Positions 1-64,000 of a stretch of DNA of 64,000 bases are shown piece after piece; position 1 is the stretch's first letter; the number at the start of each line of letters is the position of its first letter. Origin of the DNA: Microthyrium microscopicum (taxonomy: Eukaryota). The notes below the pieces were generated by a model. The model saw nothing but the letters and a program-made list of their open reading frames with translations. It did no database searches and was not told the DNA's origin. A program made the position numbers and the translations under genes. The stretch is from the NCBI GenBank assembly GCA_010405405.1, contig MU004246.1, positions 62,001-126,000 of the forward strand, given 5' to 3'.

Positions 1-946
1 AGACTTCTAACGATTTGTTAAGCCATTCGTAGCTTTCTCTCGATAAATAGAACTCGGTAGTACATAAGCTGTGAGTAATACCCTCGAAGCTGTCGACTAG
101 GCAGTGTGTAAAATCGTAAGTGGGGTATATTTTCCACTGATCTTTAGTGCGATGATGCTCTTTCTTAAGTACTCGATATGCTGCAAGATCCCACATCTGA
201 GGGTTGCCGTTCTCTATATCCTGCTTCATACGAAGGAAAGCAGTCTGTGGTTCGTATTTCCCGTCCTTCATGTCCCGGAACTTCTTCAAATTTGTTTCTA
301 CGTCCTGCTTCGCATGATCACAGCGGTATCTGGGGCCGCCAACACCTCCACCACGCTGCAACTTGACTTCGGTATCGCTACAGTGACAGACATAAGCTTT
401 GTCTAACTCAATGAGTTTTTCCGCGAGGTCATAGAGCTTTTGGAAGTTGTCGCTGGAATATGTGACAGCAGCTGGCTTGAACCCCAACCACTTGATAATC
501 TCTTCTATAGCCACGAAGTATGCTTCCTCCTCAGCTTCTGGGTTTGTGTCATCGAATCGTAGGAAGGTCTTTCCGCCATGATATCGTGCAAAGCCAAAGT
601 TGACTGCTATGGCTTTTGCGTGACCTAGATGAAGGTAACCATTGGGCTCAGGAGGAAAACGCGTTACGACTGGCTTGACTGGTCGTTCATTATAGACTGT
701 GTTGAGAAATCCCTGCTTGAACATGGCGTCCGGATCCAGCTCCGTCTCTTCGGGTTTCGGTGCTGCTTTCTTGGGCGCGCTGCCTTCGGCTTTTGGTTTC
801 TGGGCTCCAGATTCTTTGTCCTGAGCTTTCTGGGCCTTTTTCGCCCTCTTCTGCTGGCGTTTTCGGAGCTCGTTCTTGGACACCATCTCGCCTGTCTCCT
901 CATCCAGCTGGAGCTTCGCCGCGCCCTCGACAATCGCGTCAGCCAT
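1..946 (-). CDS. GLN4: Glutaminyl-tRNA synthetase, N-terminal part (runs off window start)
   Basis: Manual minus-strand translation from ATG 946 gives MADAIVEGAAKLQLDEETGEMVSKNELRKR...VVTRFPPEPNGYLHLGHAKAI (HIGH motif)...RFDDTNP...WKIYPTYDFTHCLVDSFEGITHSLCTTEF, typical GlnRS. Absent from the ORF track because the stop is outside the window. Confidence 0.95.
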   Translation of the reverse strand, partial: MADAIVEGAAKLQLDEETGEMVSKNELRKRQQKRAKKAQKAQDKESGAQKPKAEGSAPKKAAPKPEETELDPDAMFKQGFLNTVYNERPVKPVVTRFPPEPNGYLHLGHAKAIAVNFGFARYHGGKTFLRFDDTNPEAEEEAYFVAIEEIIKWLGFKPAAVTYSSDNFQKLYDLAEKLIELDKAYVCHCSDTEVKLQRGGGVGGPRYRCDHAKQDVETNLKKFRDMKDGKYEPQTAFLRMKQDIENGNPQMWDLAAYRVLKKEHHRTKDQWKIYPTYDFTHCLVDSFEGITHSLCTTEFYLSRESYEWLNKSLEV

Positions 947-1442
947 ATTAGCGATTTTGGTGGATGTAAGTCTTGGTTCCGTGGTCTTCGACGTTCGGTA
1001 GGATCAACTGAAGGCTAGGAAGATTCGGTGATTTCAGCGTAGCAAGGTTCGGGTGATTGCATGAAAGAGTTATGTTCTGATGCACAATGGACTCCAGTCA
1101 CTGTCAAGGTAAATACTCCATAGTGGGGTGAGTCATTGGACATTGGAGGGGCTATTTAGAGCAGGCCTACAAGGGTCCGATTTAGCGTCATTTTCCCGCT
1201 GAGCCTCAGTTCCCTTCAACTTCCAACTCCCCTAACTACTCTTATCATCGCCCTCACTCTCTTTGACTTGTCTGTGCTACCGGCTTCATTGCAGTCGATG
1301 GCTCTTTCCATGCCTAGCTTGAGTCACTTACTGCTCAAAAATGTGACTGACTAGCTCCAAGACCCTCAAGAAGTCGCGTGCAATTGGCACTTAGCCAACC
1401 ATCGTTTCTGAGACTTGTGAAGGAATCAATGGCACCTATTTA

Positions 1443-1619
1443 TTAGATAGCGCTATGCCCGCAGCTTGGACAGAGTTCGTAGCTTCTCTTGACTTGTCTG
1501 AAGGAAGGGTTACCTTTCGCAGTGTGTGCATCATGAGGATCCCACTGTCGACATTTGAACCAAACTTCTGTACTCCAATGGTCGCAGCAAGGACAGGTCC
1601 AAAGTGTCCAGACGCACAT
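1443..1619 (-). CDS. 58-aa Cys-rich 'MC' microprotein (below ORF-track cutoff)
   Basis: MCVWTLWTCPCCDHWSTEVWFKCRQWDPHDAHTAKGNPSFRQVKRSYELCPSCGHSAI*. Good start context (ACAACTACAATG); MC start and Cys spacing resemble the neighbouring family; C-terminal CxxC. Confidence 0.6.
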   Translation of the reverse strand: MCVWTLWTCPCCDHWSTEVWFKCRQWDPHDAHTAKGNPSFRQVKRSYELCPSCGHSAI

Positions 1620-2005
1620 TGTAGTTGTATTGGTTCTGGTCCGACTTTGCTAAGGTGATGTATTCGAGCGGATTGGAATGAGTCGAAGTCGCTGGTTTGG
1701 AAGTCACTGACTTGTATGTTGAGAATCATGCGCTATAAGTGGTTGGGAATTTCAGTACCTTAGTTACAAGAGTCAACACTCTTTCAAATATAAGACAGTC
1801 TAATGTTGGTACTGAGACAACATACAGATGGGTCTGGTTAGGATAAGTATCAACACTCTCAATTCCCCATTGGTATGAGCCATATTTCGCTACAGCAGCC
1901 CAAGAGAACTTCCTCCCCGCAGCGAGCCAACAGTCAGCCAGTGCGAATCAGCATATACTTTGACATTGATAGCGGTATGTAACTAGTAGCCTACCTTGTC
2001 TCAGG

Positions 2006-2206
2006 TTATTCCTTGGTACCCCGACGCCAGACATGTCCAGGCTCATTACAATTTGCACTATGATGCCATTTTTCCGCCTCGCAGTATTTGTTGTCATAAT
2101 AGTTGGAGCGAAAGCAAGGCTGACCAGCCAGAGAATCCGCACATTGCTCAATCCTTTGTGTCTTGCGACAGCTGCATGGGACTGTCCAAACATAGTGGTC
2201 GCACAT
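2006..2206 (-). CDS. 66-aa Cys/His-rich 'MC' microprotein
   Basis: MCDHYVWTVPCSC...; same MC-x8-CxC spacing as the adjacent array; CCAAAAATG start context. Confidence 0.6.
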   Translation of the reverse strand: MCDHYVWTVPCSCRKTQRIEQCADSLAGQPCFRSNYYDNKYCEAEKWHHSANCNEPGHVWRRGTKE

Positions 2207-2683
2207 TTTTGGTTCGTAGTCTGTAGAGGCGATGATTGATGTTTGATAATGTAGGTTTTAATCGATGGTTGAAGAATCCTTGCAGCTGATGATGTGAGCG
2301 AGAGAGCTTTGAAGACTTTTGCAGTATTGAGGTCGATTGTGAAGGCAATTAAGAATGAGTTATCTCGGGTTTTGTGGCTTGGAACCCAGGACAAATGGCC
2401 ATTGGGCTAAGTGGAGGTGATGTTTTCTGCTCTAGAGGTGATGTTTTTTCGTCTTCACTGATCGAAAAGTAGCCTCCTCAAGCCACTACAAGTACAGTCA
2501 CGCCTGGTATGAACTGACATATATTTCAACCTCATTCCTGTATGCTGGGAAATCTAAACTTTCTATCACGATCTACTCCCACAGGACCACAAATACCCCC
2601 TTTCTATTTGCGGACTACCCGAAGCACATCACCAAACAGAAGTTCAACTAGATTTTACTAGCTATTCGCAACATTTGAACATC

Positions 2684-3157
2684 ATGTGTGTCCATAGATA
2701 CTACCCCTTCTACTGTGGCTGCCTCGTCTTCCAGATAATGTCAAAATGTTCCGTCGGCCTAAACCTCGATAAGATCACTGGAGCACTTGACTGCCCAAAT
2801 AAACGACTTCAAGAAGGAAGCATGTCCCACCAGCGCCAGGCACGAGACACGTTCTGGAAACAGTTGGATAGAGAGGGAGACGCTGACGGATTCATGGTTC
2901 TACTACAATCTTTCCGTTGCCAGCTAGCTGAGCATGAAGACTTGTCAAATTATCAGAACGGGAAGTATAGATGGATGCTTCCTGTCAAGCAAAAGCTTAG
3001 AGTCTGGGCTCATGAGGCTGGTATTGATCGACTGCCTTATGGATATTTTCCTGATGAGGGAAGACTTGCTCATAATGTCCCGTTGGATCCGGAAGATGAG
3101 GATGATTATGATGAGTTCAGCTTCGGACCTCCAGGAGGCGAAGTGTTCAATTACTAA
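2684..3157 (+). CDS. MC-x8-CGC family protein, copy 1 (157 aa, acidic tail)
   Basis: MCVHRYYPFYCGC...CPNKRLQEG...CQLAEH...YGYFPDEGR; aligns by eye to copies 2-6. Confidence 0.8.
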   Translation: MCVHRYYPFYCGCLVFQIMSKCSVGLNLDKITGALDCPNKRLQEGSMSHQRQARDTFWKQLDREGDADGFMVLLQSFRCQLAEHEDLSNYQNGKYRWMLPVKQKLRVWAHEAGIDRLPYGYFPDEGRLAHNVPLDPEDEDDYDEFSFGPPGGEVFNY

Positions 3158-3478
3158 CGCAATGCGATATGTATCAGTTCACAAGCTGGGATCTAGCAGC
3201 TGAAGCAAACGTCAACTGTGTGGATCTGATGAAGAGCAGAGTGTAACTCACTTTATTTACAGGCGTCACGTCGACAGTTTGAGATAGATCGCCAGTTTCG
3301 AAGTTAAACAACAGCATCACTATTTGAGTTCAGACATAAAATTCATGATCTTGCTCCCTTCAAAGCTTGCCTGTTCTATTATCCCTCCCTTACTTTCATT
3401 AGTGCCTAAAACCGTCTACACATACTGCACGACTCAAATCGACACTCAGCTATCAACACAGTCCACCTCATCACCATC

Positions 3479-3874
3479 ATGTGCCGCCTCGAATACTGGC
3501 CCATTATATGCGGCTGCATGTTCTGGCGAGTCGAAAGCAAATGTGAAGAGGCAAGAGACTCCAACTGGGGCGCTCTCAAGTGTCCTTACCGACAGATCAT
3601 AGAGGGTCATTTTGGGGATGATTCCTGGTTCTTTGCAAATGACAATGACACCTTAATTCAACATGTTGTCCTCGTAAAGCCTCTGCGCTGTCAAGATCCT
3701 GTGCACGAGAAGGAACTTCGCGCGTCTGATGAAATGCATCCTGGTCATGCAAAGTTCAGAGATGCATTGCGGGATATTATGCACAAGGAGACTGCTCTTT
3801 GGAGTATTAGTTATGGATATAATCAGGACACTGGGAGGGTGGAAAGTGTGGCAGGATGTGATATAAGGCGGTGA
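3479..3874 (+). CDS. MC-x8-CGC family protein, copy 2 (131 aa)
   Basis: MCRLEYWPIICGC...CPYRQIIEG...CQDPVH...YGYNQDTGRVE. Confidence 0.8.
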   Translation: MCRLEYWPIICGCMFWRVESKCEEARDSNWGALKCPYRQIIEGHFGDDSWFFANDNDTLIQHVVLVKPLRCQDPVHEKELRASDEMHPGHAKFRDALRDIMHKETALWSISYGYNQDTGRVESVAGCDIRR

Positions 3875-4436
3875 AGTCAAACGTGTAACTGTTTACCTGA
3901 AATTTGATGGAATGTGGAGCTACTACAAAAGCGCTGCGAATGAGATATACCCAATGAGTTGGAGTTACTCTCATGAGATAACAATACAACACCTTTTTCA
4001 GTGCTGTTGTATCTAAGGTTGTTGTGCATTATACTTTGGCCTATAAAGCGTTGCTAGGCTGTCATTTATTGACCTTATCCGCAAACCTTATTTCCAAAAT
4101 TATATCGTAGAAAAGACTGCCAACCTTCAAAGAACAGATCATATTTGAACATACTCCGGGATACGAGAGTATTAGGAAAGGGGGTTGTGAAACTGCTGCA
4201 AAGAGACAGATGAATGGGACAGGTGGTATAAGTAACTTCTCAACGAATTTTACTTGCGAGCATCACTATTATTGTCATCATTACCTATTGGCTATTATGC
4301 TGAGATCTATAAAAAGCTGATCTGCCACTACTTTTCCTCATGACCTTCCTCATAAAATTTTAAGCAGACATATTACAAATCTAAATAGAAAGTCCCCCGT
4401 TATCTTGGAACGTTATACATTCTAGAGCTAAACAAC

Positions 4437-4880
4437 ATGTGTTGTCACGAATACTTGCCATTTGTATGTGGCTGCCTTATTTTGATCCGCGCGGGAAAGA
4501 CCTGTCCAGCAGGTCAGGCGTTAACGGGAGAATGTTTGATCCTCGCTTGTCTAAATTGTCCCAACAGGCAAATTCAGGAAGGAGATTGGGTCCAAGGTTC
4601 TAAAATCTGGGGTTACATCATGAGAGCGGAAAATCGATACCAAACCGTTGGCAGTGATTTTGGGTTTATCTTCCTAAGGTCGAAACAATGTCAGAATCAA
4701 ACGCATGGGCAATGGGCAGCACAGTATGCGCAGAGACCGATCATACGAGCTCAATGGCCCCAGGTCCGAGAATTGGTTATCGACATTGTCAAAAACCAAA
4801 CAGAAATTGGCCAAGGAACTCGTGGATATAATCCACAAAATGGAAGAATGGAGGATTTGAATATTCCTCGAGATTACTAG
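4437..4880 (+). CDS. MC-x8-CGC family protein, copy 3 (147 aa)
   Basis: MCCHEYLPFVCGC...CPNRQIQEG...CQNQTH...GTRGYNPQNGRMEDLNIPRDY; TATAAAAA at 4308. Confidence 0.85.
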   Translation: MCCHEYLPFVCGCLILIRAGKTCPAGQALTGECLILACLNCPNRQIQEGDWVQGSKIWGYIMRAENRYQTVGSDFGFIFLRSKQCQNQTHGQWAAQYAQRPIIRAQWPQVRELVIDIVKNQTEIGQGTRGYNPQNGRMEDLNIPRDY

Positions 4881-5790
4881 GTTGGGACCGAAGAGACTGC
4901 TATTGATCACTGGATTTGCTGAATTCGGTAGCTTTGTAATACATATACTTTTGCAAATCACTCTTCTTGTCGCTATCATCATCTTTACTCTTAGGAGGAA
5001 GCATATAAAAGCGGTGCTTTGCTGCTGCCTTCTATTACGATCGTCTTCACTCCTTTCTATAATCAGCATACTACAGCCCATATCGCCATATCTGACACAG
5101 GTGAAATAGAGAATATTAGGGGGATTGCATTGCCATCAGCTTTTGTAGCTTGGCCTGGAAAGCAACAAAGGAAACGAAATACTGAATATTGAGTTTGAAA
5201 GCACACTGTATCCGTCTCCAATATAGTAATGTGTTAGCAGTCATATTAGTTTACTCTTGGCTGTGTATTTTATCATACGAGAAGTCTTGAGCTTTCATTT
5301 CTCATTCCGTGAGTCTTTAGAGCCTTTTACGTTTCATTAACTGCCAAATCGTTTAAAACAAATCACAACTCTAGCTCAATTGTTGCGCAAGGCACTTATG
5401 GGCACAGCACAGTAATGAAACGAGCGAAAACTATAGGATTTCTACATGTTAGGAACTGAAGGTAACTAGTGCGAAGACACTGCAGCATGAGAGAAAATTT
5501 GTGTAATGAGGAATTGTTTACAAGTCCAGTCACTACTATTTGGTATATCCAGAAGAGTAATCTCTGCTTATAACCATCCACAGAGTTAAGCCTGTCATGA
5601 AGAGAAGTATAAAAAGGTCTGCTTTGTCGCTTTGCCACCGCGCTCCATTGACCATTCAGTCCGAACTTATTCTTCAACGAATATACTATAAAAAGGCGCA
5701 AGTCCCAGATTACTACATACAAATCCTTCCGATACACAAGTCAACAACCTTTAGTCTCAGAAAGAGACGACTTCAATCTCGACAGCAACA

Positions 5791-6240
5791 ATGTGTATAA
5801 TAGAATGCGCCCCTTTCGTGTGTGGATGTATGCTAGTAACCATTGTTAGGCGTTGTCAAACGGCCTTAGGAATCGACGGGGAATGTTCCATTGAGACCTG
5901 TCTTGAATGCCCAAACAGACAATTTCAAGAAGGGAGCTGGGCCCCTAGATCTAGAGTTTGGAGGGCTTTGGTGACAACGCAGCGAAAACTTTTCACAACA
6001 ATAGGTCACTCCCCTGTGTTTGTTATCTTGACGGCAAAGCACTGCCAGAACCCGCAGCACGCACAATGGGCTAGAGAATATGCAGCAAGACCAGGCTTTG
6101 GGACTAAGCCAAACTATTGGGCGCAGATTCGCGATATGGTGCTTCAAATTGTTCGAACAACGGAGATTGGACGTGGGACCAGAGGATATAATCCACAGAC
6201 AAGACAGGTAGAGGATTGGGGAATTCCTAGAGAGTACTAA
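5791..6240 (+). CDS. MC-x8-CGC family protein, copy 4 (149 aa)
   Basis: MCIIECAPFVCGC...CPNRQFQEG...CQNPQH...GTRGYNPQTRQVEDWGIPREY; TATAAAAA at 5608. Confidence 0.85.
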   Translation: MCIIECAPFVCGCMLVTIVRRCQTALGIDGECSIETCLECPNRQFQEGSWAPRSRVWRALVTTQRKLFTTIGHSPVFVILTAKHCQNPQHAQWAREYAARPGFGTKPNYWAQIRDMVLQIVRTTEIGRGTRGYNPQTRQVEDWGIPREY

Positions 6241-6600
6241 GAGGTAACTGGTAGTACAGTATGTGTATATAGCTGGTGCAGAGAAATACGGCAGAGACAA
6301 GATATCTACAGAGAATAACTTTTGAATCTGACAATGACTATACTCAGACTCAGACTCTGGGACTCTGCTCAGACTTTACTTAGTAAGATGATCTTTTAGT
6401 AACCTTACTACCTACTTACCTAGGTACTTTAGTCAAACTTGTACTATCAGCAAGCATATAAAGCAACACTGCCTTCTGTTGCAACTGTCTTCTTCCTTAC
6501 ACTCAAACAACAGCAAAACCAACCACAAATTAAAAACAACTCATAGGTACAATTTCATCACAAAAAATCCCCAAACACATTAAGCCCAGAAATAAGCAAC

Positions 6601-7047
6601 ATGTGTATCCTTCATTACCACCCGATGGTATGTGGATGCCTCCTGATAACACTTCGCGACCGATGTCAAGCATCTCTGGCGCTGTCAGGCCCATGCACAA
6701 TCGAAACGTATCTTGATTGTCCAAACAGGCAATTCCAAGAGGGCGGATGGAGATCTGATCGAGATCTGCACCAGACTTTTCGCCGCATGCAAATGATGGG
6801 CGATACGATCGGTTCCAGCCCATACTTTGTATACTTGCACTGCAAGAACTGCCAATTTCCACAACATGCGGAATGGGCGAGAGAATATGCAATGAGAAAG
6901 AGAAAAGAAGATGGATCAAGTTATTGGGACCAAGTTAAAGAAAGGATTGTTGAGATTGTTCGGACGACGGATGCTAGAAGTGGAACTAGAGGATGGAATG
7001 GGCAGACTGGACGGTTGGACGATTGGGGAATTGCTAGAGAGTACTAG
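6601..7047 (+). CDS. MC-x8-CGC family protein, copy 5 (148 aa)
   Basis: MCILHYHPMVCGC...CPNRQFQEG...CQFPQH...GTRGWNGQTGRLDDWGIAREY; TATAAA at 6457. Confidence 0.85.
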   Translation: MCILHYHPMVCGCLLITLRDRCQASLALSGPCTIETYLDCPNRQFQEGGWRSDRDLHQTFRRMQMMGDTIGSSPYFVYLHCKNCQFPQHAEWAREYAMRKRKEDGSSYWDQVKERIVEIVRTTDARSGTRGWNGQTGRLDDWGIAREY

Positions 7048-7347
7048 GCAATATTATGTAACTGCCGTACGGAGACTGCAGGATAGGATAGTCTCTATCT
7101 TCTCTATCACGTCTGCTAATACTTAATCACTTCACTTATTAGGACTATAACGTTTCCTTTTCACTATTGGTACTGGTAAAACGTACATGATGAATCGTAT
7201 AAAAAGGCTGCTCTGGCGCTGGCTCCTATTACAGCCGTCATATTCCTTACATACAACTACCATACAGCAAAGTAAATCGCAAAACCCACAATATCCCGGA
7301 CGTATTCTTTCGATACAATCATCCAAACAACAATCTCCAAAAGCATT

Positions 7348-7806
7348 ATGTGCAAGCTTTGGTACCACGCCTTCGTATGCGGATGCGCTTTTGTAATATT
7401 GCAGGAGGATCGCTGCCCAAAGGCAAAAGCCATATCGGGGCCATGCACAATTGAGTCATATCTAGAATGCCCAGATGTGCAATTTGTCGAAGGCAGCTGG
7501 TATCCTCGTGATATATACGACAACCCCATATGGCATGCCATTTATGAGGCGAATTACATAGATCGCCAGACCATTGGCTTTAGCCCTTACTTTATTGTCT
7601 TAAAGTCAAAGAGTTGCCAATTCCCAGATCATCTACGAATGGCTAGAGAATACTCGATGAAACTAGGTTCTAAGACTGGCTACTGGGAGCAGCTTCGACA
7701 GATGTCGATCCAGATTGTTCAGAGATCTGGCCTTGGAAATGGAACACGTGGATATAATCCGCAAACTGGTGAAGTGGAGGATCACGGAATCAGTAGGGAG
7801 TATTGA
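7348..7806 (+). CDS. MC-x8-CGC family protein, copy 6 (152 aa)
   Basis: MCKLWYHAFVCGC...CPDVQFVEG...CQFPDH...GTRGYNPQTGEVEDHGISREY; TATAAAAA at 7198. Confidence 0.85.
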   Translation: MCKLWYHAFVCGCAFVILQEDRCPKAKAISGPCTIESYLECPDVQFVEGSWYPRDIYDNPIWHAIYEANYIDRQTIGFSPYFIVLKSKSCQFPDHLRMAREYSMKLGSKTGYWEQLRQMSIQIVQRSGLGNGTRGYNPQTGEVEDHGISREY

Positions 7807-8143
7807 GAGGTAAAATATGTGTGTGGATGGTCACTGCGGAGCGTTTACCGCAAAGATGAGGTTATCGTCCCTTGATCACTACTAAAGCTCGTAGTAATTC
7901 TACTTAAGAATCAGATTGCGTGTTATCATAACTTCAATAGGTCAAAACCTAGAATCGTCATAATGAAGCGTATGAAAGAGTTGCTCTGACGTTCGTTTCA
8001 TTACGAAGCTCGTTATCCCTAACATATATCATAGATATTTTACTTAGCATCAGGCACCTGTTCACGATAAAACCATAAGTCCTTAAATTCTACTATAATT
8101 ACTACTATTAAAAAGAACTACCAAAACCTCCCAACCAAAAAGC

Positions 8144-8421
8144 AAAAACTCATGATACAGCCCCTACCCTCGCTGGGTAGAAGGTGTATCATGAGGAAAA
8201 GCCCGGTGGCTTTTATCTCGATCGTTCGGGGGATTGGGGGGGCGAATTAGGGACTGTAGTCCCCAAGTACTCCCCCCAGAATTGAACCGTCGCCTTGTAA
8301 GAGGCTGGAATTATCAATATGGTATTGTATCAGAGCCCATTTAGGGCTAGCTCCGTATCATCCAACAAGCACACAAATTTGATCCAAACGAGGGCCTCAC
8401 TCGCACGCTATTCTGTGTCTT
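8144..8421 (-). ncRNA. Putative Pol III-transcribed structured ncRNA, copy A (unknown class; ends inferred)
   Basis: TATATA ~25 nt upstream (8445-8452); 66-nt block (8361-8426) identical to 59598-59663; B box GGTTCAATTC (8279-8288); AAAAGCC/GGCTTTT hairpin; 21-bp 3' hairpin followed by TTTTT-GC-TTTTT. Confidence 0.65.
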
Positions 8422-11400
8422 GAAAATTGGGTTGGGATTTTGTGTATATATAGTAAATGTTGTGTTTTGGATGGAATTTCTTGAGGATAAAGATATGAGG
8501 TAAGTAAGGTTATGGGAATTGTTGGAAATAAGGTTATAGATAGTGGATTTTGGATTAATGACATTGTCGCTTATATGGAAAGTCTTTTCTATACTACTGA
8601 CTCTTGAGGTGCGACAAGAAGAATAGACGTCAAATAACTTAGTGTCATAAAGCGCCAGTTGCCGTGTACGCTTTTCAGAAAGCACACTGTCGCCACTGAA
8701 ATACAGACCAACGATGAGCAACTTGAAATGTTTGAAATAAACCATAGTATAAATAAACAAGTAAAAGATCGAAAGAACAAACTTCAACCAGAAGAAACAC
8801 GATGCGTCAAGAAGTGAGAACTCATTATAAAAAGAGAGCAAGTGTGTTAAAACTAGACTTATGCGAGCTACAGTACAATAGAGTATTCCTGGTCCTTTTC
8901 GAAGCATCCGGGGAAGTTTAACCACATGCCAGCCACGTGGTGCTAGACGCTCGTGTTTCAAGAGCCTTGTACTCATGGAGTTCTTATATACAGCGGGTCC
9001 GAGTAAGCAATCGGCCAGTGTTACTCTCCATACACAGGTAATTCAAGAACAAGTTGCGACAGCGCCATCAACCCGTAGCACCAGCAGGTATTAGTTGATA
9101 TCATATGTATGAAATATTCAGTTCTCTAAATATCTCAACCGTAGACTACAAAATGCTAGCCAACCACGTGGCAATGAATCCCTACTTTGTGGAGAAGCTA
9201 GAACAATAATTAAGCCACTCCTCGAGCCGAAACAAGTTCAGTCTGGCCATGGATCGAAGAAACGGTAAACAAGCATTATCTACCTTGCAGAAACAACAAA
9301 TCCGCTTAAGCACCAACCTTTCGCTTACCACTTTCTGCCTGTTTAAGTCTAATGGTAAACATCGATTGTGTCGTCATGAAATCAGAAGTTTATACAGCTG
9401 TGCATAGCTGGTTTATATCGTGCATGGTCCATGACAGGTTGGAATAGGAAGCTTAAATCAGCCCGCAGTTTTGGTTCGTTAGCATGCAAGTAAATTGGCG
9501 CCAATCGGGCCTTTGAGTTAGCTGCCATGGACATCACCAGTATTTTAACATGCAATTTCTTGTTGCCCATGGGCCTGCAACCGCATGACAAAATAACTGG
9601 CGTTCTCCCATCAACTTCGCTGGCTTCCCCGAAAACTTTCAATTAAGAGGTGTTATACTTTCCATCGCATTCGATAAACTATCCAAGTCTGGACGCCATA
9701 AATAATAAATTAAGTACTCAATACCAAAGCGTGTTGTGTAGGAGCTCTCGAAGTCGATGGGGGCACGCCATTTATTTTGTCCATTGGTTGGCCTGTTAGA
9801 CCAATTGGGCCCCTTGCTAGGTGACCTCATTGATGTGTCGAATGTCAATGGATTTGATTGGTGAAGAGGCTTGGATGATTAGGAGCAGCGGAGCATTGGG
9901 CCAATGAGAAACGACTTAGCTAATGTATGGTTCATAGTGGTGCGATCAACAGTGGTGATCGATCGAGTGTCACTGTTGCATTTGCTGGAGAAGTTTACAT
10001 CCGAGAGGGTTAAATTGTCGTGTAATTGAAGTCATTGGTTAAGGTAGATAGCGGAATGATATCGTGGCCGGAAAAGGTAATTACCACTGAAACTGTTGGA
10101 GGGCGTTGTCTGGGGTGGTTGCCGGTTTTGGATTGCCAAGTTTCCTTCCTTGCAGGTTTTGCGGTGTGGACAAGCCTGATATCATAGATAGTAGATTGGC
10201 GATTTTCAAGGTTTCAACAAGATACACGAGATATAATGTTTTTCTTGAAGGAATCATCATTTTTTGGCGAATTGATACTGTACAGCAACATCGAAAACAA
10301 ACACCAAAAATGAACAGTCGATAGATAGAGGTTGGGGAATTCCAAATTTAACTTTTGACCTTTCCGCAAACAGCTCCTGCTCCACGTGGTAGGCTGGCCT
10401 GCTATGCTTTGTTCCTTCCTTCCTTCCAAGTTGTCGCTAATCGCATGGGAAGGAGCCATTTTAGGGAACCACGAGTTGGCACTTGCAGCCTTTCCATTCT
10501 CCCCACCAGGCCCATTCACTCGCTTATACAATCCTCTACAAACTCTTTTACACGAGAAAGATATTTTCGGCGTACGGTACCTGAAGACGGTAGGGCTGTA
10601 GCAGATACGAGCCTGCAACCGTACCACTGCATGTAACCACTTGAGTCTGGGTAAGTTGTCTTTCTTTGTCTCTAGTCTGGGGCGCAGCACCTCCAATGCG
10701 GCCATCCGCCATCAATTGTGCATGTGAGCATCACCATCATATGCCTCAATATCAATATTTTACTCCACGACATGATTACTATCTCTTCACCCCCTGGCTA
10801 ATTGCTAGTTTCTTCTACAAGCTGCTGACAATCCGTGACCAGATATTGTACAATCTCCACCCTCGATTTAGATCGTAATTTGTACTTCTTGCCCAACTTC
10901 CAGATACTGTGCCCAGGTGGCTCCCAAACGCCACAAGTAACCCGCCACGGACAAACGTGGGCAAGAAGAGTGGAATTGCCTTTCAACCTCCAAAGTATAA
11001 ACTCCACCCAACAGTCTGATCTTCCGGAACAAATAGCCGATTGTTGTTGCTATTTGACGCCTGCCAGGTACGGAAATAGAGGCGTCATTTTTTAAAAACA
11101 GTTTATACCCTCAACTGTCCTCGGAGACTTCTTTGAATCCTTTCACCTGGATATCACCATCTCGATCCCTCCAATCTTTCCTACACTGGGAGAAAGCACT
11201 TGCACCAGACAAAACGTTTCTGACCCACGCAGAGGACCATTAAGCATCTCGTGCTTTCTTTGTTTCCAATAGTGTTTGTTCCATCAACTCAGTATTGTTC
11301 AATACTTGTTGTCCTCCCAATCACCATCGGCCTTGCAACTCCCAACTGCAGCCGCACACCCAGAAATACGGTTACCAAGGCCTGCAAGCGTCCGCGACGA

Positions 11401-11525
11401 GCTGAACTTCTCTGGAACCTAAACCTTTCATTTACCACCCTTCGCCCTTCGCAGCAGCAACGTCAGCTGCTCCATAACTTTTTTCTTTAAACATTTCGTC
11501 TTTCAACGACAACAACCAAAATCCA

Positions 11526-12887
11526 ATGTCTGCCCCTGCAGTTGAATACCCACGGCCACCGATTGGCATGGCTCATGGCCACGCAGGGCTCCAAGGGCTA
11601 CCAGGGCTTCAAATTCACCAAGCTTCTTCTAGACACACGCCCCACCGTCCAATCCCTGCATCCAACTATTCAAACCACTCTCTCCCCAGCCAAAGCCAAC
11701 ATACATCCTATAACCCTCCCCCTTTCCATTTACCTACGAACCGTCCAGTTGCTTCTAGAGCCGTCACCCAGTTACCTCCTCAGCAGCAACAACCACCCTC
11801 TCCACGATTCGCAAACTTTTCTCACCCCGTATTGCAAAAGACACAGAGCGCCTATCACCCACAACCACCGAATCACCGCCAGCTAAGCCAACACTCGCAA
11901 CACTCTCAACGAAGTCAATCCTCTCAATACAGCCAACAAAGTCAGCCCATTCAGCAACACATCTCGCAGCATCAAAACCAACCTCAACGCCAACTCTCCG
12001 CCTCCACAATCGCCAGCTCCTCGTCAATGGCCTCCATAATACCCTCCAACAACTCCAACATGTATCAACCATCCCAATCCCGCCGCACACCCTCAACATC
12101 CTCAAACACCTCTTCCCCACATACCTCCGTCCGCCGCTCATCCTCCTCCCGCTCCTCGAATCCAACCTCCTACGTCGCCCTCCTCCGCAAACAAAAAGCC
12201 ACCGTCTGGTGCGACCGCTCCCAAGCAGAAGACCCACGTATCCAAGCAGCTCAACGCCTCGCCAAAGAGCGCGCCGAACGCGAAGTCGCACTCCTCCCCG
12301 GCCAATCCCACGGCTCATTGGCCGGAAGCCAGCGACGCACACCGCCAAATAGCACAGCTGGTTCATTCACAAGCGGCGTAGCGCGAAAGATTCGACATCA
12401 CGGAGCTACAAAAGCAACCACATTCAACGGAAATATGGCAGGTGCCGGTGTACCCATGCGTCTCAGCGCCAGCGAAGTCGACGATGACGAAGAAGAAGGC
12501 GTCGGTGAACGACTTGAAAGCATGCGGTTGGATAGTGAACCAGACTGGGATGCGCAATTTTACGCTGCTGGCCGAACGGGCAGCAATTTAGGCGCGTTAC
12601 ATGGACGGTCTACGAGTGGTACGAGCGGAGCGAGTGGAATCGGGTCTAGTGCGCATACAAGAATGAGAAGCGCGGAAGCAACGCCGACAAACCACGAAGA
12701 GGCTAAAGCGTCTAGCGATTACTTTGCGGGCCGGAAAGCGGATGAGGCGGAGAGTTCGCCGGAAGAGAATGAGGAGGAGGTGCAGAAGAAGGAGGATGAG
12801 TTAAGGAGACGGGGGAGTGTGGATGATCGGGCGATGACTATGAGTGGGGTGAGGCTGTTTGTTGCGAATCCAGACCTGGACGATTGA
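11526..12887 (+). CDS. Conserved fungal low-complexity protein of unknown function (453 aa)
   Basis: Long ORF with Q/S/P-rich N-half and the motifs SYVALLRKQKATVWCDR and ELRRRGSVDDRAMTMSGVRLFVANPD, which I recall from Pezizomycotina hypothetical proteins. Confidence 0.8.
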   Translation: MSAPAVEYPRPPIGMAHGHAGLQGLPGLQIHQASSRHTPHRPIPASNYSNHSLPSQSQHTSYNPPPFHLPTNRPVASRAVTQLPPQQQQPPSPRFANFSHPVLQKTQSAYHPQPPNHRQLSQHSQHSQRSQSSQYSQQSQPIQQHISQHQNQPQRQLSASTIASSSSMASIIPSNNSNMYQPSQSRRTPSTSSNTSSPHTSVRRSSSSRSSNPTSYVALLRKQKATVWCDRSQAEDPRIQAAQRLAKERAEREVALLPGQSHGSLAGSQRRTPPNSTAGSFTSGVARKIRHHGATKATTFNGNMAGAGVPMRLSASEVDDDEEEGVGERLESMRLDSEPDWDAQFYAAGRTGSNLGALHGRSTSGTSGASGIGSSAHTRMRSAEATPTNHEEAKASSDYFAGRKADEAESSPEENEEEVQKKEDELRRRGSVDDRAMTMSGVRLFVANPDLDD

Positions 12888-13318
12888 TTCTGCATGATGG
12901 TTGAGAGTGGTTGTGTATTTATCTTTAGCATGGGCTTTGAAGTGAGTGGAGGGAAGTAATAAAGTCATCTGACGACAACATGCGTCAGGATGCTGGGCTG
13001 AGGGAGGCTTCTGTTGGTTTTGACTGTTTAACTTGTGTCTATTGTTCGAAATACCCCAGTTTGTCGAACGAGAGAAATATATATTATGCATACCTTGCTT
13101 CCTTCGTACATAAGCATACTATGTGCCATGAATACAATTCAATATCCACACCAAGCAACAAAACTTGTGAGTTAAAAAATAACAGTGAATTCCAAATCAT
13201 GAACCTACACAGGTACTAGAAGAAAGCCTTTAAGCTATTAAAAGCCCGCACAATCCCAATCAATACCCACCCGCACCAAATCCAACAGCTCCATGCTCAA
13301 AACTCAAACCGCCCCTAT

Positions 13319-16300
13319 TCACTTATCACAGGATCCTCCAGGGAAGAAATGGTACTTCAAATGCGGCGCACGACGTACAAATTCCTCCCTATCCTCCCAC
13401 CACTTCTTCTCCTTGGTTGCGTTCTCCCCCTCCTTCTCCTTAGCCTGCACTGAGGGAACTTCCACACAATTTTGCGTCCTCTGCTGTATCGTCTCCTGAT
13501 TTGTGGGTTTAGGATCATGACTTGACGGTGCGAGCTCGAAAGCCAGTGGCTCGTCTGTGTTCCGGCGATCGTTGGTGCTGGCTTGTTCGGCTTGTGCTTT
13601 GAGGGATGCGTTTGCTTTGGCTTGGTTTTGTTTGCGAGATGCCCACCAGGTATTTGCGTCAGTCGGCGGTACCTTTGGGTGAGGGTTGATCGTCGATCCG
13701 TTTAAAGGACCAAGACCAATGAGATGAGCTGGTGGAATCGGTGCCTCCTCATCCGAGAGGTTACTTGGTCCTGGCGCGAATGGTGTCCGGGAACTTTGCG
13801 CGCGGTTGAGTTGTTGATAGAGCGGTTCAACGGACGTCCGATTATCGTTGACTGGTTCCCATGAATCCCGCATCGGATGACCGCGTGCAAAAGGACTAGG
13901 TGCCTGTTGACTAGGCGCACTCGCGCTATCAGAGCCGCCGCTATGGCTTCCATCAACACTCATGGTGCTGCGCGGGCTGATACCGCCAATCGGACGCTCA
14001 CGTGGTGCGTAGGATGGTCGGGATGCGTATGGTGAGTTGCGCGGTGGTGGATGGGCTGAGGGACCTTCGTCGTTGTAGGCGTCTGGTTCCATTGGTCTCT
14101 TGATACCCCTGATGGGAAGGGAGAAACTGAAAGGAGCATAGAAGGGACCAGTAGCGGCAGCAGTGGCAGGCGCTTCAGTATCAATGTCCATCGGGTAGCC
14201 CAAGGTTGGAAAATCAACGCAGACTGGCAAGTCATCATCATCCCATTCTACACTTTCAATGGAGTTGGAGTCAGAGGTGTTAGTGTCCTGAGTACCAGAG
14301 CTCTCATCAGACAATCGGCGGGATGCAAAGATATCTTCAAAGACGGCTGTTTCCTCGCGGTCTTGTGCGGATTGGACGTAGCCGATCTCTTTGGCTTGGA
14401 CGGCGGAGTCCCAATTTTGCTTGATTTCGGCTTGGTCGGGCAGTGGAATCTCTTGTTTGCTTGGGGATTCTGTCGAGGGCTGAACAAGTCCCGCGGATTT
14501 CGAGTGGTCAATTGGGCCGGCCTGTTCGTTGCTTCCCAACCAGCTGCCGTTTGGCACGAGGTCACTCAAATGGAGTTCATACTTCCTCGGGTTGTACCCT
14601 GCGTGTACAAGCGCAGAAGTCGAACTCGAAGCTGTAGACTCTAGGCGAAATCTCGCTGCTGCCGCCAAACGACTTGATTTGGCTTCAGCATTTGCCCGAT
14701 TCCGCTGTTCATGCTCATGGGCAGAAACCTGAAAATCCGGTCTGCTCCATTGTCTGCTCGTCCTCTGTGTTTCGGCTTGACCCACGTTCTGACTTCCAGC
14801 ATTCTGACGGTCCATCGGACGGGGAGAAGACATGGTGGGTGTCTCAGTATTGCCCGGGGCCTCGTGGGCAGTACGAAGTCCACGCTCGGCTGTACCAAAG
14901 AGCAGGAAGTCTTCCAGACCGTCCCAATCACCCCCATCGTTGTAAGGAACATAGAATTCAGGACTCGCAGGAGACCAATGATTCTCTGGGGCATCAGGAA
15001 GTTCAGGCATTACCACCGGTCCCGGACTTGCAGAGTCCCGAGAAGCATCGTCCCGACGCCTAACGTCGTGAACAATACCGAACGGGCTCCGCGTCCGACG
15101 ACTTTGCTGATCATTGACTTGGCTTGCTTGTGTCTCTTGAGCAGCCAACCTTCCACGCTCGGCCTGACCAACAGCCTGAGTAGCAACTGGGACGTTCGTA
15201 TCTGTAGCCATACCTCCCTGGTTGTAACGCAGATCCATCTGGTACGAAGCACCACCACCATGCTGAATAGTCTCGCCCTCACCGAGAGCCAAATCTACAG
15301 TGCGCATATTTTGGATATCCGAAATTTCGGAAAGAAGGCGTTGACTGTGAATGGGACGTTTACCGATTATTGGACGTTTGCCTTTGCCACGACCGGTGCT
15401 GACTGTCTGTTTATCGTAGCGACGAGATGTCAAGTATGAGGATGAGGTTTTCTTTCCGCTCAAAGGAAACTTTTCACCGCTGGGTGTGCGGTGTTGGATG
15501 TGAGGCGGCGGCTTTTCCGCGCTTGGTGTACGGTGTTGGATGTGAGCGCTGTAGATCTGGACAGAGCTGTCTTGAGGAGGAATTTGATGACTAGAAATTG
15601 GAAAGGTGGAAAATTGATGGGTGGGAATTTGCTGCGTAGCCTGCGTAGGAGTTTGGTGCGTAGGCACTGCAGGAAAATCAGGCAAACGTGTTCGTTGTCC
15701 GTTATAACGACTGGTAGGAAACGCCTTCGGGACCGCAGAAATCGTTCGCCCAGAAGACGGATGATCCAAGGGTGGTGTTGGACTCTTATTTCTGTGCGAG
15801 CGGAGGGTGGGTGAATCAGGCGATGCAGTGATGGATGCGTTGTCGATGAATGGGTTTTCGATGATGGATGATTGATCTATGGATGATTCTGTGGTATAAT
15901 CACCGAGTAGAGTTTGGGCCTCGCTTGCCAATACTTGGTCCTCACGGGTGCGGTAATGGTTGGCTTGAGAGGAGCTGGACTGGTTTTCGCTGCTGTGATA
16001 TGAGCTGGCCTGGTAAGACTCGGTTGTCGTAGGACAATATTGAGGAAATAGATTACTGATGTGGTCTTCAGAAAGATCAGAGCTGTGAAGAATATCGTCG
16101 TGCCAAGAAGCCAGAGTGGCCAGATCAGACTGTCGAGAATCTGGGAGACCAGAGTCACTAGTGTCGTCGTAGGAGTGGCGATGTACCGCTTGAAGCATCT
16201 GGATATGTTGTTCGCGGCCTAAAAGTCGTCCTTCACTGAACACGTTGTCTCTGAATACGTCGTCTTGGGGGTTAGGCTGTGGAAAAGATATAGGAAAGTT

Positions 16301-18091
16301 TGGGTTGCGGGTATAGCTATCTTGGGTATATGCTCTTGGTCGATTTGGCAAATTTACGTTTGCGGGTTGTGGTGGTTGCCAATAATTTGGATTTGCGATG
16401 GGACTCTGGACAAAGAAAGTTTAGTTAGCACCACGACAAAGACTTTGAGGCGGGGGTTCGACTGTGGAATGCTGGTAGACTTACTTTGTTCACCTTGTCT
16501 GATCTGGAGGCTGGTTCCTCTACCTTGAGATTACGTTCTTGTTGGACGATGCGTCGCAGGTTCTCATCAGCCCAGTGCTTGAGCTTTCTCGCCTTCTGGA
16601 TACTCATCTCCTGATCAAGTGGAGGCATTTCATCCTGCTGGACATTATAGTTCTTTGTTCGTGGAGTGCTTCGCAGCGGAGAGATCGGAGTAAACTGCTC
16701 CTCCGTCTTGGTACCACGAAATTGTCTGCGTGCCGAACTTGCCTCGATTGCCTCGACCGGTGGAGGAGAGTCATTGTCCCAAAAACTGCGGACACTTCGC
16801 ATTGGAAGCCCACTCGGAGCACTGCCCATCATCCGAATTTCCACATTCTCGGGCCTCATATCTTCCAGCTTTAATTTGGGCGCGACAAAGGCCTTGTGAA
16901 CAGAGACATCTTGGTATGATCTAGCAACGCCATCATGATTATCCATTGCCGCGCGTTCAAAGTCAGAGCGACCTCTACCTTGCACTCTGGAACTGCCCGT
17001 TGATACTGCACGTAGCGGATTGATGGGAACCCTTAGGGTGGCGCGGTTGGGTGGGCGAGCGCGCATAGTTTTGGCTTTTGGTACGCTTGACGGGTGGTTA
17101 CGAGGACTCTCAGGTCGAAAAGGTTGTTTTGCCTTGCGGCGGGATGAAGTACAGGTTTTGACTGCAGTTGGTGGAGAAGACTTGAGAGGCTTTGGAGGCG
17201 GGCTTACAACCGCAGGTTTATCGTGAACGATCTTGACTCGATAGACTCGTTCGAGACGAATATTCTCTGGAAAATGCTTGAGAACAGTGACCGTTGCAAG
17301 GCCCCAATCATTGCATGTATAGTTGATATCGAGAGGGAATAATGGAACCTCATTGGCGAGGACAGGCTCCCTAAATAGGGGCTGCTGAAGGGTATGATCC
17401 CAATTGATGAAGTCGAGTTCGTGAGGTGTATGTTGAATAATCCCGAAAATATACAGCTTTTTGGCGCGCTCTTGGTTATCGTCGAGATCATCTTCATCTC
17501 CCCAGTCGACGAATGCTTCAAATCGAACTTGGAATAGACAGACGCCCGTATCATTTTGGCTGAAAAAGTCAAAGGTGCGGAGGAAGTTTGTGATTGCTGC
17601 AGTGGGATCTGAAGCATTCAACAGCCAGGTTAGATGAGCGCCATATACTTCATGGTATTGTAGCATGAAGCCAGCGAGTTCGTGGAGAGGAGTGGCGATT
17701 TGGCGACGACCGAGACTGTTGACGAAGTCGCGCATTCGGTATAATGTCTCCAGTGCAGGAAGATTATCTATAACAAATCAGCTTTTAAACTTGAATAGAG
17801 GCGAGTGAGAAACATGCCAACATCCTTCACCTCCTCAATGAAAATTGATATCAACAACTCTTCAATATGGCTCTCTAACGCGATCTTTGTCGCTCGCTCC
17901 CAGAAAAGAATTTCATGAGCATGGGCAACAGAGAGACCCTTCCAAGTCGCAACAATATCCAGGTGTTCGACTTGTTGATGGTAAGTATTGAAGCCGTTGT
18001 TGTCAAAAGATCGCAAAGTCGGACGATAAACATCCAATACACCGACTCGTTGAGGGAGCGAAGAACTGCTGATCTCTACACTGAGAGACAT
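13319..18091 (-). CDS. Large, mostly disordered hypothetical protein (~1547 aa, 3 exons joining three ORF-track ORFs)
   Basis: Exons 18091-17818, 17767-16485 and 16405-13319. Intron 17817-17768 (GCATGT...CTGAT...TAG) and intron 16484-16406 (GTAAGT...CTAAC...CAG) both preserve frame. Confidence 0.7.
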
Positions 18092-18410
18092 TATTGGCGA
18101 AGCTGTAGATGTAGAGGACTGTAGTATGGTAGTATGAGGTGGATGCGATGTGATTTGATGCGTAAGGAAAATTTATTTGCAACTATGGATTGCGAAAGAA
18201 GATGACGATGAAGTGTTTGATGTGATACTCTAAGATAGAGTAGAGTGCAAGCGAAGATGTGGTCTCCTGGCCCTTGCGGATGGGAGGTAAACACCAGTGG
18301 TCCCCTGAGGGAGTGTTCCTTCTAATAATATATTCCTCCATCTGGAGAGAAGGCGTGGTCCTAGATCTTAGTGGTGATAGCTGCCAACACCGAAGCAAAC
18401 ATTGAAAAGT

Positions 18411-19856
18411 CTAAACAGCATCCATCGTAGCCCGTGTTGTGATGTGTTCATTCTTATTCCCCAGCTTTGAGATTTGCAAAAACGCATCGACGCCATATCC
18501 CTCTAGACTGTGAATCTCTAGACTGCCTGCCCAATATTCAGCATATATTTTGCTCATCGGCAGACCGATTCCAAGCTTCATGTCTGGAGATCTGCTGGCA
18601 AGAGAACTCAATGAGCTGTCTCTTCTTAAATTGGTAACTGCGCCTTGCGTATTTGTTCGGCCTTTCTGTGGTGGCCCTTTGAGTTCTTGCATCGTTGCTG
18701 CTAAACGTGGTACCTGGTTCAGATTCTTGAGACGGACAGCGCGATGGGGTCCTTTGCTAAAGGACCACAAATGCGGAAGGACATCTCGTGGGATACCACC
18801 ACCACGATCGCTGATGCGCATGATTACGTGCTGTGGTGTTTCGCAGATTAGGACATCGATTGGTGATGGAGGTGTCGTTTGATTGCATGAGGCGAGTTGT
18901 TCGATCGTTGCTTGGATTGAATTTCGTAGGAGTTCGCCAATGATGTATTCTAGATGGCTTAAGATGTATGGAAAAGTGGCATCCAGGTGTCCTTGGATAT
19001 GGATTTCTGGGATTTGGCAATCAAGGCCATACATTTTTTGCATCAAATCGCGGGTTACTTTGGCGCAGCCTTCGATGACTTCTCTGGCATTGCAGCGAAG
19101 GAATATCTCGCCGACGTGGTCGGCATTATTGGGGTCGTCATGTATTTCAGCGCCAGGATATTGCCATAGCTCATGGAACGTATCTGAGAGGGCGATATGT
19201 TGCTCGGCAATTACACGTCGAGAGATGCGCTGATAGGGTCAGAGGCTGTATGTAAAATCCAAAGTGAACTTACGGAGCGAAGTAGAGTTGTGACAAACTT
19301 GTCAACCGAATCAGGCTTCATGTAATCCTGAACTTCTATCACACCTCTCACTAGCCGTGGAATGACAGTCAGATGCTCTTTGAGAGTCTCTTTTACAACG
19401 GCACAGAACTTGTCATTTTGTTCTATGGTCTTCACTTCTGGGATTTTACGAAACCTTTCAAAAGCCTTGTAGTAAAGTTCGTAGACATGTGACAGATTGT
19501 CGTTTGTAAGAACAATATATGGCAATGTCTGCATGTCCCTCAGACGATGGGCAATCCTAGCAGCTGTCAGATAGTATCAAAAGCCAAAGATCTGAAGCTA
19601 ACCTTGTGGGAAGTTCGGTCCTGACATAATTTGCCGAATTCAACAAGCGATCTTCAGTCAGAGTTCGACCAAAGAAAGTGAGTTGTCTGAGGCTGATGGG
19701 CCTGGCATCTCTCTGTACCCATTCATCTAGAGCAAACGAAGGTCGCCAGGGTGGAGTCTTTCTGGTGCTGTATCTGCGAGTGGTGACGCATGAATGAACA
19801 TGGCTGCATCCGATGTTTGACAGCCTCTTCTGGGCTGTCCTACCAAGATGTAGCAT
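18411..19856 (-). CDS. Mitochondrial pyruvate/branched-chain alpha-ketoacid dehydrogenase kinase family protein (2 introns)
   Basis: RPISLRQL..FGR, SANYVRTELPTR; GHKL boxes ELLRNS, RISDRGGGI, GIGLPMSKIYAEYWAG, SLEGYGVD. Confidence 0.92.
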
Positions 19857-20948
19857 AGCAGTATCAGAAGGCTTGCCAATTGACAGATCCCGATGAAGAA
19901 GGGACGGTCAGCTATCAAGAGTTACAATGAGATCATGACTTCCAATGGTAGTATAGATCCAGATAGTAACACCAGATGGTAACAATCAATCGGGCTGAAG
20001 ACTGTGATATCGCCCGTTTCTGCAGGCGCGAATGACTGTATGCAGCGTGGCAGGTAGTGTGAAGCCTGGTCAACCTCACTGAATGGGCCAAGTGAGGGCT
20101 GATATGGAGACAATAGCTCTGAATATACCCAGGCAGCAGTGAAATACTGTTGGTGATACTTTTTCAAAAGAATATAAGCCCAGGCAATCTTCCTTCAGAT
20201 CTTGCAGTTGGATAATCCTGTGATCCCATGCTCTTAGCAGATCTGAGATTGTTTGCACCACACCAACAATCTGCTGTGACACAGTAAAATCGCGACAAGA
20301 AACACAAAACCAAAGCTCAATAAGGTACTCTAGCGCATCACGAAAGAAAGACAAAAGACAGGTAAGCAAGAGAGAGGATTTGGCAAAGAGCGCGATTAAG
20401 ATCAGTATCAAGAAGTCTGAGCGCAGTCGTCGTCTGGTCAAGCTAGAGGCTAGAGCTCTTTGGTGTTGACAACATTGGCTGACCGATTGACAGTCCCGAC
20501 TAAAGTGCAGTCCAAGATACCCCACAGCGCCACTGACGCCACTGTTTTGCTAGGCCTTGATCGCTCCTGCTGCTAGTGTGAATCACCAAGATCCCCTGCA
20601 GTATAACAGGGTATCTGCGGTAAGGTTGCTCCAAAGTCGTCTTATGATTCCTTGCACGGCTTGATTCTGAGTCCTTGGTCTACTTCACCACCATCCATCT
20701 CTGTCCCCGCCTTCATTGCTTGCTGGCTAAACACCAACTCCATTTCTTCTTCAGCCCAGCGCTGCTTCATCTCCCCTTTCTCTCAGGCATTATCTCTTCC
20801 ATCCCTTTCTCCGGCGCATTCAAGCAGCACTTCCTCGTCCACACCTCTCCACATTCTGACCGCTGCTCCGCCTGTTGCCGCAACATACTCTCAATCCCCA
20901 CCAATATCACCTCCAATCCTTCTCGCAACAACAACTTCAGTTGCAAAT

Positions 20949-23900
20949 ATGAATCATGTAAGTCCTTCAAGCTTCCAATCATCTGGATTTCTCCCTCCAT
21001 TGCGCGCTTGTCGCTACCCGTTGCCCTGTTCCTACCCGTGGCAAATCCCCTTTGGCAATGGTTGCCTTACATGCCCTGCTTCCATACCCACTATCAACCG
21101 ACACCTTGACTTTTGTCTTCGATCAATCTTCTTGGTCTGATCTTGTCCGCGCCCGAAGTCATCATGGACCCAGAATGCATGCTAATCAATATTCCCCAGC
21201 TTTCATCCGAAATGAATGTAGACCAATTCCAGGCAGAGGGCGACGTACATGTCATCACAACCCCCGAAGATTCGGTGATAGATGAATCCGAGAAACGGGA
21301 AGAAGATGTCACCCCTTCACTCGCCGCCGATGATTTCGAGGCTATCAAAGCCGCTTACATGCCTCCTCTTACCGACCTAGAAACTCTCGACGAAGCGCAT
21401 CACACTTGGGATATTGAAGGCTGGCGGACAATGCCCAGACGTGAGCATGGTCCAACCTTTACTTGCGCTGGGTTTCCCTGGCGTGTTCTCTTCTTCCCTT
21501 TCGGTAACAACGTGGAGTATGCATCCTTTTACCTAGAGCACGGATTTGAAGACAACAAGCCTCCCGAGGATTGGTACGCCTGTGCGCAATTCCTTTTGGT
21601 TCTGTGGAATCCAAAAGACCCGCGCATATTTCAACAGCATACTGCGACACATCGCTTTACATCGGAGGAAGGTGACTGGGGCTTCACGCGATTTGCCGAA
21701 ATTCGGCGTTTGTTCGACAACAAGTGGGAAAGCTTCGATCGAAGCTTGGTTGAAGATAACAGCGCCAAACTCACAGCCTTCGTCCGAGTAGTCAAAGATC
21801 CAACCGGTGTTCTTTGGCATACCTTTAATAACTACGATTCCAAGAAGGAGACTGGAATGGTCGGATTAAAGAACCAAGGAGCCACATGCTATCTCAACTC
21901 CCTACTGCAGTCTCTTTACTTCACAACCGCTTTTCGAAAGGCTGTCTATCAAATACCTACGGATCTTGATGAGAATGCTCGCGAAAGCAGTGCATATGCC
22001 TTGCAGCGCTTGTTTCTACAATTACAGACTGCAGAAAGTGCAGTCCCAACAAACGAGCTTACTGCTTCTTTTGGATGGAGTTCTAGAGAAATATTCGAGC
22101 AGCAAGACGTTCAGGAGTTGTCTCGTGTTCTCATGGAGAAACTGGAAGAGAAGATGAAGGGCTCAGAGGCAGATCACGCCCTAGCGAGAATGTTCGTGGG
22201 CAAAACCAAGACTTATATCTCTTGCATCAATGTCGACTATCAATCCACCAAGATCGAGGAATACTGGGATGTCCAACTCAACGTGGCGCAAATGACCGGC
22301 TTAGATATGAGTTTCGCAAAATATATTGAACCAGAGCTCATGGACGGTGAGAACAAATATCAAGCTGAAGGTCATGGGCTTCAAGACGCAAAGAAGGGTT
22401 CCATTTTCGAGAGTTTCCCATCAGTACTTCACCTGCAACTGAAACGATTCGATTACGACTGGCAACGAGATGTCATGATGAAAATCAATGATAGATTTGA
22501 ATTCCCAGAAACCTGGGATGCGTCACCTTACCTCTCCGAAGATGCCGACCGATCGGAACCATATATTTACAAGCTTCATGGCGTTTTAGTTCACAGCGGT
22601 GATTTACACGCCGGTCATTACTATGCCTTTTTGAAACCTGAGAAGGACGGACATTTCTACAAGTTTGACGACGATCGCGTAACTCGCGCAACACTCAAGG
22701 AAGCCATCGATGACAACTTTGGTGGTGAATATCCTACGGTCAATGGTGCGCCCCCTCGGAATTCCACAGCGAAACCGCTTAAGCGCGTTAACAGCGCGTA
22801 CATGTTGGTTTACATTCGGGAATGTCATTTGGATAGAATATTGCTCGCGGATGAAGTGGTACAGCCACCTGCTGCTGTTGGTATGTACACTGATGAAGAC
22901 GAATGACTCTTGACTAATAAAATCTAGCCACCCGATTTGCCGAGGAAAAGCTACAGATTGAGAAGCGCAAGAAGGAAAAGGAAGAGGCTCATCTCTACAT
23001 GGACATTACAGTCTGCACCGAAACCAACTTTCAACATCATCAAGGATTTGATCTCATCCCCACCGCGTCTATAGAATTGACCGATGATGCTGCGAATCCA
23101 AGCGTGATTCGGGTCAAGAAAAAGACATCCATGTCCGAGTTTATCGAAATCTTTGCCTCTCAGGCCAATCTGGATCATACCGTGCTACGGCCGTGGTGCA
23201 TGGTTAACCGCCAAAATGGCACCACTCGCCCTGACACGCCCTTAACAGACCTGGAAATGACGGTGGAAGAAGCAACCAGTAAATTCGGGCACAAGAATGC
23301 TCTTCGGCTTTGGATGGAGAATGCCGTATCTAAAGACAAGGATGGCAAACCTCTTTTCGGCGATGCAACTATCGATATAGTCGGCCGTGGAGGCAAAGAG
23401 GGCGACAAGCCCATCGTTTTGTTCCTCAAGTTCTTTGACGTTGACAAGCAAACCCTCTATGGCATCGGTCACTTTTATGCTATCACAGCAGAACGCGTTC
23501 AAGACCTTAGTTCTGAGATCTTACGGTTAATGAACTGGCCAGCTGGCACCGCTTATAAGATTTTTGAGGTTTGTTAATCCTTGCTATAGCAAACAATCCG
23601 TTCTAATCAAGCGACAGGAAATCAAGCACAACATGATTGAGCCTATGAAGCCCAAACTCACACTACACCAAGCGGAGCTACAAGATGGCGACATTCTCAC
23701 AGTGCAGCGAGTTATTTCGGAATCAGAGTAAGCCTTCTCTCTTTATGACGACGATATATATCTAACAACACTAGGATGCCTGTAATACAGCGCAAGTTTA
23801 CAGAAGTAAGAGAATTCTATGATTACCTTCTGAACCGGACGACTGTTCGTTTTGCGCCGAAGAATAACGACGGCGAAGACTTCGTACTAGCACTCAACAA

Positions 23901-24844
23901 GAAGCTGATGTACGATGACTTTTCTCGCGCCGTCGGAGAGCATTTGAACATGGATCCGCGGTATTTGCGCTTTTCCACTGTCAACCACCAAACTGGCCGG
24001 CCGAAACAGACGATTCGGCATACCATCAACTACAACTTGGGGCAAATACTCAACCCTTCTACTTATAGTGCATACGGCGCTTCAGTTAGAAGCGATGCGC
24101 TGTATTACGAAAAACTGGAGTGCACCATGGCGGAACTGGAGCAACGCCGATCAATGAAGGTGACATGGCTCCCAGAAGGCCAGTCGAAGGAGGTAAGTCG
24201 TATGTTGTCCTGTTCTTATCACCTACTGACCTCAACAGGAACTATACGAGCTACTGGTCAAGAAGCAGGGCTCTGTTGCCGATCTTATTGATCTCTTGGC
24301 ACTAAAAGCTGGCATTTCTGAAGAACTGAAACCACGGATCCGTCTATTCGAGGTCCATGGCTACCGTCACCAGAAGGATCTTCCACCCGCAGGAGCCGTG
24401 ATTAATCTGAACGACTATGCGACGATATATGCGGACCTTCGTGGTGAAGATGAGCTTCAGCTTGACGACAAGGAATTTGTGGCCCAAGCCTTTAGCTTTG
24501 AAAAAGAACCTAACAAGGCTCATGGTTTCCCATTTTCGTTCGTGGTCCGCGAAGGCGAACTTCTCAGTGCAACAAAGGAACGACTTTCGAAACGGATGAA
24601 CGTCAAGGGCAAGGCGTTCGAGAAGATAAAGTTTGCAGTTGTGCCAAAGACTGGATATGGCAAGCCGGAACCTCTAACTGATGGTATGTCGTTCTTATAA
24701 CTTACTATTTCGTCTTCATAAGCTAACAAGCTCCCAGAGGATGTTCTTTCAGACAAGCTGACCGCGAACGACTTCCTTGGTCTGGACTACCCTGCGAAAA
24801 GCCGCGGCTACCTTGGCAAGGTAGACCAAATTCAAATACGGTAG
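20949..24844 (+). CDS. UBP15: Ubiquitin C-terminal hydrolase USP7/Ubp15 (MATH + C19 peptidase + UBL domains), multi-exon
   Basis: MATH domain (WRVLFFPFGN, DWGFTRF); Cys box GLKNQGATCYLNSLLQ; His box HSGDLHAGHYYAF. Probable 9-nt first coding exon (ATG AAT CAT) with intron 20958-21199; stop at 24842-24844. Confidence 0.93.
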
Positions 24845-25449
24845 TCAACAAGTTGTTTCAATCCTTACTTTGTATACTTATCGATACCGGCCTGTTCTCC
24901 TCCACCCCAGACCTGCACCAGCGATGTTTACAGTTTGAAAAGTTCAATGCATACTCTGTACACGGTAGCAAGCGGGCGGAAGGCACTCAGGTCACTTGTT
25001 TAGGGAAGGGACGTGGAACTTTTCTTTTTGGCCCTGTTATGATAGATGATTGCGAAAGGCCATTGGCAATAGATGGTGGAGAAGTATTCTTATGCGTGTG
25101 GATGGAGGTGTATACGTAGTGTGTGCTACGGTCAATATTATAACCCGCATGATTTCCATGCTTGCGTTTTGATACAACTTTGCCTTGCTCTCTTTCAGAA
25201 AGAAACAAAATACCTGTCATTGTAAGCTTGTCGATAATGATGGATCAAATTCTGGATGAATCTCAGCCTCAGCCTTGCGCAAACAAACTATTCTCAAAAA
25301 GGCTAGATGGTCCTGGTAGTTATGCTTATTCAGCAACAACGCATTGACCACGTCTCCTTGAAGCTCAACATTGACAACTTTCGCGATGCACATCTCCTTT
25401 CCATCCATCCCATCTCCCTCTCGCACTCCACCACCGAATTGAAGTCGCA

Positions 25450-26322
25450 ATGTATCTACCGAAAGTCCTATCGATATTAGCGCCTCTGGTGTCACTTGTT
25501 TCATGTACGGCCTTGACGTACAAACTCCAGGCTCATGAGAAGGCTTGCTTCTTTACGGATGTTCAGACTAAAGGCGCAAAGGTCGCTTTTTATTTCGCTG
25601 TATGTTTTCCTCGATAACTGCCCTTCCGATCATATCTACTTGGCTCTCCGGACCGATGCTTTCTTGGACAGACAGCTTCACTTCGCGGGCAGGCTTCACT
25701 TCGCGGGCAGGCTTCACTTCGCGGGCAGGCTTCACTTCGCTCAGCAAGCTAATCAAAGATACAAATAGGTTCAATCTGGCGGCTCCTTCGATGTCGACTA
25801 CAGCGTAATAGGACCTAACGAGCGTACCATCATGGAAGGCGCCAAAGAGCGACAAGGCGACTATGTGTTTACTGCCAATGACGTTGGCGAGTATCGCTTC
25901 TGCTTTAATAATGAGATGAGCACTTTTGCGGAGAAGATGGTTGATTTTGAAATCGCTGTATGTTCCCCAATTCCCCATTGCCCCATAACACCCGTTCTTC
26001 CCAAGTTCAATTTCTAACGACTTCGTCGTAGGTCGAAAACGAAGCCCGCGCCAAACTCCCCTCCAAACAAGGCTCCTCCTCCGAACAGACCAGCGTCCTC
26101 GAAGAATCCATCCTCAAACTCTCCTCCCAGCTCTCCACCGTCAGCCGTCAGCAGAAATACTTCCGGACGCGCGAGAATCGAAACTTTAGTACGGTGCGGA
26201 GTACGGAGAAGAGGATTTTCAACTTCAGTATTGCGGAGAGTGCGTTGATGGTTACGATGGCTGGGTTGCAAGTGTTTATTGTACGGTTCTTCTTTCAGGG
26301 CGCGAGGAAGGGGTATGTGTGA
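25450..26322 (+). CDS. p24/emp24/gp25L (GOLD) cargo receptor, gamma (Erp2/Erp3-like) type, 2 introns
   Basis: Signal peptide MYLPKVLSILAPLVSLVSC; HEKACFF...VAFYFA|VQSGGSFDVDY; GEYRFCFNNEMS; QKYFRTRENRNFSTVRSTE; TM followed by FFQGARKGYV*. Confidence 0.92.
25675..25740 (+). repeat. 18-bp minisatellite (GCTTCACTTCGCGGGCAG x3.7) inside p24 intron 1
   Basis: Three perfect units plus a 12-nt partial unit, read directly. Confidence 0.95.
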
Positions 26323-26582
26323 ATTATGCGGGTTTGGGGAGCAGGGAAGATTGTGGCTGTTTTACGCTGAGCGGTGTCAAGGGCGCTGGAGTTCTGGTGG
26401 TTATGGCGAGACTCCTAGGCATTGGAAGTTTTTGCACTGTGAAACTATCTTGTATAATGTAGGACAAGGCATGGATATAGAAATATACTATATTCTCCTA
26501 TCTACCTACGCAATATCATGCAATGCTACGCTATAAACCCATATGCTATGCTTCTGCTACTCAAACAATCTCCAGTCCAAAC

Positions 26583-28262
26583 TCAAGACACAGTCATAGG
26601 CGCAACCTTCTTTGGCTTCTTCCTCACCATACCCGCACCCAACACGTTGACAGCCGCTGGCTCCGCAGCGTCAACTTTCGGCCTCTTGACTTCCAACGTC
26701 GTGATTTCCGGCGCATCTGCACCCTTCTTCCTCTTCACGCCCAAGACGTTTACCGCACTCATCCCATTTGCCTCCGCATTGGTCTCCTTCGGTGGCGCCA
26801 GTGCTCCTGTGATTTGTATACTCCATTCTCCCTTCTCACCAGCAAGCACACCCAACTCCACGATCCATGTTCGCGTACTCTCAGCCGCTACCTGCGAAGT
26901 ACTAAAGTCCAGCCGTAACAATAGGTCATGGGCTCTTTGATACTGTGCTTCGCTAAGAACTACACGGCCCCGTGAGGTAGTCGGCCAGGTATACCAGGGC
27001 GTGTCAGCTTGCGCGTTTATGCGCGAGGGACGGAGAATGTGCGGCAGTTTGATTGGGACGCGACCTGTTCGACGTTTCTTGGTTTGGCGGGTTGGGAGGG
27101 GAGTCTTCATGGGTGTTTTGGGAGGTTGTATGGCTTTGGGTCGGGGTGTGGAAAGGGACGTAGATGGAATGGTGGATGCGTTCGTATCAGAGAAAGGTGA
27201 GGAGGGAGGCGTAAAAACAATCCATAAAAAGCCTACCATCCTGCCGGCCGCACATTCACTTCGGTACGCCATCATTTCCCAGAACATATCGAGACTTTTT
27301 ACGCTTTTCCATGCGCCTGTGCCTCTTTTGCGTGGACTCGCTTCCGTTCCTTGACTGCCGGCGTCGGGAAGTTCGTCGTCTAGTTCTGTGAGATACCGCG
27401 CTTTTGGATCATCGGGGAAATGCGGTATCAGACATCGTGGCGGCGCATGTGCATGCCGCGATAATTTCTGAAGTGGATGACCATGTGTCCAGCGCGCGCG
27501 CAAAGAAGGATTGCTGCGTGTGTTGGGTGGGAGGTAAGGCGTTATGGAATCTTCGCCGGGTATTATGAGGTAGGCTTGAGCTGTTGTGGTGTTGGATGAG
27601 GAGGGACATGTCGAGGGTGGCGTTGGGAGGGTGCTGCTGGTGCTCTTATTGCTTATGATGGGGTTTGAAGGAGACGCTTCAGGAGCATAATCCTCAATCA
27701 GCGGTCCAAGAACCCGACACCACCACCTAACAAGCTGTCTATCATCAAGAACATGTTTCCCCACATTCTCACTAGAGCCCGGATACAGATACTGTGCGCT
27801 GGCGCGCGCGAAGAGGCTGAGGATGAGTTTGATGTTTGGCCTTACGCGGTGTGCTATGAGCCAGGCGATGAATGCGCGCGCGATGGTACGTAGAGGGGAT
27901 TCCGAGCGTAGCGAAGAGGTGGCCGAGCCATTGACTGAGGTTTTGGTGGTGGACGCGTTGGGTTGTGATATGTAGCCCGTAGAATCCGCCTTGCTAACAA
28001 ACAGCGTAGTCGCATAACGCGTCGAGTAAACGAGGCATTCGATAGCTAGTATAAACACCTCCTCTCCTGCGGAGCCAATGCTGACCTGCAGTAAATGGCT
28101 CTCACAGAACGTCCTTTCCGGCTTCGTATTTGGGGGTGGAGAATATATAGGATCGCAGCGCGTTGGTGGAGTGCTGATGTGATAGATGGTGTATGCATGG
28201 TTTTTTGGAAGGACGGATGCGAGGGCGTCGGCGAGGGATTTTGAGGGATGTGAGGAGGCCAT
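26583..28262 (-). CDS. RTT109: Histone H3K56 acetyltransferase Rtt109
   Basis: FVSKADSTG, LSLFARASAQYLYPGS.EN..KHVL.DRQLVRWW, IPHFPDDPKARYL, FWEMMAYRSEC, C-terminal VNVL..GMVRKK. Confidence 0.93.
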   Translation of the reverse strand: MASSHPSKSLADALASVLPKNHAYTIYHISTPPTRCDPIYSPPPNTKPERTFCESHLLQVSIGSAGEEVFILAIECLVYSTRYATTLFVSKADSTGYISQPNASTTKTSVNGSATSSLRSESPLRTIARAFIAWLIAHRVRPNIKLILSLFARASAQYLYPGSSENVGKHVLDDRQLVRWWCRVLGPLIEDYAPEASPSNPIISNKSTSSTLPTPPSTCPSSSNTTTAQAYLIIPGEDSITPYLPPNTRSNPSLRARWTHGHPLQKLSRHAHAPPRCLIPHFPDDPKARYLTELDDELPDAGSQGTEASPRKRGTGAWKSVKSLDMFWEMMAYRSECAAGRMVGFLWIVFTPPSSPFSDTNASTIPSTSLSTPRPKAIQPPKTPMKTPLPTRQTKKRRTGRVPIKLPHILRPSRINAQADTPWYTWPTTSRGRVVLSEAQYQRAHDLLLRLDFSTSQVAAESTRTWIVELGVLAGEKGEWSIQITGALAPPKETNAEANGMSAVNVLGVKRKKGADAPEITTLEVKRPKVDAAEPAAVNVLGAGMVRKKPKKVAPMTVS

Positions 28263-28974
28263 TGCGGCGAGAATAGCGAAGCAGGAGAGGTAAGACAAGT
28301 ATCCAAATATATCTTATATGATGAGAAGTGTGGTAGACTGGTGGTGGTGGAAGTAGTGGTGAGAGATGAAGTTGGATGAATGTTGAAATTGAGGCTGAGA
28401 CTAGGACTATTTCGGAATGTCGAAGTTATGGATCCGACTATGCGAACTTTTAGGTTATTTCTTTATTTAAGTATCTTCGTCTCTCATCATTATTTTCAAT
28501 GCGATATTTGACAAAGTTAACACTGGTGTTTTTCTCAATGGGCTGGTTGGAGTCAGAATGTCATTCAAGTGAAGCTCAATAAGATCTCACCCATTGAGCA
28601 GCTGTCCGCAACAACAACCACAACCACAATACTAAGTTGAATATATCAATTTCTTTTACGATAACTATTCAGACTAGGTATAGAACAAGAAACAGCATCC
28701 TAACATAACAGAAATAGAGTGAACAATTCGCGCCCAAAACCCTGCTAGAAATGCCACAAGGTCATAAGTCGTTCCGTATAATTCATTATCATCGTTTTGG
28801 TCAAAGTATATGCCGCAGAATTTGCTTGCCATGATCTCATCTTGCTTGCAACTGGCAAGCACCCATCTAACAACCGCCCCGGCGAAGCAAGGCTTTCTCG
28901 TATAAGAATGGCTTGATTTCTCAAAGCCCAGAAAAGTGAAAATCTCATCTTTCGTGATGCAGTGAGCGTCGTCT

Positions 28975-31053
28975 CTAGCGTCTTCGTCGACCGTCACGGG
29001 TATCAACTATGATTTCTCGCTCATAGTAGCGGTCGTTGTATCTTGGACGGCGCAGGTTTTCGCGCTCCCATTCTATTTCGCGAATACGTCTGCGGCGTTC
29101 GCGACGGATGTCATCGGATAGTTCTACTAGTTGAAGAACGTCCTCCTATGCAGCTGTTAGTTGAATGTTGTTTCAATGGAAAGAATGGTACATACGTATT
29201 TCAGATATTCCATGACGTAGAAGAAGAACTCAGTCTCTTCATACTGATAGCCGAAAGCGTCAATGGCATCTTTCAGCACCAAGTCTTTGGTGATTTCGGT
29301 CCACATATCAGTAGGACGTCGAGTAGGTGGCGGTGAAGCAGCTGGTGGTGGAAGTGGTGCGGGCGCAGGTGCTGGAGAAGGTGATCGTTGTCGTTCGGGC
29401 ATACCGAAACCACTATCAAACTCCCGATCTCCAGAAATGAATTTGGCTCGACGGACACCATTATAGCGCTGCCATGTCACTTCTTGGCTGCTGCCGCCTA
29501 CACCATCCATTCGAATGCGTTCAGTGCCAGGCGGGACATCGACAATATTCCAGTCTTGCGTGGCACCGTTTTTGGCTTCACCGACATACGCTCGCTCCAT
29601 CTGCTTGCGATTGTAGTATTCGGCTTCTTCCTCGAGATCATCATCATAGCGCCGTCTAGGCGCACTAAGCGAACGATGGCGGACCATGGCATTCTCATTG
29701 GTGCTGACATGTATGTCTTCCTCAAAATCACCACGGCGACCACTGGTATAGTCAGTATTTTTCTTTAAATATTACAAAGACGTTCTTACCGTCGCTTAAT
29801 ATCTATCTCAATCTCCTCCTTCATTGCAGGAGGCGGCGGGGGAGGTGGTGGTGGTGGTGGGCTTGGGGATTTCGGCGGAGGCAATGGCTCTGGACTCCAT
29901 GCTCGCTCTACACCTTCGAATGATTAGTTGGATTCCTTGAAAAGCATTCATTGGTTTTCTTACCATGATCAATGTGACGATGATGAGTTATGATCTCTTG
30001 ATGGATCTCTTGATGAATTGGTGGTCGAATGATTGGTGCTGGAGGTGGTGTAGGCTCTCGGGGTGGTGGCAGTGGGCTAGGACTTCTCTCCTTCGTTCTA
30101 CGAATAATGATCTCGTCTTCTTCCACTACCGGTGGTGGTGGTGGCGGCGGCGGGCTAGGAGTTCTCGGTCTTCGTCGGCGAATAATAACCTCATCCTCAT
30201 GTACCTCACGTCTAGGCGGAGGCGGTGGTGATGGGCTTGGAGTTAGAGAGCGCGGCTTTCGTCGACGAACGACAATCTCTTCGCTTTCCCGTCCTAACGG
30301 ATAAGTTCCTCCTCGAGTTGGTGGTGGCATGGTTTCATGGCGAACCGGGGGTCGACTGTGAGAATGACGGATTTGGATGTTTTCCCTCTCACCGAATCCA
30401 CGCCCACGAATGTCAATGTCCTCCTCAAAATCGACTACACTTCTGGTGGAGCGAGGTGTTGGAGCTGGAGGACGACTAGTCTCTCTATGTCGCACTTCGA
30501 TAGTCTCCCGCTCGCCATGATCACGACCACGAATGATAATATCATCCTCATGTTCAACGACCTCCCTAGGCCGTGGCTTTGGTTTTGGCTGTCGAGAACG
30601 ACTATCTTCATGGCGAATTATAATCTCATCTCTCTCAACTTCGCGGGGCCGGCGGCGGGGCGGGGCAGGTTCTGGGCGTTCTTCCTTGCGGATGGTCACA
30701 TCAATCTCTTCTTTTTCCGCATCACGTCTGAAACGATCTCGCTCTCCACGTCGAACAACAATTTCATCCCGCTCAACAGATCTAGCACGACGTGATGGAG
30801 GGCCGGTTGAGCGTTCGCGGATTCTGATAACGTCTTCTTCGACTTCTCTAGGACGCTCTCGGACGACCAGGGCCCCCGCAGTGCGGCCTGAGCGACCGTA
30901 GTCCTCGTCCAGGAAGTCTAGATTTTGCTGTCGGCCATGGCGGAGATCAATATCCAATTCTTCATAATCGCGAACAGAGCCGCGGCCATTGCGATAAACG
31001 TCGCTCCGTCGCTCTTCATATAGATCGGCGACGGGGTATCTTCGACCGCTCAT
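28975..31053 (-). CDS. Conserved fungal R/E/P-rich repetitive protein with C-terminal WTEITKDLV domain, multi-exon
   Basis: Repeated (E/D)EIIIRR units and poly-Pro tracts; C-terminal IVDVPPGT...WQRYNGVRR...MWTEITKDLV...FFYVMEYL.Y|EDVLQLVELS; stop at 28975-28977. Confidence 0.8.
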
Positions 31054-33299
31054 TTCCTAAGGCTGACCGGGAGGTATGACAAGATATGCGGGGTGTCGTA
31101 GTGATCAAAGCGGGAAGAAAAGCGTAGCAGGATGGTAGGAGAGGAGTTGTAATAAGGGAGAAAAGGGAGGATATCAAGAGCAAACGGACAGGAAAAGGGC
31201 AGTGAAAAGGCAGATATCAGAAGTGTGAGAAGATTGTGGAGATCGTCAAGATTTGACTGTCAACAGATTTGGCAGTTACGGGAGAGCGAGCGGGCAGGCA
31301 CGAGGGAAGCCGTCCCACTAGCTACTAAACTAGCGCTCCTTCCACCACTAACAAAAGAAGGAAAGAGCCTTCCAGCCACCCACGTCATCGGTCTTTCCCC
31401 ATGTCAAAATGCTTCGGCCTTGCCTTTTTAGGCCATTGTATGCATGGACCTCCTTGACATGTCTACAATTGGGCACCTGGCCATTGCCCAACCAACCGCC
31501 TACACGCAACACATATAAACTCGTCGTCGTTGGGTCAACCTTACTGTACCTTGGGCTGCATTAATTGCCGCTTGACCGGACATTATACTTTGTTCTTATA
31601 GGCCAAGCAAAGTCAAATATCGCCTGGGCATCCACTATGCCAACCACCATACCGTACATCTACATTCAACCTCATGTAGCCTGATGAACCTCGGTTTCGA
31701 GACGACCTTTTTAAATATTGTCGAGTAGACATGATTCGGTACTTTGAGGAATGCCATGTTTTGATATTCAGTACAAGAGCAAGGAGTTGATCTCAAGAGT
31801 AACGGTTTCTCAGAACATCAAGATGATCCAACGTTCTGTTTCTTAGACGAAGGCGAAAAGCGTCAACTTCCAATATTATGCAAAGCGCACTTCCGGGGTG
31901 TAAGATGTAGCTCTCACATTCAATGATTGCGTCGCTGCAATGACTTCAGCCGGCAACATCAACGAGTCACTGGACGTTTCTTGCATCGTTAAGAGACAAC
32001 GCAAAAAGCAGACCATTCCAAGCGAATTTGGTGAGTAATAAGATCATTGTATCGAACGGAGCTCTATATTGCAAGTCTCCATGTTGTTCAATTCTGCTCT
32101 GACTTCTTGTAATCTCGTCTCTCATGAAATTTCTCTCCATCTTGGACTTTGCTGGGTCATCACGACCATCTTATTCACGCACTACAAAGCTTGCCAGATT
32201 ATAGATCTTTTTCTATCACCTTACCTTATATGACTTCCTACTTACACTATCATGGACTCTATGTAGCAATCCTGCTCACCAAGTCTTCCATGAAGAAGCT
32301 CTACCCATCATGGACTGATGATGAGGTTGATCGACAACGTAAGCTGCTCAAGGGACATGAAGAAGAAGTTCGCATCAAAGGCTGGCAAGAAGCTCTGGGC
32401 CAGATTGTCCGCCTCATATCTGAGGATTCTATATTCCAACGATTTCTGATCAAGCACCCGAATACAAAGCTCAAGCTACTTAATGTATCACTCTTTCTTC
32501 TCCTTTGGGCCATCCGCAGTCCAGTCGCAAGATCTATACGCGGTACTCAGAAACCGAAAACGGCACTCTTCTACTAAGACGCTGATTTTATGAACATTGC
32601 TGCGCTTGATCTGACGACGGACGACGTACAGCCAACTCAAAAAGCTCAATGAACTGGTCCTACAATGGACCGTAAACCAATCCCCTCAATCAAACGAAAC
32701 GCTATCCCAGAACGCAATCCCTTCTTCATATCAGTACCATTAATCACTTCTTGATACTTTCGACTCGTATATCGAACGACAGAAAGCTCACCCTGAACGA
32801 AGTGCGGTTGAAGATCCAGAGTTGATATTGCCAATTATAGACCTCCAAGAGTTCTTCTGGTACCCGAGCGTCAACCATGCCATCAGCAAGATCTTTCTCA
32901 ACATTATGACTAACTCCTTGATAAATGCTTCCACCTTGTGCTAGGCGCATGTTCCTTCCTTGGTTTGAGATGATCGATCTCAGGTGCATGAGCGCCAGCT
33001 ACTTTCACCTTCACTGAGCGAGCTCTTGAGGTAATCGCTATTACCTTAGGAAATTTGACTAGACCGCCTATACCCATTCAGTGAAACTGCGAGTTCGGCA
33101 GAACACGTGAGCGCCTGAATGTTTATCATTGTCCTCGCAATCTACACGATTTGTTAGTTGTTCTTGTACTTCTCCTCGCCTCACCATCAATCCGCACCAC
33201 CACTCAACACAAATCTCACAATTCTGCGCCTGATTGATCTTCTTTTCATTTTCATCACGCCAATACGTTCACTATCCGCATCTGTTTCTTCAGTACAAG

Positions 33300-34406
33300 A
33301 TGGCTCAATCCGATAACGCTCCAGAGCTTTCCAGCGCACAATTGTCCTCGCCTATCATGAACCTACCTACGGAGATCATGCTCGAACTCGCCGCTCAGCT
33401 ACATAATTTGGAAGACCTTCACTATCTTTCCAGCACTAACAAGCACATTCGGGATCAGCTTTCGCTGGTGACGCCAAATACAATCCTTGGGCTTACTCTC
33501 CGAAGTAACAGCCAATGCTTTAAGCTGGGACAGAACCACCAGAAATTTGCGTACGAGCCTTTGCCTGTCATCGCTTTGGTGGTGGATCAGCTGATAGGTT
33601 GGGCCGCTCGAAGCAATAAACATATGGAGACTCTTTCGTCTGCTTTGGCCACAGGCTTTGGCTCGGTTGCATTATCTACGACTGGCACCATTTATCAAGA
33701 CTTCACTCAAAACCTCAAATCCAGCGGCACCGTGCTCGACTTGTGCTTAAAGCACTGCGGTCTCACAATGTCTACCATTCGCAACTTGATTCCACATCAT
33801 GCTACCGCGGGTGTCTTCTTCCACGAATTAGAACTCATGGGTGAGCTACAAGATGGATTGACAAGCAACCGACCTACGCAAAACCACGCTGCTGCTCTCA
33901 TCTACTACCAGGTGATTTACGGAGCGCTATTTTTGCCTAATCTGACAGCCGTCTTGGATCCGCATGCACCAGAGTCTCCAGGACTGGGACTAGAGTCACG
34001 ATTAAAATTCATGACTATCTGCGTTAATTCGGACGCCGATATACAAACATTACAAGCTACTATCCTGTGGCATCGCGTGATGCAAGGTCGGGGCTCACTA
34101 CAAAGCCGCAACAACTGGCGAGAAGTCATGTTTGACAATCTACACATATTCCGGGGACTAGAGACATTCGGGATCATGTCCAACAATAGTCCAGAGCAAA
34201 CAGAAGACCGTATGGCAGAGTATCGAACTCAAATAGATGTACTGGCGGAGCCTGCTCATATCAGTTATGAAGTCTCAGAATCGATTGTTCTTTCTCTTCC
34301 GATGTGGCCAGAAATCGAAATGGATGCGCATGCTGCGAAGCATATTCGTATCGAAGCTGAGTTGCACATGACACGCCAGGCTAGCCGCTCACTGGACCAA
34401 CAGTGA
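33300..34406 (+). CDS. F-box-like family protein, copy 1 (intact, 368 aa)
   Basis: N-terminal SPIMNLPTEIMLELAAQL..LEDLHYLSSTNKHIR resembles the F-box consensus; family motif LDLCLKHCGL. Confidence 0.8.
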   Translation: MAQSDNAPELSSAQLSSPIMNLPTEIMLELAAQLHNLEDLHYLSSTNKHIRDQLSLVTPNTILGLTLRSNSQCFKLGQNHQKFAYEPLPVIALVVDQLIGWAARSNKHMETLSSALATGFGSVALSTTGTIYQDFTQNLKSSGTVLDLCLKHCGLTMSTIRNLIPHHATAGVFFHELELMGELQDGLTSNRPTQNHAAALIYYQVIYGALFLPNLTAVLDPHAPESPGLGLESRLKFMTICVNSDADIQTLQATILWHRVMQGRGSLQSRNNWREVMFDNLHIFRGLETFGIMSNNSPEQTEDRMAEYRTQIDVLAEPAHISYEVSESIVLSLPMWPEIEMDAHAAKHIRIEAELHMTRQASRSLDQQ

Positions 34407-35085
34407 AGCACTGCTGGGAAGTGGGAAAGTACAGCGACATGAAGAAGAGAGGGGCGAGAAAGATGCCATAGAGAATAGAGAGGGAGGGAGCAGACAGGGC
34501 GATAGCGTGGAGTTGGGTCCAGAATCTAGCCTACAAACCAAATTTCGAACCAGTCACTGCAGTCTTCCTGAACGAATCACGGATTTTCTAAAAAGAAGAT
34601 GACGGTAAAGGATTTTTATAAGTCTTCAGAAGCTGAGAACCGAGAGAATCAACTTGTAGACCTATTATTCGCTCTTTACGCCTATTTCTACTCCGTGCTC
34701 CCCTTGCTATCATACTATCCGACTTCAATTTATACTACACTATTGCCGCTTTCCTACTTACTAAAGCGTAAAAAGCTTTATCTTGTTAACTTTTCTTGGT
34801 CTACTTCGTCTACTTAGGGGGTGGGTTTCAGGTGGTTCGTTTGAGGTAGTCCAACTAATCTGCCAGGCTTCCACCTCCAGACATCAACGGTCAGTGCGTC
34901 CTCCAGAACCTGTAGTTGAAATGCTTGTGGAAGGTGGCTAGATCACCGATCAGTGAAAGCAGCCAGTCTGGCAGAACGACTTAGCATCCGATTCGCTGTT
35001 CGTTCGACTTATTGACAACTTGCTCTTGCCTCGACCTGGCATGTCTCAATCCAGAATATCTGAATCCACAACGTCTCAAACCGAC

Positions 35086-36558
35086 ATGCCTGAATCGAGC
35101 AACCTCCCAGTGGCTCATATCGCCCCAATTTCCTCCTCCATCCTGGTCTTGCCCAACTGAGCTGATGCTGGAAATTGCCTGTCAGCTCTATAACCTGGAA
35201 GATCTATATCATTTTTCACGTATAAATAAACGTATCCATGATTAGCTCTCACAAGTACTGCCCAACACGATTCTCGATCTTACTATTAGAAGCACTAGCA
35301 AGTGCTTTACCTTAGGACGTTTCTATCGCGACTTAGACCGCGTCAACAAAGAAAATGCTAAGAGATACGAGGATCCGATGTATCAAACCATAATCTACGA
35401 ACCTTTATTCGTCATCGCTCTAGTAGCGGATCAATTGACGAACTAGGCCACTCGCAGCGCTGAGAACATGAATGTTCTTGCATCTGCACCAGCAACTGGT
35501 TCGGCGCTGTTGCATTGGGTATTGATTTGACGGTATTCACTGCTAAAGGCCACCGTTATGATTATGAACTCCCAGGCAGCGTTCTTGATCTATGCTTAAA
35601 GCATTGCGGCCTCACAATGGCTGATATACGCAACCGTTTTGCTCACAATGCCAGTAAGGGAACCTTCTTCGAGGGTATAGAAGCGATGGGTCAGACATTG
35701 TGCCAGCTGGCGTAACCAAACAAAGCCGCCACTATCTATTATATTCACGCCATCTGGGGTTCTTTCTTTGCGCCTAGTCTACAGGCGGTCTTAGATCCAC
35801 AAACAGCAGCAAAGCCAGTCCTCGGACTAGCCTCACGGCTCGCTTTCATAGAACACTGCGTCCACACAGAAGACACCATTCAGTGACTAAGAAATCCCTT
35901 CAAATGGCTCCAGGATTGAGATGGGCAACATCCGCAAGTCGCTATTGAAATCGTCATGCAAAGCCCGCTGACAAAGTCCGACATGTTGGCAATGATGTTT
36001 CCATTCCAAGGCCTAGAGGGACTACACCCAACTACGAAATGTGATTGCCAGCGACCCTCTCCCCCTCATAGTCTTTTCTGGATTTATCCAACGGTGTTAG
36101 CCAATCATGTAGATAGGACGTTCGTGAATGTTGGGACAAATAGTGCTAGCCTCTTTCTGGTCCCAGAATTACTTTGAAGCACGCTTTATTACGCTATTGA
36201 TTGGTTAATATCTGTAGAAAACATGTGTAAAGGGGGGAGGGTAGCTGGCAATCACATTTCGTAGTTCAGTGTAGGCAGAGTACCCGCTGGCTGCTCCAAG
36301 CAAACAACAGTTGACATGGCGAAGATACGACATTAAATCGACGCCTTAACTAAGCTGCCGCGGAACATATCTGTGAGAATCTCGGAGCATCTGAATAACT
36401 ATCTTTTTCCAGGATTCCCTGCAATTATACAGGACGCCCGGGCTGTTCAGTTAATGCGCTCGGAAGCGGGTGGAGTGAAGATGGAAGCAGCACGCGCGGA
36501 AGCAATACGTCTAGACATTCTTCGGGGACACAAGGAGTGGAGACTAGGAGAGCAATGA
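35086..36558 (+). pseudogene. F-box-like family copy 2, pseudogene with MITE insertion
   Basis: Frameshift in LP(T)E; stops at 35243 (TAG where paralogs have CAG) and 35444 (TAG for TGG); retains LDLCLKHCGL; interrupted at 36025-36271. Confidence 0.85.
36025..36271. mobile_element. 247-bp MITE with ~40-bp TIRs and TA target-site duplication (Tc1/mariner-type)
   Basis: Left end TA|CACCCAACTACGAAATGTGATTGCCAGCGACCCTC; right end (reverse complement) TA|CACTGAACTACGAAATGTGATTGCCAGCTACCCTC. Confidence 0.88.
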
Positions 36559-37561
36559 ATTGACTGGTTTGTATTACGCAAACATGAGAATTGGATATGA
36601 TACAAAAGCAAAAGCTTCTGCTAGAATACCATGCACTTCGATCTTCCTGAGCCAAAATTCAAATCAATGGGCAATTCGACCCGTAATGTAGCACTCAAAA
36701 CACACATTTGTAGCCCGTCACTGCGCTTTTCTTCCACAAACACGAAAGTAAATGAAAAGAAGACGATGCTAAGGATTCTTGGAAAGCCTTCGGAAGCTGA
36801 GATTCGAGAGAAATGACCTCCGGTCCTGTTGTTGGCTCTCTGTACCTACCTACCTATCCATACTACTTCAGACTCCTATCATTGATCGGCCATTGAAAGT
36901 CCGCCTATGCTTCGCTGTTACCGTCATTCTACTTCTATGAAAGGTTCAAATAGCCTCAACGAATTCCTCCTACGCCTCAGTGTTAATGACTATATATTTT
37001 TCTATTCACATTTCCTAATTGAGGCCAAACGATACAAATTGGGGCAATATATTACTGTTCTTCCGTAGCCGAACAACAGAGCGATCGTTCTATCTGACCC
37101 GTATATCGCTTTTGGCACTACGGTCAGTTCGGGTAAGCCGCATCTGTCCCTTCCGCCCGGTATTGGATTTGAGGCGGTTCATTCGAGGTGGTCGAGCTCA
37201 TCTGCCACCTCTACATAAGGCCGGGCATCGCACCCTCCATAACAGGCAGTTGAACGCCTTGCGGAAGGTAGCTAGATTGCCTAGACTTGCAATAGTGAAA
37301 CTGGCAAGTCTAGTAGAACACGTGAGCGCTCCAACTCGTTTTCTATAAAATCTTGAGAGACCTCGACTTGTTCTCCTGCTTTTTTTCCTCGCTTCACCAC
37401 CAACCCGCACCACCACTCTGGATTGCTCACAGCCATAATCGTTGTTCCGCAGTTTACCGCTTTCAGCCATACTCTATATTCCAGCCCGTGCAAACCAAAC
37501 CGCTTTCTTCTTCCCCCCTCGCATTCCGTGCACCAACTTCACCTCTTCAACGCTATACAGC

Positions 37562-38749
37562 ATGGCCGAGTCGATCGACCTTCCTGCGCCTCCCACGACG
37601 CTGCCTCATACCAAAACACCAGCATCCATAACCGGTTTGCCAACAGAGCTTTTGCTCATTATTGCGAGCCAGCTTTACAACATCGAGGATCTTCACTATT
37701 TGTCGTCTACCTGCAAGCGTCTCCAGGCGCAGCTGTCTCATGTATTACCAAACACTATCCTTGGTCTTACACTTCGAAGCAATAGCCAATGCTTCAGAAT
37801 CGGCGAATTACGAAATGGCCATACTCACTTTTGCAAGCCATTGCCAATAATCGCCCTCGTCGTAGATCAACTAGTTACCTGGGCCAGCCAGAATACTGCC
37901 AACATGCAAGCTCTTGCATCTGCTCTTGCTACAGGGCTTGAATACTCTACCATCTCCTCAACCGAGCAGCTTCGGAAAGAAGGTGGTGAAAATTTGCTCG
38001 ATTTATGCCTAAAGCATTGCGGTCTCAAGATGTCTGATGTTCGCCAGCTTATTCCTCATAATGCCCCCTACGATGGCCCTTTCTTCGAGTGCATTGACAT
38101 TGAGGACTGGGAAGAAGAGAAGCACTTCGATTTCAATTGGAGGGCAATGTCACGAGCCGCGAGCGTCTACTACAACATCATCTACACGAAACTGTTCACG
38201 CGGAACCTGGAGGCCATCCTGGATCCAGATGCACCAGCCCGTCCAATGCTTGGCCCTGATTCACGACTGAACTTCATGCAATACTGCTTCGAGAATGAAG
38301 TGCGAGAACTCGACTTCAGGAACGCCATACGTAAGATTCGGAAGCAGCTACCAACGGATTTCAAATATGCGACTTTTTCGCTTTTTCCTGATGGAGATTG
38401 GAAGCGAAACATCATGTGGTCTGTGACTTCAGTCGTGGGACTAGAGAAACTGAGGTTACCGTCTATCGCTGGCCTTGACTCGACAGAAAATCGATTGATG
38501 CGCTATCAAGAACAACTGTGCGCCTTAACCGACGAACCACGTCAGCTTCTCTGTCCCACCCCTGTGTGGTCCGGGGCTGTTCTAGTTACAGCTTGGCCGT
38601 CTATTGAGGACGATCGGTGGGTTGTTGACAGAGTCCAATGGGCGCTACACGAACCACCCTACCCAGGGATGTATTCCACAGTTCACTACACCTGTCGGGG
38701 CAGCATCATAGAGGCCTCTGTCAAGTCGCGGAAAACAAACTTCGATTAA
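37562..38749 (+). CDS. F-box-like family protein, copy 3 (intact, 395 aa)
   Basis: ITGLPTELLLIIASQL.NIEDLHYLSSTCKRL; PNTILGLTLRS; LDLCLKHCGL. Confidence 0.82.
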   Translation: MAESIDLPAPPTTLPHTKTPASITGLPTELLLIIASQLYNIEDLHYLSSTCKRLQAQLSHVLPNTILGLTLRSNSQCFRIGELRNGHTHFCKPLPIIALVVDQLVTWASQNTANMQALASALATGLEYSTISSTEQLRKEGGENLLDLCLKHCGLKMSDVRQLIPHNAPYDGPFFECIDIEDWEEEKHFDFNWRAMSRAASVYYNIIYTKLFTRNLEAILDPDAPARPMLGPDSRLNFMQYCFENEVRELDFRNAIRKIRKQLPTDFKYATFSLFPDGDWKRNIMWSVTSVVGLEKLRLPSIAGLDSTENRLMRYQEQLCALTDEPRQLLCPTPVWSGAVLVTAWPSIEDDRWVVDRVQWALHEPPYPGMYSTVHYTCRGSIIEASVKSRKTNFD

Positions 38750-40053
38750 TAAAAGACAAGGAGGAAAGCTAAATCGGCGAAGCTGAGAAGAATAAGGCCA
38801 GGGACAGAGGGAACGGTTTGGATGATGAAATTGAAAATGAGCGGACTGCCGAGAGGAATGGATTCAGGGACGGCAAAAGATTAGCACGCGAAGCAAAGCG
38901 CAGTCCTTAGTCTAAGTAAAGCTCGATGGTGTGCTAGAGAGGATGATCGTCTCACACTGCAAATGTAATGTACAGAAGCAGCGGTTATTGACAGGACTCT
39001 GAGCAACAGAGTGGCCGAGGACTGTTGTGGGTTATTCAAAAAGTCGGTTATTTTTCCGTTGTGTACTTAGGTAGGTAGATTTGAATCATAGCATTGTCTA
39101 TATGAACGATACGCCATCATTTAGCTTGTATCTTTGCATAGCGTTAACTTCTTGAGTTGTGAACGAGTATTTAATCACTTGCTTCCTCCCCGTTGTTAGT
39201 CATAGAGTAACATGTGTTAGCCATTCAGGTGAATATTTCATGTGTTTTTTAATCACAGAGTTCAGCTTATAAGAAGACGTAAACTTTAGTCCATGTTTAT
39301 GACAATTTACATTGGCATTGGTATATCAACTCAAAGATACCAATCTGAAGTTATTATCTGCAGCTCCCGTTCTCGTCCAAGAGACCGCCCGAAATTGTAG
39401 CCTGATGATCGCAATCCTTTGTCCATTTGGCTCGCGAGATGGCTACTGGTCAATCGTTCTTGTTCTATAAATCAAGTGAAAAACACCACAGCTCTCTTGG
39501 GCAGTAAAATTTGAGATTCAAATCCATCAAGATTGGCATCTTTGATATTCCTTGATGTTCTTTCTATCGAACGTCCAATACAAGAACCTTCATACTATGA
39601 CTAGAATCGAACATTTGCATCCTTCATATTTGCTCTTTCCATCGGATGGAAGTTTTCAGGTGGTGTATTTTAGGCGATTAAGCTCATTTGCTGGTTTCTA
39701 CCTCCAGACAAACAACAGTTATCGCTCTCTCTATAACAGGAATTCGAAGGCCTTGCAGAAGGTGACAGGTACCTAGTTCACCTGCTTTTCAGAACAGCGA
39801 TAGCAGCAAGTCTAGCAGAAGGCATAAGACCCGTTGTTCTCAAAGTCTTGAGGATCTTCGACTAGTTCTATATTTCCTCGCTTCACCGCCAATCTCCACA
39901 ATTAAGCATCAATCTTGCCGCTTTATATCCTCCCTCTTCAATTCTGCTTCGAGAGCCACATACCCGCGCTCTAGGAAAGCAGTTATTGTTACTCCGACTG
40001 TTCGTTCCCTACGCCATGTTCGACCGAAGTCATCTTTGAAGTTTCGACGCAGA

Positions 40054-41300
40054 ATGGCTCAGCTTGCATCTCCTTGGCCTCTATCTCCCATGATGAAGCT
40101 GCCGCTAGAGATCATGCTCTACATCGCGAGCCAGCTTCACAACATCAAAGGCCTCCACTAACTGTCGCTCACCAATAAACACATCCGTGACCAATAACGT
40201 CATGTGTTGCCAAACACAATTCTAGGACTCACGCTTCGAGCCTCAAGTCATTGTTTCACAATAGGAGAAGCATGGCCTTATGAGCTCCCCTTTTCTCAGC
40301 CAATTCCCGTCATTGCCTTGGTTGCAAAGCACTTGATGCACTGGGCCACTCAGAACTCCAAAAACATGGTAGCTCTTGCGTCCGCCTTAAGCAAAGGCTT
40401 TGGTACCGTTGAACGGAGTCTCAATACAAGAAAAGGCATATCCACTAGTCGCCCCTATATCCTCGAAGGCGGTGGAACTACCCTCGATCTATCTCTAAAG
40501 CATTGCGGACTGAAGATGTCTGGCATCCGTCGCCTCATTCCACACAATTTCAATACAGGAGTTTTCTTCGACCTTATGTCACGGATGCGCAACATCAAAG
40601 ACTGTCCCCGGCTAGAAGAGGCAGAAACAATTCGTCGAATCTATTACATTGCCATCTACGGCTCACTCTTCGAGCCAAGCTGGCACGCCATCTTAAAACC
40701 AAAAGCGCCAGCACAATTGGCACTTGGAATAGATTCGCGACTGAGCTTCATGATGCACTGCTTCCACGACGGCTTCGATCTTTCCTTTCCGTGGTGGCAA
40801 TTCCCTCAACTTGCAGAGCGCGTAAAAGCAATGACCGGCTTGAATGGATAGTTCGACAAGGACTGGAAGGACTGCATGTGGGTCTCTTTGATGGCAGCCC
40901 GGGGCTTGGAGGCACTGGGAATTATGTCGTCCGATAGTCTTGAGCCGATCAAGGATCGTCTGATGGAGAATATTGTGTCGCACAATAATACTGAGCTGAT
41001 AAAAGATCGCCTAATGAAGTATCGAACACAGATTGCTGCTCTAGCACAGGAACCGGCTGATATCTTCTGCGGAACGGCGCAGTGTCAGTGTGAATCATAC
41101 ATGCCCCAGCTTGGCCGTCTATGATGTATGACTGGAGTGTTATCAACTGTATCCAGGGGCATATGCACACGTAGATTCTTCTCGGGCTGGCGTAAGCAAT
41201 CGGACTGAAAGCTGTACCAGGCACCGAAATGAAAACAGTCACAAGAAGCGAGGGAAGGCCAATTATACATAATCAAGGGATGATGATGATAAAAAGGTCA
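40054..41300 (+). pseudogene. F-box-like family copy 4, pseudogene (3' end approximate)
   Basis: MMKLPLEIMLYIASQL followed by in-frame stops at 40159, 40195 and 40849; LDLSLKHCGL; apparent frameshift near 41090. Confidence 0.82.
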
Positions 41301-41716
41301 ATGGAGGCATCACGGAAGAGAAGAGTGCAAACTGATACAAGTGTTCCGAGCCAGAACCCACTGGAGACTGTGATGAACAGTAGAGTACATTCCAATTGAT
41401 AGGTAGCAAAGGTATGCCCGTTATTCCGTCAAACGTCTCATGCAAGAACCCGGATACTATGACCAGAATGGCAGTAACAGACGACTTAATCGCACCTTCC
41501 TGACCAGCACGAGTATATCGTGCTTTCCCAAAAAGTACTGATGTTGGCAAGAACGCTCTTACCTTCCGTGAGATTCTCAGCGTAGCAACAGGTCGTACAC
41601 CTGCTAAGACTGCTGCCTGGATCTCCAACTTCAACACTTTACCTTCAGTACTCACTTTCGCTTCATCCTACTCGTTTCAAATCACCGTCCCCAAATAATC
41701 TCCGTTTACCCCAAAG

Positions 41717-42937
41717 ATGGCTGAATCTACACCTCCTCCAGCGGACACTTGGACCTACGATCCTGAAACTCCATCACCAATCATGCGTTTGCCTACGGAA
41801 GTCGTGCTAGCCATGGGCGAAAATCTCCACGCTATCGAAGACCTACATTACCTCTCCTGTACTTGCAAGCATATCCAAACTCAGCTCGTCAAAGTTTCGC
41901 CCAAAAGCATCTTGCGTCTCACCATGAGAAGTAGCTGCAAGCTGTTCTATGAGGGGTCACAGCCGTGGAATTCGGGTCGACAGATACCTTTGCCCTCTAT
42001 CGCGCTGGTAGCTAATCAACTAAGCATGTGGTCTATCAGCAAATCAGGGAACTGGGGAATCCTTTGTTCAGCAATTGCCCGCGGATTCGGTTCCATCGAC
42101 TACTTGGGGCTAGGAAAATGCTCGAAGGCAAGTGGTAGGGATTCTGGCACTACTATTCTGGACCTATGTCTGAAGCATTGCGGCTTGACCATGGATGATA
42201 TTCGTCGCCTACGTCCGCGCAAATCCACGGGTTCTATCTGGCAAGGCATCGAGATGGCCCGAGTATATTTCGAAGAGTTCGAGTATCACCACAATATAAG
42301 TTCAGACCCGGAGATCGATGAGTATCATAATCACCATGACCGGAATGATGCTGCTTTTACATTCTACCACGTTGCTATATATGGCTCATTGTTCAAGCCC
42401 ATCCTCGGCAAAAGCTTGAACTCCAAAACCTTCAATGCACTTCACCCACGACGGAATTACATGGACTACTGTGTCAAAGACAAATACATGCTCGAACGGT
42501 TGGAACGATTCGAATCTGTTGTCAGTCTTGAATGGAACGCGGACATGGATGAGGAAGAGGACTTCGAGGACGATGATGGAGACCTCCCATGGATATTCAA
42601 GGAGCAATGGAAGAACTCGCTTTGGGAATGCGTCTTCTTATTCCAAGGTGCAGAGCGCATGGGAGAAGTATCAGAGGAAGTTATCAACAAGAAGGCACAA
42701 ATCTACGCAATGATCGAGGAACCTCAGTATCATAGGTTGAAAATCCCCGAGCACATTCTCCGTATACCCACCTGGCCATCCTTTCGACATGATGCTCAGT
42801 TCTCCCGCATCAGACGTCAGGCCATCGATGCACGTAAGCTGAATTCGGAAAAAGAGTTCTGGCAAGATGTAGAAGCGACAAAGGATCAACACCACTCAGA
42901 GTTACGCCGACTTTGGCTAATGACACGAGATGAGTGA
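41717..42937 (+). CDS. F-box-like family protein, copy 5 (intact, 406 aa, most divergent)
   Basis: SPIMRLPTEVVLAMGENL..IEDLHYLSCTCKHI; LDLCLKHCGL. Confidence 0.82.
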   Translation: MAESTPPPADTWTYDPETPSPIMRLPTEVVLAMGENLHAIEDLHYLSCTCKHIQTQLVKVSPKSILRLTMRSSCKLFYEGSQPWNSGRQIPLPSIALVANQLSMWSISKSGNWGILCSAIARGFGSIDYLGLGKCSKASGRDSGTTILDLCLKHCGLTMDDIRRLRPRKSTGSIWQGIEMARVYFEEFEYHHNISSDPEIDEYHNHHDRNDAAFTFYHVAIYGSLFKPILGKSLNSKTFNALHPRRNYMDYCVKDKYMLERLERFESVVSLEWNADMDEEEDFEDDDGDLPWIFKEQWKNSLWECVFLFQGAERMGEVSEEVINKKAQIYAMIEEPQYHRLKIPEHILRIPTWPSFRHDAQFSRIRRQAIDARKLNSEKEFWQDVEATKDQHHSELRRLWLMTRDE

Positions 42938-43507
42938 CTATTCGAAGAACAGAAATTTCAAGAGGCGCGAGAAGAGATGCAAGCAATGGGACATGTCTGA
43001 TGCGTTCTTCATTACTCAGGCGCACATGAGGTCACATGTATCAGTATTCAGTACCAGCGCGAATGAAGCAACATAGGTCTCTAAGCCAGAAATCAATCTT
43101 CTAGCAAAAGTTGTGGAAGTGCTTCTTTTGATTTGTGATTCTCCTCTCTTCTATATGTTCCGAGCTTATACACGGCTGCTGTATTCCATGATCGTGAATC
43201 TAAGGTAAAGGTGACATCGATCCAACTTTTCTACTAGAAAAACCTTCATTTTCAATGTAGTTCATAAGTATGATCGATCTATATCTGATGTTATACCCCA
43301 CAAAAAGTCATAAGAGTTTCCTAAGTAGGCGATCTGCATTAATATACAACCATGACAAGCAATCTATTCCAATGCAAAATTTCCGGGTCGCCAACAACAG
43401 GAACCTTGATTGACCGTAGATTTAGTCTATATCTAAGCTATGACTTCCGTCATGCCAAACAAACTTTTGTACTATCGCAAAGAAGCTTCAGTGACGAAGT
43501 CCACAAT

Positions 43508-44369
43508 ATGTATTTAACACTCATTTCTAGTGTCGCCCTTCTGGCAGCGAATGTACGAGCACATGGATCAGTGACTGCTTATACTATCGCTGGAAAAGAC
43601 TACCCAGGGTAAATTCCTCAAAGCATTACTAATATAGACTTTCCTAACGAAACCCCAGATATGAAGGCTTCTCGCCAAGCTCTGGCCCCCCGACAATCCA
43701 ACGCCAGTGGAAAGACTACAATCCCGTTACAAGCGTCAGTGACCCCAAACTACGCTGCAACGGCGGCACATCCGCGCCCTTGAACGCCCAAGTCGCCGCC
43801 GGCAGCACCGTCACCGCGAAATGGAAGCAATGGACACACCAACAAGGTCCAGTCATGGTCTGGATGTACAAGTGCGCCGGCGCATTCACTTCCTGTGATG
43901 GCTCAGGAAAGAGCTGGTTCAAGATTGACCAGGAAGGACTTAATGCGCCACCGCTCTCGAGTAATAACTGGGCGACGGGCAAGATTTATAAGGATAAGAA
44001 GTGGACGAGCAAGATTCCGGCGACGTTGCCTGCGGGTAATTATTTGATTAGGCATGAGATTATTGCGCTGCATCAGGCGAATAGTCCGCAGGTACGTTTG
44101 ATTTGTGCGTTGAAGGAGGAATGATACTGACGGTGATAGTTTTATGCTGAATGCGCTCAATTGGCTGTTACTGGAGGAGGAAGCGCGATGCCGTCTGGTC
44201 AGTATATGGCCAGCATTCCTGGTTATGCTACCGCGAATGATCCAGGCATTAAAGTAAGTATTTTCGCGACATTGGTTATGATTCTTCTAACATCAGCGTG
44301 CAGGTCGATGTGTACTCGTCCAAGGCTACAACTTACCAGCTTCCCGGTCCGGCTGTATGGAAGGGTTAG
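43508..44369 (+). CDS. AA9 lytic polysaccharide monooxygenase (3 introns)
   Basis: Signal peptide ending NVRA then His1 (HG); WTHQQGP; WFKI; GNYLIRHEIIALH; PQ|FYAECAQ; PGPAVW. Confidence 0.95.
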
Positions 44370-44874
44370 ATGGAGTTGAAGACTGTAAAGGTATGACTAT
44401 TTGCTCGCAATGTCTTGTATTAGAGCTAGTATCGCAATGATGGATTACTATGTAAATCGTTAACGAAGAAATATCCATTCATTGACAAAATCTCGGGTTG
44501 TTGGCTACTTTATTGTGTTCAGATGATGTCTGCCTGAGATCCTGACTCCTGATTCTACTTGATCATATCTTATAGCAGATCCAAAGAGCTAGCCCAGAGG
44601 CATAAATATCTAAAGTCCATGCGCTACCTATATGATGGCCAAATAATTAATAGAGACAGATATTTGCCACATAAGCGGAAGACCTATTGGTCCTTATATC
44701 CAATATCGGAAATATAGGGTCCAAATAGGCACTATAGACGAAACTGTACATCTTCTAGTGTACATCTACAACGTTTCTCCGCCCGTGCTATTCTACACTA
44801 GACCGTTGTCAACAATGTCTTGGACCATTGCTCCATCTGGTGCTTCATTCGGTTCGCCAGCATCAACAGACGCC

Positions 44875-45777
44875 ATGATGAGGGCGACAATCGGATCCCT
44901 CCAGTCCTTTACACTATGCCTCTTAATTCTCATCCCCATGGTGCACGCCGGTGTTGTCATGCCCGGACTGAGGCGAGAATTCGCATTGCGACAGGAGAAG
45001 GCTCCAGAGTTTCTGCTTGCTGGTGACTCGACCACGGCTCCCACATCGGCTGGAGGAGGTGGATGGGGAGATGGATTTATTTCCATTTTAGCGAATGGTG
45101 CGAAGGGCGAGAACTTTGCGAGGAATGGACAGACGACTGTGAGCTTTCAGAAAGGTGGTCAATGGGGTAAACTCATGGATATGTTGAAGGGGACGGTTGG
45201 AAAGACCCGTGTTTATGTTACTATTCAGGTAAGAGCTCACTGACGATGGCATTTGCTGCGCTTGTTTACAAGAAATGTAGTTTGGGCATAACGACCAGAA
45301 AGAAAAGGCAGGGATCAGCGACACCGAGTTCAGTAATAACTTGAAGAAATTGGCTGGACAAGTCAAGTCAGCTGGCGGAGTGCCTGTGGGAAATTCGAAC
45401 TGAAGTAACCGATACACGCACTGACCGATTACTAGATACTTGTAACTCCTTTAACCCGACGAACATTCTCCGGCGGATCACCGACTGATAATCTGGCGAA
45501 GCAACGCGAACTTACACTATCTGCAGCCAAACAAGGTGGATATGATGTTATAGACTTGAATTCGGAGTCGAGAAGATATGTCAAAGCAATTGGGCAACAG
45601 GCGGCGAACAAGTACAACTTGAAAAGCGATGATTATACGCATCTGAATAAGCTTGGAAAGGATGTGTTTGGTCGCATGGTATCGGATCTCATCATCGAGC
45701 TCAAACCGGAGCTCAAGCAATACTTCAAGGCAGACCCAGCTATGAGTGCTGCTTTGAAGCAAGGCAAGCCAATTTAG
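44875..45777 (+). CDS. Secreted SGNH/GDSL esterase (rhamnogalacturonan acetylesterase-like, CE12), 2 introns
   Basis: LAGDSTTA, GGWG, Q|FGHND, VTPLTRR, DYTHLN. Confidence 0.9.
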
Positions 45778-46154
45778 GCACAACTTAAACATCTGAGTGA
45801 ATCTAATAGACGGTACTTTGCACTTAGAAAAAAGTAATTTGATGCACTGCCAATAGTGCTATCGTACATCCGCAGCTATAGTTGCAGACAAAGATATGTC
45901 TACGTAACTACCAAAATACTGCTCCCACCTTTCGAGTGCTCATTTCTTTCCTTCCAGTAACTTCTGTGGTTTCAATTGTTGAGATCTTGAAGCTGTTGCT
46001 GGAGAAGGCTGACGCAAGGCTGGCCCTATCGTTGATTGGTCAATCGTTAGCCTCTCACGTGTGCGGCTCTGAAGCTTGGACAATTTCCTATCCTAACTTT
46101 TCCGTGACGAACTTCAAGCAGTACGGAACTAGCTGACGATTCCATGCCCACAAG

Positions 46155-47101
46155 ATGTCGCCATCAAATATGCCCATACTACGGTCATACTTCGCGACAG
46201 GCTTTCGTTCAGTCTCAATTCATACCCCCATTCGTCGATTCGTCCAATTGCGCTCGCACGATACTCTCGATTCCGCCTCCAGACTTCAACAAAGTGTGGA
46301 CCAGATATCTCTCATCAATTCAGATCATTCGCGGACCAAAATCAATAGACAACTCAATGTCGATGATTCAATAAACATGGTGACGCCAGAGTCTGGCCGC
46401 AAGGTGAATGAGCCAGAAGGATGGCAACTCCCAATACAGATCCTGCCTAGGCGAAGAAGGGGTGTCAAACTATTTTCTCGTCGAAGTAAGCGTTCCTCTT
46501 CATAACTTTAAACTAGGCTAATTCGCTCTTCTAGAGGAACAACCGATCAGGATCGTTGCTCCAGGTCCCTCCATCGTCAAACGCTGCCCCGAGCCAGTCA
46601 AGAAAACCATCGCCGATTTCGTATCCGAATTGGACCCAACAGGCGCGCGAACACAATTACTGTCTTTAAAGAACCCCGAAGCCATACAGCCCCGGGATAT
46701 AGTCCTTGTGCGGACCAGGGACGGCGACCCATTTGCTGGGGTTGTCATCCGAATCAATCGAAATGCGCCAAATGTATCACTTTTGCTTCGGAATACTGTG
46801 TTGGGTACTGGTATTGAAAGAGAGTTTAAAATCTTGTCACCCAATGTGACTGGCATTGAGATTGTGCAGAGGGCACCAAAGAAGCCCAAGCAGATCCGGT
46901 TGTACTACATGAGGTATGTTTGTATATGATGTTTAGTGATGAAGTGACTAATACAATTACAGACAAGCTAAACATGATATCGGCTCTGTCGATAACATTG
47001 TACGACAATATCTCAAGGTTAAATCTTCAGCAACTGCTGGCAGAATCGTTCTTACCAGTAATAAGAACCAGCAACAGAAGTCCAAGAAGAAGAAGAGGTA
47101 G
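46155..47101 (+). CDS. IMG1: Mitochondrial ribosomal protein bL19 (Img1-like), 2 introns
   Basis: Presequence-like N-terminus; LDPTGARTQL...FAGVVIRI...LLRNTVLGTGIE..FKI.SP.V.GIEIVQR...RLYYMR|QAKHDIGSV. Confidence 0.85.
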
Positions 47102-47510
47102 AGGTTATGCCTAATACCAATACCTGCGCCATATTCACATGCACATACCCTCAAAATAACTGTCAATATAGTGTACAATATAACCTTATCATCAGAAGGT
47201 CGTCGTAGACCATTGACGTGATGACAGTGACAAACGCAGTCACTTCTGCGGAATCAAGTTAGCTAAAAACAACAGAAGTACGCCTTGACAAACTCATATC
47301 TGGAAAGTGTTTGCTATTATCACCAGGAGAGCTCCAATCATCAACAGATCTCTTTCTAACCGTACTACCATATATCATTTGCGTTTGCATGATGCAGGCA
47401 ACACGCAAACACAAAACCAACACTTTTCTGCACATACGATGTGCATATTTATATGATGACACTGGGTCCCAGACATCACTAAGTTATGACTTACTCACTG
47501 CCAACACAGC

Positions 47511-49490
47511 ATGCTCTTTTGGATTTTACTGCCTGCAATCTTCACCATGGCGATGTTCGCGCACCTGTTTGGCCCACCGGCCAACAACAACCCTCAACTG
47601 CCATATACGATCGCATGGATCCTGGTCGTTCTCTCTACAGGCTTCGGAGTCGTGAGATACTTTGTCACACGAGCTCGACCACTTAGCCGCCGGGTCCATT
47701 TTCCACCGCCTTCGCCATCTGAGTCACCAGGACCGGTGGAGCAACAAGCGACCAACATCGAAGATCCGCCGATGGAAAGACTCTACGGACGATCTCACCC
47801 GGAACGGGAAGATTGGCCTTCTCCTCCCTTTCCGAACACCACTAATAGACATCGGGGCTTCGAACGTAGACTCAACTTCCCCCGACGACCTCATCCGATT
47901 GAAGGTGGAGGAGCTTACGGTGGCGAGTTGGATGGCAATGAATTTTATGGTCAAGGTTTCCATGCTCCGATCTATGGTGTCATTCCTGGAAGACTTTCTC
48001 ACCCAGGCCCATATCAAGCCCATAGGATGAGAGGCGGTGGTGGCGACGATGGCGATGAAGGCGATGAAGATTTTCGCGGGATGTTCGACCAGGCTTTATC
48101 ACATCAACTGGAGGCACACCGAGATCAGACTGGAAGATCTGCTGAAAACATGAACAACCCAAATACGGCCGGACATTTGCTTCAACGGCATGAAGTCTCT
48201 CGTCTACCTCGTCACTATCTACCGCATGCGCCAGGCGTAAACTTCGTGAATGATCCAGTCAGTAACACAACATGGCCAGTCAATCAAATGTATCCTGGTG
48301 CCACATATGAAGACGCGATCATTGATGATTCACCTAACCATGATCAGCAATTTGGATACCAGTCTTCTGGCCAGCAGCATCTCGGTCATGAATTTCCTCC
48401 AGGACCTCGGGAAAGACAGAGGCGCAACGCTGTAGATCATGGCAGACCTGGCTTTGGCGGGCAAACACCTCTACCAAGAGAGCTGCATCAAAGGTCAAAT
48501 GGTTATCATGCTAACGATCCTTCTCATGGCCAATTCCTGCATCCGATCCTAATCTCTGCCGCCCCTACACCTTACAACGATCCATATGTTCTGCAGCCAA
48601 CAATCCAGCCTCCCTGGACTCAATTTCATCCTGAACATCAGAGTAGTGAATATCCAACTCCTGGAGCCAATGTCCCCTCCCAACAACATCACACCCGCGG
48701 CAACTATCGACCCAGCTCGAATGTAATGCTGGCAGACATGTCACTGCCGTGTCCTCACTGTAATCGTTTTGGCATTAATGCGGTAGTCTATTGTCCATAT
48801 CATCATCCTGGCCATTCTTGTGCAGAATCTTGGCGGATGGGCAGGCTTTGCGGCATACGCGCGCAAGACGGGTTCGTCACATCGATTAACTTGGAAGATA
48901 CTAGTGACGAGCGTTCCCATTTTACTACGCAGCAAAACCAAACGCAACCACCATCTTTTGAAGCTATCCCACTTCGGAATGCTAATGTTCCAGGGTTCCA
49001 GCCGTGGTATATTCCACCTGCCAATATCGATAATAGTCGGTTTCAGGACGCCGGGAGAGGCGGCAAACTCGACCCCTCATCAGCTGGACCGTCGAGTTTC
49101 CAAGGCATTACACCTATCGAAGGCCCTGGAACGGCAACAGCCTATAATCATAATGGACGTGGTCTCCCGCCATCATGGGGTGATCCTCAAGACAATAGGC
49201 CAATGTTGCCAATGGACGCGCCACGGATTCCAAGAACTCGCCTCAGGGCCTATCAGCCTCCTACACACTCGCAGGTCCCCGGTGGCTGGTCTGCTCTCGA
49301 TGCCCAGGGAAGCTATCATGCGCCTACTCCGTTTACATATTCAGCATGGCGCGAGGCTCGGTCAAGGACGCTGCCAAGGCGTACACCTCAAACACTGCAA
49401 CGCCTTCAAAGTATACAGCAAGCACAAAGAGAAAGAGACATGTACCATTGGGACAATTCCTGGGAATATGGTCCTCGTGGCCCGTACTGA
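47511..49490 (+). CDS. Hypothetical protein, two N-terminal hydrophobic helices, P/G/H-rich tail, small Cys/His cluster (659 aa)
   Basis: Long uninterrupted ORF; contains CPHC..CPYHHPGHSC and an internal RMRGGGG. Confidence 0.7.
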   Translation: MLFWILLPAIFTMAMFAHLFGPPANNNPQLPYTIAWILVVLSTGFGVVRYFVTRARPLSRRVHFPPPSPSESPGPVEQQATNIEDPPMERLYGRSHPEREDWPSPPFPNTTNRHRGFERRLNFPRRPHPIEGGGAYGGELDGNEFYGQGFHAPIYGVIPGRLSHPGPYQAHRMRGGGGDDGDEGDEDFRGMFDQALSHQLEAHRDQTGRSAENMNNPNTAGHLLQRHEVSRLPRHYLPHAPGVNFVNDPVSNTTWPVNQMYPGATYEDAIIDDSPNHDQQFGYQSSGQQHLGHEFPPGPRERQRRNAVDHGRPGFGGQTPLPRELHQRSNGYHANDPSHGQFLHPILISAAPTPYNDPYVLQPTIQPPWTQFHPEHQSSEYPTPGANVPSQQHHTRGNYRPSSNVMLADMSLPCPHCNRFGINAVVYCPYHHPGHSCAESWRMGRLCGIRAQDGFVTSINLEDTSDERSHFTTQQNQTQPPSFEAIPLRNANVPGFQPWYIPPANIDNSRFQDAGRGGKLDPSSAGPSSFQGITPIEGPGTATAYNHNGRGLPPSWGDPQDNRPMLPMDAPRIPRTRLRAYQPPTHSQVPGGWSALDAQGSYHAPTPFTYSAWREARSRTLPRRTPQTLQRLQSIQQAQRERDMYHWDNSWEYGPRGPY

Positions 49491-50056
49491 CCTCTCGTAT
49501 GATAATGATTTTGTTGCGAGTAGAATTTCACGATAGTCATCGGTTTCGCAAGGTCTTCCGTTTGATGAATACATTGCTGGCTATGATGACTTGGACTTCG
49601 AAAAAAATGTGTAGCATACTGGAGTTTGCCACGCACTAAGCCACTACAATATGCTCTGTTGACCCAGTACTCTCGTTGTCAATGAACAATTTGTTTCCTG
49701 ATACAAAGCAGTCTATCAAAAGTGATTAGGTGACTCGTGAGATATAGTAACAAAATTGAGACCTGAGATATAATCAAAGGCTGAATCCACTTTGGAGGCT
49801 TCGATTACACTCCCACGCTGAGAAGATGCATTCGCCCTTGGTATGCATAACGCAGCCTTGATACATCAGTTACTTGCAAGGATCAGCAAGCTCGACAGCT
49901 TCAGCCTCAGGTGGCCGCCGGTCAGCTTACTACTTTGACACTTGTCTCGGAAAATGTCCTCACAGGATCAATATCACTAGCATGAATCAAACTTCTAGTA
50001 ATCAATTTCCTTAGCCACCTGGTTTCTTCATATCGAACTTACGAGAACTCTAAAGC

Positions 50057-51355
50057 ATGGCAACGGTGAATCCCTCGATCAATTCGTCCAGCCTTTTTCG
50101 CACATCTGTCCCCACAAAGTCCGAAGATCCACGAGCTTGGTACCTGAGAAATGGACAGATTGCAAAGCCTCCATGGATTGTAGTCAGCCATTTTGTTCCG
50201 GACCAAATATGTCGACACCTGATGAGAAAGAAGAAGAACGCGGCAATTGCCGTGAAGTTCGTTAAATACAACGACCCACCAGACAAAATTACCAACATGG
50301 AAGGCGTTTTGCACTCATTCATCACGCCGATTGTCAACACTACCATGCATGGAGACTATCAATGGCAAGGAGGACATGGAATCTACGAATTTGGTTCTCG
50401 AGAGGGCTACCAGCTAGGACGAAGAGTATTGCTTAGTGCACTGGTTCAGCAAGATTTTGAGGATGACAAAGTCGTTGTCAGGCTTGTGCTATTGGAAGAA
50501 ACCCAAGTTGTTGGCTCTTCCAAATTTCCACAAATACCAGATACTCAGGCAAAACAAAACGACGACACCCGGCGGCACTATGATAGACAACTGAGGAAGT
50601 ACTTAGTATATCATCTGACATCGAGTCATTCTCTTCCAGCTGCCGGCTCAGTGAGCAGTACTAGCACCATGAGCGTTTCTCAGACCATTCAGTTCCTTGC
50701 CGATACAATAGAGCATCATTCAGGGGGTGATATTGACGCTCGCATGAGAAATCGATACATCCATCACAAAAACTCTCTTCTTTCCTTGGAGATCATGTTC
50801 CGAACGGCGTTCCATCAGCTGAGAAATGAATTCTTTGGGCTTGAAAAGGTCAGCCGTGCACAAGGCTATGTCTATACATTCAATCCACCCGCAATATTCG
50901 CCAGGTTCTTCAACTCTCCCGGCACTCGTGTAACACCCGGCACCGAGTTGATGAGCCGCATTCATGTAGTTGCTTTGAAGTATTTGGCGTCATTCGTTTC
51001 CCTGAGGGGATGTAGATGTTTTGCCTGGAGCGATTTCTCGTCGCCAACGATCATGCCGCTCATTCGGAAAGCGCTGGCCGGTCGACCACATATCGTCGTA
51101 AGGCGCATGAGTGAGTTGTTTATTGACAGAGGAATCAAACAGCAAAGCGGTGAGGGACTTTATGTACCTCCCGAGGGAGCAAGAGGTGCGATGTTAGTGA
51201 TTCATAACAATAGTGATGCTTTTGGTCAAAATATTGAGACAGAATGGTCTGGAGGTAGCTTAGATGGTGTTATAGGATCTTACTCAAGTGCTGCGGCGAG
51301 CCTGTTGAGACAGCGGAGTGATCTTTGTGATAACATTATCCGAACTCCAGCATAA
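50057..51355 (+). CDS. Intronless globular hypothetical protein (432 aa)
   Basis: Long ORF with enzyme-like composition; motif VIHNNSDAFGQNIETEWSGGSLDGVIG. Confidence 0.75.
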   Translation: MATVNPSINSSSLFRTSVPTKSEDPRAWYLRNGQIAKPPWIVVSHFVPDQICRHLMRKKKNAAIAVKFVKYNDPPDKITNMEGVLHSFITPIVNTTMHGDYQWQGGHGIYEFGSREGYQLGRRVLLSALVQQDFEDDKVVVRLVLLEETQVVGSSKFPQIPDTQAKQNDDTRRHYDRQLRKYLVYHLTSSHSLPAAGSVSSTSTMSVSQTIQFLADTIEHHSGGDIDARMRNRYIHHKNSLLSLEIMFRTAFHQLRNEFFGLEKVSRAQGYVYTFNPPAIFARFFNSPGTRVTPGTELMSRIHVVALKYLASFVSLRGCRCFAWSDFSSPTIMPLIRKALAGRPHIVVRRMSELFIDRGIKQQSGEGLYVPPEGARGAMLVIHNNSDAFGQNIETEWSGGSLDGVIGSYSSAAASLLRQRSDLCDNIIRTPA

Positions 51356-51868
51356 ACTCAGATAGTTAAGTGCCAAAATCTTGAAAGTCCTTTTTTGAAG
51401 TCGTACAAATGGATTCTATCGATTAGTAGAACTTTGATTGCTAAGACTCAGTGATCTTGAAAGTCTAGAACGTAGTAAGAAATCCGATATCCCCATAAGG
51501 GTCTGTTCTTGAAGAGACATGCCAACACAAACTTGAAATGAGCACCTCAGTCAACGATCGAACATAAATGTCAGTCATGACCATGGAGATGGTAGATCCG
51601 CATTTTAGATGTTTCGGATATTTACGTGTTAGGAAGAGCTATTTGATGCTTGTAACACGATAGCTGTTGCCTGAATATAATCGTGATCAATATCGAGAGT
51701 GTTGAGCAGCTTTACATCTGTCTGAGATGAGGATCAAACTTGATTGCGATGACACTTTCGTTAATTTCTTTCAATGATATATAGCCTGGCTCATGACTTC
51801 CATGTAGAAAGAGGAATAGACCTGTGACAAATAAAAAAACTCCAGCATACAGACGAACATACGAAAGA

Positions 51869-53704
51869 ATGAGTTCTCGTACTAGTCGAAGACGGTCTGG
51901 TGGGTTATATTCTCATATAAGGCAGGCTTTATCGTCGTCTAATGGGTCTGAATCTCCTTTAGAGCGCGTTCGAAACCTTGAACGCGATACTTCGCCAGCG
52001 GCCGTCTTAAATTTAGGTGGCGCAACCGTTGAATTTTATGCCAGACAGCCGTCCTCACAGGACGATGATACTTCAAGTCCGCTTGATAAGGTAGACAAAA
52101 CAAGTGGCGACTCATCGCCTACCAACCCAAGAAGGCTGACTCATTCTGATGGGGACCCTATGAACGGTTCGGGCCCCAGATCAGATCCTTCTTCAAGCCC
52201 ACTCAGCCAGAATGACAACGACCAGGAAGAATCATCGAGTTCTTCAAGTGGCAGCCCAGAATGGGGACGGCCATCCATGGAAGAGGAACAGCAGGCTTTT
52301 GAAGATGAGCAGATGAGAAAAGATATGGAGCATGGGAAGGTAAAATGGAAGAAAAGTTGGGAACGACTGAGAGCACTTCGAGGCGGAGGACCAAGTCTTG
52401 CTGATTTTGAAGCTCTCTTCCTAGACCCGTCAGATCTTGATTCCAACGTTTCCCTATCTCTTCTTGAAGAGCTATGGAACACTTCGGAATCCGACGAGAA
52501 GTATGATATCAATGAGAGGGATTCGTGGGCGTTTCGAGATGGGCCAACTCGCCATGGAGTCAGATTCAGCCCAGCTAATAGTCTACGTCCTGCCTCTCGG
52601 AGAGGGGAGCTTACTGGCATGCATGATCAATATGCGGATACCAGACGATTCGCCAGACACAGGCCTTCTGGAGCTCCATGGCTTTTCCGTAAACAGCCTC
52701 ATATTGTAGGACGGCGTGAATCTCATGTCCCGCGATCCGGTTTGACGCATCAAGAGATCATGGACGTCCTCACGGCAAGATATGTTCATCTGCTGATGAA
52801 TGAAAAAGTCGCTCACGAAGTACCTCCCGAAAAAATAGTGAGAAGAAGACCAGTCTCATCGCGGTCTTATTCACAATATGCCGACGAAGACGACACTTAT
52901 GGACCAGCTATCCGACTTCACAGGACAATACGGCAACAACCTTCCCCAGGGGAATCATCATCCTCACAGCCCAATAATACAGCCGCCCACCAAAACACCA
53001 TGGACCGACTCAAGAGCAATCCCAAAGGCAAAGCACCAGCCTCATCTCCATCCAACAAACCGAATCCCGCACGTACGCCATCCGCCCGCACTCCAATCGA
53101 GCAACTTGTCCTCACCCGCGCCCAAGCAGTCGGTATCGGCAACGCCAACCTCACGCCCCTGCAGCTCAAGAATCTCGCGAGCGTCCTCACCAAATGGGCG
53201 GTCAGTCGCGAAGAGCACCCACCCTATCCCTACCGCGACTTTGGCACCGAGCACGACATTGACATATTCAACCAAATCTTCACGCGCTGGCGACCATTTC
53301 CGCTCGCTTCCGAAGCACGCGAGTACCTCAAGCGCACTGTGCCCGATCTGCCTAAGCGCGCGAATTGGAACTGGAAGCGGCAGCAGGGTGATCGTGATAC
53401 GTTGACAACGCTGCATGGGAGTTTGACGGAGACGATTTTAGGACCGGGGGTGGCGCCGCGAGCGAAGAAGGGTTTGCGTTTGAATGGTGGAGCATTCAAG
53501 ACTCGAAAAGCCGGTGCGACTTCAGTGCCATCGGGCGATGCGGATGATGATCGTGGGCGAAGATCTGGTGCGCCTTCGCCAGTGGCACCGCCGACGAACG
53601 GGTGTAGTGAGAACAGGCATCGCGCGCGAGTAGATTCTGATTCATCGATGGAAACGTGGTTTCCTGGTCGTGCAAGGGAGGGAAGAAGTGATGGTGGTGC
53701 GTAA
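51869..53704 (+). CDS. Hypothetical disordered protein with LRGG-like motifs (possible extra 3' exon to ~54018)
   Basis: Long S/R-rich ORF from first ATG 51869; LRALRGGG and LRLNGG; downstream ORF 53809-54018 looks coding but I could not resolve the splicing. Confidence 0.6.
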   Translation: MSSRTSRRRSGGLYSHIRQALSSSNGSESPLERVRNLERDTSPAAVLNLGGATVEFYARQPSSQDDDTSSPLDKVDKTSGDSSPTNPRRLTHSDGDPMNGSGPRSDPSSSPLSQNDNDQEESSSSSSGSPEWGRPSMEEEQQAFEDEQMRKDMEHGKVKWKKSWERLRALRGGGPSLADFEALFLDPSDLDSNVSLSLLEELWNTSESDEKYDINERDSWAFRDGPTRHGVRFSPANSLRPASRRGELTGMHDQYADTRRFARHRPSGAPWLFRKQPHIVGRRESHVPRSGLTHQEIMDVLTARYVHLLMNEKVAHEVPPEKIVRRRPVSSRSYSQYADEDDTYGPAIRLHRTIRQQPSPGESSSSQPNNTAAHQNTMDRLKSNPKGKAPASSPSNKPNPARTPSARTPIEQLVLTRAQAVGIGNANLTPLQLKNLASVLTKWAVSREEHPPYPYRDFGTEHDIDIFNQIFTRWRPFPLASEAREYLKRTVPDLPKRANWNWKRQQGDRDTLTTLHGSLTETILGPGVAPRAKKGLRLNGGAFKTRKAGATSVPSGDADDDRGRRSGAPSPVAPPTNGCSENRHRARVDSDSSMETWFPGRAREGRSDGGA

Positions 53705-54122
53705 CTTCCTGACTTCTCTGACAGCGTTTGGGAGAAGATAATGAGATGGTGTTGTGAAGTTATGCTAAAAGGTTAATAGTAGATGATGTCCAGCTAGATG
53801 CAGCTGATGTGAAGGAAATGGTTGATGATGCTAGATTGATGGCACCAAGTGACGATGAGTTGCAGGCTGCTGTCAGAGGCCATCGCTACCCGCTCAATAA
53901 AGCGGTTAGAGAAACAATGGGCACGACGAGAGTCTCTGCTTTGGACATGGCACAGCAGATTCAAGAAGCAAAGAAAGCCTGTAGAAAGAAGAAGCAGAAG
54001 CCCAGATGGCACTGGTAGAGCCGGAAGTTTCCAATCCGGATGCTTTATTTCTTTTGTAGCTAGAAGTTTGGGTATCTCAAATATCAGTATTACTCTTTAC
54101 ACTTGCATATCGTACACATGTT

Positions 54123-56343
54123 TCACTCTCCCATCCTACAGAGTGAATCGTAGCATTTAGCTACTAGTTTCTTTGCCCCATTCACTTCGTTGATGAGTAC
54201 GAGATCGGGGTTTGGTTTTGCCCCTTCTGCCACCAGTTTTCGTACCGAGCCTTCAGTGTTCATCAGAGCTTGTCGACCTTGCTCGCGAACAGTGGACTGC
54301 CATTCCGTCCGGGCTTCGCCCCATTTCTTCTGAGTGCGACTCATGCTAAGCACCAGACCAAAGGCAGCGATGGCAGACGCCTCGAACAGAGTAGTGCTTG
54401 GGAAGGATATGTAAAGTAAAGCTGACAAAGCGGAGGTGAAGCCAGTCATCGAGAGGGAAGCGAAGACTAGAGACTGCGCACGAGCGTGCAGGCGTGGAAC
54501 CGTGTCTCGAAGGAGAGATTGGCGCGTTGATGGAATGTGTTGTGGATATGGTATGTCCAGCGTGCTGAACCTGGACATAGCTATATCAAGTTCCGAACCA
54601 GAGTAGAGTATTGCGGAGGTTGGTGGCGAGACCCCAAGTTGATCGGTTGCCTTTGCTTGGAGATCTTCAGCCGATTGTGAGGCTATTACGGAGGCGGCTT
54701 GACTCTCCAATTCCCAAGATTTGCGTTCCAGCAGGCCAGCTTCTTGCACTCTGCCAGCAACAAAAATTGTCCCCTTTTCGGCTTCAACAAGCCATGATTT
54801 TCTCAGCAGATCCCCGGCAATCATGCCCACTTCATCAACTCTCCATAAAAGCTTCCACCAAGCAAGTTTATGCCATTGTTTAGAATTAAAGGCGACATCC
54901 AGGCGGCCTTGGAGTTCACTATGAGCTCTCTCGGCCCAGCTGTCCACAGTCTTGGAAATGGACATGCGCACTGGTTTCGGGACGATTCCAGCTTGCATGT
55001 TGCTCTCCAGATCAGACTCTGCCTGTGCTATGCGCGCTGCTGTTGTTTGTAATATGGATTCGATATGTCTCTTGATCGGGGCTTTTAACTTGGGTGTTGA
55101 CTGTGCATCCCTAGTGACCCAGTCTAGAACCTTCGGTAAATGTGAAGCTTCCCACTCCACTGGGTAGTCACCGGCCTTCAGCGGTGACTCTCTGAAATCA
55201 CTGATTGCCTTTGTTGAGCTATTGACATCAATGATTGCTACACTGTCATTGTCACCAACTCCCGAATGACCAGATGACGTTGATAGATGTGAAGGGACAT
55301 CGATAACTGTTTGGATCATGTCTGAAGGAAGAGTGGTGATATTTTGCAGCCCTGTGAAGGTTCCAAGTGACAGTATATCGTTCAAGCCAGCCCCAACCAA
55401 GAGAGCCTTATGGATGGGGTATTCAACACTTGAATACCCGCCTGCAGCAGATGCAGGTGATTCAAGGCGTAGGGCCAGAATCGCATCAAGCGACGAGATT
55501 TCAGTAGAGCTACTAAGATTACTTGAATTGACGCTTGTGGTGTTGACATTGAGCGTAGATATGAGTATTTCGAGGTTAAATTGCTTGAGTAATGGAGAAT
55601 CCGATTGAAGTATTTTGAACACCGAATTTGTATATGGCGACTCTATATCGGGCCCATAGCTACTATAGTCAGCTATATTGTCCTTGAATTTGGTTGGTGA
55701 GCCATAAAACTTACCGTATGATAACTGCACGAGCGTCATCACCAGAGTTTGAAAGCGCCTCCTCCCACTTGCTCTTGGGTGCAAGAACATCTGCCAACAG
55801 GCATGATGCGACTTTGCGAGCTTTTTGTATGGATTCTGCCGTCCCAGCATCGTCCCTCGTCAATGCTAGAATCCCAATGCGAATTGTACCATCGCCCTCC
55901 AAGCTTCTAAGAGCAAGTTTGATCCGCCCAAGATCAACAAAGCTTGCCGCTCCACTTTCAAGCTCCCTTAGAGAGTCGTATAGGCCACGAGCGGACGATC
56001 TTATTGGTGATGGTGCATTCACTGACGTGGTGGGTAAAGGTGTTGGCGTGACCGATGAAGTCGCGTTCGCGCGGGCCAACGAAGCTGTAGAGGTCGTGCC
56101 ATAATGAGATTCATATCTGAAGGGAACATTGGAAGATTTTGCCTTTACTAGAACATCGATTCTCAGGGCGGTGTTCAGTCGTCTCGAGTATAAGCGTGAT
56201 GTCGCATTGTGAGGAGAAAGGTTGCTTTGCCGCCGTGAAGAGTCTGACGTTTGTAAGGAGCATAATGTACAGACAAAACCGGAGGACGGCCGTGAGAGTC
56301 CAATTGAGCTCGCTCCTACGCGTGTAAGCCGAGCTGGTCGCAT
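54123..56343 (-). CDS. Mmc1-like mitochondrial membrane protein (1 intron, ~55714-55660)
   Basis: Presequence MRPARLTR...; RIKLALRSLE...IRIGIL; W.KLAWWKLLWRVDEV; two C-terminal TM helices followed by QKKW..AR..W. Confidence 0.7.
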
Positions 56344-56773
56344 TACGAACTTTGCGATCACCACGAAAGCTCGAGATTTCAATGATGAGATGTCAAGAAG
56401 TTGTATAATGGTCTTCGAGCATTATCTAATCTTATCCACATCTTTACTCAAATCTAATCGATCTCCATCAAGCTCCTTATCTCCAGGGGTCTAAATCCAT
56501 CCAGTTAGAGCATGAGAACTCCGATCTATTATCAATCACTAATCCATTCCAGTCCTTATCAAGAGGCAATGCCCGCAGTATGCCGGTCGCGGTTCTTCTA
56601 ATATAGCTTGTTCAAAATTGCGTTGTTCTGCACAAGAATGTCGTGAGAGTTCAGCATACATACCACTTTCAACATCCACCACGCTTGATTGACCTGCATA
56701 AGCTCCATAACAAGGGTTAAAGCCAGGCACATATATTTCGCCCAGTATACTCAAGTACCTCTAGCTTTGGAAC

Positions 56774-58652
56774 ATGGAGAACACTTCAACTCGGGCCGGG
56801 CCGAAGGACTTCTCTCACTTGTACTCTCGTGTGACCAAGAACCGTGCTCAATCGAAGATCAAGTCCTTCTACAAGTACTTTGCCATTCCAGGAATCGGAC
56901 AGCTTGCTGGGGGTATGTGCTGACACACATGACTTCTGCTTATTGCTCATGCTGATACATGCTGTTAGGTTTACCTAATGCTAAATACTTTCCATACGAC
57001 ACCCTTGAGGCCAAGGCAGCGCTCCCCAATAGATGGACTCCATCCGAGGCCAGTGTCAAAGAGCACGGTGGCAAGGCGAAGAGCCCACCTGAATCTCATC
57101 TCGTGGTACCGCATGTAGCCAACACAACAGATGCTACCCGAAAGATTGACTTGACGACTGCTCTTCAGTATGGAACAGCTCAAGGATATCCACCGCTCTA
57201 TGGGTTTATCAAAGAATTCACAACTCGCTGTTTGCATCCAAGCATCCCATATGAAGGTGGCGCTGATATTGTTCTAACTGTCGGTTCCACTGATGGGTTC
57301 TCCAAGGCTTTGCAATGCTTCAACAATGAGTGGTCAGAGGGCGTCAATCCAGTATCAGAGAGAGAAGGTCTCATTGTGGAAGAATTCGCGTACATGAACG
57401 CTATTCAAAGTGCCAGGCCTCGAGGTATGAACATTCTGCCAATTGCCATGGATGATGAGGGCATGCTTGCCAAGGGCCCTGGAGGTCTTGACGATGCGTT
57501 GGAGAACTGGGACTTTAGCAAAGGCAAGAGACCTCACTTGATGTACAGCGTCACGTAAGTTTGAGATTAATCATACACTGTGCGATTTGCTTACACCTCA
57601 ATAGAATAGGTCAAAATCCTACTAGTGGAACACTTTCGACGCCAAGGAGAAAGGAAATATATGCAGTCTGCCAGAAGTACGATGTCATCATTGTCGAAGA
57701 TGATCCATATTGGTATCTCCAGTATCCTTCGACCCAGAAAGAACCCGTTGCAAAGCCTGAGAAATCTTCAGGCTTTGCGTTCTTGGATTCATTGCAGCCA
57801 TCGTATCTTTCCATCGATGTTGATGGCCGTGTTGTACGACTTGATACTTTCTCGAAGACTGTAGCACCAGGATGTCGTCTAGGATGGATTACTGCAAGCC
57901 CAGCAATCATCGAACGATTGACCCGCATCACAGAGAGCAGCACACAACAGCCCAGTGGTTTCGTCCAATCCATGATTGCAGAGCTTCTCATCGGCCCAGC
58001 AAAGGACGGCTTAGGCTCAGGTGGTCGCAAAGACGGCACTGGATGGGACATGTCTGGCTGGGTGCGCTGGCTTGAAGGCCTTCGTGGCGAGTACGAGCGC
58101 CGAATGGACACCATGGCGACAATACTAGAGAAGGGCCGCACAAAGATCAAGTCAGGCCGTCGACAAAGCTTTACCCAGATGATGATGGATACACAGCTGC
58201 AAGAGCAGGAAGGTGACGCTCAGAGCGACTGGGCTGTCATCGAAACCACACCCCTCTACGACTTTTATCGCCCAACTGGTGGTATGTTCCTCTGGCTCTC
58301 TGTACGCTTTGAGAATCATCCTCTGGCTGGCAAAGTCGCCGGTCCACGACTAGCGATGGCATTGTGGGTATATTGGACTACGGAGCCATATAAAGTCCTC
58401 GTCGGGCCAGGAACCATGTTTGCGCCCAACGAGGAGATTGCCGAAGAGAAGGCTTGGAAGTACTTCCGTCTGTGTTTTGCTGCCGCACCTGTCGAAGAAC
58501 TCTCTAGCATCAGCAAGGGCTTCGTGAAGGGTATCGGCGCCTTCTTCGAAATCAAGGACGCAAAGAAAATTGATGACATCTTGAAAGATCTAGACGGAAT
58601 CGAGACAGCAGCTGAGCGAGAGGGTATGGGCTGTATTGCAGGATGGTGCTGA
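56774..58652 (+). CDS. PLP-dependent class I/II aminotransferase, Aro8/2-aminoadipate transaminase-like (2 introns)
   Basis: LAG|GLP, ALQYG..QGYPPL, GQNPTSG, IIVEDDPY, RLDTFSKTVAPGCRLGW (PLP lysine), GGMFLW. Confidence 0.93.
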
Positions 58653-58748
58653 TTACTTCCTGAGAAACGGCAAGGATGGATTGACATGAGCAACGCATTT
58701 GGATGATTAGAGACGTATATATACAACAGACTATAAGATCTCATTAAG

Positions 58749-59087
58749 CTACAATATCAGACATTTTTTTAAAGATGCTGGTCCAACTTGCAACAAGAAC
58801 TTTTTTGCCTCCATTTGTTCTGAAAAGGGGTCGTTTTTGTTTGGTTCTACCACATTCCGGTGCCAGTTTTTCCAACAATGTCGACTGCGGAATAGGAATT
58901 CAGGAAATGATCCTTGGAGGATGTAATCGCTTTCCCAGTCATCATGTATACGTTTAACGATCTCTAGACGTGGGCATATCGTGAAGCCAAAGTAGCTGCC
59001 GAAGCTGAGCGTTGCTGGGCACATGCCGATGTGTGTCCACCACAGAAAGCAGCCACAGGGTAGGATGTGGTATTGAAGTAGACACAT
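58749..59087 (-). CDS. MC-x8-CGC family protein, distal copy 7 (112 aa)
   Basis: MCLLQYHILPCGC...MCP...ICPRLEI...RSRHCWKNWH; same Cys/His layout as the array at 2.7-7.8 kb but lacks the GYNP..G tail. Confidence 0.75.
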   Translation of the reverse strand: MCLLQYHILPCGCFLWWTHIGMCPATLSFGSYFGFTICPRLEIVKRIHDDWESDYILQGSFPEFLFRSRHCWKNWHRNVVEPNKNDPFSEQMEAKKFLLQVGPASLKKCLIL

Positions 59088-59602
59088 GGTTATCTAGATG
59101 GCTTTGAGCATAATGGGTTGGAGTATGAATTGAGAGCAATATCATAGGATTGGTCTGTTTGATTGTAGTGATGTAATCTTTGGGCATTCACTTTTGCTTC
59201 AGTTGATCAGAGTCACTTCTGTGCTTCCAGAGACATGTCGTCAAGCAAGGTGCTGGCACTGGAAGAGTGATTCACTATCACTGTCTTGAAAGAAAAAAAT
59301 TGATAGATCTCTCGGGTTATATCTCACAACTTGCACTGAGTGAAGCTTACAAGTGTCGCCAAAGTACTCTATTCTAGTTCCCTACAGAATCAGCAAAAAC
59401 ACAGCCTTATAGCTCGCGAACAATTCACGAAACAGAAAATCCAACTAGCAATAAAGCACAAGCTGTCCATAATGTACTCTCCTCAAAATACTTTTATTGC
59501 TCTTCCTACCTAAGCTCAGTGACCACGGGGTGTGGAAGCGCGAGAAATTCTGCTCAAAGCACAACCTTCACCATATATACTCAAAACCCGGAATCATTTT
59601 TC

Positions 59603-59861
59603 AAGACACAGAATAGCGTGCGAGTGAGGCCCTCGTTTGGATCAAATTTGTGTGCTTGTTGGAATACGAGGCTAGCCCGATCGAGCTCTCACGATGAGCG
59701 TAATAAACAACAATACCGGTCGACACCGACGAAATCGACGACGCCGAGTTCAATTCCCGTACTAACCATAGATCGGTCGACCGAAATAAAAGCTGTCCGG
59801 GGCTTTTCCTTGTGATACACCTCCTATCCCATCGGGGCTAGGAGTTGTATCATAAGTTTTT
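59603..59861 (+). ncRNA. Putative Pol III-transcribed structured ncRNA, copy B (unknown class; ends inferred)
   Basis: TATATA 59574-59579; identical 66-nt 5' block; B box GTTCAATTC 59748-59756; AAAAGC/GCTTTT hairpin; 22-bp 3' hairpin with compensatory changes versus copy A; TTTTT-GC-TTTTT. Confidence 0.65.
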
Positions 59862-60067
59862 GCTTTTTGGTGGTGGTGTTTTGAATGATTTTTTGCTGTG
59901 GGTTGAGTAATCTAAGGCCTAGCTTCAGTGAAATAGACATGAGTAATAACACTATACAAAAACTGATATGTACGATTTGTCTTTATTGATTCTATGTAAC
60001 TATTGAAGCCGACATATCTTCATGTCGTAGTATTATGTTCTTCAGTCACTTTCCTGTCTGTTGATAG

Positions 60068-60787
60068 TCACTGTTTAGCCGCACCCTCCTCGCCCGCCTC
60101 ACCCGTTGCAGGGACATCTGACAATGAACCGTCCGCCAGCACCTTATTACCTGCCGAATTTTCTTCCTTGTCTGTCATAAACTCGTAGAGCGACGACGCC
60201 TCTGATCCAGTCACTGAATCATAACCATCATCATGACCATCCAGAATGTCAAAGTCCGCTTGATCGTCCTCTTCACCCGCCGAAGTAGGTGATGTATTGT
60301 GCGATGAGAACGAACTCGTTGATGAGTGTGACATAATAGACAAGGCCATGTAACCATCATCGTCATCCTCGTCCTCGTCCTCACCCTTCTTGTCGCGAGT
60401 TTGAACAGAAGCCAGGCTTCCTTCGCTAGCTGACTTGCGTAGACGTCGCCTGTATTGCTTTGGCAACACAGTATTGAAATCAGGAACACCCTGGTGCAGA
60501 AGGGAGAGAACATTCCACGCTTCTTCTGGAGTCATAGTAACTTCAAACACTTCACTGATACGCGCGGCTATCTCGTCAGGGTTCTGAGATTTAAGATAGC
60601 GAGTGAACTGTTGGCGCCAGCGCAGGTCATCGTTGTCGATGTACGAGGGTAGAGGGACTGGTGGTTCTGTAGTGGACTTGGAACGAGAGAAGTAAGGAAA
60701 TCTGATGCTTCTGAGAGTTGTTAGTGTTTCCTTCATAATCAGTGTTTGCTTGATGTGGACTTACTTGATTCCTAAGATATGAGGCAT
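60068..60787 (-). CDS. Hypothetical acidic-tailed protein (short first exon MPHILGIK plus one intron)
   Basis: ATG 60787; GTAAGT...CTAAC...CAG intron joins in frame to the 222-aa ORF. Confidence 0.6.
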
Positions 60788-61672
60788 GCTTGCAAATAGT
60801 AGAAGATGAAAATTGTACAGGGAAATGGTTGTGCTTGTGGTGTAGGTATTTTGCTGGGCCCAGCGGTCTTAAATGCCTTTTTTCGTTGTGCTGCTGTGCC
60901 GGCTGATTGAGTGGATGGTGATATGAAGTCTTTATGCACTTGCGTTAACTTGGCAAGTTGGCATTCTTAGTGAAGTAGTCGTATTGTCATAATCGGGAAT
61001 TCTACACAGACTCAAGTAACTGGTCAGTTATAAGACTGCCCAACCAGTGTCACGATGCTTCATTGCCTTGCCGCTAGGAGGCTACAACTGGCTATAGTCT
61101 ATTAAATAACGAAGTGTCTCCTTGGTTGCATCAAGTTACTTTAGGGCCTAAACGCACGTCAAGATCTCAAACCCTTAGTCATAAATTCCCTCATGAAAGG
61201 ACAAGTAAATAGAGCAGGAGCTATTAGGATTTAGAAGTCTTGTTGGGTATGAAAAGATATACACCCATGAAGTCTTCTCATTACAACCGGCCAACAAAAT
61301 GAAGAATGGGAACGCGCCACTTGTTTTGTCTGGGTTCGTCAAAGCCAACGTAAGAAGTATGGTACAAAGACAATAGAGCATAGCTTGGCTGACCATAAAA
61401 CATTCTGGAGTAAAATAACTATAAGTATTGCACCTTTTTTTTTCTTTAGCCTGCCTAGAATCGACACCTTTTGTAGCAAAATCATCTCGCTCCTTCAACT
61501 TTTCCTATCAGTAGTCCCCCAGACTACTTTATCATCATCACCAAATTTCTCTTCCTAGAGTCTGGACTTGTCAACCTTCAACACGACCACAAATCTCCAA
61601 TCAACAACCGCCCACCCTCGGATTATCGACTCCTATCATTTCCACGACTTCTTACCAATAGCTTTGACTATA

Positions 61673-61948
61673 ATGACGTCCTATCTTGAACCGGAAGGAG
61701 GCTTCATTCTTGACAATATCACGCGAGAGAATGGTACAATTTGTCTCTACATCCTAGGGTTGATCCAGGCTGCTGTGTTTTTGGTAAAAGTACTCTTCTG
61801 TTTCGTTCTCCTAATCATAGGATTAGTCTTGTTATCCCTTGGGCTTCTACTAGGTATTCCAATCGCCATTGGAAATGCCATAGAATATTATCTTAAACAA
61901 TCGACAACTGGGACGAACAACAATATCAAGAAAGAATACAATGAGTAG
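61673..61948 (+). CDS. Small hydrophobic membrane protein (91 aa)
   Basis: MTSYLEPEGG... followed by a ~45-aa hydrophobic stretch. Confidence 0.4.
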   Translation: MTSYLEPEGGFILDNITRENGTICLYILGLIQAAVFLVKVLFCFVLLIIGLVLLSLGLLLGIPIAIGNAIEYYLKQSTTGTNNNIKKEYNE

Positions 61949-62421
61949 AGTACGAATAGGAGTCATCGTGTCTAAGAGTTACAGGCGAAGGGGCATTTCA
62001 ATTCTATAGTTATTACGATTGGTTTCAAAACGGGAAGTCAACTACGTTACTCAAAAAGAAAGCACAAATAATAGCTTGGGTACTTCAGTCTAGAGCCACC
62101 TATGGAGCATCTACCCATGATGTGGCGATTGTGATGTCACATAGGATCAGTTTATTCGCTTCAATACACTTCTATGTTCAAGAGCATTTGGAATAAACAC
62201 ATTCTTATCGCTCAAACAATAAAACCACATTTGGAAAGTATGGTAGCAGTCCTGCAGACCACAGCTAGGCTAACCATAGGTCAGCGCTAAATTTTTGGAA
62301 GGCTGTGGACGAGCAAGTATAGTATAAAAGCTACGCATTCTCTCCAAAATAGCCTGCCAGCTCTTAGCACTTTTTCTCACGCAATAAAAAGGTTCCGCTG
62401 TTTTATCGAACTCTGCACATA

Positions 62422-63790
62422 CAGTCAGGTGCCAAAAGTCTCCGTCGTCGGCCTTTAACCATCAAACCTGTAAATCTATACCCATACTTCCAACCCAAAT
62501 TACTAGGCCAAACCAGCCCAGAATTTAATAATAAATAGATCAAAATAAAGCCAAAGAACAGGCCTATTTAGGTAGGGTATAGAATTTTTAAAGATTATAG
62601 TCTAATATTTAGTATACTAACCCTAAGCCTCTTTTAGTACCTAGAGCCTCCATAGCATACTATGAATATATTTATTTATCTCATCTTAGTCTATATAATC
62701 CCACGCGTCTAAAATATATTCTATAAAATACTCTTTAGTTACTTTATCTTTACTATGCATCTATTTAAGCTCTAAATATAGTTTATATAACTTTTTCTTA
62801 AGTAGAGCCTAGATGTTCTTAATAGGGTTTATATTAGGTAAGAATAGTAGCTATTCTATTACCTAAATTCCTTACTCTTCAAGCTACGACTTTATAATCT
62901 TTACTATATAAATTAAAGCATTATCTTATTAAAACAATTTACCTAGTTTATAAATAATTTAAAGTATATCTTTAAAGGCTAAGATATAAGACTTTGCTAA
63001 ATACTCCCCCCTTTTACTAGCTTTATCCCTTACTATTATAATCAATTCTAACTTCCCTTGACGTCTATAGATTATTCTATAAACCATAATAGATAGCTAA
63101 GTTCCCTTTAGCTTTAGATTAATCATCTCGCGATCCTATTTCTATTTAGGCGTACGGAAACATTATTCTTAGTTAGTATCTTTGCTATATTTAATAAAAC
63201 ACTTGTTAGAGAACTAAATAACTTCTTAATCTTCCTTAGTAAGGTATTTGTAATCGTTTACAAACTAAAGGCGTTTAACAACATATTCTTCGCGAAGAAG
63301 AGAACGTTATTTAGCCCTCTACTTTTTAATATTAAAGACTCTGCAAACTCGTTTAATTGTTCTTATTAAAAATATAAGGTTAAGACGCTCTTTAACCTTG
63401 TTATAGGTTACTTTAGAGTCGCTACGAACCTCTTAAATTAATTTAGAGACGTCTCGGCGAGTATAGCTATGAGGAGTACCTTTACGCTTAGTATTTTTAT
63501 AGTTTTCGTTGATTATTTAAGGATTATTCAAAATGAAGCGAACTAATATAGCAAAGATGTCGAACTCGCAAGCAATTTTAGCAGTAGATTTAGAGCCACT
63601 AGCTTAGCTAATTATTATGCCTTTTTAAAGGGGAGTAAATTAAGTATTAGGGATCCTATCGCCAAATAATTGCTTCAAAGGAGTACGAATTAGAGGCATA
63701 GTAGTAGTGGTTAGAAAGGATAATTATTTTGGAAGACGCGTTTGAAGGACGTGATATGCACGGACGACGGAGACTTATGGCCTAGTACTG
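62422..63790 (-). mobile_element. Full-length RIP-inactivated Tc1/mariner DNA transposon (DD34E), 1369 bp
   Basis: TA-flanked TIRs CAGTCAGGTGCCAAAAGTCTCCGTCGTC / CAGTACTAGGCCATAAGTCTCCGTCGTC; AT-rich interior. The minus-strand relic from ATG 63699 reconstructs FQQDNASIH...WPPFSPDMNPIENIW after reverting C>T/G>A changes. Confidence 0.92.
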
Positions 63791-64000
63791 TACCTACCAG
63801 CTGGCACCAGTACTGGGACTATCTACTACATCAACCTCCTTTCATCATAGATACAGCCTCAACAAGCGCTATTTAGATACTCCACGTGTTCTAAGCCAAG
63901 CTTGCTATTACTGCGGTAATACGTTTCGACTCTCTTCCAGCAACAGATGGTCTCAAATACAAACACAAAATGATGTTCTCTCTGGACCTGCCAGCCAGCC

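Follow-up and report, generated by a model that had tools for sequence, protein, structure and literature searches.

The window, by which we mean the whole 64-kb stretch of Microthyrium microscopicum DNA that was analysed (64,000 nucleotides), carries two copies of one unit, here called A and B, each about 270 bases long, which from their letters resemble templates from which RNA polymerase III (Pol III) would make a small non-coding RNA. The anatomy established here for the two copies is as follows.

8137-8481, minus strand: copy A, whole unit
8427..8481, minus strand: copy A upstream promoter region, aligning with 59543-59597 (42/60, z 7.2)
about 8458-8469, minus strand: copy A upstream motif CCAAAACACAAC
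8445-8452, minus strand: copy A TATA-containing TATATATA
8361..8426, minus strand: copy A invariant 5' block (66/66 against copy B), holding the A-box-like TAGCGTGCGAGTGAGG
A8421 of CAAGAC, minus strand: copy A putative start
8223..8360, minus strand: copy A diverged middle, its alignment to the middle of B barely above shuffles
core 8279-8287, minus strand: copy A B-box-like GGTTCAATTCT
8235-8278, minus strand: imperfect hairpin with 21-nt arms in the middle of copy A
8149..8216, minus strand: copy A 3' module (fold z -5.56; 70/90 columns identical to B)
8197-8214, minus strand: copy A hairpin AAAAGCC/GGCUUUU
8175-8195 and 8149-8169, minus strand: arms of the copy A terminal hairpin
8137..8148, minus strand: copy A T5GCT5, read as a Pol III terminator
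59543-59868, plus strand: copy B, whole unit
59543..59597, plus strand: copy B upstream promoter region with motif CTCAAAGCACAAC
59574-59579, plus strand: copy B TATATA
59598..59663, plus strand: copy B invariant 5' block (66/66 against copy A)
A59603, plus strand: copy B putative start
59664..59785, plus strand: copy B diverged middle (fold z 0.06) with B-box-like AGTTCAATTCC, core 59748-59756
59786..59856, plus strand: copy B 3' module (fold z -5.88)
59788-59807, plus strand: copy B first 3' hairpin
59809-59830 and 59835-59856, plus strand: arms of the copy B terminal hairpin
59857..59868, plus strand: copy B T5GCT5, read as a Pol III terminator

Comparison of A with B established a very uneven pattern of conservation. 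The identity over 66 nt reported in a preliminary description of this DNA holds exactly, 8361-8426 on the minus strand and 59598-59663 on the plus strand agreeing at 66/66 bases, and a 35-nt core of this block occurs exactly twice in the window, with 0 occurrences expected from 100 shuffles. Similarity extends about 55 nt 5' of the block (42/60 identical, z 7.2) and is found again in the 3' module (70/90 identical, z 12.8, with three 1-nt indels). The middles, of 138 nt in A and 122 nt in B, align near-randomly (z 2.4, with 5/300 shuffles equally good), as do the 60 nt beyond the unit on each side (z 1.0 and 1.6). Homology is limited to the promoter and the putative transcript, and the 66/66 identity, set against 70% upstream and a near-random middle, bears out the strong constraint proposed for the 5' block.

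Two copies is the correct count for the window, where nhmmer profiles of both conserved modules found A and B only, but not for the genome. In three public DNA runs of the organism, all from one sample that is possibly the source of the window's assembly, the block has about 9.5-18.6 times the single-copy depth (at 8368, 999 against 105, 18724 against 1007 and 3959 against 332). This depth implies roughly 10-19 family members in the genome, a rough number because the depths sum all sequence at least 85% alike. For the block, one substitution is listed among the genomic copies. Two other members lie on contigs of 4,148 nt and 20,644 nt that are at single-copy depth and hence have unique flanks, and the contig of a close paralogue shows 7 substitutions and 9 gap positions over 8193-8302, so that its middle is alignable. 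The public runs found number 5, each of them DNA or of guessed type. In a further one, X5, whose type ("RNA?") is a guess, 17 of 30 bins are covered, with the middle of copy A (8220-8390) at depth 3.7, and another member is present in a 2,326-nt contig at depth 460; neither observation is counted as expression.

The alternation of constant and variable parts had been likened to guide RNAs, that is, to a modular family in which the invariant 5' block would be a scaffold and the variable middle a copy-specific target. Besides the constant-variable-constant layout itself, the kept lengths of the middles (138 and 122 nt) speak for this, as does, weakly, a member with a different 164-nt interior in run X5 (side 25 letters, likeness 85). 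However, the middles are no more alike than the outside flanks (z 2.4 against 1.0-1.6), as drift predicts, and close paralogues keep similar middles. The middle of B has no structure beyond chance, no target was found in the window, and Pfam recognised no TnpB/Fanzor-like or other nuclease gene among the 26 ORFs. We consider a guide-like family very unlikely; with the middle diverged as far as the outside flanks, scaffold and variable guide need not be invoked, and diverged middles together with alignable paralogue middles fit neutral drift between old subfamilies.

The Pol III-like layout reported earlier was recovered in both copies, with TATA box, B-box-like site and terminal T-run all found. 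TATATAC ends 23 nt 5' of the first A of CAAGAC in A and B alike, giving the TATA about 30 nt upstream at fixed spacing that is generic for Pol III genes, and the distance from TATA to block is equal in the two. At least two further genomic copies match from 8452 and 8454 down, i.e., from the TATA box on, and one of these also retains a similar motif upstream, with 1 nt inserted or deleted between it and the TATA box. Both middles, though unalignable elsewhere, carry an identical 9-mer, GTTCAATTC, in sense orientation, at 8279-8287 (minus) and 59748-59756 (plus), about +135 and +146. Against the B-box consensus, GGTTCGANTCC, GGTTCAATTCT in A and AGTTCAATTCC in B each agree at 9/11 positions. 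The less strict pattern GTTCRANTC is matched 4 times in the window, where 4.9 matches would be expected, and only the sense-strand placement in both middles is therefore notable. With TRGCNNAGTGG as the A-box consensus, TAGCGTGCGAGTGAGG fits only if two extra bases are allowed, and another genomic copy has a different reading of the five bases just 5' of GCGTG, beside this A-box-like site (its loose end is at 8408). At the other end of the unit, A and B each finish on a run of at least five T and have none inside, the longest internal run being T4, and the 3' boundary is sharp, with the homology of the examined genomic copies stopping at the T-run (8134-8137) directly after the hairpin module.

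In place of a Pol III gene one might propose an snRNA-like gene of the Sm class, transcribed by Pol II, or an exon that codes for protein, an alternative that we hold to be highly improbable. Within the block, AAAUUUGUG lies between predicted stems and resembles an Sm site; it is base-paired in the minimum-energy and consensus folds, though the fold itself is no better than shuffles, and a hairpin followed by a T-run is how Pol III genes end. The case for an exon comes from a frame that in A and B alike stays open from the upstream region through the block, with six consecutive A/B differences synonymous and 10/18 differences on codon position 3. Against this, a word search with the peptide came up empty among proteins of 62-200 aa, and 0 relatives turned up at E<=0.001 in a set of 1.84 billion representatives; copy A's 209-aa ORF found no relative, and frames across the unit had no Pfam match. 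The frame is moreover broken in a third copy by the 1-nt indel between upstream motif and TATA, and three 1-nt indels fall in the 3' module. The third-position bias itself (10/18 differences upstream of the block) is not predicted by promoter conservation.

Folding gave a divided answer to the earlier suggestion of a structured RNA, which stands for the 3' module (z -5.56 in A and -5.88 in B, with 0/200 shuffles as stable in each case) and falls for the 5' block, whose supposed self-fold does not surpass those of shuffles (z -0.59; 52/200 shuffles fold equally well). Of the separate stems ascribed to the middles, those of A are modest (z -2.55) and those of B do not exceed chance (z 0.06), so clear structure is confined to the 3' module. 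There both copies have the AAAAGC/GCTTTT hairpin and, after it, the terminal hairpin, with arms of 21/22 nt that are 86% complementary in each copy, a loop of 4-5 nt and T5GCT5 immediately behind. The covariation claimed for the terminal stem proved thin: of the 20 pairs predicted, 16 are the same in the two copies, 3 have a change in one partner and 1 in both, a count from the two sequences A and B.

A terminal hairpin of these dimensions with a T-run right behind it could also be a natural shRNA for Dicer, the conserved 21-22-bp stem and U-run being the product of a Pol III-driven milRNA or siRNA precursor and the rest of the transcript its carrier. The differences listed among genomic copies do fall mostly in the terminal loop and loop-proximal stem, with U-G changed to C-G at 8181 in most, and Neurospora milRNAs are Pol III-dependent (PMC3547838). 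The Neurospora crassa loci described there resemble the present units as fungal Pol III transcripts (putative here) with a long hairpin, but differ in that the most conserved part here is not the hairpin. A small-RNA precursor leaves the top conservation of the 5' block unexplained, and we found 0 matches or complements of at least 14 nt to either RNA elsewhere in the window, a weak point given that the window is only 64 kb. We regard this reading as quite unlikely.

Searches for known RNAs established the lack of a recognised family. Rfam 15, with its families for tRNA, 5S, U1-U6, U3, SRP, RNase P/MRP, Y and vault RNAs and ribozymes, gave 0 matches at gathering score over the whole 64-kb window, in agreement with the preliminary description; the genes alone gave 3 and 0 matches at E<=10, none above 14 bits where gathering scores are 34-91, and all of unrelated kinds, and wider stretches around them gave only box C/D-like chance matches outside the genes. 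ARAGORN found 0 tRNA genes in the window, and neither tRNA nor 5S, snRNA, SRP, RNase P or MRP was matched in Rfam up to E<=10, again as had been stated. A likeness of parts of the block to U3, U6 or U2 has no Rfam support at E<=10 and was set aside. A spliceosomal intron as the middle was also rejected: B has UACUAAC and then AUAG, a branch point and YAG 3' site corresponding to these are lacking in A, and, judged by eye, a good donor after the block is absent in both copies. A metagenome scan with a 20-nt core returned 4 loci, none similar around the match, and a pattern of 25 specified bases returned 0 and 0 from the genome_contigs and viral_contigs collections, which are nearly fungus-free and so uninformative on distribution. 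No description of such a family was found in open-access full text. Small Cys-rich ORFs adjoin both copies; their orientation differs and that of B is distantly related (E 0.001), and a link with neighbouring genes was rejected on these two points.

Roughly 10-19 copies, with unique flanks in the two members on the 4,148-nt and 20,644-nt contigs, might also suggest a non-autonomous mobile element (SINE-like, MITE or Helitron-like), as transposition machinery would need conserved ends and leave the interior free to vary, and the unit does combine conserved ends, a variable interior and a 3' hairpin. In copy B, two 11-nt stretches repeat each other directly with 1 mismatch (10/11), one of them just 5' of the start and the other 26 nt inside the T-rich sequence downstream, a result equalled by 4/200 shuffles, and copy A is surrounded by an inverted repeat (18 nt, 78%; 8122-8139 and 8427-8444). 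In addition, PMC5063351 describes low-copy SINEs of 140-493 bp from Aspergillus fumigatus, AfuSINE2 and AfuSINE3, with Pol III promoter boxes, heads related to tRNA or 5S, and target-site duplications of 4-14 bp. The present units share with these their low copy number, size and promoter boxes, whereas they differ in lacking such a head (ARAGORN; Rfam E<=10), in duplications that are missing from A and doubtful in B, and in having upstream sequence common to the copies. The last point weighs against retroposition, since a Pol III transcript that is retroposed cannot bring along the flank upstream of it, whereas about 55 nt there are common to A and B, and other copies match from the TATA on. 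The best direct repeat around copy A (7/8) is at chance, matched by 157/200 shuffles, in a duplication test that covers 2 of about 10-19 copies, and the inverted repeat of A was not found in B. Neither copy has an A-rich or simple-repeat tail, both ending in T5GCT5 and then G/T-rich sequence, and 66/66 identity beside a random-like middle is unlike the legacy of recent transposition. In Helitrons the ends are 5'-TC and 3'-CTRR and the hairpin is subterminal; here the 3' hairpin leads into the T-run, not CTRR, and none of the 26 ORFs scanned is transposase-like. Hallmarks of SINEs, MITEs and Helitrons are absent or weak, and the combination of hundreds of copies with target-site duplications and A-rich tails by which, according to the preliminary description, a SINE would be known was not seen. 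A mobile element is an unlikely alternative.

Among known systems, the dispersed 5S genes of Neurospora and the class III genes of fission yeast require an upstream TATA box and are likewise short dispersed multicopy genes, whose copies share no conserved sequence beyond the transcribed region, its T-run and a TATA some 30 nt upstream. Here, in contrast, there is no sequence or structural relation to 5S (Rfam E<=10), the unit is about 270 nt and not 120, and the interior is free to vary. The promoters of SCR1 and SNR6 (U6) in S. cerevisiae are similar hybrids of upstream TATA and A/B boxes with T-run termination, but the present units match neither SRP nor U6, number 10-19 and differ in their interiors. 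The rodent 4.5SH and 4.5SI RNAs are shorter than 100 nt. Their genes have boxes A and B with a TATA-like box at -31/-24 (PMC10137851) and resemble the A/B family as lineage-restricted multicopy Pol III genes (putatively so here), while deriving from 7SL RNA and tRNA, in contrast to the A/B family with no detectable parent RNA. Type 3 Pol III genes such as those for plant and hymenopteran telomerase RNA (PMC9841428) share the combination of upstream motif, TATA and T-run; telomerase RNA was nonetheless rejected as a candidate, because a multicopy family with varying interiors is unsuited to it, and the two CCCTAA hexamers of copy A are in predicted stems and absent from B.

On balance we think it probable that A and B belong to a family of small RNA genes transcribed by Pol III, dispersed in the genome and restricted to one lineage, with an organisation like that of the dispersed 5S genes of fungi or the 4.5S genes of rodents. 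As to the polymerase, transcript ends, bound proteins and function of this family, we infer a scheme in which TFIIIC would recognise the internal B box and the A-box-like site in the invariant block, and TFIIIB would occupy the TATA about 30 nt upstream, aided by the further upstream motif. Transcription would start at the A of CAAGAC and stop within T5GCT5, giving RNAs of about 259-285 nt that may be protected by their oligo-U tail, as a La or Lsm binding site, and by the very stable 3' hairpins. The working part would then be the 5' 60 nt, invariant in sequence though weakly structured, presumably bound by a protein or by a partner that pairs with it, and also part of the internal promoter, and the middle would be a largely unconstrained spacer bearing the B box.

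A more speculative and rather unlikely version sees here modular fungal Pol III RNAs whose 5' domain, single-stranded and invariant, brings in one effector, and in which either the fast-diverging centre or the conserved 22-bp terminal short hairpin sets target specificity. If true, this would be a natural system that is guide-like or feeds RNAi, with the build of rodent 4.5SH RNA but no relation to it.

To our knowledge, little of what Pol III transcribes in filamentous fungi has been mapped beyond tRNA, 5S, U6, SRP and RNase P. Should the family prove to be a mobile element or silent, it would merely be a note for repeat annotation. If the Pol III gene family is real, however, 10-19 members with an invariant 60-nt domain and no Rfam relative would constitute a new abundant class of RNA in one lineage of Pezizomycotina, the invariant block would be an obvious handle for pull-down, and the compact promoter and terminator could serve small-RNA expression in such fungi.

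Copy A (8137-8481, minus strand) and copy B (59543-59868, plus strand), two members of a putative small RNA gene family, carry corresponding parts in one and the same order, beginning with an upstream motif and closing with TTTTTGCTTTTT. They share an invariant 66-nt 5' segment, the block (8361-8426 minus; 59598-59663 plus), which is followed by a variable middle (8223-8360 minus; 59664-59785 plus) and by a 3' module of two hairpins.

Parts of the copy A unit (within 8000-8600), as read from the sequence
start of unit, minus: upstream motif and TATATATAC
23 nt past TATATATAC, minus: CAAGACACAG, which opens the 66-nt block
inside the middle, minus: GGTTCAATTC
after the middle, minus: hairpin AAAAGCC/GGCUUUU
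after the AAAAGCC/GGCUUUU hairpin, minus: hairpin with 21-nt arms
last part of the unit, minus: TTTTTGCTTTTT

The feature is real. A 35-nt core of the block occurs twice in the window and in none of 100 shuffles. No third copy within the 64 kb came up by repeat finding or by nhmmer with profiles of the two conserved modules. We compared the two copies segment by segment, with shuffled sequence as the reference.

Copy A against copy B (z against shuffles)
further 60 nt upstream: unalignable, z 1.0
60 nt upstream of the block: 42/60 identical, z 7.2
block: 66/66 identical, z 16.8
middle, 138 nt (A) and 122 nt (B): scarcely alignable, equalled by 5 of 300 shuffles, z 2.4
3' module through the end of the T-run: 70/90 identical, z 12.8
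following 60 nt downstream: unalignable, z 1.6

Because the outer flanks are unalignable, homology is confined to the predicted promoter and transcript. Sharing of upstream sequence excludes a retroposon in its simple form; a flanking direct repeat was seen at copy B (10/11, equalled in 4 of 200 shuffles), but none beyond chance at copy A (157 of 200). A MITE or Helitron is a weak alternative, a flanking inverted repeat being present in copy A only. Within the homologous region the block is much more conserved than the other parts, and by our own arithmetic 66 consecutive matches at the neighbours' 70-78% identity have a probability below 1e-7. The middle has diverged to the same degree as neutral flanks, and a guide-like variable domain is therefore not needed to account for it.

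Several features are consistent with transcription by Pol III, and the preliminary description, which had proposed a Pol III-type ncRNA gene, was largely right in kind. TATA box spacing is identical in A and B, and a B-box-like 9-mer is kept on the sense strand in both otherwise random-like middles. Since a looser B-box pattern is no commoner in the window than expected (4 occurrences, 4.9 expected), the weight of the argument lies in the sense-strand presence in both middles. The interior of the unit lacks any run of five T, and the putative terminator, T5GCT5, lies directly behind a strong hairpin; it is here that the homology of all copies stops. In gene organisation the putative Pol III units resemble the class III genes of fission yeast and the dispersed 5S genes of Neurospora, which are similarly arranged. 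The rodent 4.5SH and 4.5SI genes likewise share this organisation (PMC10137851).

No known RNA was recovered, as had been claimed from the sequence: Rfam 15 gave no match at gathering thresholds and ARAGORN no tRNA. At E<=10, wider stretches gave only box C/D-like chance matches outside the genes, the copy A gene alone gave three matches of at most 14 bits (gathering scores 34-91), and the copy B gene alone gave zero. Apparent likenesses to the U3 start, the U6 catalytic region and telomere-template hexamers, together with a supposed Sm site in the block, were unsupported by these searches and are treated as rejected leads. Directly past the copy B terminator, 59880-59960 (plus) scores weakly as a box C/D snoRNA (sn2429; 18.1 bits, gathering score 50, E 0.95), probably by chance.

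Both copies have a strongly structured 3' module (z -5.56 in A, -5.88 in B; 0 of 200 shuffles as stable). The covariation attributed to it is limited: between A and B, a single terminal-stem pair differs in both bases (C-G to U-A), three pairs differ in one base, and 16 stay the same. Most of the differences listed among genomic copies fall in the loop of the terminal hairpin and in the stem positions next to it, and position 8181 is C-G in most copies as against U-G in copy A. A folded 5' block had also been proposed; it can self-fold, but shuffles equal its stability (z -0.59). Since it is nonetheless invariant, the block is conserved as sequence and not as a stable fold, which suggests a surface for binding or pairing, or an internal promoter element. 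Of the variable middles, to which stems had been ascribed, A is modestly structured (z -2.55) and B is not (z 0.06). The product may be a natural short-hairpin RNA. No 14-nt match or complement to either RNA was found elsewhere in the window.

Two copies had been described, which is true of the 64-kb window only. Four public DNA runs from one sample, possibly the source of the assembly, contain the stretch, and three were used (X1, X3, X4). Counting everything at least 85% alike, depth at 8368, inside the block, was 999, 18724 and 3959 against single-copy depths of 105, 1007 and 332, giving ratios of 9.5, 18.6 and 11.9. The 3' hairpin bin stood at 9.6-17 times single copy and the middle bin (8218-8304) at 3.3-5.9 times. 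Two long contigs of single-copy depth (4,148 and 20,644 nt) each have a further member at an end, and these two members therefore occupy unique, dispersed sites. The match of every member ends at 8134-8137, within or directly past the T-run. The 5' ends of the matches form a graded series at 8408, 8426 (the case of copy B), 8452 and 8454; positions 8452 and 8454 fall at the TATA box edge. In the member that diverges at 8454, a sequence similar to the upstream motif persists, altered by a 1-nt indel. Listed block variants comprise a single substitution (8368, one contig per run), and one or two copies also carry a cluster of changes 5' of 8408. Variants below 10% of depth are unlisted, so single-copy variants may escape. 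The copy A middle has close paralogues, for example a 111-nt contig over 8193-8302 with 7 substitutions and 9 gap positions.

A protein-coding exon might be suspected, as upstream of the block 10 of the 18 differences between A and B occupy third positions of an open frame and six consecutive differences are synonymous. Several results speak against this reading: the frame is broken in a third copy, the block has zero synonymous changes, and relatives are lacking both for the peptide (a word search gave no candidates, and 1.84 billion representatives gave 0 matches) and for a 209-aa ORF in copy A. This three-base periodicity of the promoter differences (8427-8486 against 59538-59597; the same 10/18, in one phase) would not be expected from promoter conservation.

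Other features of the window
2684-7806, plus: six paralogous small Cys-rich ORFs in tandem, ~150 aa, starting MC.L.YH..CGC (tblastn E 6e-4 to 7e-43 against the 7348-7806 copy)
25675-25740: ~3.7 perfect head-to-tail repeats of the 18-nt unit GCTTCACTTCGCGGGCAG
33157-42937, plus: ~400-aa gene present as five paralogues in tandem (repeat families D1, D4, D6, D7)
36022-36064 / 36232-36274: 43-nt inverted repeat, 91% complementary, arms 167 nt apart
58749-59087, minus: distant seventh Cys-rich ORF (E 0.001), adjoining copy B
62001-64000: G+C 0.35, against 0.41-0.53 in the rest of the window

Copies A and B each lie within ~350-500 nt of a Cys-rich ORF, in differing orientation. These small ORFs have no Pfam family, and in Atlas match orphan Ascomycota clusters only (scores at most 0.87). 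The ~400-aa cluster, one paralogue of which has a weak F-box-like match (E 1.4e-4, under the Pfam cut-off), looks like a lineage-specific expansion; the inverted repeat within it may represent a small foldback or a MITE-like insert.

The fungus is a member of the Pezizomycotina without a close sequenced relative; the window encodes the fungal domains Mmc1, Rtt109 and UCH, and the best named Rtt109 matches are Dothideomycetes, 44% identical. Scans of sequence collections in which fungal genomes are few or absent yielded chance matches or no match at all, and searches of open-access literature, at the level of abstracts and listings, gave no description of such a family. The units are best described as a candidate family of Pol III-type small RNA genes that is unclassified, multicopy and lineage-restricted and whose design is a sequence-invariant 5' domain and a structured 3' module with a drifting interior.
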